From: Candidatus Micrarchaeota archaeon
GTDB taxonomy: Archaea > Micrarchaeota > Micrarchaeia > Micrarchaeales > CABMGC01
NCBI GenBank assembly: GCA_027365175.1
Contig: DAHXNY010000001.1
Coordinates: 51,052-115,051, forward strand
Direction: 5' to 3'
Length of the DNA: 64,000 bases
Shown here: positions 1 through 64,000 of the stretch, in pieces
How the letters are laid out: every line of letters starts with the position of its first letter
How positions within the stretch are numbered: position 1 is the stretch's first letter
The notes under the pieces: model-generated
The model's database searches: none
What the model was told of the DNA's origin: nothing
What the model saw: the letters and a program-made list of their open reading frames with translations, nothing else
Translations under genes and position numbers: made by a program

Positions 1-43
1 ATAAGGTTTATTAATTTGGACTTTATCTTGGTATATTGTTGAT

Positions 44-259
44 ATGAACACTGCGATAGCTGAAAAGAGCGCTTATGAAGCAGGTGCGGCTGAAAAGGCG
101 ATTGCAGAAGGCCACGTTAGTAGAAGAGACCATGCATACGGAAAGGCGGTCAGGAAAGCGAGAGTATGGTCCAGCCTCGGCCAGCTGATTGAAGCGCAGA
201 AGAACGGAGCAATAAGACGTGAAGTGGTAAACTCTTTCTTCAGTGCCAAAAGGGATTGA
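44..259 (+). CDS. hypothetical small protein (71 aa)
   Basis: ATG-started ORF in the 284-nt gap before convergent metG. An A/T-rich TATA-like tttattaa lies at 7-14. No family recognised. The antisense ORF 73..351 is judged less likely. Confidence 0.35.
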   Translation: MNTAIAEKSAYEAGAAEKAIAEGHVSRRDHAYGKAVRKARVWSSLGQLIEAQKNGAIRREVVNSFFSAKRD

Positions 260-284
260 TCGTTAAGGCATATGCGGAAAGGTT

Positions 285-1736
285 TCAGTCTACTCTGATG
301 AATAGAGGGGAGCCTTTCTTCGGCAGATAGCCTATTTTTGAGAATCTGCAATCCTCCAGCCTGCCTAATGGTATTCCCAACTGTTTGCTTATTTTCTCTG
401 CAGTCTCAGGCATGAATGGAGAAATCAATATAGATATTACCCTGCATGCTTCCACCGAATTGTATAGAGCATTTGAGAGCGCCTCTCCCTCAAGCTCCCA
501 AGGCTTGGTATCGTTTATGTACTTGTTAGAGGCTTTTATGAACCTCCATACTGTTTCCAGGGCCTTGTAGGTATCATATCGGTCCATCTCCTCCTGGAAG
601 GTCTTTAGTTCGAGGCTCTTTTCGAGCTCCGGCCTTCCTTCCAGCTTGCCTCCGGACTTCTCAGTCATTGTGAGTACCCTGTATACAAGGTTGCCGAGGT
701 CCGAGGCAAGTTCATTGTTGTTTCTTGCTTTGAGCAGCTGCTCTGAAAAATCGCCATCGTCTCCTAAAGGCATCTCCCTCATGAGGAAGTACCTGAGTGC
801 GTCTACGGAATATTTGTCTACGAGCTCCAGAGGATCAGTAACGTTTCCAAGAGACTTGGACATCTTCCTTCCTTCAACGATATAATGCCCTGTCACCAGT
901 ACTGACTTTGGAGGCTTGAAGCCTGCGGACATGAGCATGGCTGGCCATATGACAGCATGGAACCACATTATGTCCTTGCCTACAATATGTATGTCTGCGG
1001 GCCAGTACTTCGGCTCGGAGTCCGGCCAGCCTAGAGCGGAGAGGTAATTGATAAGCGCATCTACCCACACGTATACCGTGTGCTTCTCGTTGAATGTGAA
1101 GGGTATCCCCCACTTTACTGAAGGTCTGGTCATGCTTAGGTCTTTAAGCCCTTCCTTAACCCTGTTAACTATCTCCAGGGTTCTCTTCCTTGGAAGTATG
1201 AAATCCGGATTTTCAGAATAGTACTCAAGGAGCCTGTCCTGGTATCTGGAGAGCCTGAAGTAGTAGGTCTCTTCCTTAAGCTTCTTTACCTCCCTTCCAC
1301 ATTCTGGGCATTTCCCATCTATAAGCTGTGATTCTGGAATGAAGGTCTCATCGGGAGTGCAGTACCAACCCTCGTATACCCCTTCATATATGTCTCCGTT
1401 GTCATGCATCAGCTTGACAAAGTGCCTGACAGCTTTTTCGTGGCGCAACTCTGTTGTCCTTATGAAATCGTTGTTTGATATGTTAAGCTTCTTCCATGCT
1501 TTCCGGAAGCTTTCCGAAAGCTGATCCACATGCTCCTGCGGAGAGAGACCATTCTCCTGAGCCTTCTTTGCCACCTTCTCCCCATGCTCATCAGTGCCTG
1601 TAAGGAAGAATGTGTCATCGCCTTTTAGCCTGTGCCACCTTGCCAGTACATCCGCTACGGTGACAGCGTACGCATGGCCTATATGCGGCTTCCCGTTCAG
1701 ATAGAATATTGGCGTGGTTACGTAGAATCTCGGCAT
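285..1736 (-). CDS. metG: methionyl-tRNA synthetase (short form)
   Basis: Class I signature PHIGHAY near the N-terminus, KMSKS motif (RKMSKSLGN) and a CPECG zinc knuckle. The overall MetRS pattern holds over 483 aa. Confidence 0.95.
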   Translation of the reverse strand: MPRFYVTTPIFYLNGKPHIGHAYAVTVADVLARWHRLKGDDTFFLTGTDEHGEKVAKKAQENGLSPQEHVDQLSESFRKAWKKLNISNNDFIRTTELRHEKAVRHFVKLMHDNGDIYEGVYEGWYCTPDETFIPESQLIDGKCPECGREVKKLKEETYYFRLSRYQDRLLEYYSENPDFILPRKRTLEIVNRVKEGLKDLSMTRPSVKWGIPFTFNEKHTVYVWVDALINYLSALGWPDSEPKYWPADIHIVGKDIMWFHAVIWPAMLMSAGFKPPKSVLVTGHYIVEGRKMSKSLGNVTDPLELVDKYSVDALRYFLMREMPLGDDGDFSEQLLKARNNNELASDLGNLVYRVLTMTEKSGGKLEGRPELEKSLELKTFQEEMDRYDTYKALETVWRFIKASNKYINDTKPWELEGEALSNALYNSVEACRVISILISPFMPETAEKISKQLGIPLGRLEDCRFSKIGYLPKKGSPLFIRVD

Positions 1737-1809
1737 GTTGATACGAATCTAATTATACACTCAGTTATAAAGCGTTTCCTTCGGAAAGAGCACTTTTTGC
1801 ACATATCGA

Positions 1810-1828
1810 TGAATAGTGGAACTGCACC
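1810..1828 (+). repeat. exact 19-mer TGAATAGTGGAACTGCACC (copy of 50640-50658) in the metG-mcm divergent intergenic region
   Basis: Identical 19 nt at both loci. It ends 64 nt upstream of the mcm ATG and lies upstream of a ttatataaaa TATA-like element. Confidence 0.8.
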
Positions 1829-1892
1829 GGTAAGCGTAGTTAGTTATATAAAATATCGACATTGAGTTATACTTAGTCAGGGGGCTGATTTT

Positions 1893-3950
1893 ATGGACGT
1901 TATAGAAAAGGAGCAGATAGAGGAGAAGTTCCTTGAGTTTTACAATTCCTATTATATTGACGGGATAAACGAACTGTATCTAGAGTATCCTGAGAGGAGG
2001 AGCATAGACATTGACATAGGCAACCTTGAGAAGTTCGATATTGACCTGGCTACAGAACTCGTAAATGATCCTGATTCGATTCTGCCTGTTGCAAATTCTG
2101 CACTCGCTAAGCTGAATCCGCATGAAAAGGCGAAGGAGCAGGCGCATGCAAGATTCTTCGGGTCTAGCATAGATGCGCCTTTGATACAGAATGTCGGTTC
2201 TGAGTACATAGGCCGTATGATAACCGTGGATTCTTTGGTTGTCAAGAGGTCTGAGATAATACCTAAGATAAGTTTCGCAACCTACAAGTGCATGTTCTGC
2301 GACACTGTAGTAAAGGAGCAGATAACGAAGGAGGAGGTTCCTGAAGTCTGCCCTCAGTGCAAGAGGAAGGCGCTGAAGCAGATAAACAAGGAGTCGGAAT
2401 TCATAAACATGCAGAGGATTGCAGTTCAGGACCCGCTTGAGAAGCTGAAGGGCTCTACTCCAACATGGCAGCTTGAGGTATGGCTTGCGGATGATCTTGT
2501 CAACACCGTTCTTCCTGGAGACAGGGTGGAGATAACGGGCGTTCTGAGGATAAGGCCCAGGCGCGCGTTCCGTGGAAAGGAGGATAAGCTGCTCTTCACT
2601 GTTTTCTTTGAAGCCAACGCGATAATACATAAACAGAAGGAGTTTGCAGAGCTTGACATAACGGATGATGATGAGAGGCAGATAATAGAGCTTTCAAAGG
2701 ACCCGAGGATATTTGAGAAGATTGCAGAATCCATAGCCCCTTCCATATACGGACATGATGATATAAAGAAGGCTCTTGCTCTCCAGCTGTTTGGGGGCAC
2801 TCCGGACAAGCAGCTGATAGACGGAGGAATGATAAGGAACGATATACACATATTGCTCATAGGAGATCCTGGAAGCGCGAAGACAAGACTGCTGCAGGCT
2901 GTGACTAGCCTTGTGCCTAAAGGAATATATGTCAGCGGAAAGTCTACAAGCGCTGCAGGACTCACCGCATCCGCAGAGCGTGATGAGTTCTCTGAAGGCG
3001 GCTGGACGCTCAAGGCAGGTGCTCTGGTATTAGGATCCGGGGGAGAGGTCAGCATAGACGAATTCGACAAGATAGGAGAGGATGACAAATCCGCTCTCCA
3101 CGAAGCCCTGGAATCACAGACGATAAGCGTTGCTAAGGCAGGAATAGTAGCAAGATTCTCTGCGAAGACTTCGGTGCTTGCTGCTGCGAACCCAAAGTAC
3201 GGAAGATTTGAGACTACGGCTTATCCCGTTGACCAGTTCAACATACCTGCGCCGCTCATGTCAAGATTCGACCTGATATTCCCGATAAAGGACGTTATGG
3301 ACGAGGAGCAGGACAAGAAGATAGCAAAGCATATACTCATGCAGCATGAAGTTGCGGGAAATTCAAATGCAGGCATAACGATTGCGTTTGATGAGCTTAA
3401 GAAACCGCCCATGGACCATGAAATTCTTAGAAAGTACATAGCTTATGCAAAGAGGCACGTAAAGCCGAGGCTGACTCCTGATGCGTCTGCAAGGATAGAG
3501 GATTTCTACATACAGCTTAGGTCCAGAGGTGCGAAACAGGGCACTACTCCGATAACTGCAAGGCAGATAGAGGGACTGATAAGGCTTGCAGAGGCAAGTG
3601 CAAAATCCAAGCTTATAGACACGGTATCTGATAAGGATGCAGAATTATCAATAAAGCTGTTTGATTATATGCTGAGCACATTGGGAGTCGATAGCGAGGG
3701 CAGGAGGGACATAGACGTCATAATGGGCATACCTAAGGAGAAGGTGGCGAAGATTGGAAAGCTCCTCAACGTTATAAAGAAGATTGATGCGGAGGAGAAC
3801 GGGGCAAGGATGGTAAGGATCCTTGAAGAGGCAGAGAAGGAAGGTATCGACCGTTCCACAACAACCAGATATATGGCAGAGCTTGAGCGTTCAGGGGATA
3901 TCTACTCTCCTAAACAGGGAGTATATAAGCTTGTAAAGCGTGAGGAGTAG
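1893..3950 (+). CDS. mcm: MCM replicative helicase
   Basis: Zn finger CMFCDT..CPQCKRK, Walker A GDPGSAKT, Walker B SIDEFDK, SRFD arginine-finger region and a C-terminal wHTH. 685 aa with no intein. Confidence 0.95.
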   Translation: MDVIEKEQIEEKFLEFYNSYYIDGINELYLEYPERRSIDIDIGNLEKFDIDLATELVNDPDSILPVANSALAKLNPHEKAKEQAHARFFGSSIDAPLIQNVGSEYIGRMITVDSLVVKRSEIIPKISFATYKCMFCDTVVKEQITKEEVPEVCPQCKRKALKQINKESEFINMQRIAVQDPLEKLKGSTPTWQLEVWLADDLVNTVLPGDRVEITGVLRIRPRRAFRGKEDKLLFTVFFEANAIIHKQKEFAELDITDDDERQIIELSKDPRIFEKIAESIAPSIYGHDDIKKALALQLFGGTPDKQLIDGGMIRNDIHILLIGDPGSAKTRLLQAVTSLVPKGIYVSGKSTSAAGLTASAERDEFSEGGWTLKAGALVLGSGGEVSIDEFDKIGEDDKSALHEALESQTISVAKAGIVARFSAKTSVLAAANPKYGRFETTAYPVDQFNIPAPLMSRFDLIFPIKDVMDEEQDKKIAKHILMQHEVAGNSNAGITIAFDELKKPPMDHEILRKYIAYAKRHVKPRLTPDASARIEDFYIQLRSRGAKQGTTPITARQIEGLIRLAEASAKSKLIDTVSDKDAELSIKLFDYMLSTLGVDSEGRRDIDVIMGIPKEKVAKIGKLLNVIKKIDAEENGARMVRILEEAEKEGIDRSTTTRYMAELERSGDIYSPKQGVYKLVKREE

Positions 3951-4011
3951 TGGTGTTTGACTGGAGAGAAGAATAGGTTATAGGCAGCTGATAGAGATCA
4001 TAACGCTCTTC

Positions 4012-5154
4012 ATGATAGTGCAGTTCTTCGGTCTCTTCATAGCAGTCTTTTCGCTCAATCCCGTGCAGACCGCTGTGATTTCAAGCAATACCAGCTCAGC
4101 CCTGAGCAGCCCTTATTTACAGGCAGCTTATGATGTAGTATCGATAGCAGTATTCACAATACTGATACTTGCAATACTACGGCTCTATAAGAACAAGGGT
4201 GCACTGCTCTTCAGGCTCGTCGAATCTTTCGCTGTTGGCTTCGGAACCATAGTTATGTTCTTCTTCATACTTACAACCATTTTCTACAATGTGAATGCCG
4301 TCTATACTGCTGCCGTTGCCGTATTGTTCGGTGCAATAGTGGTTATAGCAAAAAACAGAGTAAAGCATTTGAGGAATTTTGCTGCCCTCACTTCGAGCAT
4401 AGGCCTTGGGATAATAATAGGCAACTACGGCTTCGTTCTTGCATACGCCTTCATGTTCATAATGGCAATGTACGATTACATAGCCGTGTTTGTCACGAAG
4501 CACATGCTGGTCCTTGCGAAAGCTGCGTCTAATGAGAATCTCTCCCTGCTCATAGGCTCTTCCAATGTAGAGGTCGTGCCCAGGGCGCAGGCGGACAAGA
4601 AGATGCTTGCAGAGCTCAGGAATGAGGTTAAGAAGAATCAGATAAAGGATCCTATCATAAAGGAGGTGATAGACTCCGGAGAGATGCCTGTCCTGTCTCA
4701 GATACAGCTTGGTGCCGGCGACCTTACGCTTCCGCTCGTCATGTCGATTGGATTGTTTGTGTCTACAGCTTACTTCTCGGTCCCTGCCGGAAGCACAGCA
4801 ACAATAAACGTATACTACCTGCCTGTTGTTGCTGCTTTGGGGGCAGTTGCAGGGCTTATCTTTACAATGTGGCTCCTGAAAAGGTATTCGGTTGCGCTTC
4901 CTGCAATCCCGCCGCTCTTCGCAGTGATGAACTTTTTCATAGGGTTCGGAATGCTGGCTTACCCGAGGCCTGCAAATTTCCTGATAGGAATAGGCATACA
5001 TCAGGGTTCCCATATTGGCTATTATATGATAGCCGCGGGGATGATAGTCGTCGGCGCAGCCTTCCTGCTCCTCATGATGGTCACACTGGAAAGGAACAGG
5101 AATAGACAGAAGTCTGCTAAGACGTCAAAAGGCAAAACTAGACAAAAGTCTTAA
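4012..5154 (+). CDS. presenilin/signal-peptide-peptidase-like intramembrane aspartyl protease (A22 family homologue)
   Basis: Polytopic membrane protein. It has a YD motif (MAMYDYIAV) and a GxGD motif (LGAGDLTLP) separated by a charged loop, plus a PAL-like ALPAIPP near the C-terminus. Confidence 0.65.
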   Translation: MIVQFFGLFIAVFSLNPVQTAVISSNTSSALSSPYLQAAYDVVSIAVFTILILAILRLYKNKGALLFRLVESFAVGFGTIVMFFFILTTIFYNVNAVYTAAVAVLFGAIVVIAKNRVKHLRNFAALTSSIGLGIIIGNYGFVLAYAFMFIMAMYDYIAVFVTKHMLVLAKAASNENLSLLIGSSNVEVVPRAQADKKMLAELRNEVKKNQIKDPIIKEVIDSGEMPVLSQIQLGAGDLTLPLVMSIGLFVSTAYFSVPAGSTATINVYYLPVVAALGAVAGLIFTMWLLKRYSVALPAIPPLFAVMNFFIGFGMLAYPRPANFLIGIGIHQGSHIGYYMIAAGMIVVGAAFLLLMMVTLERNRNRQKSAKTSKGKTRQKS

Positions 5155-5308
5155 ATATCTGATTCTTATCTAGTGTTCTTTGTTTGTTATGAAAAGTTTT
5201 TGCAGAGATAGCCGTTACCTGTACGCTATGTGCAGGATTTTAGCTATATTTGCCTGAGATAAAAGCGGTTGCGCTTTTGTTTTGTAAAAATATGATTGAT
5301 TAGAGTAT

Positions 5309-6685
5309 GTGCCTGGTGTTTCATTGGAGAAACAATTAAAAGAGATTTATGAACGTTGTTTTGACAAACGTGGCGAGAATAGGTTAAAGATCTCCCTAGA
5401 TCTCCCCATAGTAAGAACGAATGCGTATCACTTTGGAGAAGCTGCAAGAATAATCGATATGACAAACCTGATAAGGGAGATAGGAGCGGACAGTTCGTGG
5501 AATGTGTCTCCGAAAGGCTTTTTTGCGTCTAAGAGTTTTGATGGCAAGGAGACAAAGGTAGGTTCCAACTTCAGGAGCAGCGTGCTTGAGGTAAAGTTGC
5601 CTTTGGCAGCGAATCTGCATGAGACTGAGAGAATGTTGGTAGATGTATGGAACCACATAGCCAAGACTTCTGAAACTGCAAAGGTAGCGGCATTGGCATA
5701 TGGGAGCCAGCCATTATCAAAGGCTGATGATGACCTGATAATAAGGAATTGCAAGAACCGCGTCCTTGCCAGTAAATTGAATGACAGATTCTGCTATCTG
5801 GGGTTGATTGCGTCGGAAAAGGTGCACGTGAGGACAAATACCGAGGAGATGCCGATAGTTAATAATGTCCTGAATTATTACTCACCGGCTATAATCTCGC
5901 TTACTGCAAATTCTTCCATAATAAAGGGCAGGGGAGTAGGCTTTGCCGATTATAGAGGCGTGGTTATGGATATGGTAGACTTCCACGGTAAGGAAAAGAG
6001 GAAGGCGAACGCGTCCCGAAGGGGAATAATGCAGCCGGTTGGAAGCGTTGAGGAGTATGTCGATATGATGCTCAATGTCACTCCTTTGTATACTGTCAGG
6101 CAGGGAAGGATAGTCTCATTCAATGGCATAGGAATGTTCAAAGAGTTCATAAACAACGGAAGTATAGATGTTGTATTCGTAGACAGCAATGAGAAGATAA
6201 AGACCTCTCCGATTATCTCGCCTGTTCCTGTTGATTTCTTTTACCACGAACGCACCTGCTGGACAGATGCAAGACCAAGAGGCATGCATGGAACTGTGGA
6301 ATTGAATTCGGTTAGCATGCAGAGTAGCATAAAGGAGATTATGGCAGTTGGTGCGCTGACTTTGGGGCTGGCTGCGAACTCCAAGGAGGCATGGGAAGAC
6401 ATACGCAGGTATGACAAGGGATATCTGAGCTCATTGAGAAGGGAGGCTATGGAAAAAGGGGTTTCGTTAGGCATGTCAGGTTGCAGAGGCGTGGCTACGC
6501 TTGAATCGGTAATGTTGGATTACGCAGGCAGGGGATTGGAGATGATTGGAGAGGATGCAGGATACCTAGAACCTCTGCGCAGGAACCTGGAAGAGGCGAA
6601 GAGCCCTGCCAGAAGGAGCCTCGACTATTTATCTAAGAATGGCATGAAGGCGTTCATAGAAGCTGTAAGGATCAAGGAGGAGTGA
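5309..6685 (+). CDS. glutamate-cysteine ligase family 2-like carboxylate-amine ligase (tentative)
   Basis: The central stretch EKVHVRT...SPAIISLTANSSIIKGRGVGFADYRG resembles the GCS2/YbdK pattern (HVHvg...P.llALsAnSPf..G.dtG..s.R). GTG start. The assignment is from memory of the family pattern only. Confidence 0.4.
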   Translation: MPGVSLEKQLKEIYERCFDKRGENRLKISLDLPIVRTNAYHFGEAARIIDMTNLIREIGADSSWNVSPKGFFASKSFDGKETKVGSNFRSSVLEVKLPLAANLHETERMLVDVWNHIAKTSETAKVAALAYGSQPLSKADDDLIIRNCKNRVLASKLNDRFCYLGLIASEKVHVRTNTEEMPIVNNVLNYYSPAIISLTANSSIIKGRGVGFADYRGVVMDMVDFHGKEKRKANASRRGIMQPVGSVEEYVDMMLNVTPLYTVRQGRIVSFNGIGMFKEFINNGSIDVVFVDSNEKIKTSPIISPVPVDFFYHERTCWTDARPRGMHGTVELNSVSMQSSIKEIMAVGALTLGLAANSKEAWEDIRRYDKGYLSSLRREAMEKGVSLGMSGCRGVATLESVMLDYAGRGLEMIGEDAGYLEPLRRNLEEAKSPARRSLDYLSKNGMKAFIEAVRIKEE

Positions 6686-7286
6686 GAAGGTGTGCAGGTA
6701 TAGCTGCTGCCCCTACGACTCCTGCCAGTACGCTTGCGGCAAAAAGGGCGAGCCAGAATAGTATGAGCAGTATCTCCCAGCCCATCCATACGTTTTTCTG
6801 CAGACCTGGAAGCCTGTCGACTATTAATGACACCGGGTAACCGAGTATGCCTGCTGCTCCGTAGAAGAAGTACATTGCAAAAAGTGCTATTGGTTCCTGT
6901 GTGAGGCCTATCCCGTATCCCTCTATACCGTAAGCTATGACTATCAATCCTATCATGAGGCTGAGGAAGCCTGCATATTCAAGCTTTGTCTTCAGCCTTA
7001 TCGCCAGTGAAAATGAGATGAGAAGTATGCTGAATGCTACAAGCGGGTCGTAGAAGAGGATATTGTAGCTTCCAGGGAGCGGCCATGTGAATTGGCCCCA
7101 TAGGCCTGTGATGAACATGAATGCGCCCAGAATAGCCAATGGAATGCTTGCACTGTCAAGGTATTCTGAGAAATCTTTGCGCTTCCTTTTGTATACGAAG
7201 TACATTGAGCTTATGGCATATAAGAGCATGAATCCTGCCATGCTTATCGCAAACAGCGAGAATGCAAGATTGTCTATGAACGCCAT
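6672..7286 (-). CDS. integral membrane protein, unknown function
   Basis: 204-aa ORF with about 6 hydrophobic helices. It overlaps the previous gene convergently by 14 nt. Confidence 0.6.
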   Translation of the reverse strand: MAFIDNLAFSLFAISMAGFMLLYAISSMYFVYKRKRKDFSEYLDSASIPLAILGAFMFITGLWGQFTWPLPGSYNILFYDPLVAFSILLISFSLAIRLKTKLEYAGFLSLMIGLIVIAYGIEGYGIGLTQEPIALFAMYFFYGAAGILGYPVSLIVDRLPGLQKNVWMGWEILLILFWLALFAASVLAGVVGAAAIPAHLLTPP

Positions 7287-7340
7287 GAGTTAAATTCATT
7301 TGCAAGATTTTTAAATGCTCATTAATTTATAACTTGGGAA

Positions 7341-8009
7341 TTATGGCATCTTCTTTCTGAAGACCTCTATGAATGTGCGGACATTCGTCAGATTGCCCTT
7401 TCCCAGGTATTCCTCGACTTTGGAGAGCTGGGTATCTGCCTTTTGATGCAGCTCACTCAGATCCGCTGCATTTATTCCTGTGACAGCTATCCCTTTTTTG
7501 GTTCCGGATATCCTTACCTTAGGCAGTTTGATGCAACCGCTTTCCATGACTCCTAAGATCACCGGGGCTACCCTGTCAGGAGGATGCTGCGCATTAAGCA
7601 GGTATCTTCTTCCGAAGTTCTTTGCCATGCTGTCATTATGCACGTCCACTGAGAGAGGATAAGGTATTGCTATCTTTCTCACGTATACGTTTTTCTCTAT
7701 GTTTTCCACCTTTCCCAGAATAAGGTCGCCAGTATCCGTGAAGTTGTCGTTGAAGTTGTAATAATCCGATTTTAGAGGGCAGATTCCGCTCACGTAGAAC
7801 CATGAATCTTTCAACTCTTCTTTGAGCTTTGCATGCTTGTCGATTTTCAGGAAGGCGTCCTGGTAGTTGATAAGATGCAGGCCTTTTTCCTGCATATGCG
7901 CTACAGCAGCCTTAAGATTCGCATGTATATTTGCTATGAAGATGCCTGTTCCGGCAAACTCCTTGAATTCTATGTTTGTTCCTTCATTTTTGTGTATGAG
8001 ATGTTCCAT
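7341..8009 (-). CDS. hypothetical protein, tandem paralog A (222 aa)
   Basis: Clear similarity to the next ORF: INYQDAFLKI..LKDSWFYVSG versus ITYKEALVNI..LKGTWFYIAN, and FGRRYLL..VAPVILGV versus SGRRFTI..VAPVILGI. No known domain recognised. Confidence 0.6.
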   Translation of the reverse strand: MEHLIHKNEGTNIEFKEFAGTGIFIANIHANLKAAVAHMQEKGLHLINYQDAFLKIDKHAKLKEELKDSWFYVSGICPLKSDYYNFNDNFTDTGDLILGKVENIEKNVYVRKIAIPYPLSVDVHNDSMAKNFGRRYLLNAQHPPDRVAPVILGVMESGCIKLPKVRISGTKKGIAVTGINAADLSELHQKADTQLSKVEEYLGKGNLTNVRTFIEVFRKKMP

Positions 8010-8058
8010 AAAGTCTGCCTTCTATTATTACTCTGATTGTATAGAACACACGGTGCGT

Positions 8059-8607
8059 TCAGGCCCTGACTATCTTCTTTATTGCATTCTGATTGCCTGA
8101 ATCTGCCTGTGCAAAAGCTGCATTTTCTCTTAGAGGCAATGTTACAGTGCTCCTTGGACGTATGCCCAGAATCACCGGTGCCACATATATCCCCGGCAGG
8201 CCTGCATCTATTGTGAAGCGTCTGCCGCTTTCCCTTGTATCCTCATCGTTATTTATTATTATTGAGAGTGGCTTTTCTCCGAACCATGCATACAGATTCC
8301 TCTCAGGATCGCGTGTGCCATGGGTAAGCTTACCGCGCTTGTTGAAAAAGTAATGATTTACAAGCCTGTGGCCTTCCGGATCGTTTGCTATGTAGAACCA
8401 CGTGCCTTTTAACTGCCCCAATAGATTAGAGTCCTGGCTTATGTTTACCAGAGCTTCCTTGTAGGTTATAGGGCGCAACTCTTTTTCCTTCAGAAGCTCC
8501 ATAGACATTTTATAATCCGAATTTGCATGCCCAAAAAGGACCACGGTATTTGCAGGTTCTGCGAAGTCTATGGAAAACGTATACATCGGCAGGGTTTTGA
8601 GTGCCAT
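8059..8607 (-). CDS. hypothetical protein, tandem paralog B (182 aa)
   Basis: Paralog of 7341..8009 (see the shared motifs there). It lacks the ~40-aa C-terminal tail of paralog A. Confidence 0.6.
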   Translation of the reverse strand: MALKTLPMYTFSIDFAEPANTVVLFGHANSDYKMSMELLKEKELRPITYKEALVNISQDSNLLGQLKGTWFYIANDPEGHRLVNHYFFNKRGKLTHGTRDPERNLYAWFGEKPLSIIINNDEDTRESGRRFTIDAGLPGIYVAPVILGIRPRSTVTLPLRENAAFAQADSGNQNAIKKIVRA

Positions 8608-8795
8608 AAAATCGTATCTGAATGGAATTATGATGATATAAAAGGCTTTTCTTCTGTATTAGACGAATGCGAAGGATTATTTATATTGAATGCCATAATA
8701 AGTTTTGCCCGTAACTGACCGTGGAAATGTTTGTGGAAAATTCGGATACGTGCTGGCAGTCAAGGAGTATGCCTTAACAGTTGATGGAAGAATGA

Positions 8796-8887
8796 TGGGC
8801 CCGAGGAGATTTGAACTCCTGACCTACGGCTAACTTAGGCTTGCGCCGTATAAGACCGCCGCTCTGACCAGGCTGAGCTACGAGCCC
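8796..8887 (-). tRNA. tRNA-Ile(UAU) with a 17-nt canonical (37/38) intron
   Basis: Hand-folded cloverleaf: acceptor GGGCTCG/CGGGCCC, D arm GCTC..GAGC, T arm AGGAG-TTCAAAT-CTCCT, anticodon loop CT-TAT-A|intron|A. The intron (8832-8848) forms a bulge-helix-bulge with central helix CTTA/TAAG, 3-nt bulges TAC and TTA, and an inner stem GGC-GCAA-GCC. The body is close to typical archaeal tRNA-Ile. No CCA is encoded. Confidence 0.85.
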
Positions 8888-8981
8888 ATGATTTATAGGG
8901 ATTAAGTTGCTTTATTTATATGAGTTTCTGTTTAACGGACTTATTTTATATAGCAGTTAATATAATATTATATGTGATTTT

Positions 8982-10283
8982 ATGGATCTTGGAGAAGGCC
9001 TTAGGAAAGCTATCGCAAAACTCAGCGGAGCTACCATAATAGACGCCAGGACCATACGCGAATTCAACAAGGAGCTTCAGCGCGCACTGATATCTTCAGA
9101 CGTGGAGCTCAACCTGGTGATGGCGCTTACCGGCAAGATAGAGAACGCGGCGCTTAAGGAGAAGCTCCCTGACGGGATAAGCCCTAAGGAGTACATAACC
9201 AACATGGTCTACGAGGAGCTTGTGAACCTCATGGGAAAGGATTACTCTCCTGAGATAAAGCCTAAGCGCATACTGCTCATGGGGATATACGGATCGGGTA
9301 AGACCACAACCACAGGAAAGCTTGCTAAATTCTATCAGGACAGAGGCCTGGGCGCAGGAGTAATATGCTGTGACATATCAAGGCCTGCCGCTTATGAGCA
9401 GCTGGAGAGCGTGGCCAAGCAGGCAGGAGTGGGATTCTACGGGATAAAGGGCGGAAAGGATGTAAAGGAGATTGTTAGCAAAGGATTGGAAGAGCTGAAG
9501 AACAAGAAGGTAATCATATGCGATTCTAGCGGAAGGAGCGGTATGGATGCGGAGATGATAACGGAGCTTAAGGAGATTGATGCCTCATTCAGGCCGGATG
9601 AAAGGTTCCTTGTGATAAATGCAGATATAGGACAGGTTGCAGGAAGGCAGGCGCGCGAGTTCGGCTCTGCCGTCGGAATAAACGGAGTGATAGTTACAAA
9701 GATGGATGGGTCTGGAAGAGGAGGGGGAGCACTCAGCGCTGTGAATGAATCCGGAGCCAAGGTAGCTTTCATAGGCACAGGAGAGAAACTTGCAGACCTG
9801 GAGCTTTATGATTCGAAGAAATTTGTCGGCAGGCTGCTGGGAATGCCTGACATAGAGTCGCTTATTGCAAAGGTAAACGAGGCGGCGAAGAGCGTCGGCG
9901 TGAAGGAGATGACTGATATAAACGAACTTAACTTTGACATGTTCTACCAGCAGTTAAAAGCGATGTCAAAGATGGGGCCCATGAAGAACGTATTGGGAAT
10001 GATGGGCCTTGCGGATGTTCCCAAGGAGATGGTAGAAGGAGGTGAGAGCAAGCTTAAGATTTACGAGTCTATAATAGGGTCTATGACAAAAGCGGAGAGG
10101 AACGATGAGAAATTGGTCAGGAATCCGGATAGGATAAGAAGAATCGCAAAAGGAAGCGGGAGGACGGAAAAGGACGTGAGAGGTTTGCTGAATGACTTCA
10201 ACAGGATGAAGAAGATTGCAGGACTTATGAAGAATGACAGGGCATTCAAGAAAAACTTCTCAAAATTTGCAGGAATGAAATGA
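8982..10283 (+). CDS. srp54: signal recognition particle protein SRP54
   Basis: GTPase motifs GIYGSGKTTT, DSSGR and TKMDG, plus a Met-rich M domain. SD GTGA lies 4 nt upstream of the ATG. Confidence 0.95.
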   Translation: MDLGEGLRKAIAKLSGATIIDARTIREFNKELQRALISSDVELNLVMALTGKIENAALKEKLPDGISPKEYITNMVYEELVNLMGKDYSPEIKPKRILLMGIYGSGKTTTTGKLAKFYQDRGLGAGVICCDISRPAAYEQLESVAKQAGVGFYGIKGGKDVKEIVSKGLEELKNKKVIICDSSGRSGMDAEMITELKEIDASFRPDERFLVINADIGQVAGRQAREFGSAVGINGVIVTKMDGSGRGGGALSAVNESGAKVAFIGTGEKLADLELYDSKKFVGRLLGMPDIESLIAKVNEAAKSVGVKEMTDINELNFDMFYQQLKAMSKMGPMKNVLGMMGLADVPKEMVEGGESKLKIYESIIGSMTKAERNDEKLVRNPDRIRRIAKGSGRTEKDVRGLLNDFNRMKKIAGLMKNDRAFKKNFSKFAGMK

Positions 10284-10348
10284 AAAAAGAAGAAAAGAAA
10301 AGAGATAAAGGATGAAAAAAAGAAAATGAAAAAAACTTCATCCTTAAA

Positions 10349-10414
10349 TTATCTCTTTCTCTTTGGCTTTGCTTTCTTGGCCTTTGACTTAGCCTTTTTC
10401 TTTGCTTTTGCCAT
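10349..10414 (-). CDS. candidate 21-aa lysine-rich micro-ORF (MAKAKKKAKSKAKKAKPKRKR)
   Basis: An ATG..TAA ORF below the ORF-track cutoff in the 248-nt gap after srp54. A/T-rich TATA-like sequence lies upstream on the minus strand. There is no homology support. Confidence 0.15.
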   Translation of the reverse strand: MAKAKKKAKSKAKKAKPKRKR

Positions 10415-10531
10415 TTTATTCACGGTATAAATGAAGTTAAGCATATATTTAAAAGATAATTTTAGTAATATTGAGTACGATAAAAGGTTTTTACGTCCGT
10501 AAAATGTTTTTATCTGAATACAAGTGATAAT

Positions 10532-11644
10532 TTGTCCGACAAAGAAGCTCTAAAGAAGAAACTTGAGGAGCTTGAGAAGGAGTACAGCGGAACCAAGTAT
10601 AATAAGGCAACAAACAAGCACCTTGGCATACTCAGGGCGAAGATATCCGACATTAAAGAGCAGATGGAAAAGAAGAGTGGGAAGAAAGGGCAGGGCTTCT
10701 CCATTAGGAAAAGCGGCAACGCGACCGTGTGCATGGTAGGGTTCCCTAACGCAGGCAAGTCTTCAACGCTGAACGCACTTACAGGAGTAGAGTCAAAGGT
10801 AGCAGGGTATGCTTTCACAACTCTGGACGTGATTCCGGGCAGCCTTGGTTACAAGGGCGCCACTATACAGATATTTGACCTGCCAGGGATAGTGGAGGAA
10901 GCACATGAAGGAAAAGGCAGAGGAAGGGAGATAATAAGCGTCATGCGCTCTGCGGACCTTATCTTGTTTGTCGTCGATATAAACGATTACAACGGGGTAT
11001 TCAAGCTCATTGAAGAGTTGAAACTCGGGAAGATAAGGGTCAATTCAAAAAAGCCTTTGATAAGAGTTGAGAAGAAACCTTCCGGAGGAGTTACTGTATC
11101 TTCTAGCTTTGGGAAGGTGCCGCCTCGTGAAAAAATACTCGATTCCCTTAACAGGCACAAGATATTCAATGCAAATGTTTACCTCAATGGGGACTGTTCA
11201 GAAGAAGAGTTTGAGGAGTTCCTTGATGGCCAGGTCATGTATCTGGATGCGGTGATTGCAGTAAACAAGATAGACCAGAAGACCGATGCCGATGTTAAAA
11301 GGGTTGTTGCTGAGGTGGAGAAGAAGAGCGGGATGCGCGCTGTGCCAATAAGCGCAGAGTATATGACAAATATAGACGTGCTTAAGGAAACCATCTTTGT
11401 CTCTTTAGGACTGATAAGAATTTACCTCAGGCCGAAGGGAGGAATTGCGGACTTTGAAAAACCTCTTGTCCTTGACCAAGGAAGCACGGTACTGGATGCT
11501 GCCAAAAAGCTGAATTCCAAAACCGCAAAAGATGCCGTTTGCGCTTATGTCACCGGACCCAGTGCAAAATTCAAGGCCCAGAGGATGGGGATAGAGCATG
11601 TACTCATGGATGGGGACATTGTCACTCTTGTCTATAGGAAATAG
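10532..11644 (+). CDS. DRG/Obg-family GTPase with C-terminal TGS domain
   Basis: G1 GFPNAGKSST, G3 DLPGI and G4 NKID motifs. The C-terminal TGS-like segment is IRIYLRP..GDIVTL. TTG start. Confidence 0.85.
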   Translation: MSDKEALKKKLEELEKEYSGTKYNKATNKHLGILRAKISDIKEQMEKKSGKKGQGFSIRKSGNATVCMVGFPNAGKSSTLNALTGVESKVAGYAFTTLDVIPGSLGYKGATIQIFDLPGIVEEAHEGKGRGREIISVMRSADLILFVVDINDYNGVFKLIEELKLGKIRVNSKKPLIRVEKKPSGGVTVSSSFGKVPPREKILDSLNRHKIFNANVYLNGDCSEEEFEEFLDGQVMYLDAVIAVNKIDQKTDADVKRVVAEVEKKSGMRAVPISAEYMTNIDVLKETIFVSLGLIRIYLRPKGGIADFEKPLVLDQGSTVLDAAKKLNSKTAKDAVCAYVTGPSAKFKAQRMGIEHVLMDGDIVTLVYRK

Positions 11645-11679
11645 TATACCAATAAATCCTTTTCTTAGGATAAATCATT

Positions 11680-12099
11680 ATGCCTATAAAGTATTGGGAG
11701 TATGAGGATGCGCCCCTCAAGGAGAAACTCAAGGACATAAGTGTTAAGCATGTCGCGAAGATATATTTTGAGAATGAGACCAAGGCCTACAGGTTCGCAC
11801 GTGCGCTTTACGAGGTCAAAGAGAGGAAGGAACTGCGGCTAAGAGACTGCCCCGACGATCTGCCACAGGCTACATGGAAGAGGTATCTTGATTATGGAGT
11901 CACTGTAGGGATACTGAAGCATGAATCAGGCATGTATAGCTTTACCGACAGGTATTCCAAGCCTTTGAGGAACATTGCAACATACATAGGAGAATGGATA
12001 AGCTCGGACAAGAAGGAGGATCTCGGAATCGTGTTTGCTAGCGCAAAGACTGGAAGGCAGGTGAAGCGTGGAGGAAGGAATGAGAGTGAAAAGAAGTAG
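11680..12099 (+). CDS. hypothetical protein (possible winged-helix fold, basic tail)
   Basis: 139-aa ORF 35 nt downstream of the DRG GTPase gene. No family recognised. Confidence 0.5.
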   Translation: MPIKYWEYEDAPLKEKLKDISVKHVAKIYFENETKAYRFARALYEVKERKELRLRDCPDDLPQATWKRYLDYGVTVGILKHESGMYSFTDRYSKPLRNIATYIGEWISSDKKEDLGIVFASAKTGRQVKRGGRNESEKK

Positions 12100-12101
12100 C
12101 T

Positions 12102-13541
12102 TCAGTTGACATAGTACCACAGGGTGCCGTACCTGCTATCCTCTATCTTCAACGAATAGTTATCCAGCAGCTTGTTCCTTATCACATCTGCTTCTTCGTA
12201 CTTCTTCTCCGTCCTTAATCTGTTCCGCTCTTCTATAAGCTTGCGCTCTTCGCCACCTATTGCCCGCTTGTACTTTCCATCCTCGAATATGCCTATGACT
12301 GAAGAGAGCTCGACCACCTTTGATACTGCGTTCTTCTTTGCTGCGCTGTTCAAGGTAGTATTGGTCTCTGCGATCTTCCTGAAATCCTCTATTGCAGAAT
12401 GGAGCTTGGTCAATGCAAGAGGAGTATTGAAATTGTCATTCATAGCTTCCGTGAATTCCTTTTCCAGGAATGCAGTTACTTCCTGCAGCTCACTGGCAGA
12501 GTCGTCATCTTCGGTTTCACCGGCGTTGTATAGCATGCTCATTGACGATCTTAGGAAGTTGAGCATGCTCGCCGTCTCTTCGAGAAGGCTTTCCCTGTAC
12601 TCCATGTCCTTGATATAGTGCGTCCTTGCGACCATCAGCCTTATCGTCTCCGGATCGTATTTCTCAAGTGCCTGCCTTATTGTAACGAAATTGTGCAGGC
12701 TTTTGGACATCTTGTCCTCGCCTACATTCATAGTGCCCGCATGTATCCAGTATCTTACGAATGGCTTAACCCCGAATGCTGCTTCCGCCTGTGCTATCTC
12801 ATTTGAATGGTGAGGGAAGATCAGCTCTCTCGCCCCTCCGTGTATATCGTATGTGGCTCCGAATATCGCGTGTGTCATTGCAGTATCTTCTATGTGCCAG
12901 CCTGGCCTGCCTTCGAACTCCTTTGATTTGCCATGCAGGTTGAGAGTTATCTTCCATGACGGCTCCCCGGGTTTTGCTGCCTTCCATAATGCAAAATCAT
13001 ATTCGTGCCTCTTGCCTGCCTTGGGTTCTATCCTGTGCTTTTCCAGCTCCTCAAGCTTCATTCCTGAAAGTTTGGTGTAGTCGGGGAACTTTGCAACATC
13101 GTAGTAGATGTCGCTGTCGAGTTCGTATGCATATCCCTTATCTATAAGGAGCTGTATCTGCAGCTTTATCTCATCCATGTAGTCATGGGATTTCAGATAC
13201 TTGTCCACATTCTTAGTGACTCCGAGCTTCTCCATATCTTCCATTAGGCGCTGCATATAGAGATTTGACAGCTCTTCGGGAGATACATTCCTTTCATGAG
13301 ACCTCCGGATTATCTTGTCATCTACATCGGTTATGCTTTGGATATAATTCACAGTATATCCTGAATGCCTCAGCCACCTGACTATTATGTCGTAATTTAT
13401 GTACGCCTTTGCATGCCCCAGGTGCGCATCGTCATATACGGTCTGGCCGCATACAAAGATATTTACCTTCCCGCTTGGAAATACAAGAAGGTCGTTGCTT
13501 CTCGTCAAGGTATTATACGCGGTTATTTTGTTTTCAGCCAT
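12102..13541 (-). CDS. cysS: cysteinyl-tRNA synthetase
   Basis: HIGH-type motif HLGHAKAY, KMSKS motif (DKMSKSLHN) and the class I CysRS pattern over 479 aa. Confidence 0.95.
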   Translation of the reverse strand: MAENKITAYNTLTRSNDLLVFPSGKVNIFVCGQTVYDDAHLGHAKAYINYDIIVRWLRHSGYTVNYIQSITDVDDKIIRRSHERNVSPEELSNLYMQRLMEDMEKLGVTKNVDKYLKSHDYMDEIKLQIQLLIDKGYAYELDSDIYYDVAKFPDYTKLSGMKLEELEKHRIEPKAGKRHEYDFALWKAAKPGEPSWKITLNLHGKSKEFEGRPGWHIEDTAMTHAIFGATYDIHGGARELIFPHHSNEIAQAEAAFGVKPFVRYWIHAGTMNVGEDKMSKSLHNFVTIRQALEKYDPETIRLMVARTHYIKDMEYRESLLEETASMLNFLRSSMSMLYNAGETEDDDSASELQEVTAFLEKEFTEAMNDNFNTPLALTKLHSAIEDFRKIAETNTTLNSAAKKNAVSKVVELSSVIGIFEDGKYKRAIGGEERKLIEERNRLRTEKKYEEADVIRNKLLDNYSLKIEDSRYGTLWYYVN

Positions 13542-13546
13542 TATTA

Positions 13547-14314
13547 TCAGCCGCTGCTAGAGAGGTTTGCGTTTACCAATATTCTCGGTGTCTGTACAGG
13601 AGACGAGCCGAGGTAGAAGTTTCCTGCACTTATATACGAGTACTTTGAGGATATTGAAGCTTCAAGATCCGAGACTATCCTTACGCTGGCATTCTGGCAT
13701 AGGAGAGGGTATAGGTTAATGCTGCCGTTCAGGTAAGTTGTAAAGTAGTTAGAGGTTATGGATGAGTTGAAGGTGTTGAAATATACTCTTTCGAATATAG
13801 AATTGCCAGATATTACTTCCAGGTAAAGTCCTTTGTTCTGCGCAGAGATTATTTTGAAGTTTAGATAAGGCTCGGTTACCAAGAATGGAGCTGACGTCAG
13901 GTTGCCTTGACCTGATACAAATCCCTGGAATGTCGAGGCTACGAAGGTGTTGTTGTACCCTGACCAAGGGGCCCCGTAGTAGTTGTGCTGCTTGTTCTGA
14001 TAAGTAAGATTGAGAGGTGCATTGCCAAAAGCCTTGCCGGTTACATTCCATCCCAAATAAGTGCCTGTGGAGAAATTGCCATTATAGATAGGTGTCACAG
14101 TAGGTGTTGGTGGAACACAGAACGTATATGCGCTTCTTCTGGTAGTGGTGGATGCTGATGATGTGGGTATTGAAGTTGAAGTTGTAGTCGAAGTAGAGGT
14201 CGTTGGAAGTATGTGTATTGCTGCTTTGCCACCTGTGCTTAAATTTAACAACACTGCTATTATTACAAGTATGACGAGAGCTCCTGCGTATATGGTTATT
14301 TTCTTTGTGTTCAT
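13547..14314 (-). CDS. membrane-anchored secreted protein with Ser/Thr linker and jelly-roll-like domain
   Basis: N-terminal TM anchor, then the linker TTSTSTTTSTSIPTSSASTTT. The domain begins NGNFSTGTYLGWNVTGKAFG, a pattern seen in LamG/CBM-like sandwiches. Many N-x-S/T sequons. Confidence 0.6.
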   Translation of the reverse strand: MNTKKITIYAGALVILVIIAVLLNLSTGGKAAIHILPTTSTSTTTSTSIPTSSASTTTRRSAYTFCVPPTPTVTPIYNGNFSTGTYLGWNVTGKAFGNAPLNLTYQNKQHNYYGAPWSGYNNTFVASTFQGFVSGQGNLTSAPFLVTEPYLNFKIISAQNKGLYLEVISGNSIFERVYFNTFNSSITSNYFTTYLNGSINLYPLLCQNASVRIVSDLEASISSKYSYISAGNFYLGSSPVQTPRILVNANLSSSG

Positions 14315-14472
14315 GTAGACATCTTAAGATAAAGATTTTAGTGTATATTTATAAATTATCCCTAATAAGCTTAATAGATATATTGTTTTCATTATTTGTT
14401 ATATTTTAAGTATAATTAGCATTGGTGCTCATTTTGGGAAGCATACCTAGAAAATGGAAAAAGAAAGGAAGA

Positions 14473-14547
14473 ATGCGCTGGAAATGGGTAAAGAAAAGAA
14501 GGAAAAGAATAAAGAGAGCGCAGAAGAGAAGGGTAGGAGACCTTTAA
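14473..14547 (+). CDS. rpl41e: ribosomal protein L41e (eL41), 24 aa
   Basis: This ORF is not in the track. It translates to [24 protein letters not shown], which matches the eL41 pattern M-R-x-K-W-x-K-K-R-x-R-R-L/I-K-R. Confidence 0.6.
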
Positions 14548-14549
14548 AG

Positions 14550-15140
14550 TTAGCTAAGCAGGGTTCTTGTCTGATATCTGCCTCTTTTCTTTATTTCGTC
14601 AAGTCTGGAGATCACCTTCAGGTACTCCTTTGAGACTGAGGCGTAGCCCTTCCTGGCATTTGCATAGGCAGCTTTGCTTATGGATCTTTCCAGCAGGAGC
14701 AGGTCCAGTGCCTTCTCCTCCTCGCTGTTGGAGAAATTGCCCAGGCCGAAGTCTATTATGTATGGACCGTCCTTCGTGAGCATAAGGTTTGCTGAGGTGA
14801 AATCCCCGTGGGTTATCCCTTGGGCATGCATATAACCTAGGAACCTGCCGATGGTGCGCATATCTTTTGCAGTAGGTTTTGAATCCTTAAGCAGCTTTCC
14901 CTCTATCTTCTGCATGAATATAGAGTATTTGCCTGTTGCAGCCACTCCTGGTACGGCTGCGCCTGCCTTTTTTGCCAAGACCATTAGCTTCGCTTCCCTC
15001 TTCGTTCTCCTCTCCCGGAGTTCTTCGTCTATTCTGGCTATGCGCCATGCCTTCCTGTTTCTTGCCTTTACAAGCAGGGGTTTGCCCGAAAGCCTTATCT
15101 CGAACATTACCGCTTCTGCACCCTCGCTCAGCCTTTCCAT
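14550..15140 (-). CDS. bud32: Bud32/PRPK-type KEOPS kinase
   Basis: Small RIO-like kinase with HGDFTSANLM and IIDFGL motifs. It overlaps kae1 by 13 nt. SD GGTGA lies 4 nt upstream of the ATG. Confidence 0.85.
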   Translation of the reverse strand: MERLSEGAEAVMFEIRLSGKPLLVKARNRKAWRIARIDEELRERRTKREAKLMVLAKKAGAAVPGVAATGKYSIFMQKIEGKLLKDSKPTAKDMRTIGRFLGYMHAQGITHGDFTSANLMLTKDGPYIIDFGLGNFSNSEEEKALDLLLLERSISKAAYANARKGYASVSKEYLKVISRLDEIKKRGRYQTRTLLS

Positions 15141-16099
15141 AGCTTCACCTCGTCAATCCTGTACCTCTGTTCTATATTGCATTCCTGCAGCTTCGCTTTT
15201 GTCCCGTGCGCAAGCATCTGCTCTGCTACAAGAGCTATCATCGCACCGTTGTCCGCATTGAAGGGGTCTTCAGCATATCCGAATCTTATGTGATGCTCCT
15301 CTGCCATCCCATTTAGCATGCGCTTCAGCCTTTTTGACTGTGCAACTCCTCCGCATACGCACAATTCCTTGGAGTTTGTCAGGAGCAGCGCACGCTCCGT
15401 GGCCTCTGTGAGCATAGCATATGCAGTCTCCTGCACCGAGAAGCATATGTCCTTATTGTCGTGCTTTCCTTTCATCTTTGAAGCGTGCGTCAGAATACCT
15501 GTAAATGAAAAATCCATTCCCTTAACAGTATAGGGCATGTCTATGTATCTGCCGTTCTCTGCAGTCTTTTCCACTGTTGATCCCCATGCAGGATATAATT
15601 CAAGAGACCTTGCAAGCGAATCGAGCATGTTGCCTATCCCTATGTCAAAGGTCTCTCCAAGTATTTTGTATCTGTCGCCGTATTTTTTTAATATCTGTGA
15701 GTTTCCACCGCTTACGTAAAGGGCCAGCGGATCCTTGAGTTTTGCCCTTTTCTTCGCTATCTCAATATGGCCTATCCCATGATTTACGGGGACTATTGGA
15801 ACATTAAGCTTTTTTGCAAGAGTCTTTGCGGAGAGCATGCCTACGTGCAGGCAGTGGCCTATCCCAGGCCCCTTGGTATAACCTATCCCGCTGATGTCCT
15901 TGAAGCTTATCCCTGCCTCCTGCAGTGCTTCTTGTATCACTCCTGCAGCGTTATTCAGATGCGTCTCTGCTACCTCTTTGGGTATCATGCCTTTGCCGCC
16001 TATCTTGTACATGGCCTTTGCATTTGCTATCACTCTTCCGTTATCGACTATACCTACGCCAAATGTATGGGCGCTGCTCTCTATTCCAAGTACTGCCAT
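15128..16099 (-). CDS. kae1: Kae1 tRNA N6-adenosine threonylcarbamoyltransferase
   Basis: Motifs LGIESSAHTFGVGIV and GPGIGHCLHVG. The ORF track begins at TTG 16135. I prefer ATG 16099 (MAVLGIESS), which matches the usual Kae1 N-terminus. Confidence 0.9.
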   Translation of the reverse strand: MAVLGIESSAHTFGVGIVDNGRVIANAKAMYKIGGKGMIPKEVAETHLNNAAGVIQEALQEAGISFKDISGIGYTKGPGIGHCLHVGMLSAKTLAKKLNVPIVPVNHGIGHIEIAKKRAKLKDPLALYVSGGNSQILKKYGDRYKILGETFDIGIGNMLDSLARSLELYPAWGSTVEKTAENGRYIDMPYTVKGMDFSFTGILTHASKMKGKHDNKDICFSVQETAYAMLTEATERALLLTNSKELCVCGGVAQSKRLKRMLNGMAEEHHIRFGYAEDPFNADNGAMIALVAEQMLAHGTKAKLQECNIEQRYRIDEVKLWKG

Positions 16100-16109
16100 T
16101 GAATCAGGA

Positions 16110-17225
16110 TTAATCGTGTAACATGAACGCTTCAAGCTTCTTCTCGAGCTTCTTCTTTGCCTCTCTGTGCTCCTTCATGAATTTGTTTATGCGCATAGAA
16201 AGATCCTTCTTGTGCTCTCCTGCAAGAAGGCTGCCGTCCCTTTCCCCTTCGAATATCGCATTTAGCTTCTTGTCTTCGGGCTCAAACATGTATTTGTAGT
16301 ATTGGCAGACTGCGCATTTGTCCGGGTTTCCGCCATGCTTCTTCTGCAGCTCTATTGTTGCCTGCTGTCCGGTTATCGCCTTGTTTACCTTCTTCACAAC
16401 TGTAGCTTCATCATCAGAGAGATATATCGTATCGTTAGGGTCGCTTGATGACATCTTCGGGTTCATTGAGAGCCCGGGCATGAACTTCGATACTAGAGAT
16501 GCAGGCTTGTAATAACCAAGTTTCGATATGGCATTCCTTGCTACCCTGAAGTGCACATCCTGATCAACCCCCATAGGTATCAGGCATGGCACATTCTTCT
16601 CTGCCTGCACCGACTTCAAGAATGCAGGTACTGCCTGGAATGATGTGTAGAATAGCGCGCCTATGTTTGTGTCATTGCCAAATCCGAACGCATCCTTTAT
16701 TATCGAGTAAGTTATGTACTTAGAGACACGGACTGCCTGCTTGTACAGGGTCTTTGCGTACTCGGTATCAAGGAATATCTGCGTCTTCCTGCTGTCGAAT
16801 CCCAAGGCAGCTATGTCCAGCGCATCCTCCATGGCAAGCGTATGCCCGTTATCTAGTGTGAATGCAGGATTGCGCTTGACAAGGAACTTCTCCTCGTCAG
16901 GTATCATTATGAGAACCTCGGCTCCGAATCTGTCCTGAAGCCATTTTGCCATCTGGAACTGCATTGTTTGCGCTATAGTCATTCCTCCCGAAGGAGCTAT
17001 GCCAGTATAAACGTAGAATTTGTCTCCTTTTTCATACTGGTCAAGAAGCCAGTTGATATCCCTTTCTGCAAAATATATGCCTCTCCGCAACATATAGTTG
17101 CTGCCCTTTGCCAGTCTCTCCAGTCTCTCTGTGGTTTCACTCGTTAGAGGCTTCAGCCCGAAATCAGTAATTACTTTGGTGTAGTCTATGTCTCCTTTGA
17201 CTTCGTATGGGTTTACGGTCTGCAT
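16110..17225 (-). CDS. trpS: tryptophanyl-tRNA synthetase (archaeal/eukaryotic type)
   Basis: Class Ic architecture with a YTGIAPSG region and KMSSS (a KMSKS variant). 371 aa. TyrRS is not fully excluded. Confidence 0.8.
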   Translation of the reverse strand: MQTVNPYEVKGDIDYTKVITDFGLKPLTSETTERLERLAKGSNYMLRRGIYFAERDINWLLDQYEKGDKFYVYTGIAPSGGMTIAQTMQFQMAKWLQDRFGAEVLIMIPDEEKFLVKRNPAFTLDNGHTLAMEDALDIAALGFDSRKTQIFLDTEYAKTLYKQAVRVSKYITYSIIKDAFGFGNDTNIGALFYTSFQAVPAFLKSVQAEKNVPCLIPMGVDQDVHFRVARNAISKLGYYKPASLVSKFMPGLSMNPKMSSSDPNDTIYLSDDEATVVKKVNKAITGQQATIELQKKHGGNPDKCAVCQYYKYMFEPEDKKLNAIFEGERDGSLLAGEHKKDLSMRINKFMKEHREAKKKLEKKLEAFMLHD

Positions 17226-17398
17226 AGATATACATAGTATAGATTATCTTATAATACATATTCTTACTTCAATTAAGAGATAGGTACGCTTCCTTGCTGC
17301 ATTTCCATAGTCTTCCGTTTCAGACATTATTTTTTGACAAAATGTTCCCTTATCTAATATTAGGTATTTGTCGTTGGTAATTCCTGAAATAGAAGATA

Positions 17399-17411
17399 GG
17401 TATTTAAATTA
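17399..17411 (+). promoter_or_regulatory. TATA-box-like element (ggtatttaaatta) upstream of the large surface-protein gene
   Basis: The element centre lies about 26 nt upstream of ATG 17431, consistent with a leaderless or near-leaderless archaeal transcript. Confidence 0.4.
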
Positions 17412-17430
17412 TGGTTTTTAGAGTATATAG

Positions 17431-20400
17431 ATGTCAAAATCCCATGCGGATAAGGATTCGGCGCGGTCCAAAAAACGTTCGAAGAAGGAGCAGATATCAT
17501 TAGAGTACATGATGATATTTGCATTCGCATTCCTTATAGTTGCGGTTGTTGTGGTCTATCTTTATGTCACAGGAGTGCACAATACCACTTATACTAATTC
17601 ATACTGCTATCTGACACCGGATATGCCCTGCCAGGGAATGTATGTGATAGGCAATTCCGTTTCTCCAACAAATGCAAAGGCATATGTGATATTTACTAAT
17701 GAAAAGGGCATCGGCATAAACGTTAGGCCTGGGTCTTTCTACTTCTACCCTAGTGCAAGCAATACAGTTTATTCTGGGGAGTGCATCCCCTCCAATGTAC
17801 CGCAGGGTGGTGTTGCCGTATGCAATGTTACTGTTAACAACTTGAACGGAGGATTATCTGCAGGAGAGCAGGTGAACCCTAAGTTCAATATCGCATACAG
17901 TGTTTGCAGCAATAATTATTGTAATGGATTGAGTGCAAATGCCCCTGTATTCAATACCACAGGCACAGGCACAACATATGTTGCAACCGGTGCCCCATCG
18001 CTGTATTATGTTACTGTAAAGAGTAGTAGCATAAACGTTACTGTGGATGGAGTGGAGTATGCACCAGGTTCAAAACTGGCAGTGTTTAAAGGGATAAGAT
18101 ACACTCTGTTCGGAGAGGTTCCTGCAGGTTATAATTTTGGTTCATGGACAGGCACAGGTGGAATCATTATTGTCTCTTCTAGTTCACAGACAACTGCGTT
18201 TACAGCTTCTGCAAATGGCACAGTATACGGAAGTAAGACAGCGATAACCTCTTCAACGTCTTCTACTTCTACAACATCGACAACTTCTAGCGTATTGTTT
18301 TATCAATTAAATGAGTATGCCAATCCTTCTGCAGAAGGGACGGTATCTCCGGGCACAGGAAGCTATCCTGCCGGTTCCTCAGTAACAATAAAGGCAACAC
18401 CTGACACAGGGTATCATTTTTTAGATTGGACGTGTTATGGCACGGGATGCTATTCTGGAACAAGCTCTTCTGCGACATTGACTATGGATACGGCTAGTAT
18501 CCAGGAGACGGCTAATTTTGCAATAAACAGTTACACATTTACAGAATCGGCAAATCCGTCTGCAGGAGGAACTGCGACTCCTGGGACCGGGACTTATAAT
18601 TACGGTTCTTCCGTAACACTTGGAGAGACTCCTAACGCAGGATACCATTTTGTTGACTGGACCTGCTCTGGAACCGGATGCTATTCTGGAACAAGCACTT
18701 CGCCAACCATCATAATAGAGGGTGCAATTACAGAGACGGCCAATTTCGCACTGGACTCATATACACTTACTACCGGAGCGAGCCCCTCCGGCAGCGGAAC
18801 AGTTTCCCCATCAAGCGGAAATTATAATTATGGATCGGCTGTAACCATATCTGAAACGCCAGTTGCATCCAACACCTTCACAGGATGGTCGTGCAGCGGG
18901 ACAGGCTGCTATTCAGGGACAGCAACATCAAACACCATAATAATCAAGAGTGATATGACCGAGACCGCAAGCTTCTCTCCTTACCAGCCTTTCACAGAAC
19001 TTGTCAATAACGCAGGTTATGGGACGGTATCTCCGGGATCAAATAGCGTACCTTACGGATCTGTAATAGATATAACCGAGGCTCCCACCACAGGGCACTA
19101 TTTCGTTAGCTGGACAGGAAGCGGGACAGGAAGCTACAGCGGAACTGCAACATCGGCGTATGTCACTGTGAATAACCCAATTACAGAGACGGCCAATTTC
19201 GCCGCGTATACATATGTGGTATCCACAGCAGTAAGCCCGTCAGGTTCAGGAAGCGCAACAGGAGGCGGAACTTATGACTATGGATCATCTGCAAGTTTAT
19301 CTGCTATAGCAAATTCAGGATATGCATTCTCCTCATGGTCATGCACAGGCACATGCCCTAGCGGCACCTCATCTACATCAAATCCATGGACGGTGACTGT
19401 AACAGGCACTGCAACCTATACTGCACAGTTTATAGATACATGTGGTGGTTCTGTATCGTATACAGTTCCTAATGGCATACCTTACACGGTGACAGTGCCT
19501 GCAGGTTGTACAACCGCAACTGTCACGCTCAATGGAGCCGGAGGAGGCGGAGGAGGAGATTCCACATTGATATATGAGACCGAGTCTACTGGAGGAAGCA
19601 CATTTTATTCTTGTGAGCCGTTTAGCACCAAATTTGTGACAGGCAGTGGTATGATAGATGTGCCTGGAGGCAGTGGTGGTAATGGGGCGAGTCTGTCAGG
19701 GAACATCGCAGTATCAGCTGGACAGGCATTATATGTATGGGTTGGTGGCGGAGGAGGCGGAGGATCTTCTGATCCGAATACCCAGCCTGCAAATGCAGCA
19801 GGTGGGGCAGGAGGGACTAATGGAGGAGGAGCAGGAGGAAGCGGCGTTACTGCTACAGAGGTCGCACCGTATGGATATTGCCCTTCAGGCGGAGCCGGAG
19901 GAGGCGGAGGGTTCTCTGCAATAGGAACCTCGACAACATCGGCAGGCTGGCTTGCTGCTGCCGGAGGAGGGGGAGGGGGAGGAGGTGCAGCATATCAAAG
20001 CGATCGGATAAATCCTGAAGGAGGAAGTGGCGGGGCAAGTGGAAATGGTGGAAGCAATGGATATACCACCGTAAGCGGAGAAGGCATTGGAGGAGGAGGC
20101 GCGACACTGTCTTCTGCAGGAAGTGGCGGGGCATACGGAGGTTCCCCAGGTTCATCGCTATCAGGAGGCGCAGGTTATACAGGATTTAATGTGCACACGG
20201 TTTCATGTTCTTCGTTCGCAAGCCAGGTGCCAGTTACAGGAGGAGGTAGCGGGGGTGGCGGAGGAGGCTACTATGGTGGTGGCGGAGGAGGAAGTAATAA
20301 TCAAAATACAAATCCATGCTCTACAGCGTCCGGAGGAGGAGGCGGAGGAGGATCTTCGTGGTGGTCAGGCTCTTTCATAGAGACAGGATATACTGCAAAT

Positions 20401-20514
20401 AGTATTGTAGGAGGAGCTACAGGTTGCTATTATGGAGGAGATTATCCACTTTCATGCGGTACCAGTGGCAATCCGGGCAACGATGGATCGGTTACAATCA
20501 CATGGTCGGGATGA
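17431..20514 (+). CDS. large cell-surface protein: class III (type IV pilin-like) signal peptide, pilin-like head, Ser/Thr linker, 5-6 InlB-B-type repeats, C-terminal glycine-rich (ALK/LTK GRD-like) domain
   Basis: The N-terminus is a basic stretch followed by QISLEYMMIFAFAFLIVAVVVV (DUF361-like QxSxEY plus a hydrophobic helix). Repeats have a 76-aa period and end in ETANFA. The C-terminal pattern is TVPAGCTTATVTLNGAGGGGGG..GQALYVWVGGGGGGG..GGGGGGYYGGGGGG. Confidence 0.85.
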   Translation: MSKSHADKDSARSKKRSKKEQISLEYMMIFAFAFLIVAVVVVYLYVTGVHNTTYTNSYCYLTPDMPCQGMYVIGNSVSPTNAKAYVIFTNEKGIGINVRPGSFYFYPSASNTVYSGECIPSNVPQGGVAVCNVTVNNLNGGLSAGEQVNPKFNIAYSVCSNNYCNGLSANAPVFNTTGTGTTYVATGAPSLYYVTVKSSSINVTVDGVEYAPGSKLAVFKGIRYTLFGEVPAGYNFGSWTGTGGIIIVSSSSQTTAFTASANGTVYGSKTAITSSTSSTSTTSTTSSVLFYQLNEYANPSAEGTVSPGTGSYPAGSSVTIKATPDTGYHFLDWTCYGTGCYSGTSSSATLTMDTASIQETANFAINSYTFTESANPSAGGTATPGTGTYNYGSSVTLGETPNAGYHFVDWTCSGTGCYSGTSTSPTIIIEGAITETANFALDSYTLTTGASPSGSGTVSPSSGNYNYGSAVTISETPVASNTFTGWSCSGTGCYSGTATSNTIIIKSDMTETASFSPYQPFTELVNNAGYGTVSPGSNSVPYGSVIDITEAPTTGHYFVSWTGSGTGSYSGTATSAYVTVNNPITETANFAAYTYVVSTAVSPSGSGSATGGGTYDYGSSASLSAIANSGYAFSSWSCTGTCPSGTSSTSNPWTVTVTGTATYTAQFIDTCGGSVSYTVPNGIPYTVTVPAGCTTATVTLNGAGGGGGGDSTLIYETESTGGSTFYSCEPFSTKFVTGSGMIDVPGGSGGNGASLSGNIAVSAGQALYVWVGGGGGGGSSDPNTQPANAAGGAGGTNGGGAGGSGVTATEVAPYGYCPSGGAGGGGGFSAIGTSTTSAGWLAAAGGGGGGGGAAYQSDRINPEGGSGGASGNGGSNGYTTVSGEGIGGGGATLSSAGSGGAYGGSPGSSLSGGAGYTGFNVHTVSCSSFASQVPVTGGGSGGGGGGYYGGGGGGSNNQNTNPCSTASGGGGGGGSSWWSGSFIETGYTANSIVGGATGCYYGGDYPLSCGTSGNPGNDGSVTITWSG
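18295..19431 (+). repeat. five tandem ~228-bp (76-aa) coding repeats inside the surface-protein gene
   Basis: The aa repeats are anchored by (A/S)NF(A/S) at residues 361, 437, 513 and 588 and AQF at 665. Shared core: ANPSxxGTxxPGTGxYxYGSSVT..TP..GYHFxxWTCxGTGCYSGT. A more degenerate copy precedes the Ser/Thr linker. Confidence 0.85.
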
Positions 20515-20701
20515 CTGGTCTTTGGTTCATGGCCCTTTCTGTTGACATTTACGTCATCAAAAACCACGTGTTGGCATGGCTTCGGACTCGGATTAATATT
20601 GTAGTTCGCATAACGTTAGCAAAGGCATATAAACCTTAGTATTCTATAAATAGCGGAAGTGTCTGTGCTAGTCCCTACTCTTTATCTTTATAGGTGTATG
20701 T

Positions 20702-20932
20702 TTGGCTGATAGAAGTGACCATGTTATTGTGCCCCCTCACAGATTAATGACTGATAAGGAGGCGAAAGAACTTCTGGAAGAGCTTGCCTTGAGGCCTGAG
20801 AACCTGCCTAAAATCCTTGAGAGCGATCCGCAGGTGAAGATACTTAACGGCAAGGTCGGGCAGATAATCAAGATAGACAGAACGGAGAACGGTATCAAGG
20901 TACCTTACTACAGGATAATTGTAGAAGGTTAA
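20702..20932 (+). CDS. rpoH: RNA polymerase subunit H (Rpb5 homologue)
   Basis: Motifs VPPHRLMTDKEAKELL and LPKILESDP..G.IIKI. TTG start. First gene of the RNAP operon. Confidence 0.9.
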   Translation: MADRSDHVIVPPHRLMTDKEAKELLEELALRPENLPKILESDPQVKILNGKVGQIIKIDRTENGIKVPYYRIIVEG

Positions 20933-20934
20933 TA

Positions 20935-22422
20935 GTGGTTTCTATGGATAGTGAAAGCGTTTTGTTGGAATCTTATTTGGACACTATGCCTCTGATACAG
21001 CACCAGCTGGAGAGCTTTAACAGATTTGTAAGCCAGGGCTTGCAGCGTGTTGTAGACAGGCAGAACGTAGTGCAGCCGAGCGTCGAGGGCTTTTCATTGA
21101 AGCTCGGGAACGTCAGGCTAGACAAGGCCTCCATAATAGAGGCGGACGGATCAAGGAGGCAGGTGATGCCGAATGAGGCCCGTCTGAGAAACCTCACGTA
21201 TTCTGCTCCTATATTCATAGAGGTAGTGCCAGTAATAAGGGGCATTGAGAAGAAAGCCTCTTTCGGAGAGGTCTTCATAGGAGAGCTGCCGATTATGGTA
21301 AGGAGTGATTTGTGTTACATAAAGACAATGTCAAAGCAGCAGCTGGTCGAAGAAGGAGAGGATTCGGATGATCCAGGAGGATATTTCATAATAAAGGGGG
21401 TTGAGCGCGTGCTTATAGGATTGGAGGATATAGCCCCGAACAGGATAATAACGACAAAGGGCAAGGGTGGAGACAAGGTAAACAGCGTTGTCTTCTCTAC
21501 AGCCCCTGGCTTCAGGGCAAGATGCGTCGTTTCAAGGAACCAGAATGGAGTCTACACGGTAGAATTCCCCACTATTTCCAAGAGCATCAATCTGATACTT
21601 CTCCTTAGGGCACTCGGGATGTCTGAAAAGGATCTTCTTAACAATGTATCAGACTCGCTTTCATTCAGGAACGACGTAATGTTGAACCTTGAGGTAAGCG
21701 ACTATAAGGAGATGACTCAGAACGAGGCCATATCGGAATTGGGAAGGATGGCAGCACCAGGGCAGGCTGCGGAATACCAATTATCAAGGGCAGAGACACA
21801 GATAAACAATTATCTCCTGCCACACATAGGAGAGACAGCAGAGGACAAATACAAGAAGGCAGAGTACCTTCTCACCATGGCGAGGAAGGCGACGATGGTC
21901 GGCAACAAACTTGCCAGAGAGGATGACAAGGACCATTATGCAAACAAGCGCGTAAAATTTGCAGGGGAGCTCATGGAGGATCTCTTCACCTATGCGTTCA
22001 GATTCTTTACAAAAGAGGTAAAGTACCAGATAGAGAGGACAAGCGCGCGTGGAAGGAAGCTGAGCATACAGTCGATAATAAACCCTGATACTATAACGGA
22101 GCGCATCTCCTACGCAATGGGAACGGGAACATGGGTTGCAGGCCAGACGGGAATATCCCAGGTTCTTGACCGCACGAACTTCTCAAGCGCTTACACTCAT
22201 CTGAGGAGAGTCAAATCTCCTCTTGCAAAGAAGCATCCGCACTTCAAGGCAAGAGAGGTGCATGGAACGCAGTGGGGCAAGATATGCCCTTCTGAGACCC
22301 CTGAAGGACAGGAAGTAGGGCTTACAAAGTATCTTGCACTAATGTCTAAGGTTACAGTAGGTGCAGAGGAGTCCTCTTTCGAGGACAAATTAGTAGGCCT
22401 TAAGAAAAAGGCAAATGAGTGA
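20935..22422 (+). CDS. rpoB2: RNA polymerase subunit B'' (N-terminal part of the split B subunit)
   Basis: Rpb2 N-terminal (protrusion/lobe/fork) pattern, for example ARLRNLTYSAP and GYFIIKGVERV. It ends 4 nt before the rpoB' ATG. Confidence 0.95.
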   Translation: MVSMDSESVLLESYLDTMPLIQHQLESFNRFVSQGLQRVVDRQNVVQPSVEGFSLKLGNVRLDKASIIEADGSRRQVMPNEARLRNLTYSAPIFIEVVPVIRGIEKKASFGEVFIGELPIMVRSDLCYIKTMSKQQLVEEGEDSDDPGGYFIIKGVERVLIGLEDIAPNRIITTKGKGGDKVNSVVFSTAPGFRARCVVSRNQNGVYTVEFPTISKSINLILLLRALGMSEKDLLNNVSDSLSFRNDVMLNLEVSDYKEMTQNEAISELGRMAAPGQAAEYQLSRAETQINNYLLPHIGETAEDKYKKAEYLLTMARKATMVGNKLAREDDKDHYANKRVKFAGELMEDLFTYAFRFFTKEVKYQIERTSARGRKLSIQSIINPDTITERISYAMGTGTWVAGQTGISQVLDRTNFSSAYTHLRRVKSPLAKKHPHFKAREVHGTQWGKICPSETPEGQEVGLTKYLALMSKVTVGAEESSFEDKLVGLKKKANE

Positions 22423-22426
22423 TATT

Positions 22427-24250
22427 ATGGCAAAGAACGCAATAACTCATGTTTACCTGAACGGAAGAGACATAGGGACCGTAGAGGATCCTCAGAAGTT
22501 CGTCAATGAGATAAGGAGTGCAAGAAGGACGGGAGTGATTTCGGGAGAGATCAACGTTGCACACTATGCAAAGCAGCATTACATCAACATAAACAGCGAC
22601 CGCGGAAGGGTAAGGAAGCCGTATGTAATAATAGAAGGCGGCAGGTCAAAGCTCACAAAGGAGGTAATAGAGAAGCTTAAGAGCAAGGAGATAAATTTCA
22701 ATTATCTGTTCAGGAACGGAATAGTAGAATACTTGGATGCTGAAGAGGAGGAGAATGCGCTCGTCGCCTTCAACGAAAGCGACATAACAGAGAGGCACAC
22801 CCATCTCGAAGTAGACATAGCGTCGATATTCGGATTCACAGTAGCTACTTCCCCTTATGCTGAGCACAACAGCATCGCAAGGCATGCCATGCTTTCAAAC
22901 TTCATAAAGCAGGCGCAGGGATTGTATGCGATTAACTTCAACCAGAGATTCGATTCAAGAAGCTATCTGCTCTTCTATCCGCAGGTTCCTATAGTCAATA
23001 CCGTTCCTTACAGGAAGACCAATATCCAGAAGCACCCTAGCGGCCAGAATTTTGTAGTGGCGCTTTCAACATATTATGGATACAACATGCAGGACGCAGT
23101 AGTCCTGAACAGGGCTGCCGTTGAGAGAGGGGCAGGAAGAAGCCTCTTCTACAAGACATACTCGGATGAAGAGAGAAGGTATCCAGGAGGGCAGAGAGAC
23201 AGACTGAAGGTCCCGCCTCCTACGGCAGAAGGATACATGGGAGAGCACTTCTATTCAAAGCTCAGCGACGACGGAATCATAGAGCCTGAGATGGACGTCC
23301 AGGAAGGGGATGTATTGATAGGCAAGGTATCCCCTCCTAGATTCCTTGAAGAGAGCATGGGACCTAGCGGAATAGAGGAGAAGGTAAGGGATGATTCAAC
23401 AGTACTTAAGACTGGGGAGACAGGGATTGTGGACAGTGTAATGATAACAGAGTCCCCTGGTGCAACCAAGCTAGTAAAAATAAGAGTGCGCGGCCTCAGG
23501 GTCCCTGAGAACGGAGATAAGTTTGCAAGCAGGCACGGACAGAAGGGAGTAACATCTCTGATAGTACCTCCTGAAGATATGCCATTCTCAGAATCAGGCA
23601 TAATACCTGATCTGCTGCTAAATCCACACAGCGTTCCCTCTAGAATGACGTTTGGCCACCTGCTTGAGGAGCTTGCAGGAAAGGCAGGAGCTGTAAGCGG
23701 AAGGACTATAGATGGCACAGCATTTGCGCAGGACGGTGTGGAAAGAATGGCAGAGTATGGCAGGATGCTTGAGGAGAATGGTTTTGACAAGTACGGAGAG
23801 GAGGAGATGTACGACGGCATAACAGGCATGAAGTTCAAGGCCAAGGTCTTCACAGGAGTCGTTTACTACAACAGGCTGTACCACATGGTAAGCAATAAGA
23901 TACAGGTAAGAAGCAGAGGAAAGGTACAGATACTGACGCACCAGCCTACAGAAGGAAAGGCAAGGCAGGGAGCGCTCAGATTCGGAGAGATGGAACGAGA
24001 TACGCTTATAGGGTATGGCGCAAGCCTTTTGCTGAAGGAGAGGCTGCTTGACCAGAGCGACAAGACAACAGTGCTCATATGCAGGCAGTGCGGCAACATC
24101 GGCTATTACGACCATATAAAGAGGGTGAATGTCTGCCCAATAGACAAGGGCTCCGACTTCGTTGACGTGGAGATAAGCTATGCATTCAAGGTATTGCTTG
24201 ACGAGATAAAGTCTCTGCACATAATGCCTAGAATGAAGGTAAATGAGTGA
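22427..24250 (+). CDS. rpoB1: RNA polymerase subunit B' (C-terminal part of the split B subunit)
   Basis: Rpb2 C-terminal pattern: GDKFASRHGQKG, PSRMTFG, RFGEMERD and the Zn ribbon CRQCG..CP. The ORF track start is 22415. ATG 22427 is preferred because it sits behind GAGTGA-N4. Confidence 0.95.
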   Translation: MAKNAITHVYLNGRDIGTVEDPQKFVNEIRSARRTGVISGEINVAHYAKQHYININSDRGRVRKPYVIIEGGRSKLTKEVIEKLKSKEINFNYLFRNGIVEYLDAEEEENALVAFNESDITERHTHLEVDIASIFGFTVATSPYAEHNSIARHAMLSNFIKQAQGLYAINFNQRFDSRSYLLFYPQVPIVNTVPYRKTNIQKHPSGQNFVVALSTYYGYNMQDAVVLNRAAVERGAGRSLFYKTYSDEERRYPGGQRDRLKVPPPTAEGYMGEHFYSKLSDDGIIEPEMDVQEGDVLIGKVSPPRFLEESMGPSGIEEKVRDDSTVLKTGETGIVDSVMITESPGATKLVKIRVRGLRVPENGDKFASRHGQKGVTSLIVPPEDMPFSESGIIPDLLLNPHSVPSRMTFGHLLEELAGKAGAVSGRTIDGTAFAQDGVERMAEYGRMLEENGFDKYGEEEMYDGITGMKFKAKVFTGVVYYNRLYHMVSNKIQVRSRGKVQILTHQPTEGKARQGALRFGEMERDTLIGYGASLLLKERLLDQSDKTTVLICRQCGNIGYYDHIKRVNVCPIDKGSDFVDVEISYAFKVLLDEIKSLHIMPRMKVNE

Positions 24251-24254
24251 TGCT

Positions 24255-26798
24255 ATGAAAACCGAGGTAATCAATTATATAAAATTCGGAGTGATGAACC
24301 CCGAGTATGTCAAGGCTCTTGGGGTAGTGAAGCTTACCGTTCCGGACACATATAATGAGGACGGATACCCTATAGACGGAGGGCTGCTTGACCAGCGCCT
24401 CGGTGTGATTGACCCTGGATTGATATGCAAGACCTGCGGAGCGCGTGCCAAGTCCTGCCCGGGACATTTTGGCAGGATAGAGCTCGTAAGGCCTGCGATA
24501 CACTCTGAATTCGGGAAGACCCTGTACATGATACTGCAATCGACATGCAGAAACTGCAACAGGCTGCTTCTGGACGATGAGAGCCTTGCAAAGTACAGGG
24601 GAGAGAAGCTTGACCCTGACAGCATAGCCGTTGAAGGAGAAGAGGGAGCTGTAGAGGTCAAGAGCGCGATGCTTAAGAGACTTAAGGACATAAAGAAGTG
24701 CGAGAGATGCGGCACTCAGAAGAAGAAGCTTAAGTTCTCGCTGCCAACATACTTCTACGTTGAAGATTACAAGCTTAAGCCTAATGAGATAAGAGATATG
24801 GTATCCAAGATAAGCAATGATGATCTTGAGATACTCGGCATAGATGCTGAGAATGCGAGGCCAGAATGGCTCATACTTGATATACTGCTCGTGCCTCCTG
24901 TAAATGTAAGGCCGTCTATCACTCTTGAGAGCGGAGAGAGGAGCGAGGACGAACTTACACACAAGCTCGTAGACATAATGAGGATAAACCAGAGGCTGGA
25001 ACAGAACCTCAATGCAGGCGCACCGCAGATAATAATAGACGATCTTTGGGAGCTCCTCCAGTATCACGTTACTACATACTTCAACAATGAGACATCGAAT
25101 ATTCCTCCTGCAAGGCACAGGAGTGGAAGGGCCCTTAAGACCCTTACCCAGAGACTGAAGGGCAAGGAGGGAAGATTCAGGTACAACCTCAGCGGAAAGC
25201 GTGTCAACTATTCAGCAAGAACCGTAATCAGCGTTGATCCAAATGTAGATATAGACGAGGTAGGGGTGCCGTTTGCCATAGCTTCCAAGCTTACCGTCCC
25301 GTTCTATGTGACCGAGTGGAACATAGAGCATGCAAAGAAGATGCTCATGTCGAATGATTATCCTGCTGTGCTGAATGTGATAAGCAAGGATGGCAAGAGA
25401 AAGCGCGTCATAGATACCAATAAGGAAGAGATAGAGAAGGAACTTTCTGCAGGAGACATAATGGAGAGGCAACTTGTCGATGGAGATATAGTGCTTTTCA
25501 ACAGGCAGCCTTCGCTTCACCGTATGTCGATCATGGCCCACAAGGCAAAGGTGCTTCCTGGAAAGACCTTCAGGATCAACCTCTGCGTAGCGGCACCTTA
25601 TAACGCAGACTTCGACGGAGACGAGATGAACCTGCACGTGCCGCAGACGCTTGAGGCAAGGGCGGAAGCAAAGATACTGATGATGTCATCACACCAGGTC
25701 TTCTCCCCTAAGGAAGGAGATGTGATAATAGGTACGGAGCAGGATGGAATAACAGGAGCGTATGAAATGACTGATGAGGATGCTTACGTTACAAAAGAGG
25801 AGGCCGTTTACCTTCTTTCAGTAGCAGGGATATATGACTTGCCAAAAGAGGGCAAGAACGGCATGTACAGGGCCAGAGATGTCTTCTCTATGCTCTTCCC
25901 TAAGGGACTGGACTTTGAAGCCGAGACCAAGAGAGGGCACATCAAGATAAAGGATGGCCAGCTTGTAGAGGGAAGGATGGACAATGGCACAATCGGAAGA
26001 GGCGGCAACAAGCTCTTCATGAAGATACGCACCGATTACGGATTCGAGGAGCTCAAGAAGTTCATATACAGCTCTGCAAAGATGGTAAACGCATATGTAA
26101 CCCTGATGGGCTTCAGTCTTGGAGTAAAGGAGTATGTGAATGATGAAAGGCTTGTAAGGGATAGGAAGCGCATGCTTGACGAGACCTTCGAGAAGATAAA
26201 TAAGCTCATAGCGGATTACAACGACGGAAAGCTTGAGGCACTCATAGGTTACACCCTGAAGAGCTCTCTGGAAAGGATGATAATAGCGGAATTGAACCTG
26301 GTGAGAGACAAAGCAGGAAAGGATATAATCAAGACAAAGGCAGATGACAAGGAGAAGAATACGGCTATGGACATGGTATCTTCAGGTGCGAGAGGAAACA
26401 TACTCAACGTAGTACAGATGATGATGTTCCTTGGACAGCAGGCAACAATATCAGGAGGCAGGATAAACCGTGGTTACGCCACAAGAAGAGCCCTGCCGCA
26501 CATACTTCCTGGAGATCTCTCCCCTAAGGGAAGAGGTTTTGTAACGACATCGTTCTACGGAGGCCTTGACCCTATAGATTTGTTCATGCATGCAGTAGGT
26601 TCAAGAGGTTCTGAGATATACAAGGCGTTGCTGACGGCAAGAAGTGGATATCTTTATAGGAGATTGTCCAACGCGCTGCAGGACTACTATGTAGATATAG
26701 ACTATAGCGTGAGGGACGCGAGCAACAACCTTATAGAGACGGAGTATGGAGGAGACAGGCTGGACCCTATGTACACGAAGGTAATTGAGGTAGAGTGA
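24255..26798 (+). CDS. rpoA1: RNA polymerase subunit A'
   Basis: Zn motifs CKTCG..CPGHFG and the catalytic [10 protein letters not shown]. The ORF track start is 24243. ATG 24255 is preferred because it sits behind GAGTGA-N4. Confidence 0.95.
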
Positions 26799-26802
26799 TA
26801 TT

Positions 26803-27849
26803 ATGGCAAAAGAGAGTTCGAAGGAGAAGTTTCTGGTACAGTTCGGCGAGGCAGTGGGCACAGTAGCTGCGCAGTCTCTTGGAGAGCCTGGCACTCAGAT
26901 GATTCTAAGAACCTTCCACTATGCAGGAGTAGAATCCACAATGTCCACATCAGGACTGCCAAGAATAGTGGAGCTCGTAGACGCAAAGAAGAAGCCGACT
27001 ACTCCGATAACCTATATCTACCTGAACAAGGACATATCGAAGAGCTTTGAGAAGGCTGATGAGATGATAAAGAAGATAAGCGAGGTCACCATGAACTCCG
27101 TGGTCAGGAGAGTGGATGAAAACTTCTCAAAGGGCAAGATAAGGTTGATAATGAGCTCTCAGGAAATGGAGGCTGCAAGGCTGACAACAAAGGCAGTAGC
27201 TTCTAAGATATCAAAGGACTTTGGTTTTGAGACCAAGGCGGAAGGAAGAATAATAGAGATAAAGATAGGCACGCGGGATCCGAAGAAGGTGCGCTCCGAG
27301 AGAGTAAGGATAATGAATTCGGTAATAAGCGGGATAGAAGGCGCAGGAAAGGTAATGCTAAGGCAGGACGAGAATACAAAGGAGTTCTATCTGATAGCTG
27401 CAGGAAGTGATATGGAGAGCATTGTTGACATACCGGGAGTCGATCCTACAAGGATAATGACGAATGATGTATTTTCAGTATATAGGCTGTTTGGAGTCGA
27501 AGCTGCAAGGAATGTGATAATACACGAGCTTGCAAAGACCCTTGATGAACAGAGGATAGGAGTCAACAGAAGGCATCTTGCGCTTATTGCGGACGCGATG
27601 ACTGCAAGAGGCAACATAAAGGGAGTCGGAAGGCACGGACTCAGCGGAGAGAAAGGATCGGTGCTGGCAAGGGCAGCATATGAAGAGACTGTAAAACACC
27701 TTGTCCATGCTGCAGTTTACGGGGAGATTGACCATATGAACGGGGTTACCGAGAATGTACTTATTGGGAAGCAGGTGCCTGTCGGAACCGGGACCGTGCA
27801 CCTTGCAATAAAGAAGGAGGATCTTTCCAAAGTTGGCAAAAAGAAATAG
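26803..27849 (+). CDS. rpoA2: RNA polymerase subunit A''
   Basis: Rpb1 C-terminal (trigger-loop region) pattern [24 protein letters not shown]4-ATG junction with rpoA'. Confidence 0.95.
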
Positions 27850-27908
27850 TCTTTTAAATTGTTTTATCTCTATAATCTGAATAAGTATACAAGAACAAGG
27901 TTTTAACT

Positions 27909-28133
27909 ATGCCGCAGGACAGACCCTTTGATCTACTGAACAAGTCGATAGGACAGCAAGTGATGATAAGGCTGAAGAATGGAACCGACATACGTGGAAA
28001 GGTCGTTTCATTCGATGCACACATGAACATCGTTATAGAGAATGCCGAAGAGGTAGATGATGGAGAACTCAAGGCAAGGTTGAATACCATACTATTAAGA
28101 GGAGGAAACATTCTCTTCATTTCCCCAGTGTAA
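27909..28133 (+). CDS. Sm-like archaeal protein (SmAP/LSm)
   Basis: Sm1/Sm2 pattern: V.IRLKNG.DIRG.VVSFDAHMNIVIENAEE...ILLRGGNILFISP. Confidence 0.9.
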   Translation: MPQDRPFDLLNKSIGQQVMIRLKNGTDIRGKVVSFDAHMNIVIENAEEVDDGELKARLNTILLRGGNILFISPV

Positions 28134-28150
28134 CATGACTTTATCCTTAT

Positions 28151-28252
28151 GGGCTCTTGGCGCAACGGTAGCGCGCCTGCATGGCATGCAGGAGGTTGCG
28201 GGTTCAAATGGCCTTTAGAGTTTCTATGGGCCTGCAAGTCCCGCAGAGTCCA
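28151..28252 (+). tRNA. tRNA-Ala(GGC) with a 30-nt non-canonical intron in the T-loop (59/60)
   Basis: Acceptor GGGCTCT/AGAGTCC with the G3:U70 Ala identity pair. D arm GCGC-AACGGTA-GCGC. Anticodon arm CCTGC-ATGGCAT-GCAGG. T stem GCGGG...CCCGC is interrupted after TTCAAA by 28209-28238. The BHB-like fold has outer helix = T stem, central TTCA/TGCA (one U-C mismatch), bulges AAT and AGT, and inner helix GGCC/GGCC. Confidence 0.85.
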
Positions 28253-28307
28253 TATCCTATTGCTATAATGCTAGTGCGCACCGCATGTAATAGTTTATTT
28301 AAGCATT

Positions 28308-28856
28308 TTGCTAATTAATATCATGCCAAGAGTAAGGAAAGGAGGTTTCATTTATAGGAATGCCGTCTATATTAAGAGCGTTGCCAGAATAATGTTTGGG
28401 TTTGTCTGGCTCATAGATGCTTATTTCAAGTTTCAGCCTGGTTTTGCACAGAATTTTTCTAATCTCATACAGGCGGGTGGGCAGGGACAGCCTGGCTGGC
28501 TGGCCCCTTGGTTTTCCTTCTGGGTTAACTTTACTTCAATGAATCCGGCTGCTTGGGGATATGTCATTGCTTTCTCCGAGCTTGCCGTAGCTATCTCCTT
28601 GATCTTCGGATTTATGCGCAGAATAGGATACTCGGGAGGATTTTTGCTTAGCTTGTTGATATGGAGCATTCCGGAAGGATTCGGAGGGCCTTATGGCTCT
28701 TCCTCAACAGATATAGGAACTGCAATAATATATGCCATCGTTTTCATCATGCTGATAGTCATAAATGCTGAACAGGGTACAAGCAAATACTCGGTAGATA
28801 GTTTTGTGGAAAAACGGGTTACGTGGTGGAAGAAGGTAGCGGAATTCAGCGCATAG
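28308..28856 (+). CDS. small integral membrane protein (DoxX-like, tentative)
   Basis: 182 aa with about 4 TM helices. The family assignment is weak. Confidence 0.5.
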   Translation: MLINIMPRVRKGGFIYRNAVYIKSVARIMFGFVWLIDAYFKFQPGFAQNFSNLIQAGGQGQPGWLAPWFSFWVNFTSMNPAAWGYVIAFSELAVAISLIFGFMRRIGYSGGFLLSLLIWSIPEGFGGPYGSSSTDIGTAIIYAIVFIMLIVINAEQGTSKYSVDSFVEKRVTWWKKVAEFSA

Positions 28857-28887
28857 CCTAAACTTACCGGATCTGTCCTCTTGCGTA

Positions 28888-30195
28888 TTACAGTTCCCTT
28901 AACGCATCTATAGGCTGCATCTTTGATGCGCGCCATGCAGGATATACTCCTGCTATTATGCTTACGAATACAGCTACAAAGAGTGCTTCTGCTATCAGTT
29001 CAGGAGTGAATACAGGCCAGTATGATAGGGAGGAAAGTCCCGAAGATGAACCTCCTGAAGAGGATGAAAATCCTAGTCCTGCACCTCCGCCTCTGCTTGC
29101 TGATGCGCTTCCCGGACGTGGCGCTGTGCTTGCGGTCGCGGTGCTGTTTGATGAAGACAAATGCTGCAAAGCAGATAGGCCATATGATGCTGATGCGCCT
29201 ACTATTATGCCGAGTATTCCGCCTAGAATGCCTATTATCAGCGCCTGCATCATGAATATGAGGAGTATGTGCCTGCTCCTGAAGCCCAGGGATTTCATTA
29301 TACCTATCTCGTGCGTCCTTTCATATACTGCTATCAGCATTACATTCATTATGCCTATTGCAGCTACGAGCAGCGATATCCCTGCAACCACTCCCAGGAA
29401 CAGGCTTATCGCCCCTATTATGCTGGATACCGTCTGAAGTATCTGCTGGGTTGTGGTCACGGTTGCACTGGTTCCGTATATGTTTGTTAGCAGATTTGAC
29501 AGTGGAGTAACGGCAGTTATGTTAGCCGCTTTGAGCAATATGACAGTGTAGCCCTGTTTGTGCAGTATGAGCTGCGCCTCCTGAAGTGAGACCAGCATTG
29601 CAGTATTGATATTGACGATAGAAGTGCTGGACTGCTGCATTATTCCGGTTACAGGCATCGAGTATGAGCCGCCGGATGGCCCTTGCAGTTTTATCGTTAC
29701 CGCCTGCCCTACCTTAACGTTCTGTGTGGCTCCTCCCAGGGAGGATGGAAAGGCTACACCATAACCTATTACAGAAGATGGTGTGGGAGTATCCTGGTAC
29801 ATAGAACCTTGGTACAGTGATGCTACGCCTGGAAGCTCAGTCGCCCCTTCTGCAGATATGCCTATGAAGGTGGCAGAAACATTCTGCCCGTTAGCATATA
29901 CATATGCAGATCCTATTACCAAAGGTATGACGGAGCTGATATTGGGCAGCGATGAAAGGCGGCCAACATCTGCTGCTGAAAATCCTGTTGATTTTGAGCT
30001 GCTCAGTATGATGGTAGTAGGGCCCAGGGAGCTTAAGGAGTTAGATATGCTTGAGCTTATTCCCTGTGTCTGTGATACGAGGGCTATTATCGCAGCTACC
30101 CCTATCATTACCATTACTATAGTCAACGCTGTCCTTACCTTCTTCTCCTTTAGGTCCTTATAGCTAAGCCAGAATATGTCCTTTACGTTCATCAA
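28888..30195 (-). CDS. ABC transporter permease, MacB/FtsX type
   Basis: N-terminal TM helix, a large extracytoplasmic domain and a C-terminal FtsX-like 3-TM bundle (ERTHEIGIMKSLGF). A Ser/Gly-rich insertion precedes the last helix. Confidence 0.85.
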   Translation of the reverse strand: MMNVKDIFWLSYKDLKEKKVRTALTIVMVMIGVAAIIALVSQTQGISSSISNSLSSLGPTTIILSSSKSTGFSAADVGRLSSLPNISSVIPLVIGSAYVYANGQNVSATFIGISAEGATELPGVASLYQGSMYQDTPTPSSVIGYGVAFPSSLGGATQNVKVGQAVTIKLQGPSGGSYSMPVTGIMQQSSTSIVNINTAMLVSLQEAQLILHKQGYTVILLKAANITAVTPLSNLLTNIYGTSATVTTTQQILQTVSSIIGAISLFLGVVAGISLLVAAIGIMNVMLIAVYERTHEIGIMKSLGFRSRHILLIFMMQALIIGILGGILGIIVGASASYGLSALQHLSSSNSTATASTAPRPGSASASRGGGAGLGFSSSSGGSSSGLSSLSYWPVFTPELIAEALFVAVFVSIIAGVYPAWRASKMQPIDALREL

Positions 30196-30206
30196 TCACG
30201 CACTCC

Positions 30207-31481
30207 TTATTTCCTGCTCCTCTTCCTCTCCCGATAATAGAGCCATGCAACAACTACCAGCGCTACGAACAGGATGAGCGCTATAAGACCGCTGCCGCTC
30301 GATTTTGCCTGCCTGGGCTGACCTGATGTCGAGGTGTTCAGAGCTGCCTGGGTTATGTTCACAGACACGTTCATCATGCTGGTCTGGTTCTGCCTTAAGC
30401 CGTTGAGGTAGTTTATCCTTATAGGTATGTTGTAGGTTCCTGGTTTCAAGTTTGAGCTGGAGATTAAAGTAACAGTTACAGGCGATTGCGTATCTGCGCC
30501 TATATCCCCTATATACACGGGGTTTGTCCCGTAAGAGCTGAAGCCCTTAGGCATAAGCACGTATGCGCTTGCTGCAGATGCTCCGGATGTCCCTATGTCA
30601 GTAAGAACAAAGGATATTGAGAATATGCTTCCCTGCGGCACTGTAGAAGGAGAGAGTGTTATTCCTGACGGCAACAGGTTTATGGCGCCTGTTGGTATGA
30701 TAGAGGTGCTGTTTAGCACCTGCTCAAGATCCGATCCTGAATAGAAGGTCGCAGTTATGTTTACAGGGAAGGATTCTATCGAGGCGTTCCTTGAAACGAA
30801 GACGCTTGCGTTTATCTTGGATTCGTTGCCAGGGCCCAGTGCTTTTATGTTGTACTCCTGGCTGCCTACAACCGCTCCGTCTATCGGTGGGAGAGACCAG
30901 TGAACGTTTATGTTTGAGATGCTGGAATTTCCATTATTCTTTAATCTTATGGTTATATTCTGTATTTCACCGGAAGTCAGGGTCTTCGGAGTCATGTTCA
31001 CAGTAAGCTGTGAAGGGCATTGAACAGCTATCAGAGAGAGGTTCCTCACCTCGCTGTCAGAATAGAGCTGCAGGTAGTAATAGGATATTGATACTGGCAC
31101 CGTATTGATCAGCGGTGCGCTCTGATTTACGAATACGTGCAGATATATTGTTGCTGAACCTAGAGAGGGTATGCTCCCTATGTAAGCCGTGCCGTTCCCT
31201 GCTGAAGCAAGGTACCTGGATGAACCAAGGCTAAGCGTCACTCCCTGCATTGCGGTCCCGGTAAGATTCTGTGTGCCTACTCCCAGGTAATTCGTCTTTG
31301 CATTGGTAACAGTTATCGGTATGTTGTTGATCTGGCCTTTGCACAGCAGTATAGGCTGCGACGTTACCTGGAAGTTTGGTGGCAGAGGTATTGGCGATGG
31401 CCCGTTTGTCCCTGCATAGACTATCCCCGTAGAGAGCACTGCAAACAGTGCGAATGTCATCATCACATTTGTCTTGTTCAT
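30207..31481 (-). CDS. secreted CARDB/S-layer-domain-like protein with C-terminal TM anchor
   Basis: Signal peptide [23 protein letters not shown], repeated beta-sandwich-like segments and a C-terminal anchor LIALILFVALVVVAWLYY plus basic tail. I place the start at ATG 31481, giving an ATGA overlap with the ATPase stop, rather than the ORF-track 31538. Confidence 0.75.
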   Translation of the reverse strand: MNKTNVMMTFALFAVLSTGIVYAGTNGPSPIPLPPNFQVTSQPILLCKGQINNIPITVTNAKTNYLGVGTQNLTGTAMQGVTLSLGSSRYLASAGNGTAYIGSIPSLGSATIYLHVFVNQSAPLINTVPVSISYYYLQLYSDSEVRNLSLIAVQCPSQLTVNMTPKTLTSGEIQNITIRLKNNGNSSISNINVHWSLPPIDGAVVGSQEYNIKALGPGNESKINASVFVSRNASIESFPVNITATFYSGSDLEQVLNSTSIIPTGAINLLPSGITLSPSTVPQGSIFSISFVLTDIGTSGASAASAYVLMPKGFSSYGTNPVYIGDIGADTQSPVTVTLISSSNLKPGTYNIPIRINYLNGLRQNQTSMMNVSVNITQAALNTSTSGQPRQAKSSGSGLIALILFVALVVVAWLYYRERKRSRK

Positions 31482-32206
31482 CTTATCACTTTTTCCTTCT
31501 CTAATTTTCCATCTCTTATATAGATGATTTTGTCGCAATAGCTCGTTATCTCGAGATTATGCGTTATCATTATTATAGTCACATTCCTGTCTTTGCATAC
31601 CTTTGCGAGCAGTTTGACCACGTTCTCTCCTGATTTAGTGTCTAGGTCTCCAGTAGGTTCGTCTGCAAGTATTAAAGAGGGATCGTTCACTAGAGCACGT
31701 GCTATTGCCACGCGCTGCTGCTCTCCACCGCTTAGCTTTGAAGGCGGCAGGTGCAACCTCTCTCCCAGTCCAAGGCCATCTAACAGTTCAGCTGATTTCC
31801 TGTATCTTTCTTTCTCAGGAACCTCTGTCGCGTTTGCAAGCAGAGGCAGGAAGACATTCTGCTGTGCAGTCAGCCCGTTTATCAGGTTGAATGCCTGGAA
31901 TACGAAGCCCATGTGCTTGTTCCTGAATACGGCAAGTTGTTCATCGTTCATCTTTGAGATATCTTCACCGTCTATGTATATGGCGCCTGCGGTGGGCCTG
32001 TCAACCGTGCCTATCAGGTTCATCAGTGTCGACTTTCCGCTGCCTGAAGGACCGACTATTGCTGCAAATTCTCCCCTCTTTACGGTAAATGATATCCCGA
32101 GTACTGCCTTTACCTCTACATCACCGCTTATGTAGGTCTTGTGTACATCCTCCACTCTGACAGCGATGTTGCCGGACTTGTTAGTGGATTGTGCCATTCG
32201 GATCAT
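31478..32206 (-). CDS. ABC transporter ATP-binding protein (MacB/LolD-like)
   Basis: Walker [10 protein letters not shown], signature LSGGEQQR and Walker [12 protein letters not shown]. Confidence 0.95.
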
Positions 32207-32288
32207 CCTTAGTGAATCGGACTTAGTTATAGGGATATTAGGCAGTATAGCCTATTATATACGGATACTTGATGCTTCGGTTTTGTAT

Positions 32289-33098
32289 TTATCCGAGGTT
32301 TGTGCTGTAGAACCTTAGCAGCATCTGCCATGCTTCTTCTGCTGCTTTCTTGTTGTAATGCTGTTCTCTTGTGTCATTGAAGAATGCGTGGTGAGCTCCT
32401 GGGAAGACCTTTATTGTGAATGGCTTCTTGTAATCCACAAGAGCCTTTACCAATTCATGTATTCCTGCATTTATCCTGCCGTCCTCTCCCCCATATAAAC
32501 CCATTACTGCTCCTTTCACCCCATTTATCTTTTCTATAGGGTTAGGATTTTCTCCGTAGAATATTACCGATGCATCAGTCTTGCCTGTGCACCCCAGGTT
32601 TATTGACATGCCTCCTCCGAAACAGAATCCTACGCTGCCTATCTTTTCACTGACATTTGGCAATGAATGCAGATAGTCTATTCCGCTTGACATATATTCC
32701 ACAAACAGATCCACAGGCCTGTTCATAAACAGTATCTGATTTACCTCAGTGACTGCCTTTTTCTCATCTTCTGGCAGCTTGGCAAGCTCGTCTGCCCTGT
32801 ACTGCTCGTCCCTCTGTTTGTCTACAGGTATGGACATCATGAACTTCATGGCGGCAGCTATGTTCTGGCTTGATAGAGAGGCTGACAGCTTTTTGCTTGA
32901 GAAGAGATGCGGTGCAAGGACAGTATAGCCCTCTGCCGCAAGCCTGTCTGCCACGTTCCTGGTATGGGCATCTAGGCCGAATATCTCGTGTATCATTATG
33001 ACTCCTGGATGCCTATCATTATCGGCAGGAGCTGCAAGATACGCTTCTACAGAGTCATCCTTAGTTTCATATTTCACGTTTTCAGATTTTGTTTTCAT
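32289..33098 (-). CDS. dienelactone hydrolase family protein
   Basis: Motif HEIFGL, nucleophile motif GFCFGG, and C-terminal histidines (GAHHAF, one likely catalytic). Confidence 0.8.
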   Translation of the reverse strand: MKTKSENVKYETKDDSVEAYLAAPADNDRHPGVIMIHEIFGLDAHTRNVADRLAAEGYTVLAPHLFSSKKLSASLSSQNIAAAMKFMMSIPVDKQRDEQYRADELAKLPEDEKKAVTEVNQILFMNRPVDLFVEYMSSGIDYLHSLPNVSEKIGSVGFCFGGGMSINLGCTGKTDASVIFYGENPNPIEKINGVKGAVMGLYGGEDGRINAGIHELVKALVDYKKPFTIKVFPGAHHAFFNDTREQHYNKKAAEEAWQMLLRFYSTNLG

Positions 33099-33112
33099 TC
33101 CATCACACGTTG

Positions 33113-34045
33113 TTAATATTGTATTTTTATTATGATCTTTCCCTTTGCCTTCCTGCTCTCGCTCAGTGCATGCGCTTCGCTTATTTTTTCCAAAGGCAAT
33201 TCCCTGTCAATGATAACCTTTAGCTTGCCGGAGTCTGCCAGCTTTGCCAGTTCCTCCATAGTCTTCCCATCTGAAGGCACAGAAAGGTATTTTGCGTCAA
33301 TCCCGTATTTATCCGCAGCAGCGTTGTCCGTCGGCCCTGTCAGACTTATTAGTTTGCCCCCTTTTTTCACAATCTTGTATGCTTTTGAGAGAGTCTCTCC
33401 GCCGACAGTATCCAGCAGTATATCCACATCGCTTACCTTTTCGCTGAAATCACCTTCCGCATAATCTATTGCTTCGTCCGCACCCATTGCCTTTAGTGTC
33501 CGCAGATTTGCCTTGGACGATGTGCCTATGACATATGCACCTAAGGTCTTTGCAATCTGTATGGCCATTATCCCTACTCCGCCAGATGCTCCCGTTATCA
33601 AGATCTTTTGTCCTTTCTTTACTCCTGTCATTTCAACCAGAACGCTCCATGCTGTTCCGGCAGCTACAGGCAGCCCTGCAGCCTCCCTTTCTGGCATGTT
33701 TTTCGGAGCGTGAGCTATGTTGCTCTCCTTTGCCAACGCGTATTCTGCATAACTGCCGTTGCTCCCGAAATTTGCCTTGCCGAATACAAGATCGCCTTTC
33801 TTGAACTTTGATACTGAAGAGCCTGCTTTCTCTACTGTTCCTATCATATCTGTTCCAAGAATTGCAGGGAATTTTAATGGCATGCCGTCCTTCATGTGCC
33901 CCGCCCTTACCTTGTAGTCAAAGGGATTAACACTGGCGTAATGAACCCTTACCAGCACCTCTGTGGCCCCTGGTTCTGGTATTGCAATGTCTTCCTGCCT
34001 AAAAACAGTGCTGTCCCCATATTCATGTATAACTGCAGCTTTCAT
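33113..34045 (-). CDS. NAD(P)H:quinone oxidoreductase / MDR-family alcohol dehydrogenase-like protein
   Basis: MKAAVIHEYG..LVRVHYASVNPFDYK and the Rossmann motif ITGASGGVG. Confidence 0.85.
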   Translation of the reverse strand: MKAAVIHEYGDSTVFRQEDIAIPEPGATEVLVRVHYASVNPFDYKVRAGHMKDGMPLKFPAILGTDMIGTVEKAGSSVSKFKKGDLVFGKANFGSNGSYAEYALAKESNIAHAPKNMPEREAAGLPVAAGTAWSVLVEMTGVKKGQKILITGASGGVGIMAIQIAKTLGAYVIGTSSKANLRTLKAMGADEAIDYAEGDFSEKVSDVDILLDTVGGETLSKAYKIVKKGGKLISLTGPTDNAAADKYGIDAKYLSVPSDGKTMEELAKLADSGKLKVIIDRELPLEKISEAHALSESRKAKGKIIIKIQY

Positions 34046-34126
34046 ATAATCATTTTATATTTAGGAATTAATAATTATAATAGTATAGGACATACTATTA
34101 ATACCTTTTAGCATATTGTTGTTTGC

Positions 34127-35854
34127 ATGGCCGCAGATTTGAATAAAGAAGAGTATGATTTGGAGGAGCGCAAGCGGGAGAGCAGGTACGGAAAGAATTA
34201 CAAATGGGTAGCGCTGTCAAATACGACGCTTGGAGTACTGATGGCTTCAATAGATTCATCTATACTGATAATATCCCTTCCTGCGATATTCAATGGCCTC
34301 GGAGTCAATCCGTTGACTCCCGGGAACATAACTCTGCTCCTGTGGCTGCTGCTAGGTTACATGATAATGTCGTCGGTCATAGTGGTTACCATAGGCCGAC
34401 TATCGGACATGTTCGGCAGGGTGAAGCTTTACAATCTTGGCTTTGCCATATTTGCGATAGGTTCTACCATACTATACGCGATAACTTACCTGTTTACAGG
34501 GACTACTGCTGTACTTTTGATGATAATCTTCAGACTTGTACAGGGTTTTGGAGGAGGATTCCTTTTTGCAAACGGCGCAGCTATAATAACAGATGCGTTT
34601 CCACATGGACAGAGAGGGACTGCCTTGGGGATAAACCAGATTGCGGGGATAATGGGCAGTCTTATAGGGCTCATAGTTGGAGGTATACTGTCTGCGATAG
34701 ACTGGCACCTCATATTCCTGATAAGTGTGCCCGTAGGCGTATTGGGAGCAGTGTGGTCTTACCTTGCACTTCATGAGATAGCAACAATAAGGAAAAATCA
34801 GAAGATTGACATTTTGGGCAATGTGACTTTTGCGTCCGCTTTGACGCTTATATTAATTTCAATGACCTACGGGCTTCTGCCATATGGGAGTAGCAATACT
34901 GGATGGTCTAGCCCTTATGTGCTGTCAGGAATAATTATAGGTATAGCGCTTCTTGTTGCGTTTGTCTTTATAGAGCTGAGGGCGAAGGACCCTATGTTCA
35001 ACCTTTATCTTTTCAAGATACGGGCTTTCTCTGCAGGAATACTTAGCCTGTTCCTTGCAGGGATAGCTAGAGGCGGACTTCAGTTTATGCTGATAATATG
35101 GCTGCAGGGCGTATGGCTTCCGCTTCACGGAGTGAGCTTTGTTAACACGCCACTTCAGGCGGGCATAGATATGATACCTTTGCTTATCGGGTTCCTGGCG
35201 ATGGGACCGATAGCCGGACATCTATCCGATAAATACGGGGCAAGAGTGTTTTCCACGCTTGGCATGGTGATAAATGTCATCGGATTTCTCCTTCTGATGA
35301 CTTTGCCCGTGAACTTCAACTACGCGGCATTTGCGCTCATAATATTCGTTTTGGGGTTAGGGCAGGGGATGTTTGCTGCACCAAACACCACCTCAGTCAT
35401 GAATGCCGTTCCTCCAGAACATAGAGGCATAACTGCGGGAATGAGAGCCACCTTCATGAATATGTCCTTCATGTTCAGCATTGTTATCTTTTTTGCACTG
35501 CTGGTAGTCGGGTTAGGAAACGCACTGCCCAGTTCCTTATACAATGGGTTGGTGGCACAGAGCGTTCCTGCAGCTACAGCACAGATAGTATCAAGGCTTC
35601 CTCCAACATCTGCACTGTTTGCTGCACTTCTTGGATACAATCCAATGCTGGTGCTACTTCCACAGAATTCTATAGCATCAATACCAAAAGCAAATCTTAC
35701 GACAATAACAGGCACTAAATTCTTCCCTAACCTTGTTTCAGTTCCTTTTGCCCAAGGGATACATGAGGTGCTGGTAGCGGCTGCGATAATGGCAGGAATA
35801 GCTGCGGTTGCGTCTGCGCTTAGGGGCAAACGTTACATATACGGAAGACAGTAG
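34127..35854 (+). CDS. MFS transporter, DHA2 (14-TMS drug:H+ antiporter-like)
   Basis: About 14 TM helices and MFS motif A, GRLSDMFGRVKLY. Confidence 0.85.
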   Translation: MAADLNKEEYDLEERKRESRYGKNYKWVALSNTTLGVLMASIDSSILIISLPAIFNGLGVNPLTPGNITLLLWLLLGYMIMSSVIVVTIGRLSDMFGRVKLYNLGFAIFAIGSTILYAITYLFTGTTAVLLMIIFRLVQGFGGGFLFANGAAIITDAFPHGQRGTALGINQIAGIMGSLIGLIVGGILSAIDWHLIFLISVPVGVLGAVWSYLALHEIATIRKNQKIDILGNVTFASALTLILISMTYGLLPYGSSNTGWSSPYVLSGIIIGIALLVAFVFIELRAKDPMFNLYLFKIRAFSAGILSLFLAGIARGGLQFMLIIWLQGVWLPLHGVSFVNTPLQAGIDMIPLLIGFLAMGPIAGHLSDKYGARVFSTLGMVINVIGFLLLMTLPVNFNYAAFALIIFVLGLGQGMFAAPNTTSVMNAVPPEHRGITAGMRATFMNMSFMFSIVIFFALLVVGLGNALPSSLYNGLVAQSVPAATAQIVSRLPPTSALFAALLGYNPMLVLLPQNSIASIPKANLTTITGTKFFPNLVSVPFAQGIHEVLVAAAIMAGIAAVASALRGKRYIYGRQ

Positions 35855-35883
35855 TATTTTCTTGCTTCGCATGCTTGGCAGGC

Positions 35884-36756
35884 TTACATTGCAAGCAGAT
35901 CGTTCTTGTTTTTGAACAGGCCGTGCCTGAAGAATGCATAGAATAGGAAGCATGTTATGCCGAAGGGTATGTATCCGATGTAGCCCTCTACAGGCATGGC
36001 AAAGATCTTGACATTGATTATAAGCGATGGCATTGTATATACCCATTGAGGGTATGCTTGATAGTTCCAGAACTCCCAGAAGAAGCCCATTATCAGCCCT
36101 GCGACGCTTGCCTGCAGTATAGTGCTTTTGATCCCGATGCTGGCCTTCTGCAGAAGGCTTGCTCTTCCTGTAATATAATTGAGAGGGTCGAGGAAGAGCC
36201 CTATGCCAGACCACATGAACAGAACGCCTACGGGCCCGAGCACTATTGGAGATAGCATTAGAACCAGTCCAATTGCCACCGGTAGTTTTGCGGAAAAGGC
36301 GTTTGCCGATTTGCTTTTGATGGCTCTTCTTGCGGAATCAAATCTTGTTCCCAGCTTAAGGGCCCTTACCAGTGTGAAGGTTTCCATTACTGCAGGCAGT
36401 ATGGTGATGAAGTCGAAGATGTGCACGTACCAAAGATAGTTTACATAATACCAGCTGTGGGTAAAAAAGTTGTAGAATTCGAATATAAGCCAGAAGGGGA
36501 GTGACAGCACAGCCATTGACAATATTTCCTTGGGATAAGAAGATATTAGGGACTTCCCTTTGATGTGATAAACCAAGCTGTCTGCAAGAAGTATGTAGCC
36601 AGTCCAGATTATGACTATGTACCAATCTGCAAATGGTTGCACAACATAGTGGAAATTAATCTCTGCAAGAAGGATAAGCAGCAGACCTAGATAACCATAC
36701 CATTTCAGCATAAATAAACCTTTGGAAGTGCAGAAGCCATATGTAACTGTTTGCAT
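35884..36756 (-). CDS. polytopic integral membrane protein, unknown function
   Basis: 290-aa ORF, aromatic-rich, with about 8 hydrophobic helices. No family recognised. Confidence 0.6.
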   Translation of the reverse strand: MQTVTYGFCTSKGLFMLKWYGYLGLLLILLAEINFHYVVQPFADWYIVIIWTGYILLADSLVYHIKGKSLISSYPKEILSMAVLSLPFWLIFEFYNFFTHSWYYVNYLWYVHIFDFITILPAVMETFTLVRALKLGTRFDSARRAIKSKSANAFSAKLPVAIGLVLMLSPIVLGPVGVLFMWSGIGLFLDPLNYITGRASLLQKASIGIKSTILQASVAGLIMGFFWEFWNYQAYPQWVYTMPSLIINVKIFAMPVEGYIGYIPFGITCFLFYAFFRHGLFKNKNDLLAM

Positions 36757-37026
36757 TTTGAAATAAATGCTTTTATTATTTGGTATCGGCGTGTTATTTT
36801 AACCTGTCTTTGATGTAGAAGGATATTTGCGGTTGTGTGAATTCTTATCGGTTAAGGAGTGGTGTAATTTTTATAATACTTTCTGAAAATTTGCTCTCTC
36901 TAGTTGCATTTGGGTCAGGTATATGGCGTGTTTGTTCGGTAAAAAAGTAACTTATATAATAATGACGCACAATATGGTTTATGCATTCTGATTCCAGAGT
37001 TCTATGGAAGAGATAGATGATGTAAA

Positions 37027-37590
37027 TTGAGCGGCATTTATTCTATGATACAGGGCTTTAATCTTGCAGCATACCAAGCGTCGCAGGTGATAGCAAGCCC
37101 GCTTCTATACCATATTATGTCATACGTAGTGGAAAGCTACCTGGTAGTGCTTCCGCTGATGGTGATTTATCTGATATATAAGAAGGATAGGAATGTCTTC
37201 GTATTTGCAGTTGCAGGGCTTGTACTGTATATCATAGGAGACATTATCAAGATGATTGTGCGTGAGCCTAGGCCGTGCAGCCTGCAGGGAACGCAGTACC
37301 TTCAGAGCTATTGCGATACAAATTACTCCTTCCCTTCAAATCATGCTACGGTACTGACAGGGCTGGCTCTTTTTATAAACTACAAATATCTGCGGATACT
37401 TTACATCCTTTGGGTCATACTCCTGCTGTTTGGCAAGTTGTTCCTTGCACAACATTATCTTACAGACCTGATAGCAGGAGTGATAATAAGCCTCATAGTT
37501 GCAAGGCTGCTGCAGGTCTACAGCAAGAGGATAAACGATGCGCTTGCAGGAATATTCAACAGGATATTCGGCAGGGTGTATAAGATTTGA
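37027..37590 (+). CDS. PAP2-family lipid phosphatase
   Basis: Motifs KxxxxxxRP (KMIVREPRP), PSxH (PSNH) and HxxxD (QHYLTD). TTG start. Confidence 0.8.
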   Translation: MSGIYSMIQGFNLAAYQASQVIASPLLYHIMSYVVESYLVVLPLMVIYLIYKKDRNVFVFAVAGLVLYIIGDIIKMIVREPRPCSLQGTQYLQSYCDTNYSFPSNHATVLTGLALFINYKYLRILYILWVILLLFGKLFLAQHYLTDLIAGVIISLIVARLLQVYSKRINDALAGIFNRIFGRVYKI

Positions 37591-37645
37591 GTCCATTGTA
37601 CAGTTGTTAAGGATCCTGGTCTGTCACTTATTACCGTATTTTGAT

Positions 37646-37666
37646 TGCTCCCATCGGGATTTGGAC
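37646..37666 (-). repeat. partial duplicate of the tRNA-Glu 3' end (att-like direct repeat)
   Basis: tgctcccatcgggatttgGac here versus tgctcccatcgggatttgAac at 39010-39030 (20/21 identical, same orientation). A weaker match (agggttg) continues after a gap. Confidence 0.7.
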
Positions 37667-37729
37667 TTTAGGGTTGCTTCGTGAATTGATTGCTTGCAAG
37701 GAATCGTATCGTTCTGGAATCCGCGTGCA

Positions 37730-38905
37730 TCACTCCAAATCAGAAAGCAGCTTTTTTATACTAACAAATTTTATATGACATCCAACTTCTTTTAAATCCG
37801 ATTCTTCCCCTTCCCAGAACACAATATATGCAGTCTTTGGATTGTAGGAATTTATGAACGCACGCATTCCCTTACTCAGAGTTCCGGGAGCTGCTTTTGT
37901 CTTTACTTCGATAGGTATCGCCCCGTCTCTTCCTTGTACTACAAAATCTACTTCTGCCCCTCCTTTCGTATGCCAGTACCTGACCTCCTTATCAGCCTTT
38001 ATAAGCTCCGATAGAACATAATTCTCAAAGAGCTTTCCCTTATTTTCATGGCTTACTTGAAACTCTTTCGCTATCACGTTCCTTATGCCCGTGTCGATAA
38101 AATATAACTTTGGTTGTTTTACTATCTCCTTTAGTTTATTTTTATAAAACGGGTGTATTCTGACTATGAGATAGCTTTTTTCCATCGCATCGAGGTATTT
38201 TTTGACTGATTGGAACGATATGCTTAATTCTTTGCAGATGCTGTCGTAGGATAAAATGTTGCCGATGCAGTGCGATAAGTAGATTGAAAGCCGCTCTAGG
38301 CTGTCTATATCGTCTATTTTAAACGTCCTGGCGATATCTTTTAATACCATGGTTTCATACAAATCTCTGAGGAGAGACTCCTTGCCGGAATTTTCTTTGG
38401 TCAGGACGACTTTTGGGTATCCGCCGTAGATCATGTGCTCTTCAATAAGACGATAAAGAATCTTCTTGGTTGTTTCTTTTTGCTCCTTCGCAGATAAGAA
38501 TTCGTTTAGGGAGAACTGAAAAAGTTTTATTACCGAAACTCTACCAACCAGCCATCCGAGCACATCTTTGCCCAACAGGATTTGGGATGAAGACGTGAGC
38601 CATATCTTTTCCCCCTTGTCTGCAAGGTACTTTAATTTCCTGCCTGGATCATTCCCGTATTGCACTTCGTCTAGTATAGTTGTGCGTTCAGCCGAAATAT
38701 ACTGGTTTTCGAACCTTTTTATGTCCGAATCAAAAAGCTCCTTTACATCGGGATCATCAAAGAACAGGTAGCGCGCCTTTGTTGCTTCTCCCTGTACCTT
38801 AAGGAATGTCGTTTTGCCTGCTTGCCTTGGCCCGACCACTGCCAAAATGGCATTTAGTTTGGATGCATTGATGAATTCCCTGGTTATTTTCCGTTCCACA
38901 TACAT
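37730..38905 (-). CDS. AAA ATPase fused to a DUF4143/PD-(D/E)xK nuclease-like domain (COG1373-type)
   Basis: Walker A GPRQAGKTT and a Walker B-like LFFDD. The C-terminal region GGAEVDFVV...IPIEVK is typical of the restriction-endonuclease fold. Confidence 0.8.
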   Translation of the reverse strand: MYVERKITREFINASKLNAILAVVGPRQAGKTTFLKVQGEATKARYLFFDDPDVKELFDSDIKRFENQYISAERTTILDEVQYGNDPGRKLKYLADKGEKIWLTSSSQILLGKDVLGWLVGRVSVIKLFQFSLNEFLSAKEQKETTKKILYRLIEEHMIYGGYPKVVLTKENSGKESLLRDLYETMVLKDIARTFKIDDIDSLERLSIYLSHCIGNILSYDSICKELSISFQSVKKYLDAMEKSYLIVRIHPFYKNKLKEIVKQPKLYFIDTGIRNVIAKEFQVSHENKGKLFENYVLSELIKADKEVRYWHTKGGAEVDFVVQGRDGAIPIEVKTKAAPGTLSKGMRAFINSYNPKTAYIVFWEGEESDLKEVGCHIKFVSIKKLLSDLE

Positions 38906-39009
38906 GATTATATTATAGCTCTAGCCATTTAAATATCTTTCTACTAAAATTAAACAATAGTTAAACTTTAGTACAACTATGATTGTACTCTGGTTCAGTA
39001 ATAGTAGAA

Positions 39010-39084
39010 TGCTCCCATCGGGATTTGAACCCGAGTTGCAGGGTTGAAAGCCCCGCGTCCTTGGCCGGACTAGACGATAGGAGC
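39010..39084 (-). tRNA. tRNA-Glu(UUC)
   Basis: Hand-folded: acceptor GCTCCTA/TGGGAGC, anticodon arm CGGGG-CTTTCAA-CCCTG, T arm TCGGG-TTCAAAT-CCCGA. 75 nt, no intron. Confidence 0.9.
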
Positions 39085-39138
39085 ATCTTTTATATCTTCC
39101 TGAAAAGTTATTTTAACCCTTGTTGATTATTAATAGTA

Positions 39139-39792
39139 GTGGTTCTTTTGATCGTATGTATAGAGGGAGTAGACGGCTCTGGGAAGAGCACGCAGGCGGA
39201 ACTGCTAGCAACGCGTTTCCGCTCTGAAGGTAAGAACGTCCTTCTCCTCTCTTATCCTGATTATGAATCCGATACTGGAAAGAAGATAAAAGAGTATCTG
39301 CACGGAACCGAACCCGTTGAGGTTAAGTCGCTGTTTAAGATGTATCTTGACGATATAGTAAAGGACGAGGATAAGATAAAGGAAGCGGATAAGAAAGGGA
39401 TTGTAATACTTAGCAGATACTATACCTCTACAATAGCATACCAGTGCGCACAAGGCTATAACTATAGTGAGGCAAAGCGCAAGGTTCTGAATTCAGGCTT
39501 GCCGGTGCCTGACATGATGGTGTATCTCGGGGTGTCTGCACAGGAATCCATGTACAGGAAGATGAAGGGCGGATTTGTGCTTGACAGGCATGAAAGGAAT
39601 GTGTTTTTAATTGAAGATGTTTTAAAGGTTTACCGGAGGGAGATGGAGGAGGAGTTTCCTGGGAATAAGAAATGGATTGCAATAAACGGTTCCAGAGGTA
39701 TTGAGGAGATTCAGAAGCAGATATGGGAAGAGGTATCCAAAGTTGCTGCTAAGAGTGAGAGTAAGGCCGCAGGGAAAAAATTAAGGACATGA
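39139..39792 (+). CDS. tmk: thymidylate kinase
   Basis: P-loop IEGVDGSGKST and a DRY-like SRYYTS. GTG start, or possibly the TTG a few codons in. Confidence 0.85.
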   Translation: MVLLIVCIEGVDGSGKSTQAELLATRFRSEGKNVLLLSYPDYESDTGKKIKEYLHGTEPVEVKSLFKMYLDDIVKDEDKIKEADKKGIVILSRYYTSTIAYQCAQGYNYSEAKRKVLNSGLPVPDMMVYLGVSAQESMYRKMKGGFVLDRHERNVFLIEDVLKVYRREMEEEFPGNKKWIAINGSRGIEEIQKQIWEEVSKVAAKSESKAAGKKLRT

Positions 39793-39806
39793 TATTTGGT
39801 GATTTT

Positions 39807-40346
39807 ATGATACTGTCAGACTACGATTTGGACAATATAATAAGGGCGAAGAGACTTGTGATAGACCCATTTGAAAAGGATACTATAAGGGAGAACGGAG
39901 TGGATTTGAGGCTGTCTGACGAGATAGCGGTTAGGAACCCGGAGCTGACTAAAGAGACGATATTCGACCCTACCAACGAGGAGCATGTGAAGAACGAGTA
40001 TGTGCTGAAGAAAGGCAAGGAGCTCATAATACCTGCACACTCGATGGTGCTGATGTCTACAAAGGAGTATCTCTCAATGCCGAACAACCTTATGGGTTTT
40101 GTGGAGATAAGGAGCACGTGGGCAAGACATGGTCTCTCCATGCCGCCTACGATAATAGATGCCGGATTCAGGGGAACGGTTACGCTTGAGGTGATAAACA
40201 ATGCACCTCACGCGATCCTTTTGAAACAGGATATGAGGTTTGCGCACGTCATATTTGCTACGACTCTGAATGAGGTTACAAATGCGTACAAAGGAAGTTA
40301 CCTGGAGCAGAGAGGCATAAAGTTTCCTAAGCCTATAAAGGAATAA
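39807..40346 (+). CDS. dcd: dCTP deaminase (dUTPase superfamily)
   Basis: Begins MILSDYDL..LVIDPF..NGVDLRL. ATG 39807 is preceded by GGTGA-N4. The ORF track start 39789 is less likely. Confidence 0.85.
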   Translation: MILSDYDLDNIIRAKRLVIDPFEKDTIRENGVDLRLSDEIAVRNPELTKETIFDPTNEEHVKNEYVLKKGKELIIPAHSMVLMSTKEYLSMPNNLMGFVEIRSTWARHGLSMPPTIIDAGFRGTVTLEVINNAPHAILLKQDMRFAHVIFATTLNEVTNAYKGSYLEQRGIKFPKPIKE

Positions 40347-40394
40347 AAAGTAAAATTAGAAATTAAAATAAAAAGGGGAAAAGAAATAATCAGT

Positions 40395-40673
40395 TTACCT
40401 GTAAAGGTCTTCCTGCTCTTCCCTTGTAGCATCGTTTGCGCTCTGCGAAGCAGATCCTACCAGAACCACGTCTCCGACGTTCTTTACGTTCTTGTAGAGT
40501 ATGCTCTTCTTCTTCAGTGCCGACTTTACGTCGCTCTTCAGATTCTTCCAAGGGGACATAAGAAGCCTGCTTACCTCTCCCTTTTCCAAGTCCAATATTA
40601 CGTCTTGAACCTCTCCAAGGTACTGCCCATTGTCGCTGTATATATCCATTCTGTATATTTCAGATATTCTCAT
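40395..40673 (-). CDS. PRC-barrel domain protein
   Basis: The pattern IYSDNGQYLGEVQDVILDLEKGEVSRLLM is typical of small archaeal PRC-barrel proteins. Confidence 0.7.
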   Translation of the reverse strand: MRISEIYRMDIYSDNGQYLGEVQDVILDLEKGEVSRLLMSPWKNLKSDVKSALKKKSILYKNVKNVGDVVLVGSASQSANDATREEQEDLYR

Positions 40674-40745
40674 CCAATCGCCTTGATATATAGAAAGGTA
40701 AAGAATTTATAAATCTTATTAGATTTCGGGGTTACTGGAAGCGTA

Positions 40746-41900
40746 TCATGGCTGCATCCAATCTATCTCATAATAGTCGTTTTTGCTGCCTTTAAGGCGA
40801 ATCTGCCTTACCTTGTAGTACGTGACTGCAGTCTCCCTATCGGCTATGGCAAGTATCAGCTCGAGGCCCTTCCTGCTTGCGCTCTTTATGGCTCCGGATA
40901 TCTCGCTCCCGCCTATGTGCTCATCCTCGCTGAGAGAGAGCATGGCATATCTTGGTGCTCCGTTGGACGGGTTCTCTGCCTCCCCTCCCCTCCTGTGATA
41001 CAGGATATAGTCTACAGCAATATTGTTCGCCCTTGCTGATCCTGGTATTGCGAGTATGAAGGTCTTCCTTACGGAATGCGCAACCCTTATCGCCCTTGCC
41101 CATTCCGATATAAGCATCTTGGCATCCTTTGGAAATACCTGTATGACATGCTTTGAGTGCGTCCATCCGTTCGTAGTGTTTGTAGGTTTTGCCCCGGGGA
41201 AATAGACCCTGAAGTGGGTGCCGAACTTGAACCCTGTCTTTATCACATAGCCCTTCTCCCTCCAGTCCTTGTATACCGAATAGAGTTTTAGGAAGTCTTT
41301 CCTTCCGGCATTCCCGTTGTCTATCAGCTCCGCACGCGTTGCGTTATTTATGTTTACTGTCCTGCTCTCTGTAAGGAATAATGCCTCGAATATATCTATC
41401 TTGTTTAGCTTTCCCCTCTCAGAGGCTTTGTATGAGCCGTATTGGCCTATCCAGTAATTGTCGTACAGCTCTTTTCCCTTTTCATTGTCCTTAAGTATTG
41501 TTATGAGGTCTGTCTTGAAGAAGGTGCCGCTTATCCCTATTGCCTTTATCTTTAGCTTTGACCCCGGATACTCCTTTATCTTTGCCTTTGCGCGTTTGGC
41601 ATATTTGAAATCAGGCTCCTTTATTATTAGCCCCCGGTCCCTCCAGTCCTTGTAAGTAAGATATCGGGCTATGAACTTGCGGTTGTTCCAGAACCTTGAG
41701 ATAGAGTCGTTGAATGAGATAATTTTGCCTGCTTTTGTGCACTCCGCGTTGCGCAGTTCCATTAGATAAAGCGCTTCCACATTTGAAAGGACAAGGGTCT
41801 TCTTTTCCTGCTTCCCGAAGAACCCTTTCTTCAGTATGTCCTTGGTGGATTGGTCCTTGACTGTGAATCTTCCGCCTGGAGAGCTATCGATCTTGAGCAT
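40746..41900 (-). CDS. endA: tRNA-splicing endonuclease, three-unit single-chain (epsilon2/ARMAN type)
   Basis: The EndA N-subdomain plus linker occurs twice (EALYLMELRNA..YLTYKDWRDRGLIIK and FEALFLTESR..YSVYKDWREKGYVIKTGFKFGTHFRVY). A catalytic HSKHVIQV follows, then a third C-terminal-like unit (RYAMLSLSE..RKGLELILAIADRETAVTYYKV). 384 aa. Confidence 0.8.
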   Translation of the reverse strand: MLKIDSSPGGRFTVKDQSTKDILKKGFFGKQEKKTLVLSNVEALYLMELRNAECTKAGKIISFNDSISRFWNNRKFIARYLTYKDWRDRGLIIKEPDFKYAKRAKAKIKEYPGSKLKIKAIGISGTFFKTDLITILKDNEKGKELYDNYWIGQYGSYKASERGKLNKIDIFEALFLTESRTVNINNATRAELIDNGNAGRKDFLKLYSVYKDWREKGYVIKTGFKFGTHFRVYFPGAKPTNTTNGWTHSKHVIQVFPKDAKMLISEWARAIRVAHSVRKTFILAIPGSARANNIAVDYILYHRRGGEAENPSNGAPRYAMLSLSEDEHIGGSEISGAIKSASRKGLELILAIADRETAVTYYKVRQIRLKGSKNDYYEIDWMQP

Positions 41901-41916
41901 CTATACACGGTAGCAT

Positions 41917-42993
41917 ATGCCCAATAAGATTTATGTGTATTTGCATGTATTAATATCATGTCTGGAGAGATTGATGGCTACCGGTGCGCTTGACCTGAAA
42001 ACGATACAGAAGATGCAGAAGGAGACGCAGTTCAGGGAGAGGATACGGAAGATGCGTTACAGTATCTTCTTGTTGATAGCGTTAAGTTTTGCGGTTTTCA
42101 TAGCCATAGCTGTGCTTGCGGTGTTGAATGAAGGGCTTGATGCCTTCGTTGGAAGCATACTGAGGATTGATTGGTGGTATTTCGGTGCAGCCCTGCTTGC
42201 GGTGTTTGCAAGTTATGCGATAAGGTTTCCTAAATGGCAGATGTATCTCAACCAACTCAAGGTAAGGCTGAACCTTAGGACGAGCTTCATGATATACATG
42301 TCGATGTACTCAATGGACATTACTCCGGGGAGATGGGGCAGGGCGGTTGTCGCATTCACGATAAACAGGATAACCGGAGCGAAATTTGGCAGGACCTTCC
42401 CTGCGATAGTGGCTGATAACTTTACGGATTTTCTTGGCTTTGTCATCGTAGCTGCAGTGGTGGTTTTCTTTGTCAATAAGTATGTATTGTTTTCTGTTAT
42501 TCTGATTGTGCTGATGCTGCTGCCATTCGTATTTCTTTATATGGAACGGCCTTTCAAGTACCTGAAATCAAAACTGGACAGGATAAAGAGGCTTGACAGC
42601 TTCTTCTCCGTAGGCCTGATGTATTTCAGGAGAAAGAGGATGCTTAGCAGGAATGCCTATATATTTTCGCTTATAGTCACGATACCTTCAGTGATACTTA
42701 TAGGCCTTGCGCTTTATTTTGTCATACTTGGGTTCGGGGTGCACCTTAGCCCAGCATATCTGCCTACTATAATATTCATTTACTGCTTCTCAACCATGCT
42801 TGGCATGGTTACAGGAGTTCCAGGCACATTGGGGGTTACTGATGCAGCATTGCTTACCTATCTTACTGCGATGCTTCCGATTGGCTTCGGTCTTGTGGCA
42901 GGTATAACCATAATGTTCAGGATAGCGACAATTTGGTTCGTGGAACTTCTGGGATTTGGCAGCCTTGTGCCGACATTCAAGTACTGGAAGTAG
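41917..42993 (+). CDS. membrane protein, flippase-like/LPG-synthase-TM (UPF0104) family (tentative)
   Basis: About 8 TM helices. The true start may be the internal Met (MATGALDL) at 41974. Confidence 0.5.
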   Translation: MPNKIYVYLHVLISCLERLMATGALDLKTIQKMQKETQFRERIRKMRYSIFLLIALSFAVFIAIAVLAVLNEGLDAFVGSILRIDWWYFGAALLAVFASYAIRFPKWQMYLNQLKVRLNLRTSFMIYMSMYSMDITPGRWGRAVVAFTINRITGAKFGRTFPAIVADNFTDFLGFVIVAAVVVFFVNKYVLFSVILIVLMLLPFVFLYMERPFKYLKSKLDRIKRLDSFFSVGLMYFRRKRMLSRNAYIFSLIVTIPSVILIGLALYFVILGFGVHLSPAYLPTIIFIYCFSTMLGMVTGVPGTLGVTDAALLTYLTAMLPIGFGLVAGITIMFRIATIWFVELLGFGSLVPTFKYWK

Positions 42994-43741
42994 AGTGGAT
43001 CTCTACAGCACGCTTCTCTGCAAAACTCATATCAGAAGGGATTGCAAGGCATGCAGACCGTATATTCCCGTTTTTTGGAAGCTCTGCTATCTCTCTTAAT
43101 GAAGCATATGCTATTCGCCGTTCCTTCCTCCCTATGTCTGCCATGAATACTGCCTTTGTGTCCTGATCCACTACTCCTTTTCCTGCTTCCAGGAGCGTAG
43201 GCATTGCTTCTGAAGCATCTATGGATACTCCCTTCTCCTCAGTGACGTCGAATAGGACAAGAGTGTGCTGCTTGTTCTCAAGGTTCTTCCTGATTACGTT
43301 TATGAAAGAGGTGGGTTTGTACTTTTCAGATACTCTTGGGATAGTGGCAGTAGGACCGAATTTATATATGTCAAGGCCGCTCTCCCCTATTGCTGCAGTG
43401 AATATCGATGCTGCATGGATTACAGACACGCCTGCTCCCTGTCTCTTGGCTTCCTCTATTATTATGTGATGGGTGGTTGCAACAAGGGGATCTCCTGGAA
43501 AGAGTATCGCTATGCTGCCTTCCTTTGCCGTTGAGATGGTATCCTTTACATGGTCCTCAAGGTCTGCCCTGCTTATCTTCCTTGGTTCTTTGCCCGCAAG
43601 CAGGGCTATTTCATTTATGTACTCTTGGGTTATGCTTGCAGTATAGCCTTCGTAGAGGATAGATGATGCCTTTCTTAGGCACTCTATGGCTTTTATCGAA
43701 AGGTCTCCTGAATCGAGGCCGAGGCCTATCATATAGAGCAT
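42977..43741 (-). CDS. dphB: diphthine synthase
   Basis: Begins MLYMIGLGL..DLSIKAIE, with GDPLVATTH. Tetrapyrrole-methylase fold pattern. Confidence 0.9.
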   Translation of the reverse strand: MLYMIGLGLDSGDLSIKAIECLRKASSILYEGYTASITQEYINEIALLAGKEPRKISRADLEDHVKDTISTAKEGSIAILFPGDPLVATTHHIIIEEAKRQGAGVSVIHAASIFTAAIGESGLDIYKFGPTATIPRVSEKYKPTSFINVIRKNLENKQHTLVLFDVTEEKGVSIDASEAMPTLLEAGKGVVDQDTKAVFMADIGRKERRIAYASLREIAELPKNGNIRSACLAIPSDMSFAEKRAVEIHSTSST

Positions 43742-43762
43742 GAAATCAACCGTTATGCAGAA

Positions 43763-44713
43763 TCATCCGGATATGCCGTTTGGAGTTATCTTTATGACTG
43801 CCTCTCCTTCAGGCATGCTTGGCGAGTCGACCAGCTTTACAATGCGCTTCTCCTCCTTTGACTTCCTCATGTATAGCCTTGTGGTTGCCGCATGGGCCAC
43901 TATATTGCCGCCTACAGGGGTCGTTGGGTCGCCAAATAGTATTCCCGGGTTGTCCATTACCTGATTCGTTATGTAGACTGCAAGGCCGTGGGTATCCGCT
44001 AGCTGCTGGAGCTTGTGGATGTGCTGGTTGAGCTTCTGCTGCCTCTCTCCTAGGGAACCTCTTCCCAGGTACTCTGCCCTGAACAGCGCCATGAGCGAGT
44101 CAACGATTATGAGCTTGATGTTCTTCTCCTTTATGAGTTTGTCTGCACGCTCTGCGGCAAGGACCTGCTGGTCTGAGGTATGCGCACGCACTACAAAGAT
44201 GTTCTCAAGGGTCTTCTGCGGGTCTAGGCCTGCATTCTTTGCAAGCGCCTCTATCCTCTCTGGCCTGAAGGTGCCTTCTGTGTCTATGAATAGGACGGTT
44301 CCGTCAAGGCCTCCTTCGGATACAGGAAGCTGGACGTTTACCGCTAGCTGGAAGCCGATCTGGGTCTTCCCTGCCGCGAACTTTCCATAAGCTTCGGTTA
44401 TAGCGCTGGTCTCAACTCCTCCGCCCAGCAGGTCATTCAGATCCTTGGCACCTGTTGTTATCTTGCCAAGTATCTTCCTCTTATCATAAATAGCAGAGCC
44501 GGTGTCGTATTCAAGGGTGGTGGCCTGCTTTGCAGCGTCTATGGCCTTCTTTGCATTCTCGACGCTAAGGTTTACAAGGTCTGAAAGTTCGTGAGGCGCC
44601 GCTGTAGCTATCTTCTCTATGCTGTCGTACCCAAGCTCCTTGAGCTTCTCCGAAATAGTAGGCCCTATGCCAGGAAGGTCGCCGAGATCCTTTATGCCTT
44701 TTTCCTTTGCCAT
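43763..44713 (-). CDS. radA: DNA repair and recombination protein RadA
   Basis: N-terminal HhH (LPGIGPTISEKL), Walker A GKFAAGKTQ and Walker B IKLIIVDS. Confidence 0.95.
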   Translation of the reverse strand: MAKEKGIKDLGDLPGIGPTISEKLKELGYDSIEKIATAAPHELSDLVNLSVENAKKAIDAAKQATTLEYDTGSAIYDKRKILGKITTGAKDLNDLLGGGVETSAITEAYGKFAAGKTQIGFQLAVNVQLPVSEGGLDGTVLFIDTEGTFRPERIEALAKNAGLDPQKTLENIFVVRAHTSDQQVLAAERADKLIKEKNIKLIIVDSLMALFRAEYLGRGSLGERQQKLNQHIHKLQQLADTHGLAVYITNQVMDNPGILFGDPTTPVGGNIVAHAATTRLYMRKSKEEKRIVKLVDSPSMPEGEAVIKITPNGISG

Positions 44714-44957
44714 ATAAACTCCCCAGATTTTTGTAGATAGGAAGCTGCTTATGCCCCGATATAACAGGGGATTAGCGTTCCCAATATTAAATAAGATACA
44801 TTAATATATAATAAGGAGTGTGTAAAAAAAGAAAAGATAGTTGAATATAGTAGGAAGAGGCCAGCAGCGTTTTCACGTGCTGGCAAGGCGACCAGTTACT
44901 CCTCCTCTGATAAAGAACTCGTACTGTAGAGCTCGTTTTAAAGATTTAAAAATCTTT

Positions 44958-44970
44958 CTGAATAGTGGAA
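44958..44970 (+). repeat. 13-nt partial copy (ctgaatagtggaa) of the 19-mer motif found at 1810 and 50640
   Basis: Exact 13-mer shared with 50639-50651. It lies between an atttaaaaat TATA-like element (44943-44952) and ATG 44979. Confidence 0.5.
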
Positions 44971-44978
44971 TAGAGTAT

Positions 44979-45638
44979 ATGGTGAACTTCCTTACCCTTG
45001 ATGGAAAGGCTGCGGTCCTTGCAGTGCTTATAGGTGTACTCATAGTGCTGTTCGGAGGGGCTTACGGCTTGTTCTTCCTTGCAGTAATAGTACTCTTCCT
45101 TGCCTTTTCCGCCATCGTTACTAATGTCGGCATAGGGATGAAGAAGAGGATAAAGGTGTATGAGGCCAAGAGAGGCTGGAAGAATGTTGTCGCAAACGGC
45201 ATAATACCTCTCGTAATAGTCATCCTTTACTGGCACTTCGGGAGCCTGGTGCCGGATCCGACAGTGTTTGTAGTGGCATATGTGGCAAGCGTGGCAGGAA
45301 CCACCGCTGACAAGTTCGCAAGCGAACTGGGAGTGCTTGGAGAAACGCCGGTATCCATAATCACGTTCAGGAAGGTGAAGAAAGGGGTATCTGGAGGAGT
45401 TACAGTCTTCGGTACGGTTTCAAGCCTCATAGGGGCCGCACTTATAGGATTCTCAGGCATGGCGATCGGTCTGCCTCCTGCCTATTTGGTAATAATAGCT
45501 GTTGCCGGGCTGCTCGGGTCTGTTGTAGACTCGGTTGCAGGCCATTTTGAGGAGAATGGAATAGGCAATAAGTATACCTCCAACATACTCTGCGCCATAG
45601 CGGCTGCGCTGATAGCTTATGCGGTCATCGCTTTGTGA
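44979..45638 (+). CDS. DUF92/TMEM19-family integral membrane protein
   Basis: Polytopic, with a GTTADKFASELG motif. I prefer ATG 44979 (MVNFLTLDG) to the ORF-track start 44841, which would read through a promoter-like region. Confidence 0.6.
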   Translation: MVNFLTLDGKAAVLAVLIGVLIVLFGGAYGLFFLAVIVLFLAFSAIVTNVGIGMKKRIKVYEAKRGWKNVVANGIIPLVIVILYWHFGSLVPDPTVFVVAYVASVAGTTADKFASELGVLGETPVSIITFRKVKKGVSGGVTVFGTVSSLIGAALIGFSGMAIGLPPAYLVIIAVAGLLGSVVDSVAGHFEENGIGNKYTSNILCAIAAALIAYAVIAL

Positions 45639-46536
45639 AGGTGAGCCAGTGCGCAAATTCGGGGTCTTTTCCCGATACTATCTCTGTGAACCTGTCCTGT
45701 ATGATCTTTGTAATAGGGCCAGGCTTTCCATTGCCTATCTTCATCTTGTCTACAGAGATTATAGGAGTTATCTCGGCTGCAGTCCCTGAAAAGAAAAGCT
45801 CGTCGGCTATGAAAAGCTCCTCCCTGTGTACAAGCCTCTCTTCCACAGTTAGGCCTGTGCTCTCTGCTATCTTCAGTACCGAATCCCTTGTTATTCCAAG
45901 CAGTATGTCGGACTCTTTTGAAGGAGTTAGCAGTTCATTGTCTTCTACAAGGAAGATGTTTTCTCCAGGCCCTTCTGCCACCCAGCCGTTTGTGGATAGC
46001 ATTATCGCCTCTTCGGCTCCTGAGTTCTTTGCTTCTTTTGAAGCCATTACCGATGTTGCATAATTGCCGCTCAGCTTTGCCTGCGGAGGCAGTATCTGCG
46101 AGTTTATCCTGTGCATGGATGAGATCTTGCAGGTTATGCCCTTGTCCTTGTCTCCGAAGTAGCTGCCGAACGGCACGGCTATTATGGCAACGCTTATCTT
46201 CTTCCCCTCGGTATCAAGGCCTATCTTCGGATCATTGTAGAATCCAAACGGGCGTATGTAGCATGATGCCAGCTTGTTCTTTTCCACTATCTCGATTATG
46301 GCTCTCTCCAGCTCCTTCTGGCTGCAAGGCAGATGCATTCCTGCAATCTTTGCCGACCTTACGAATCTTGCAGCGTGATCGTTTAACCTGAATACTGCAG
46401 GACCCTTTGCAGTAGGATATGCCCGTATGCCTTCGAATATGCCGCTCCCGTACTGAAGTGAATGCGTAGAGATAGGCACGACAGCCTTTTCCGAGTCTAT
46501 GAACCTTCCATCCAACCATACGTAACTTTTAGCCAT
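45625..46536 (-). CDS. ilvE: branched-chain amino acid aminotransferase (class IV)
   Basis: Fold-type IV pattern: WLDGRF..HSLQYGSGIFEGIRAY, and EAKNSGAEEAIML. ATG 46536 is preferred over TTG 46563 because a TATA-like atatttaaacc element sits only ~20 nt upstream of the TTG. Confidence 0.9.
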   Translation of the reverse strand: MAKSYVWLDGRFIDSEKAVVPISTHSLQYGSGIFEGIRAYPTAKGPAVFRLNDHAARFVRSAKIAGMHLPCSQKELERAIIEIVEKNKLASCYIRPFGFYNDPKIGLDTEGKKISVAIIAVPFGSYFGDKDKGITCKISSMHRINSQILPPQAKLSGNYATSVMASKEAKNSGAEEAIMLSTNGWVAEGPGENIFLVEDNELLTPSKESDILLGITRDSVLKIAESTGLTVEERLVHREELFIADELFFSGTAAEITPIISVDKMKIGNGKPGPITKIIQDRFTEIVSGKDPEFAHWLTFTKR

Positions 46537-46626
46537 AATACCATCTTTTCGATTAAGAACCAATTAATATTCTTGGTTCAGGTTTAAATATTTGTCCGCT
46601 TCAGTCAGTAATAGGGTTATGTTTTC

Positions 46627-48225
46627 ATGGCTGAATCAGGTTCAGGTTTGGGGGCAAGGGCGGCTGGCACCATATACCCTCTATTTATCGGAAATGCACT
46701 TGGCGTCTTGCTTGCAGCATTCAAGATAATAATAGCGACAAGACTGTTGGGAGCTGCACTGTTCGGTGTTTACGTATTCATAGTCAGCTATTATACCCTT
46801 ATAGGTAGCGTTACGGACTTCGGCATCTCCTCCTATTTCAAGAGGTATGTGGCTGAGTTAAACTACAAAAGGGATGGGAGGGGCATGCAGAAGGTGCTCT
46901 CTGCGGGTTTTGCTGCAGTAGCGCTAGTCAGTTTGCTACTTGCGCTGCTTGGAATTCTGCTGAGCGGATACGTGGCTTCGGTATTCGGGAGCACGATAGG
47001 AGTGGCGCAGCCGCTTCTTGAGCTAGGCTCACTGATACTCTTCTCGACCATAATGTATGGGGCTGTTGCAGGAATCCTCATAGGGCTCGGCAAGGGCGCC
47101 TATTTCTCAATAGCATATCTTGCATACATGGCATCGGATCTTGCAATCACGGCCTACACCCTGCTCAATGGTTATGGTGTTGTAGGAATACTGCTGGGTA
47201 CGCTCATAGGAAGCATTATAGGGCTTATAGTGGCGCTCTTCTACATAAACAGGTATCTATCGCAGTACATGGATTTCTGCCCGTGGTATCCGAAGGTGCC
47301 TGACATAAAAAAGGCGCTTGGGTTCTCATATCCGCTTGCCATCTATAACTTCTTTACAAACAGCTTACAGAATTTCTCAGTCATCCTTCTTGGCTTTTTT
47401 GTAAGCGAGACTGTGATAGGAAATTACGGAACTGCGCTGAAAGGGCTCTCCGTGCTCCTTGTATTCTATGGTTCCGTGGTCTCGGTGATGCTCCCTACAT
47501 TTGCAGAAGCTGCAAAGAAGAGCGTGAAGAGAGCCTATAGCGAAGGCGTCTTCAATGCCTCGGTCCTCTATTCGGTGTTTGTTACATTTCCAATCCTGCT
47601 CTTCTTCGCAGTATTCAGCAAGTCCCTGATATACATACTGATAGGGAGCAGCTATACGCTTGCACCGTTTTACCTGACACTGATAGCGATAGGGACGATC
47701 ATGGGGCTGGTAGGTTTCTTTTCAGGCTCTATGCTGATAGCAAGAGGGCTTACAAGGAAGATCCTGAAATATGGCGCGCTCTCCTCTCTTCTGCAGTTTG
47801 TTTCTATGCTGCTTATGGTACCTTACTTTGGAGTGGTAGGTGCAATAGTAGGGATATTCTTCATAGGAAGCATCGCTAACAGCACGTTCTTCACCCTTGC
47901 GGTTTCACGCATGCTGAAGATAAGGATTAATCTTGCTAAACTCGCCAGGCTATCCCTGGCAAATATAGGAGCTGCGATCCTGATGCTGGTTGCATTGCTT
48001 GCAACCCAGTCTATGGCAGTTGAGATAATAGCAGGGTTGGCCATACTGGTAATAGCATATCCTGCATTCGTAGTGATTTCAAGGGCCATGGATAGCAAGG
48101 AGATAGAATATTTCAGATCAAGCACCTCTTCGCTTGCCTTTGCAGGACCTATGATAGGAGCAGTATGTGGGTATATGGCGGCAATAGGAGAGAAAATAGG
48201 TATTGATGCGCCAGCCGGGATTTGA
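46627..48225 (+). CDS. oligosaccharide/polysaccharide flippase (MOP/Wzx-like)
   Basis: 532 aa with about 14 TM helices and MATE-like repeat organisation. The last 19 nt overlap the antisense tRNA-Gly. Confidence 0.7.
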   Translation: MAESGSGLGARAAGTIYPLFIGNALGVLLAAFKIIIATRLLGAALFGVYVFIVSYYTLIGSVTDFGISSYFKRYVAELNYKRDGRGMQKVLSAGFAAVALVSLLLALLGILLSGYVASVFGSTIGVAQPLLELGSLILFSTIMYGAVAGILIGLGKGAYFSIAYLAYMASDLAITAYTLLNGYGVVGILLGTLIGSIIGLIVALFYINRYLSQYMDFCPWYPKVPDIKKALGFSYPLAIYNFFTNSLQNFSVILLGFFVSETVIGNYGTALKGLSVLLVFYGSVVSVMLPTFAEAAKKSVKRAYSEGVFNASVLYSVFVTFPILLFFAVFSKSLIYILIGSSYTLAPFYLTLIAIGTIMGLVGFFSGSMLIARGLTRKILKYGALSSLLQFVSMLLMVPYFGVVGAIVGIFFIGSIANSTFFTLAVSRMLKIRINLAKLARLSLANIGAAILMLVALLATQSMAVEIIAGLAILVIAYPAFVVISRAMDSKEIEYFRSSTSSLAFAGPMIGAVCGYMAAIGEKIGIDAPAGI

Positions 48226-48280
48226 ACCCGGGTTATTGCCTTGGGAAGGCAAAGTCCTGGCCAGGCTAGACTACTGGCGC
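48207..48280 (-). tRNA. tRNA-Gly(CCC)
   Basis: Hand-folded: acceptor GCGCCAG/CTGGCGC, anticodon arm TTGCC-TTCCCAA-GGCAA, T arm CCGGG-TTCAAAT-CCCGG. 74 nt. Confidence 0.9.
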
Positions 48281-49033
48281 CTATCTAATATAAGGCATTC
48301 CTTCTGAAGGTTTTGATGGATCGCGTGTATCTATAGACTGCTCTATCTCCTTTATCACGCGCTCGGTCTCCTTTTTGAGTTTGTCCAGATTTTCAAGCTC
48401 TATCTTCGTGCCTATTATATTCTCCATTACGCGCAGGACGGCTCTGGCTGCGCTTGCGTCTATCTCTAGGAAGCCTGTCTCACCCATAAGGCATGCTGAA
48501 GGTATGCCATACTTCTGTGCGAAGACAGGTATGAGCCCTGCTGATCCCCATATAGTGCCTGTTATCTTCCCGAATATTACGCCATTCTTTTCCAGCTCCT
48601 TCCTCATGGTCTTGTCATTCGAAACAGCAAAGACCCTTGGAGATTCCGTATATTTGTTTGACGCGTTGTATCCGCCTATTGTATAGATGCGCGTTCCACC
48701 GAGTTTCTTGAAAAACTTGACTATCAGCTCATTTATCTCATACTGACCTTCCGATGATGGAGACTGCGTATCTCCAAGAAGTACCAGTATATCTTTTCCT
48801 TTTATGTTTTTGTGATAGAATCTGTTGCTTACGGCTCTGAAGCCTCCGCTCTTGAGCATCAGGACCTGGTGCAAAAAGTATGGAGAATAGAGAGTTGCGA
48901 ATCTCTCGGCCTTTATCGATTTCCTTATATGCTCCGCAGCAAGATTGCCGACGTTTCCTATGCCTGGCAGCCCTACTATAAGTATTGGATCCTTTAGCTT
49001 CTTTTTCTTGTAGTATATCTTGGTTTTGTCCAG
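48281..49033 (-). CDS. PAC2-family (proteasome assembly chaperone-like, COG1938) protein, apparent CTG start
   Basis: The ORF track gives only 48281..48874 (TTG). The same frame continues upstream as LDKTKIYYKKKKLKDPILIVGLPGIGNVGNLAAEHI, the hallmark PAC2 N-terminus. It contains no ATG/GTG/TTG back to an in-frame TGA. CTG 49033 sits behind GTGA-N4. Confidence 0.75.
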   Translation of the reverse strand: MDKTKIYYKKKKLKDPILIVGLPGIGNVGNLAAEHIRKSIKAERFATLYSPYFLHQVLMLKSGGFRAVSNRFYHKNIKGKDILVLLGDTQSPSSEGQYEINELIVKFFKKLGGTRIYTIGGYNASNKYTESPRVFAVSNDKTMRKELEKNGVIFGKITGTIWGSAGLIPVFAQKYGIPSACLMGETGFLEIDASAARAVLRVMENIIGTKIELENLDKLKKETERVIKEIEQSIDTRDPSKPSEGMPYIR

Positions 49034-49037
49034 GCAA

Positions 49038-49796
49038 TCACTTGTTCACTTTCTTAAACGCGTACTGTATCTCCGATGAATGCTTTTCCAATACCGCTTC
49101 GGCACTCTTTATCCTCGCTTCTGCCTTTGTGTAATCGGAATCTGTTGATGTCAGGGAGTAGTGCGGCGCTCCCAGGTATCTGGTTTCGTTGCCCATTGCA
49201 GCTATCTCCTTCAGGAGCGTCTTTATCAGCGCTATGCCTTTCTGGGGGTTTGTAACGTTCATCTCCAGATTGTATGAAACAGTATATGTTTTGGGTTTTA
49301 TGTTTTTCTTTGCTGCTTCATAGAATGCTTCCTTGAAGGTATTGTCGCCGCAAGCTGCAAGTGGATCCTTGTCTTCGTAAGCAAGAGTGAGCAATTCGTG
49401 GTAGGTTAGTATGTTCAGGGGTATCTTGCTTATTATCTCCTCTTTAGCATTCTCTTTCTTTGCGAGCTTTGCCGTGCTGTCGAATATCGCCTTTGCCCTT
49501 TTCTCGGCGCTGTAATCGTTTATCTTATCCTTCTTCTCCTTCTGGGTTACCTTTTTCAGTGAAATATCTACTGCATTCTTCGTCGGATCGATGAAGATTA
49601 CCTTTGCTACATCCTGCTGGCCTTCCCTTATGAATTCGTGTATGTTCTTTATCCATCCTGAAGATACTTCAGAGATGGGAAGATATGCATCAACACCATA
49701 CTCTTCGAGCTTGCAGTACGCACCGTGGGGGGTAACCTTTGTTATCTTTATTATTACGAACTCTCCCTGCACGGGAAGCTCTTTTTTTCTCAACAT
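49038..49796 (-). CDS. eif2a: translation initiation factor aIF-2 alpha subunit
   Basis: N-terminal S1 domain (LPVQGEFVIIKITKV..GAYCKLEEYG.DAYLPISEVS), then the helical and alpha-beta domains. Confidence 0.9.
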   Translation of the reverse strand: MLRKKELPVQGEFVIIKITKVTPHGAYCKLEEYGVDAYLPISEVSSGWIKNIHEFIREGQQDVAKVIFIDPTKNAVDISLKKVTQKEKKDKINDYSAEKRAKAIFDSTAKLAKKENAKEEIISKIPLNILTYHELLTLAYEDKDPLAACGDNTFKEAFYEAAKKNIKPKTYTVSYNLEMNVTNPQKGIALIKTLLKEIAAMGNETRYLGAPHYSLTSTDSDYTKAEARIKSAEAVLEKHSSEIQYAFKKVNK

Positions 49797-49800
49797 TTTA

Positions 49801-50082
49801 TCAGTGCTTTATCTCGATCTTCTTCTTCGTCCTCCTGCCGAACACCCTCTCTGTAGTTTTCTTGCATACAGTGCACTGCACCATTACCTTTTGCCTCTTC
49901 CCTAGTTTCTTAGGGTGTATTTTTGGCTCTACGCTGCCCACATAACCTTTAATTGCCCTATTGTGCCTCCTTGTACCAAGACTTAACCCGGACTGCGGCT
50001 TTTTGTTATATGGCTTCACAAGCTGTTTTGTATGCTTGCCGCAGAATTTGCAATACATATTCAATTCCTTGTCTATTTTCAT
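49801..50082 (-). CDS. rpl44e: ribosomal protein L44e (eL42)
   Basis: Motifs YCKFCGKHT and a second CTVCKK Zn-ribbon half. Basic, 93 aa. Confidence 0.9.
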   Translation of the reverse strand: MKIDKELNMYCKFCGKHTKQLVKPYNKKPQSGLSLGTRRHNRAIKGYVGSVEPKIHPKKLGKRQKVMVQCTVCKKTTERVFGRRTKKKIEIKH

Positions 50083-50090
50083 AAAATCAC

Positions 50091-50537
50091 TTAGCCTATT
50101 TTCTCTCCTATATTGTTTTCTATTATAAACATAACATCGTCATTGCTGTTTATATCTATTATCTCGTTTTTGTTGTATGGCCCTAGTTTTGTGCCAGTGT
50201 TTGTTATTATTTCTGGTACGTCCATATTTATCTTGATTTTGGTAGAATTTTGTATTTTACCTTTCTTCAAAACCGCTCTTATTTTAGAATATATCTCGTT
50301 TTCCTCATCAGCGACTTCGTTGCCTATCTGCTTGTCATATGCAATGTACATTAGTATTTTCTGGGTCCTTTTTTCTTTTAGAAAGCCTAGTGTGTTGGTG
50401 ATGTTTGTCTTTTCAACCTCATTTTTGGAGTTTCTGACCAGCTCTTCAGCTTCCTTATAAAAATCTTTTTTCATAGGGAGGAGTTTGCTTGTGTTCTTCT
50501 CTTTTTTATAAAAATCTATAAGATCTAAGTAATCCAT
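50091..50537 (-). CDS. GINS-family protein (Gins51/COG1711-like, tentative)
   Basis: The N-terminal helical A-domain pattern is LIDFYKKEK..LLPMKKDFYKEAEELV..KRTQKILMYIAY. The small C-terminal B-domain pattern is INMDVPEIITNTGTKLGPYNKNEIIDI..DVMFIIENNIGEKI. Confidence 0.55.
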   Translation of the reverse strand: MDYLDLIDFYKKEKNTSKLLPMKKDFYKEAEELVRNSKNEVEKTNITNTLGFLKEKRTQKILMYIAYDKQIGNEVADEENEIYSKIRAVLKKGKIQNSTKIKINMDVPEIITNTGTKLGPYNKNEIIDINSNDDVMFIIENNIGEKIG

Positions 50538-50549
50538 TTTTACACAACA

Positions 50550-50659
50550 GGGTTGAGTTCCACTAATATTTTATTTTTCTTTGCAAAATAAAAATAAATA
50601 CTAAAGCGTAATTTACTACTATATATTATATAAGTAACCTGAATAGTGGAACTGCACCC
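50550..50659. repeat. inverted 16-bp repeat (GGGTTGAGTTCCACTA / TAGTGGAACTGCACCC) flanking a 78-bp AT-rich spacer
   Basis: The arms match 14/16 after reverse-complementing. The spacer has 13 G/C in 78 nt by hand count. The right arm is embedded in a 19-mer that recurs exactly at 1810-1828. Confidence 0.8.
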
Positions 50660-50668
50660 TCTACTGTA

Positions 50669-50743
50669 TAGCGAGAGGTGGATTTGAACCACCGATCTCC
50701 GGGTTATGAGCCCGGCGGGCACTCCAGTCTACCCTACCTCGCT
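50669..50743 (-). tRNA. initiator tRNA-Met(CAU)
   Basis: Hand-folded with an A1:U72 acceptor end (AGCGAGG/TCTCGCT). The anticodon stem CCGGG/CCCGG carries three consecutive G:C pairs above the loop CTCATAA. T arm GGTGG-TTCAAAT-CCACC. Confidence 0.85.
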
Positions 50744-50776
50744 ACTGTAATATCAGAAGGACAAGATTACTTTACC

Positions 50777-51565
50777 TTACTTACTTTTTAAACCTTTTAT
50801 AAAAAGCTTGGCATTCTCCCTATCTACCATATCAAGCTTGCTTCCACAGTCTGAGCATTTAAAGCTATATTCCAGAGCAGAATCGAAAGGAAGCACTATC
50901 ATGTTGTTTTCATAGCATTTCTTGCACAAGAAGAAGTCATTGCAGTTCTCAGGGAGAACCGCCTCAGCAGCAACAGGTGCGTTCTTATGCATATTTGCAT
51001 ACTCGGAAAGCTTTTCAGCATCTATCCTCCATGTAAAAATGAGCCAGCCGCTATTGTCCTTAGTCACATCGTACTTGGTTATTCCATGGCCATTCATCAT
51101 GTTAAGCGCCCTCCTTACCTCATTTATCTTCATCTCAAGCTTCTCCGCAAGCTTCTCATCTGTCTGGGGCTTCTTATAAAGGATCTTAACTATATCCACA
51201 GACCTATCCCCTACTGTGGTGGTCAGATGCTCAGTGAAATAAGGATCAGTAAAAACCTCCTCAACAACCTTCATATCATGCTTTCTCTGCTCATGCTCCA
51301 AAACCTCAGCTTCCTTCTCCCTGCGCTCCTTCAGGCTCTCCTTAACAACAGCCTTGGGCATTATTTTGGCATTCTTGTGAACGTCCTTAACATTAACTAC
51401 TGCCTTCTTTACAGCGTGCTGCCCCTGTTGCGTTGAATGCACTACTGCCTTGTGCGGCTTTATGCGCAGATGCGCCTTATTTGCCTTCTTTGCAGTAGGC
51501 TTTGGATGAACCTTATTCTTAGAACTACTTCCTCTGTTTTTGTTTGGTTTTGGCATGAGGATCAC
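50777..51565 (-). CDS. tfe: transcription factor E (TFE alpha / TFIIE-alpha homologue) with ~100-aa basic N-terminal extension
   Basis: Winged helix (SVDIVKILYKKPQTDEKLAEKLEMKINEVRRALNMM..GWLIFTWRID) and a Zn ribbon (CKKC...CSDCGSKL). The start is GTG 51565 or ATG 51556. Confidence 0.8.
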   Translation of the reverse strand: MILMPKPNKNRGSSSKNKVHPKPTAKKANKAHLRIKPHKAVVHSTQQGQHAVKKAVVNVKDVHKNAKIMPKAVVKESLKERREKEAEVLEHEQRKHDMKVVEEVFTDPYFTEHLTTTVGDRSVDIVKILYKKPQTDEKLAEKLEMKINEVRRALNMMNGHGITKYDVTKDNSGWLIFTWRIDAEKLSEYANMHKNAPVAAEAVLPENCNDFFLCKKCYENNMIVLPFDSALEYSFKCSDCGSKLDMVDRENAKLFIKGLKSK

Positions 51566-51731
51566 TTTTGAGGGACAGGATAGTATTATACATGTCCTTC
51601 TATTTAAACATATTGCTTCAATCAGACCTAGAGCAGATCGCCTACACTAAAATATGCCTTTCCTGATATTTAAATACGATGGTCTTGCCTCTGGAGTCTA
51701 TAAGGCTCCGGCTAAGGAATACGCCATAATA

Positions 51732-51806
51732 TGGGCCCGGAGGGATTTGAACCCTCGACTTGCTGGTTAAGAGCCAGCCACTCTGACCAAACTGAGTTAC
51801 GGACCC
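51732..51806 (-). tRNA. tRNA-Lys(CUU)
   Basis: Hand-folded: acceptor GGGTCCG/CGGGCCC, anticodon arm GCTGG-CTCTTAA-CCAGC, T arm GAGGG-TTCAAAT-CCCTC. 75 nt. Confidence 0.9.
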
Positions 51807-52693
51807 GGTTGTCTTCTCTTCCTGGCTGCGCCAGCCATATTCATCATGATAAGGCTTGCAAGATGTGCGGTTATCCCCCCGGAATCATACCTGGGGTTCA
51901 GCTCCATCACATCAAAACCAAGATTTACGCTCTTTCCTATAGTAGAAGCAATATATAATATTTCCCTTGCTGCAAGACCGCCAGGCACCGGGGTGCCGAC
52001 TCCAGGAGCGAATGCAGGATCAACAGAGTCAAGGTCTATAGAGACATACACATTGTCTGTTATTATGCTTCTTGCATACTTCGAAACAGCAACTATCCCC
52101 TCCTCTATTATCCTGTCCATTCCAACAAACTTGATCCCTGCTTCTTCAACTACGGCCTTCTCCTCCCTCTCTATAGCACGAGCTCCTATTATCAGGCTCG
52201 AGCTAGGCTCAACATTCTCCAAAGCAAGAACATCATGCACCACCGAACCGTAATATCTTCCGGCAGAGCCTATGCTGTCAGGGTGCGCATCTATATATAC
52301 AAAACTCCACGAATCAACGCAAGAATCTATGCCCTTAAGTATGTCATAGGTTATCGAATGGTCTCCCCCTATGCAACCCACCACTCTCTTATCTAAAACC
52401 TGCCTCCTTGCAAAACCCGCCGTCCTTGCCTTCGAGATGTTCCCGGCATCATAACAATTAAGCGCACCCAAACCTAACCTGCTATACATGACAGATAAAC
52501 CATTTCCCCTCTTTACAGCATCGAATTTCACAGACGCTGCCCTTGCAGCAGCCGGGCCACCTGAACTTCCCCTCCTAGGCGCCCTTGAGCCTCTCTCACT
52601 CGCAACTCCAAATACGACAGTATCTGCATCTTTTTCACCAGGAGAGGTGCACCACGGGAAAACAAGTTTTCTGCCTTTTGCCAAAAATAACAC
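51797..52693 (-). CDS. speB: agmatinase/ureohydrolase (arginase family)
   Basis: Mn-binding motifs GGDHSITY, IDAHPD and SIDLDSVDPAFAPGVGTP. The 3' end overlaps tRNA-Lys by 10 nt on the same strand. Confidence 0.85.
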   Translation of the reverse strand: MLFLAKGRKLVFPWCTSPGEKDADTVVFGVASERGSRAPRRGSSGGPAAARAASVKFDAVKRGNGLSVMYSRLGLGALNCYDAGNISKARTAGFARRQVLDKRVVGCIGGDHSITYDILKGIDSCVDSWSFVYIDAHPDSIGSAGRYYGSVVHDVLALENVEPSSSLIIGARAIEREEKAVVEEAGIKFVGMDRIIEEGIVAVSKYARSIITDNVYVSIDLDSVDPAFAPGVGTPVPGGLAAREILYIASTIGKSVNLGFDVMELNPRYDSGGITAHLASLIMMNMAGAARKRRQPGP

Positions 52694-52862
52694 CTGTTAC
52701 AAAGTATGTACATAAAAGCATTATAAACACGCTATTTCTGCTCCAAAAACCGTTCCCAGAGAACGCTTTTAATAGTTAATGTGCAATAGTTATATGGATA
52801 AAAACAATTCTTAGTTACTACAATTTTAACCTCGGGAAAACAACTCTATAAACGCTGATAAA

Positions 52863-54767
52863 ATGGCTGACGAAACTTACGATGCTTCAAAGATAATTGT
52901 GCTTGAAGGAGCGCAGGGCATACGTAAGAGACCGTCGATGTATATAGGCTCAACAGGACCTTCCGGGATAATACACCTGCTGTACGAAGTTATGGATAAC
53001 GCGGTAGACGAATCCTCTGCAGGATACTGCAAAGACATAAAGATAAAACTGTACAAGCAGGACGGAGCAGACATAGCCGAGATATCTGACGACGGAAGGG
53101 GGATACCTGTAGGGATAATGGAAAAGTACGGAAAGAGCGCTCTCGAGGTCATAATGACAACACTGCACAAAGGGGCTAAATTCGAAAATGATGTTTACAA
53201 GGTATCTGGAGGACTCCATGGGGTGGGGCTTACCGTTGTAAACGCGTTGTCAGAATTCACAGAAGTCACGGTAAAAAGAAACGGTAACATATACAGGCAG
53301 ACCTTCAGCAGGGGGCTGCCAACATCAAAGCTCGAAGTTATAGGGGAGACCAAAGAGACAGGAACAACAGTAAAATTCAAGCCGGACCCGGAGATATTCA
53401 GCGTGAATACATTTGACATAGCGATGCTGAACGAAAGGTCCAGATACATCAGCTACACCAACGTCGGACTGCGTATCATAATAACGGATGAGCGCTTTGG
53501 GGACAAAGTGGAGGAGACCTATTATTCTGAAAACGGAATAATAGATTTTGTAGAGTATATAAACAGGGAAAGGTCTCCTATAACTTCTATAATATACGGC
53601 AAAACCACAGCAGATTCTACTACTGTAGAGTATGCGATGCAGTACACAGAATCATACGATGAAAAGATAGAATCCTTCGTAAACAGCATAAAAATGAATG
53701 AAGGAGGGACGCACCTTTCAGGCTTCCATGCAGCGTTGACAAGGGCAATAACGAATTATATAGACAAGAACAAGTCTCTCAACGCAAAGGCGAAGGTAAC
53801 CGGAGACGATGCAAAGGAAGGCCTTACTGCCATAGTCAGCATAAAGATGCAGAATCCGGAATTCGAGGGCCAGACCAAGGAAAAATTGGGAAACGTGAAG
53901 ATGAAGACCCTCGTAGAGACCTTTGCATACCAGAGCATTTCAAGGTATCTGGAGGAGCACCCTTCCGATGCCAAGTCAATAATAAGGAAGATAACTGAGG
54001 CAGCAAATGCGCGCGACGCTGCAAGGCGCGCACGCGAACTTGAGAGGAAGAAGAGCATATTCTCAAGCGCGGTTCTCCCTGGCAAGCTATCTGACTGCAT
54101 ACTCAGCGACCCTGAAAAGACCGAGCTCTTCATAGTAGAGGGAGAGAGCGCAGGAGGGTCGAGCAAGCAGGGAAGGGACAAGAACATACAGGCAATACTC
54201 CCATTAAGGGGAAAGATACTCAATGTAGAGAAGGCAAGCTACGAAAAGATATTCGATAACAAGGAGATAAAAACCATGATTACTGCCTTTGGCACAGGCA
54301 TAAACGAGACCTTCAATGCCGCAAACATACGCTACAAGAAGATAATAATAATGACCGATGCCGACGTTGACGGAAGCCACATAAGGACACTGCTGCTTAC
54401 GTTCTTTTACAGGTACATGCGCAAGATAATAGAACTCGGATACGTGTATGCTGCACAGCCCCCGCTCTATAGGATCGGGAAGGGCAAGGACGAATACTAC
54501 TGTTATAGCGATGAAGAGCTCAATGAGAAGCGCAAGGAGTACGGGGAGAACGTAGAGATACAGAGATACAAAGGACTCGGAGAGATGAACTACGAGCAGC
54601 TATGGGAAACAACCATGAACCCGAAGAACAGGAAGCTCAAGAAAATATCTATAGAAGACGGCCTTCATGCTGACGAACTCTTCACCATACTCATGGGCGC
54701 TGACGTAGCCAAGAGGAGGAGATATCTGCAGGAGCATGCAAAGGAGGTAAAAACACTTGACATATAG
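52863..54767 (+). CDS. gyrB: DNA gyrase subunit B
   Basis: GHKL ATPase motifs (LYEVMDNAVDE, GGLHGVG), Toprim motifs (EGESAGGS, IMTDADVDGSHI) and QRYKGLGEM. Confidence 0.95.
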   Translation: MADETYDASKIIVLEGAQGIRKRPSMYIGSTGPSGIIHLLYEVMDNAVDESSAGYCKDIKIKLYKQDGADIAEISDDGRGIPVGIMEKYGKSALEVIMTTLHKGAKFENDVYKVSGGLHGVGLTVVNALSEFTEVTVKRNGNIYRQTFSRGLPTSKLEVIGETKETGTTVKFKPDPEIFSVNTFDIAMLNERSRYISYTNVGLRIIITDERFGDKVEETYYSENGIIDFVEYINRERSPITSIIYGKTTADSTTVEYAMQYTESYDEKIESFVNSIKMNEGGTHLSGFHAALTRAITNYIDKNKSLNAKAKVTGDDAKEGLTAIVSIKMQNPEFEGQTKEKLGNVKMKTLVETFAYQSISRYLEEHPSDAKSIIRKITEAANARDAARRARELERKKSIFSSAVLPGKLSDCILSDPEKTELFIVEGESAGGSSKQGRDKNIQAILPLRGKILNVEKASYEKIFDNKEIKTMITAFGTGINETFNAANIRYKKIIIMTDADVDGSHIRTLLLTFFYRYMRKIIELGYVYAAQPPLYRIGKGKDEYYCYSDEELNEKRKEYGENVEIQRYKGLGEMNYEQLWETTMNPKNRKLKKISIEDGLHADELFTILMGADVAKRRRYLQEHAKEVKTLDI

Positions 54768-54774
54768 TGGGAGT

Positions 54775-57198
54775 ATGACCGAAGTACAAAACGTATTTTT
54801 AGAGGATGAGCTGCAAAGGAGCTACATAGACTACGCGATGAGCGTAATCATAGGCAGAGCCATCCCTGACGCCAGAGACGGACTCAAACCGGTGCAAAGA
54901 AGAATACTATACACAATGTACGGCCAGAAGAACTTCCACAACCTGCCTACAAAGAAGAGTGCCAGGATAACAGGAGACTGCATGGGTAGATATCACCCTC
55001 ACGGAGACATGGCGATATACGATGCTCTTGCAAGGATGACGCAGGACTTCTCCATGAGGTACATGCTAGCGGAAGGGCAGGGAAACTTCGGTTCTATAGA
55101 CGGGGATCCTCCGGCAGCAATGAGGTATACGGAGGTAAAGCTTACCAAGATCTCTGAGGATATGCTCGAGGACCTAGACAAAGAGACTGTGAACCTTGTC
55201 CCCAATTTCGACAACACTGAAAAGGAGCCTACAATACTGCCTTCAAAGATACCGAACCTGCTTGTCAACGGCGCAACCGGCATAGCAGTAGGCGTGGCAA
55301 CAAGCATTCCCCCTCACAACCTTGGGGAGGTATGCGAAGCTGTAATTTACCGCATAAAGAATAAGGAAAGCACACCGGAAGACATACTGAAGATAATAAA
55401 AGGCCCTGACTTCCCTACAGGTGGCATAGCTGTAATGTCAGCAAACGCGCTAAACGGATATAAGTACGGCAGAGGCCAGGTATCTGTAAAGGCAAAGGCG
55501 GAAATAGATGACGAACTCCACAAAATAATAATCACCGAAATACCTTACAACCTCAACAAATCCTCCTTGATAGAGGGAATAGTAAACATAGTGAAGGACA
55601 AAAAAACCGAAGACATAAAGGACATAAGGGACGAGACCGACAAGAGCGGCATACGTATTGTCATAGACCTGAAAAACGGTGCGTCAGGGGAATCGGTACT
55701 CAACACCCTCTACAGGCACACCCAGCTGCAGACAACAATGCCGATAATAAATCTTGCAGTGATAGATACTGCCCTCAAGAACCTGAACATAGTCGACATG
55801 CTCGACGCGTTCATCAACCACCGCAGGGAAGTAATACTTAGAAGATCAAAGTACGAGCGCGAAGTCGCTGCAAACAGGCTGCACATAGTGGAGGGCCTGC
55901 TAATAGCAATAACCAACATAGACGACGTAATTAAGCTGATAAAAAGCAGCGACGAAGTCTCCGGAGCAAGGAAGAAGCTCGTAAAGGATTACGCCCTGTC
56001 AGAGAAGCAGGCAACTGCGATACTTGACATGAAACTCAGCAGGCTTACCCATCTTGAAAACAACTCGCTGGACAGGGAGAAGACCGAACTGCAGGGCAAG
56101 GTCAAATACTACAACGAAGTAATAGATAGCAGCGAAAAAATAGACGGGATAATAATACAAGAAACCGAGAAGGCGATAAAGGACTATGCAGACAAAAGAA
56201 GGACTGAGATAGTATACTCGGACGAGTCCGCGGACATAACTGAGGAAGACATGATCACAGACGAAGAGATAACGGTGATAAGGACAAAGACAGGATATGT
56301 CAAGAGGCTGAACAAGGAGAACTACAGGGAGCAGGCGAGGGGAGGAAAGGGGATCATATCGATAAACCTGAAAGAGGGAGACTATGTCAACCAGATACTC
56401 CGCTGCAATAATAAGGACTTCATACTCTGCATAACAAGCACCGGAAGGGCATACTGGCTAAAAGCATACAAAATACCCGAAACAGGAAGATATTCAGAAG
56501 GCAAATCGATAGTAAATCTGATACACGCAGAAGAAGAGAAGATAGTCTCAATGATACCTATACGCAATTTCGAAGCATCGACAATGGCGTTCATAACTGC
56601 AAGAGGCACTGCGAAGAGGATGAGCGCAAGGCTGTTTGCACGGCCAAGATCCAACGGAGTGCGTGCTATAAAACTGGCAGCGGGAGACGAGATTGTAGAC
56701 GCGATATGCTACTCTGCCAAGAAATACCTGTTAATCTCCACAAAGAAAGGCAAAATAATCAAGTTCGAAGAGCAGAGCATGAGGACAATAGGAAGGACAG
56801 GTATGGGGGTCAGAGGAATAAAGCTCAGGCAGGACGACAGAGTAACGAATATAATAGCCGCAAGTGAGTTCGGAAGCGTCTTCACAGTCACTGAGAAGGG
56901 ATACGGCAAGATCACCGAGATAACCAGGTACAGGACGCAGAACAGGGGAGGAAAGGGGATCATAAACCTGAAGGTTTCAGAAAAGACCGGGGATGTATCA
57001 AAGACACTATACATGTCACACGAGCAGCAGGCGATACTGATAAATTCAAAGGGAGTGAGCATAACGATACCCACTTCATCTATCAGGGTAACCGGAAGGG
57101 CAGCGTCAGGGGTCAGGCTGATGAAGGTTGAACAAGGGACAAAGATAATAGACTGCATCATACTTAACGAGGAGCAGCAAAAACCCGCAGAGGTTTAA
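54775..57198 (+). CDS. gyrA: DNA gyrase subunit A
   Basis: Motifs [19 protein letters not shown] and AAMRYTE (catalytic Tyr), plus a C-terminal beta-pinwheel repeat region. ATG 54775 is preferred. The ORF track start is TTG 54757. Confidence 0.95.
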
Positions 57199-59945
57199 CC
57201 GTTCCAAAACTTCCTGTTCTTTATGAATTTCTTCTGTTCCTCAAGTACGTCGACAAAGAACTCCTTGTAATCCCTCCTGAGCATCCGCAGCACTCTTGCA
57301 GCAGTATCAACTCCTATTCCATATACCGACAACGCGATTACCGCACGGTTCCCGTACTCCGTTATCAATCCTGCCTCTTTTACAATGCTCGTGTATATCT
57401 TTGCGTCTCCCCTGTTTAACGCCTTGCCCCCGATACGCTTGTTTATCACTGCAGCCTTCTCATCCTCATATATCACCACCATCGGGCTTCCGCACTTCCT
57501 GCACTTTATGCTCTTGTCACTGTCAAAATCCATCTTCTCTTCAAACGCGTAGCTGCAGAAACTGCAGAGCATGAGCAGGCTCTCCTTAGAGAGCTTCTCC
57601 TTAAGCCTCTCCACCGCATCCTCCTTGCCAAATTCAGGAGAAAGAAGTTCGGAATAACTATATGCAGACTGTATTATCTCCCTGGTAAGCGGCGAACCTG
57701 TTGAATACCGGAGCTCAATTTTTATTTCGCCTGCCTTCAGTCCACGCGCAAATTCCCTGACTGATTCTATGTCAAAATAATTTTTTCCGAGCTCTCTTGC
57801 CACCTCCTCCATCACAACCGAACCGTCATAGAAATTCATCACTCTGTCTATGGCCCCTCTCCCGGTCTTCGCCCCCTTGTCTATTATCCCGAAAAGAGTG
57901 GCGATCTTGACAAACCTGTACCTGAAAAGGTCAGAGCCGCGTATAACATCAAGAGAGTCAAGCCTTTCCATATGCGCTATCTCCAGTATTGCCTTTTTGA
58001 CATCCGGTTTCCTGAAATTAAGGCCAAATTCCAGCACAATTGCATAAGGTGTCGCCTTCGCAGTAACGCGCCCCCCCGAAGAGTAGGAACAGACATACGA
58101 GAGAAGACGCGCGAGCAGCTCGTTGCCAAGTTTTCCCAGAGCAACATACACAATCGCATAATCTTCCAATTCCTCAACTATGATCCTAGTACTGCTGGGG
58201 ACAAAGAAGGAGCGCTGCTTCTCTATGAATGTTTCAGCTCTGATCATTGCATGAGGATCGAAGAAAACAGATCTCTTGCCAAGCCCATTTTCAATAAATG
58301 CGTATGCCTTTTCCGCAGTCTCTTTAGAGACAGGTATGTCCTCTCCTTCCCAATCGGGAATAGTCGCCTCCACCCTCTCCCCAGGCTCAACAAATATCGT
58401 ACCTTCATCAATGCTTACCACTCTCCACGGCATGCCCTTGCTTATGAAGTATGACCCCTCATCTATGTTGGAATAGACAAATTTCTCGTCAAGATAGGAT
58501 ATGATCCGGTTGGTCACAGCATTTTTTACAGGGAAACGCGACACCTCAGGTATGACGCTTATATTCTTATAGAAATACTTTCTTGACCTCCTGCCTATCG
58601 ATATCTTGCCGTCTCTAACATTGATTATGCCTATGCTCTCAGCAAAAGAGACTATCTGCTGGAACTTTTCCATCTTGAGCTTTCTGAAGTTCGCCGATCC
58701 GCTTATTATCCCGAACGCAGTTGCATATTCTATCTCACCGTATTCAAGTGCCATGCCACCCAGTTGGTTGACCAAAACATCATACGGGCTCTCCTCTATG
58801 CCGCTCCTCTCAAAACTGCCTGCCAAGGCATTGTCCAGGATGGCTGCGGCTTCAAGTGCCTCAAGGTTTTCCGAGACTATTATACTTCCTTTAGATACCT
58901 TGCCAACGCTGTGCCCTCCTCTACCTATGCGCTGTATCAAGCGAGTGGCTCTTCTAGGAGAGCCGTACTGTATGACAAAGTCAACCTTTCCTATATCAAT
59001 TCCAAGCTCAAGCGAACTGGTCGCTACTATCGCTTTGAACCTTCCCTCCTTGAATCCAGATTCAGTCGCAATCCTCTCCTCCTTCTCTATGGAGCCGTGG
59101 TGAACGCTCAAAGGGCCGAATCCCGTCTTCTTGTCAAGATAGAGGAGCTTCCTCCCAAGCGCCTCAACTGCCTGCCTGGTATTAGCAAACACTATCGTGG
59201 CGTCGGATTCCTTTATCAAAGATGCAATGCGGTATATCCTTGCTGCAGCAGCTTCATCTATGCTGAAGAACTCCTTTATCTCTTCAGAGTCTTTCGCTCT
59301 TTCAGGCATCTCTATCTTTATGTCAAACGTCTTTTCAGTATCAGATCCTATGACAACATACTTCCTTTCAGAAAAGATAAACCTGCACGCCTCGTCAACA
59401 TTGCCTATTGTAGCGCTTATCCCTATCCTCTGGAATCCTGGTGCAAGCGCCTCCAGCCTCTCCAGGGCCACGGAGAGCTGCGCCCCTCTCTTATTGTAGT
59501 ATAATTCATGCAGCTCATCAACCACAACAACCTTTACATTCTTCAGAGAATCCCTAAGCCTTTTAGAGAGGAAGAGGTTCTGCAGGGTTTCCGGAGTAGT
59601 TACAAGTATTCTCGGTGGCTCTTCAGCCTGCTCCCTCCTCTCTTTCAAAGAGGTATCTCCGTGCCTTACTGCCATCGTCACTCCGGATGCTGTGGATAGA
59701 GAGGTGAGCCTTTTCAGCAGATCCCTATTAAGCGATTTAAGAGGCGTTATATACAAAGCAAATATCCCGTTCTCATGTGCCTGCGCCATCTTTAGCATCG
59801 GAAGGAAGACTGCCTCTGTCTTCCCGCTTCCAGTAGGCGCAGCTATGATGCAGTTCCTTTTTCCTTCTATTTCCTTGAAAGACCTTTCCTGGATCTGGGT
59901 AAACGTCCCATACTTATCCAGAAAAAGTGAGAATGGATCCATCAT
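57195..59945 (-). CDS. lhr: Lhr-type large ATP-dependent helicase (DEAD/DEAH box, SF2)
   Basis: Motif I APTGSGKTEA, motif II VVVDELHE, SAT, and a helicase C region (QRIGRGGH). A C-terminal extension carries CSFC..CRKCG Zn-ribbon-like cysteines. Confidence 0.85.
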   Translation of the reverse strand: MMDPFSLFLDKYGTFTQIQERSFKEIEGKRNCIIAAPTGSGKTEAVFLPMLKMAQAHENGIFALYITPLKSLNRDLLKRLTSLSTASGVTMAVRHGDTSLKERREQAEEPPRILVTTPETLQNLFLSKRLRDSLKNVKVVVVDELHELYYNKRGAQLSVALERLEALAPGFQRIGISATIGNVDEACRFIFSERKYVVIGSDTEKTFDIKIEMPERAKDSEEIKEFFSIDEAAAARIYRIASLIKESDATIVFANTRQAVEALGRKLLYLDKKTGFGPLSVHHGSIEKEERIATESGFKEGRFKAIVATSSLELGIDIGKVDFVIQYGSPRRATRLIQRIGRGGHSVGKVSKGSIIVSENLEALEAAAILDNALAGSFERSGIEESPYDVLVNQLGGMALEYGEIEYATAFGIISGSANFRKLKMEKFQQIVSFAESIGIINVRDGKISIGRRSRKYFYKNISVIPEVSRFPVKNAVTNRIISYLDEKFVYSNIDEGSYFISKGMPWRVVSIDEGTIFVEPGERVEATIPDWEGEDIPVSKETAEKAYAFIENGLGKRSVFFDPHAMIRAETFIEKQRSFFVPSSTRIIVEELEDYAIVYVALGKLGNELLARLLSYVCSYSSGGRVTAKATPYAIVLEFGLNFRKPDVKKAILEIAHMERLDSLDVIRGSDLFRYRFVKIATLFGIIDKGAKTGRGAIDRVMNFYDGSVVMEEVARELGKNYFDIESVREFARGLKAGEIKIELRYSTGSPLTREIIQSAYSYSELLSPEFGKEDAVERLKEKLSKESLLMLCSFCSYAFEEKMDFDSDKSIKCRKCGSPMVVIYEDEKAAVINKRIGGKALNRGDAKIYTSIVKEAGLITEYGNRAVIALSVYGIGVDTAARVLRMLRRDYKEFFVDVLEEQKKFIKNRKFWNG

Positions 59946-59949
59946 AAGA

Positions 59950-61587
59950 TTAGACTACATATGCGCTTCCGTTAGCCTGGAGCCTTGTCCTGTTAAGGGT
60001 ATAATTGAGCGTAAGGCCCAGGTACAGGTTGAACGGCACTCCGTATATCTTTGTGCCGTTGTAATAGGCGCATCCTATGCTGAGGTTTGCAGCCTGCTTG
60101 GCCTCCAACGTATAGTTTACTCTTGTGAAGAGCAGCGAGGGAGCTTCCGCAAAGCAGCTCCCGGCAGTCAAGGCGACTGTATTATTGTAATTGTTTATCA
60201 CACGGAAGTGCAATGTGCTGTTTGAAAATGCTACGTCTGTGCAGTTGAACCCTTCTACAAAACCACACACACTCTGTATTCCGGGCAGGAAGACAAGGGA
60301 CTTGGCGCTGCTATTGTAAAACGAAGCATGTATCAGCTCTATGGCCTCAGGTACCGTTTCCAATAACCTGGAGGTGCTTGAAAGCGAGTAGTCGGTATAG
60401 TTGATTCCTCCAACATACGCGCGTGTAGAAATAAGGGAGTAATTACCTATCTTGCCAGAGGCCTGAAGATCATATGATGAACAGTAAGATATGCCAGATA
60501 TATTGTAAATTGCACCATAGCATACTAGCAACGGACTGGTAAGGTTTGTAGATATCTGTATGTAATGTACGCTATTGTTCATCTCCAGAAGCTCTCCATG
60601 GCTGAAAACATTGCCGACAAAACCCGAATAGTTGCCTATCACAGTAGCATTAGATGCGAGAGAGTCGTTCCTGAACTTCATATTCTGCATCACTGGTGTG
60701 TAATATGACGCAGGAGGGTGCTCCAATACGCGCGTGCAGTTTTCAGTACCGTTTGTACCTATAATTTTTATCCATCCACCGCTATACCAGCTGCACATTG
60801 TTGATATGTTGCTGAGCTTTACGAAGGTAATCTGCGTTCCATTGTAAGTGAAGTTATGGTGTGCAAGACCTTTGTACCCTGCAGCATATACAAAAGCCGA
60901 AGGTTCAAGATAGCCCTTTAGCCATATGGAAGAGATCGCGTTATTTCCTGAATATTCTCCGTTAGAGTACGCCATCTCGTTTATGTAAGCACCTGCAATG
61001 CTTGTAATCGGATACAGGAAGGTATTCAAAGCGCTGATATTGGAGAAAACCATCGGTGAGGAAGAGAAGTTTGTGTAGAAGAAGGAATCTGTAACAACTC
61101 CTGAGCTTTTCAGATTCACATAAGACCCTGAAACAAGCCCATTTCTTGCCATGTATGAATAAGGGGCAGAAGACTCGCTGTTGCTTACTACGAAGCTTGC
61201 ATTCGACTGTGCCTGCGCCCTGTCAGATATGCTGATGACTCTTCCAGGGTCTGCAACCACAGAGACGTTGTATGTGCCTGCCTTTGCTGGAGTGTAATTG
61301 AAAGGTATGACGGCAGCCTTTCCCACAGGTATGTCAAGTTTGTATGTGTTCTTCAGGCTTCCGTTCATGTAAAGCCCGAAATCAAGATTTGATATAGAAG
61401 AACTGCCTGTATTCGTAACGACTATAGGTATTGCCACATTCTGGTAAGGGTAAATATTCTTATTGAGCATGGTCTTGTTGAAAGATACCGTTAACTGATA
61501 GGACGCAGTGTAATAGAACCTGTAGTACAGTGCAGCTCCTGCAATTATCACGAAAATCGCAATCCATATGTATATCTCGTTCTTCAT
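59950..61587 (-). CDS. membrane-anchored, sequon-dense surface glycoprotein candidate (N-terminal CARDB-like domain)
   Basis: N-terminal TM anchor and a CARDB-like segment (VAIPIVVTNTGSSSISNLDF..YNVSVVADPG). By eye there are about 30 N-x-S/T sequons in 545 aa. Confidence 0.7.
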   Translation of the reverse strand: MKNEIYIWIAIFVIIAGAALYYRFYYTASYQLTVSFNKTMLNKNIYPYQNVAIPIVVTNTGSSSISNLDFGLYMNGSLKNTYKLDIPVGKAAVIPFNYTPAKAGTYNVSVVADPGRVISISDRAQAQSNASFVVSNSESSAPYSYMARNGLVSGSYVNLKSSGVVTDSFFYTNFSSSPMVFSNISALNTFLYPITSIAGAYINEMAYSNGEYSGNNAISSIWLKGYLEPSAFVYAAGYKGLAHHNFTYNGTQITFVKLSNISTMCSWYSGGWIKIIGTNGTENCTRVLEHPPASYYTPVMQNMKFRNDSLASNATVIGNYSGFVGNVFSHGELLEMNNSVHYIQISTNLTSPLLVCYGAIYNISGISYCSSYDLQASGKIGNYSLISTRAYVGGINYTDYSLSSTSRLLETVPEAIELIHASFYNSSAKSLVFLPGIQSVCGFVEGFNCTDVAFSNSTLHFRVINNYNNTVALTAGSCFAEAPSLLFTRVNYTLEAKQAANLSIGCAYYNGTKIYGVPFNLYLGLTLNYTLNRTRLQANGSAYVV

Positions 61588-61602
61588 AGAAAAAGCACCA
61601 CT

Positions 61603-62085
61603 TCAATTCTTGCTGCTTATCTCCTTTAACACTTCTTTTATGTTGCTGAATACATCTTTATAATAACTCTCAAAAATATTGAAGTTCCAAGGTTCATGGG
61701 CCATTCCCGGCGCCGAAGCGCTTCTCTTAAAGTAAAAGCGTCCATCAGAATTGTCCACAAGCCCCATCTTCTTCATGCGGAGCAGGTGGTATCTGAGTGT
61801 CTTCTCGTTCATCGGCTCCCACTTGCTGCTTATGTAATCAAGAAGCTCGGGCACTTTCGGATCATGTTTCTTGTTAAACTGGAAGTTGAGCATTGCGTCA
61901 AGTACGGCTAAGGCTGAGAGTCTGGACTCTCCAGGGTTTATTATGCCCAAAGAGAGGGCAAGCCATCTGAGCGCAGAGCGTTTCGTCTCAAGCACCTCCT
62001 TGGTCAGCCTCATCTTCCTGAGTGTAAGCTCCCCTTCTATAAGACTGCTTTCATTAAGTTCCAAAGAATCTCCTGCTACAAACAA
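61603..62085 (-). CDS. hypothetical protein with probable winged-helix DNA-binding domain
   Basis: The C-terminal pattern EKTLRYHLLRMKKMGLVDNSDGRFYF resembles a wHTH recognition helix plus wing. It lies 15 nt upstream of the glycoprotein gene. Confidence 0.55.
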   Translation of the reverse strand: MFVAGDSLELNESSLIEGELTLRKMRLTKEVLETKRSALRWLALSLGIINPGESRLSALAVLDAMLNFQFNKKHDPKVPELLDYISSKWEPMNEKTLRYHLLRMKKMGLVDNSDGRFYFKRSASAPGMAHEPWNFNIFESYYKDVFSNIKEVLKEISSKN

Positions 62086-62156
62086 TAAGGATTATAGATA
62101 ATATCTTATATAATTTTGCTACGATTCAATATTACTCATTTTAACAGGGTGAAAAC

Positions 62157-62507
62157 ATGGAACCACAAAGCAACCAGCAAAAAGAGATAGAGAAGCTTGC
62201 AAAGGACTACCAGGTCGCACAGGAGCAGCTTCGACTAGTCACGCTGCAGCTAGAGCAGCTCAGGGCCCAGAAGGCAGAGCTTGACGGTGCAAAGGAGCAG
62301 CTAGAGAAGGCTACGGGCAAGACCTACTCCACTATAGGGGGGATAATGGTAGAGACTGACAAGACAAAGGCACTGGAAGACGTAAAGGACAGGGCAGAAC
62401 TCACCCAGGCAAGGCTGCAGTCGATAAACAAGCAGTATACCGAGCTGAGAGCAAAGGAGAAGGATCTGAACGCCAAGATAGCTGACATATACAAGGGCAG
62501 CCAGTAA
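62157..62507 (+). CDS. pfdB: prefoldin beta subunit
   Basis: 116 aa. Two coiled-coil segments flank a beta-hairpin core (KTYSTIGGIMVETDK). SD GGGTGA lies 4 nt upstream of the ATG. Confidence 0.75.
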   Translation: MEPQSNQQKEIEKLAKDYQVAQEQLRLVTLQLEQLRAQKAELDGAKEQLEKATGKTYSTIGGIMVETDKTKALEDVKDRAELTQARLQSINKQYTELRAKEKDLNAKIADIYKGSQ

Positions 62508-62526
62508 TTCTTACACGGGTGAGCCG

Positions 62527-63036
62527 CTGAAATACTACGATATTGTCAATACAGAAGCAAGCGAACAGCTCTCAAAAAGGCTTGGGTTCACCAAACTGCT
62601 CGTATGCGGACATGAGGTGGACATTAAGGCAGCAGCGCAGTCCTACCCAAAAAAAACAATAGCAACCGGGACGAACGAAGGCCTTCTTGCGAAATCACTG
62701 AAGGACAGAAATACCATAGGTGTACTGCCCACAAGCATGCCTTCAAAGAAGCTGATAGCGATGCTTTCGGAACACGACAAAACCCTATTCGTAAATGTAA
62801 ACACCGTAATCACTGCAGATCCGAAGCAGCAGCAGAAGCTGATATACCTGTATCGAAAAACAATGCACTACTGCAAGCAATTCAGGGTTAACGTCTGCCC
62901 TGTGACATTGGCGGGATCCGAGCATGAGCTTCTTTCAGCAAAACAGCTCATTGTACTGATAAAATTTCTCGGCTTCACCGGTGACGAGAAAAAAGCTCTA
63001 AGCACGCTGGGTTTTCTACATGGCAAAACGAATTAA
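62527..63036 (+). CDS. rnp3: RNase P protein component 3 (Rpp30), apparent CTG start
   Basis: The ORF track starts at GTG 62617. The same frame upstream reads KYYDIVNTEASEQLSKRLGFTKLLVCGHE, an Rpp30-like N-terminus (compare MKFFDMHV types). It contains no ATG/GTG/TTG back to TAG 62479. CTG 62527 sits behind GGGTGA-N4. The C-terminal part matches the Rpp30 pattern (KQFRVNVCPVTLAGSEHELLSAKQL). Confidence 0.7.
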   Translation: MKYYDIVNTEASEQLSKRLGFTKLLVCGHEVDIKAAAQSYPKKTIATGTNEGLLAKSLKDRNTIGVLPTSMPSKKLIAMLSEHDKTLFVNVNTVITADPKQQQKLIYLYRKTMHYCKQFRVNVCPVTLAGSEHELLSAKQLIVLIKFLGFTGDEKKALSTLGFLHGKTN

Positions 63037-63334
63037 GAACAGATACATACTGGCAGAGACCTCTTCGGCTCTTGATTTCAATGACCTTGCTACTCAACGA
63101 TCCCTTGAAGCGGGCATCATGCAAATCCTAGGGACGATGGGTTATTCCTATTCAAATCCGAAGATAATGCTTGCAGCAGGCAGGCAGTTCATTCTAAGGA
63201 TACAGCGAAGCTCCGAAGACAGCATAATCCTTGCCCTGTCATTCATAAAAAATGTAAACGGAAAAGCGACAGGGATATACACTACCAAAACTTCAGGAAC
63301 TATCAAGTCCCTAAAAGAAGCACTAATCAAATAG
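63020..63334 (+). CDS. rnp2: RNase P protein component 2 (Pop5)
   Basis: Motifs RYILAE and a GTIKSLKE ending. Size and position directly after Rpp30 also fit. Confidence 0.75.
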   Translation: MAKRIKNRYILAETSSALDFNDLATQRSLEAGIMQILGTMGYSYSNPKIMLAAGRQFILRIQRSSEDSIILALSFIKNVNGKATGIYTTKTSGTIKSLKEALIK

Positions 63335-63712
63335 CTTTCTCCTAGCGTCGCGCATATCTATGTCGTTAAACAACCTGCGTGCATTCTCATTGTTTAATGT
63401 TCCTCCTACAAAAACCTCTCTCACATCCCCATTTGCATACTTATGCTGCCTATATGCTGACAACCCATAAGCGCAGGCCGTATTCTGTTTCAATAAAGAA
63501 CCATCTTTATCATGCCCTTCTTTCGTAACTCTTATTATCAAATCCCCACCTGAGTCAGGGACAGTGGCGCGATATGCCGTCAAAAACGTAAAACCATTAT
63601 CCATGCTCCACGAAGTTACTGGCACCTTCCTGGCCAGATTTACCACCTGCTGTTCATCCAACATACTTTTCATTGCATTTGCCATACTCTCACCTGCCAA
63701 ATAACCGCACAT
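63323..63712 (-). CDS. hypothetical protein (129 aa)
   Basis: ORF only, with no family recognised. It overlaps the pop5 end convergently by 12 nt. Confidence 0.45.
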   Translation of the reverse strand: MCGYLAGESMANAMKSMLDEQQVVNLARKVPVTSWSMDNGFTFLTAYRATVPDSGGDLIIRVTKEGHDKDGSLLKQNTACAYGLSAYRQHKYANGDVREVFVGGTLNNENARRLFNDIDMRDARRKLFD

Positions 63713-63716
63713 TCTG

Positions 63717-63989
63717 TCATATCTTCCTACGTGTACCTAGGAAATCCCTGATACCAGTTACTGCTTCTGTCTGCACCAGTTCCCTATTTACCCTTATCAA
63801 TTCAACAAATTTTGCATCTCTCCCATTCTTCCACTCTACTATACTGTCGCGAACATTGCATATCGCCTTGCTATGGGATTCTCCTATAGGATACCCATCA
63901 ACCCAAGCCTGCGCGAAACGCTTCTGTGCCTGTCTTGCAAGAGGGCTTCCAGGCATTCTATCCGAGCACCCGGAAATTTCAACATGCAC
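63717..63989 (-). CDS. hypothetical protein, possibly 5'-truncated by the window edge
   Basis: The frame is open to the window end upstream of the GTG at 63989. No family recognised. Confidence 0.4.
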   Translation of the reverse strand: MHVEISGCSDRMPGSPLARQAQKRFAQAWVDGYPIGESHSKAICNVRDSIVEWKNGRDAKFVELIRVNRELVQTEAVTGIRDFLGTRRKI

Positions 63990-64000
63990 CTCGTTTCCGC

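Follow-up and report, generated by a model that had tools for sequence, protein, structure and literature searches.

A candidate ORB-type replication origin overlapping the promoter of a GINS operon in Micrarchaeota

Archaeal replication origins of the ORB type are well known. The general archaeal ORB consensus is CTTCCAGTGGAAACGAAAGGGGT, and that of the Methanomassiliicoccales is GTTCCAGTGGAAATGG-AGGGGTA (PMC4153887). In Pyrococcus abyssi the corresponding mini-ORB is TTCCAGTGGAACT (PMC1904270). The functional core of Sulfolobus oriC1, ORB3-DUE-ORB2, spans 130 bp, and one Orc1-1 monomer binds each of the inverted ORBs with a defined polarity (PMC12141716). An archaeal oriC is usually recognized by its location beside the initiator gene (PMC4010727, PMC3528665). 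Our literature searches found no description of a replication origin in Micrarchaeota or other DPANN. Here we compare with these systems an element located between a GINS-like gene and the initiator tRNA gene in a 64-kb stretch of DNA from an uncultured Micrarchaeota (DPANN) archaeon, the whole of which is called the window below.

The plus-strand letters at 50550-50565 are GGGTTGAGTTCCACTA, which read TAGTGGAACTCAACCC on the minus strand, and TAGTGGAACTGCACCC at 50644-50659 of the plus strand is an inverted copy of this box with 14 of 16 positions matching. The first-pass annotation, made from the letters of the window, had given these coordinates and this match, and both were exact on recheck. 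The inverted repeat grows to 25-nt arms (50541-50565 and 50644-50668) with 80% complementarity, so that the element measures 128 bp from end to end (Table 1); it contains two boxes only, and no cluster of boxes. The end of the proximal box lies 12 nt from the ATG of the GINS-like gene at 50537, at the distance originally proposed. Recounting the gap of 78 nt gave the same 13 G/C as the earlier hand count, and the GC content of the window, previously put in the mid-40s by eye, is 45.9%. The spacer is among the three lowest-GC 78-mers in the window, where 0.06% of all 78-mers have 13 or fewer G/C; its GC content is extreme, though not unique.

The arrangement of the boxes is also unusual in statistical terms. 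When the intergenic region was shuffled 300 times, an inverted 16-mer pair matching at 14 or more of 16 positions appeared once. The degenerate 16-mer has 5 matches in the window against 1.2 expected, a number reached in none of 100 shuffles, and the 9-mer AGTGGAACT occurs 3 times against 0.4 expected. Two matches were set aside: one at 26282-26300 falls within the coding sequence of rpoA' and was taken as chance, and one at 51894-51909, with 3 mismatches, lies inside an arginase-family gene.

Table 1. Features of the candidate origin, its neighbours and the single core boxes in the window
Feature	Position	Strand	Details
Proximal ORB-like box	50541-50567	-	Minus-strand reading ATTAGTGGAACTCAACCCTGTTGTGTA; 13-nt core 50555-50567, tail CAACCC
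Distal ORB-like box	50640-50668	+	TGAATAGTGGAACTGCACCCTCTACTGTA; core 50642-50654, tail GCACCC; abuts 3' end of tRNAi-Met
AT-rich spacer, putative duplex-unwinding element (DUE)	50566-50643	.	78 nt, 17% GC
TATA-type signal of GINS operon	50626-50633		TTATATAA; in spacer, 6 nt from distal box
TATA-like run of GINS operon	50566-50578	-	AAAAATAAAATAT; in spacer, abuts proximal box
GINS23-like gene	50091-50537	-	148 aa; first gene of GINS-L44e-eIF2alpha-PAC2 cluster
Initiator tRNA-Met(CAT) gene	50668-50744	-	Left-hand neighbour of the element in transcription order, conserved
Single box at mcm	1810-1829	+	TGAATAGTGGAACTGCACCG; 15 nt upstream of mcm TATA box TTATATAAAA; mcm 1893-3950
Single core box at rpoH	20649-20661	+	AATAGCGGAAGTG; 19.3 bits; 14 nt upstream of TATA-like CTTTATCTTTATAGG, before rpoH-rpoB-rpoA operon
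Single core box at small RNA	44959-44972	+	Minus-strand reading ATTCCACTATTCA, then GAAAG, ATTTTTAAAT (BRE/TATA-like)
Conserved unannotated hairpin RNA	~44850-44915	-	Between radA and DUF92; box 44959-44972 upstream

The layout of the element is that of the Sulfolobus oriC1 core: in both, inverted boxes enclose an AT-rich stretch, over 128 bp here and 130 bp in Sulfolobus. The first-pass annotation had noted a resemblance of the boxes to ORB elements, and this resemblance is real. The 9-mer AGTGGAACT is common to the window box and the P. abyssi mini-ORB. In distant relatives, the boxes (TAGTGGAACTGAGGGGT and TAACGGAAGTGTGGGGT in L143, TACTGGAAGTGAGGGGT in L144, TAGTGGACATGTGGGGT and TAGTGGCAATCTGGGGT in L145, TAGTGGAACCATGGGGT in L162) follow the pattern AGTGGAA-N3-(A/T)GGGGT, which equals the core and G-string of the ORB consensus, with the tails pointing outward. 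In these relatives, the boxes share with the ORB-type origins of Sulfolobus, Pyrococcus and Methanomassiliicoccales the AGTGGAA core followed by (A)GGGGT. The element also has their length of about 130 bp, and like them it is situated at an extreme of the disparity curve and beside a replication gene.

The Micrarchaeota box is nevertheless a variant. Compared with the ORB consensus, L143, L144, L145 and L162 retain the AGTGGAA half and the AGGGGT tail, while the 5' TTCC half is absent, and the G-string follows after a linker of 3 nt in the Micrarchaeota boxes, compared with 4-5 nt in the consensus. ORB-type origins have the TTCC half, the 4-5-nt linker and, usually, an adjacent orc1/cdc6 or whiP gene, all of which the Micrarchaeota element is without. 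It differs from them further in having only two boxes and in allowing a C-string, in the lineage of the window and on one arm in L162. In the window lineage, ACCC replaces GGGG on both arms, and the copy at mcm has ACCG. The occurrence of ACCC instead of a G-string had been raised as an objection to the origin reading; this objection falls, since relatives carry GGGG at the same position, and in L162 one arm has GGGG while the other has CCCC. From this difference between the arms of L162 and from the ACCC of the window lineage, what the tail requires seems to be a G:C tract, whichever strand carries the G.

The inverted boxes were sought in orthologous intergenic regions, using loci from relatives with GINS identities of 94, 77, 70, 45, 44, 41 and 35%, a comparison that had been suggested as a check of the origin reading. 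The order tRNAi-Met, box, AT-rich spacer, box, GINS was kept in all relatives examined, down to 35% GINS identity, and the inverted box pair was found in 10 of 10 lineages; adjacency to tRNAi-Met was also seen in L135, L137, L144, L145 and L162. Across the 10 lineages, the core-to-core gap was 70-78 nt (mode 73-74) with 18-27% GC, in loci of 41-54% GC, and the sequence of the spacer diverged until it could not be aligned between distant lineages. Since gap size and AT-richness are kept while the sequence turns over, it is the length and composition of the spacer that are constrained, not its sequence. The distal box is nearly invariant among relatives, with the tail GGGGT in L143, L145 and L162. 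The proximal box is conserved in all of them, with the variants TAACGGAAC, TAGTGGAAT, TACTGGAAG and TAGTGGCAA, and in most lineages it stands immediately 3' of a TATA-like run and 7-12 nt from the start codon. This location between a TATA-like run and the start codon is the typical archaeal repressor position that the first-pass annotation had assigned to it.

Extended boxes, that is, boxes with the G:C tail, were confined to the GINS locus in 230 kb of non-redundant Micrarchaeota DNA. A scan of a genome collection with the strict 19-mer pattern TGAATAGTGGAACTSYACC had its only matches at the GINS-distal box, in four Micrarchaeota species, and at one site in an Acidobacteriales genome; the latter is unrelated and was taken as chance, and the pattern proved too strict. 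A scan of viral contigs with ATAGTGGAACTNNACC gave at least 120 matches, which were scattered and single.

On the minus strand, the gene order around the element is TFE-alpha homologue, tRNAi-Met, element, GINS23-like gene, L44e, eIF2-alpha and PAC2. The GINS-like nature of the neighbouring 148-aa protein, first proposed from its translation, is backed by NCBIfam Gins23 (E 1.5e-5), PDB 7yil GINS (E 0.02) and a precomputed Pfam assignment to GINS23_N. The tRNA-Met(CAT) gene, already annotated as tRNAi-Met, encodes an initiator tRNA, since direct reading of its sequence shows A1 paired with U72 and an anticodon stem with three G:C pairs. Rfam matched tRNAs alone in the window and in the loci of the relatives. 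The genes around the element are not clearly divergent in orientation.

The absence of orc1/cdc6 from the 64-kb window, which had been held against the origin reading, was borne out when about 50 ORFs were scanned against Pfam and when an Orc1 profile was searched locally. Neither orc1/cdc6 nor whiP was found within 50 kb on one side and 13 kb on the other side of the element. The Orc1 profile, built from 1FNN, 2QBY_A and 2V1U_A, was run on the window and all retrieved Micrarchaeota loci without a match; these included the 10-kb flanks of the element in L144, L145 and L162 and of mcm in L142. A metagenome scan with MCM yielded 14 loci, which supplied mcm promoters for comparison but none of which had orc1. 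A second origin, linked to orc1/cdc6, may exist in Micrarchaeota. Exceptions to the proximity of oriC and initiator gene have been described, with oriC-cdc6 distances of 453 kb in T. litoralis and 349 kb in T. sibiricus, and Thermococcales origins are situated near radA (PMC4640148). In Micrarchaeota, radA lies 3-6 kb from the element in all lineages.

The element coincides with a switch in strand composition. Skews at third codon positions were calculated per gene, with plus- and minus-strand genes treated apart, so that the coding-strand effect was removed. The coding-strand AT3 skew of plus-strand genes rises from 0.00 on the left (n=20) to +0.38 on the right (n=5; p = 4e-5), and that of minus-strand genes falls from +0.25 (n=23) to -0.13 (n=6; p = 2e-4); the two gene classes thus shift in opposite directions across the element. 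The best change-point in a scan of the third-position skew falls at 50537|50777. The top-strand AT3 skew is -0.30 for GINS and +0.28 for TFE, which are adjacent genes on the same strand with the tRNA and the element between them. GC3 switches at the same place, more weakly: its strand-asymmetry component, half the difference between the two gene classes, changes from +0.064 left of the element to -0.058 right of it. This switch, with unchanged polarity, was observed in five lineages besides that of the window (L003, L006, L144, L145 and L162). It is not tied to particular genes, since L162 shows it with different genes on the TFE side. The comparison of the element with the skew extremum, proposed at the outset, therefore ended in coincidence of the two, and the switch places a replication-linked landmark on the element.

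The core box is not restricted to the GINS locus. A 13-nt matrix derived from the GINS and mcm boxes, applied with a cut-off of 13 bits to the 230 kb of non-redundant Micrarchaeota DNA, gave 26 matches compared with about 7 in shuffles, and 20 of the 26 were intergenic. The 19-mer TGAATAGTGGAACTGCACC at 50640-50658 is exactly repeated at 1810-1828, which leaves 64 nt to the start codon of MCM (1893), so that the exact copy reported upstream of mcm is indeed present. At 80-98% MCM identity, GAATAGTGGAACT is retained upstream of mcm while its flanks diverge, and in L142, L150, L155, L158 and L159 a core box lies 3-25 nt upstream of the mcm TATA box, mostly in the opposite orientation. The arrangement of box, TATA and small RNA beside radA is also present in L143, L145 and L162. 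Further single boxes precede rpoD in L142 and an 81-aa ORF in L155. The core box therefore recurs near TATA at several promoters (mcm, the small RNA, rpoH, rpoD in L142, the ORF in L155 and, as the distal box, GINS), and the single boxes are all without the G:C tail.

Occurrence of the motif at many unrelated promoters had been named as an observation that would speak against an origin. It was observed in part: the core is also found at the small RNA, rpoH and rpoD, whose promoters are unrelated to replication. Since the core box recurs beside promoters unrelated to replication, the distal box could be an ordinary upstream promoter element. Single copies are also a feature of Pyrococcus, in which 13-bp mini-ORBs, including AGTGGAACT, occur around the genome besides the origin ORBs (PMC1904270). 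The isolated mini-ORBs of P. abyssi were unbound in ChIP-chip, and the positions they occupy differ from species to species. In contrast, the single boxes of Micrarchaeota keep conserved TATA-proximal positions, at mcm and the small RNA, across lineages.

We favor the interpretation, with a probability of roughly 0.55, that the element serves both as a replication origin of the ORB-DUE-ORB type and as the control region for the GINS operon. Each of the inverted, asymmetric boxes would be bound by one monomer of an Orc1/Cdc6-type initiator, which would recognize the core (A/T)TAGTGGAA(C/G)T and, three bases on, the G:C tract. The asymmetry of the box and the occurrence of single copies in either orientation would fit a monomeric, polar binder such as Orc1-1. 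With their tails pointing outward, the boxes flank an AT-rich stretch of 73-74 bp, where MCM loading and duplex opening may take place. The element and the promoter of GINS-L44e-eIF2alpha overlap, with the distal box 6 nt upstream of the TATA signal and the proximal box between a second TATA-like run and the ATG; owing to this overlap, occupancy by the initiator would also set transcription of the operon. The first-pass annotation had offered an origin or an operator as alternatives. Both gain support and they are not exclusive: since the core box is a recurrent promoter-proximal element, the operator reading is supported too, and an origin overlapping a promoter could accommodate it. The lack of a nearby orc1/cdc6 gene, the terminus-like polarity of the skew and the presence of the core at unrelated promoters weigh against the origin reading, as do the absent TTCC half, the shorter linker, the small number of boxes and the gene orientation.

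A rather unlikely alternative is that the element is a purely transcriptional module at which replication does not start. A sequence-specific factor, perhaps a paralogue of Orc1 without initiator function such as Sulfolobus Orc1-2, would bind the core box as upstream promoter element or operator. The regulon would include mcm, the GINS operon, the small RNA and RNA-polymerase genes, and the GINS promoter would have two sites, one for activation from upstream and one acting as an operator across the start of transcription. This agrees with the single core boxes 3-25 nt upstream of TATA at several genes (mcm in at least six lineages, the small RNA in four), with the enrichment of core-box matches in intergenic DNA (20 of 26, with about 7 expected in total), with the box-BRE-TATA layout that the distal GINS box shares with those promoters, and with the position of the proximal box between a TATA-like run and the ATG, the classic one for an archaeal repressor. 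An Orc1 paralogue that acts as a global transcription regulator, Sulfolobus Orc1-2, is documented (PMC9738581). The transcriptional interpretation leaves unexplained, however, why the strand composition switches exactly here in six lineages, why the GINS pair alone has G:C tails and long arms, and why the AT-rich gap is fixed at 73-74 bp while its sequence turns over. Another alternative is an RNA-level or cruciform structure, in which the arms would pair in a read-through transcript of tRNA trailer and GINS leader and form a processing or attenuation stem. The minus-strand RNA does fold with the arms paired (-35.1 kcal/mol, z = -4.7), 83% of cells are paired across six lineages, and five pairs are changed on both sides. 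All of the changes on both sides lie in the G:C tail, though, where concerted evolution of two protein sites explains them equally well; the GGGG and CCCC tails of L162, in the same strand sense, would not pair, L144 has 5 mismatches in 16, and the same core is present singly, in either orientation, at other promoters. On direct reading, T-runs in the spacer would moreover end the tRNA transcript before the second arm. We consider such a stem very improbable.

The polarity of the skew raises the question of a terminus, where converging forks would meet and a protein of fork-barrier, dimer-resolution or segregation function would sit on the inverted boxes. The top strand is G/T-rich on the left and A/C-rich on the right, so that at third positions A and C are abundant on the strand whose 5'-to-3' direction leads away from the element, and the cumulative GC skew of the whole sequence has its maximum near 48-50 kb of the window. 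In bacteria, this polarity marks the terminus. It is also opposite to that of P. abyssi, whose oriC lies at the MK disparity peak, and the strand bias weakly fits a terminus, with about 55-60% of the coding bases on each side pointing toward the element. The polarity of third-position skew is unreliable in archaea, however: the mapped Ori3 of H. volcanii has the same polarity as the Micrarchaeota element, at local maxima of the third-position and non-coding cumulative GC skews, described as ‘very different from bacteria’ (PMC12999951, 2026). Since Haloferax Ori3 lies at a maximum, contrary to P. abyssi and the bacterial rule, the sign of the polarity cannot separate an origin from a terminus, and it counts weakly against an origin. 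Neither gene orientation nor the GC skew of the whole sequence can discriminate between the two within 64 kb, and both were rejected as a test. A sequence-defined landmark of archaeal termini is dif, the XerA site, which resembles the element in being single-copy and located at a skew switch. It is 28 nt long, with a 6-bp centre separating two arms of 11 bp each, while the arms of the element are ORB-like and 73-74 bp apart and the spacer holds no conserved 28-bp sequence; a dif/Xer site was therefore rejected. No Xer-type recombinase gene is conserved nearby, the surroundings are a conserved core of information-processing genes and not a plastic region, and archaea are not known to have a sequence-defined fork trap. 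A terminus landmark is thus improbable. We give a negligible likelihood to the remaining readings, namely similarity by chance, a generic repeat, or a miniature transposable element bounded by terminal inverted repeats. The element is short (128 bp) and has terminal inverted repeats around AT-rich DNA, as a mobile element might, but it occupies one syntenic position across lineages with 35-95% identity in the flanking protein, it is not multi-copy in 230 kb, the strict 19-mer pattern matched only the GINS-distal locus in four Micrarchaeota species apart from the one unrelated site, and shuffles seldom yield such a pair (1/300). With one syntenic locus per genome fragment and no dispersed copies, a miniature inverted-repeat transposable element was rejected.

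Under the favored reading of the element as an origin overlapping the GINS promoter, the single tail-less core boxes at the TATA of mcm, the small RNA and rpoH would be regulatory sites for the same protein or a paralogue. A broader proposal, which we advance tentatively as possible and not as probable, is that one initiator-type box has two uses. The extended inverted pair would form an origin unlinked to orc1/cdc6, and the single tail-less copies beside TATA would couple transcription of mcm, the GINS operon, the RNA-polymerase genes and the small RNA to the status of the origin or the initiator. This would be a counterpart of the DnaA regulon, with a skew polarity opposite to the bacterial rule. 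Bacterial DnaA boxes, which are found at oriC and at promoters, are a functional analogue that involves a different protein family. Sulfolobus Orc1-2 is likewise a functional analogue of the proposed dual use; its motif, ANTTTC, is unrelated in sequence to the Micrarchaeota box.

As far as our searches show, what is new here is the clade and the variant box, in which half of the dyad is retained, the linker is short and the tract is of either G or C. The lack of a neighbouring initiator gene, the polarity of the skew and the reuse of the core box at mcm, GINS and other promoters are also new. A candidate origin that is conserved across the group offers a fixed landmark with which metagenome-assembled genomes can be oriented and checked and growth can be estimated from read depth. 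If the reading is true, the element would be another archaeal origin uncoupled from its initiator gene, and Micrarchaeota would be the second lineage after Haloferax in which the third-position skew runs against the bacterial rule. The reuse of the box core at mcm, GINS and other genes leads to a proposal that can be tested, namely that a regulon linked to replication is governed by archaeal initiators or by paralogues of them.

The core of the boxes that form the inverted pair beside the GINS23-like gene also lies ahead of other genes, among them RNA-polymerase genes in the window and in the related locus L142 (table below). A further match to the motif, AATAGCGGAATTGAACCTG, falls within the rpoA' coding sequence (26282-26300); it is weaker, at 19.4 bits, and is probably due to chance. 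In L158, a distant relative whose MCM is 45% identical, two boxes stand tail to tail (AATAGTGAACTGACC and TCACTTCCACTATTCA, within 6520-6560), 3 nt upstream of the mcm TATA box, an arrangement opposite to that of the GINS pair, in which the tails point outward from the spacer. The MCM of some Micrarchaeota is a 1050-aa protein with intein domains PF14528 and PF14890 (proteins P0104 and P0106). In L162, the GINS gene is annotated as beginning at a GTG that falls within the proximal box (9997-10009); therefore, this start codon was probably mis-called.

The interval between radA and DUF92 holds a conserved, hairpin-like small RNA that carries no annotation and matches no Rfam family. Its sequence includes GGAGGAGTAACTGGTCGCCTTGCCAGCAC and, further along, GCTGCTGGCCTCTTCC, and it has a BRE/TATA of its own with a core box immediately upstream. 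The DUF92 ORF call (44841-45638) probably starts too early, overlapping this RNA.

Features of the window and of related micrarchaeal loci
Feature	Locus	Position	Remarks
tRNA-Ile(TAT) gene	window	8794-8888	95 nt
Core box AATAGCGGAAGTG	window	20649-20661	14 nt upstream of TATA-like sequence, before rpoH-rpoB-rpoA operon
Similar box	L142	3888-3900	ahead of rpoD TATA
tRNA-splicing endonuclease gene	window	40746-41900	
Hairpin-like small RNA	window	about 44850-44915	minus strand
Hairpin-like small RNA	L143	about 4255-4320	
Hairpin-like small RNA	L145	about 13030-13095	
Hairpin-like small RNA	L162	about 13075-13140	
TFE-alpha homologue	window	50777-51565	minus strand; adjoins tRNAi-Met
DNA gyrase B and A genes	window	52863-57198	2.2 kb from the candidate origin, transcribed away from it

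The length of the tRNA-Ile(TAT) gene suggests that it contains an intron. The TFE-alpha homologue has 262 aa in the window, and 219-290 aa when the orthologues in L002-L013, L144, L145, and L162 are included. In the window protein, the TFIIE_alpha domain covers residues 115-188 only, and the N-terminal extension of approximately 100 aa matched no Pfam family. The gyrase neighbourhood of the candidate origin is absent from L162 and is found in L144 and L145 as well as in the window.
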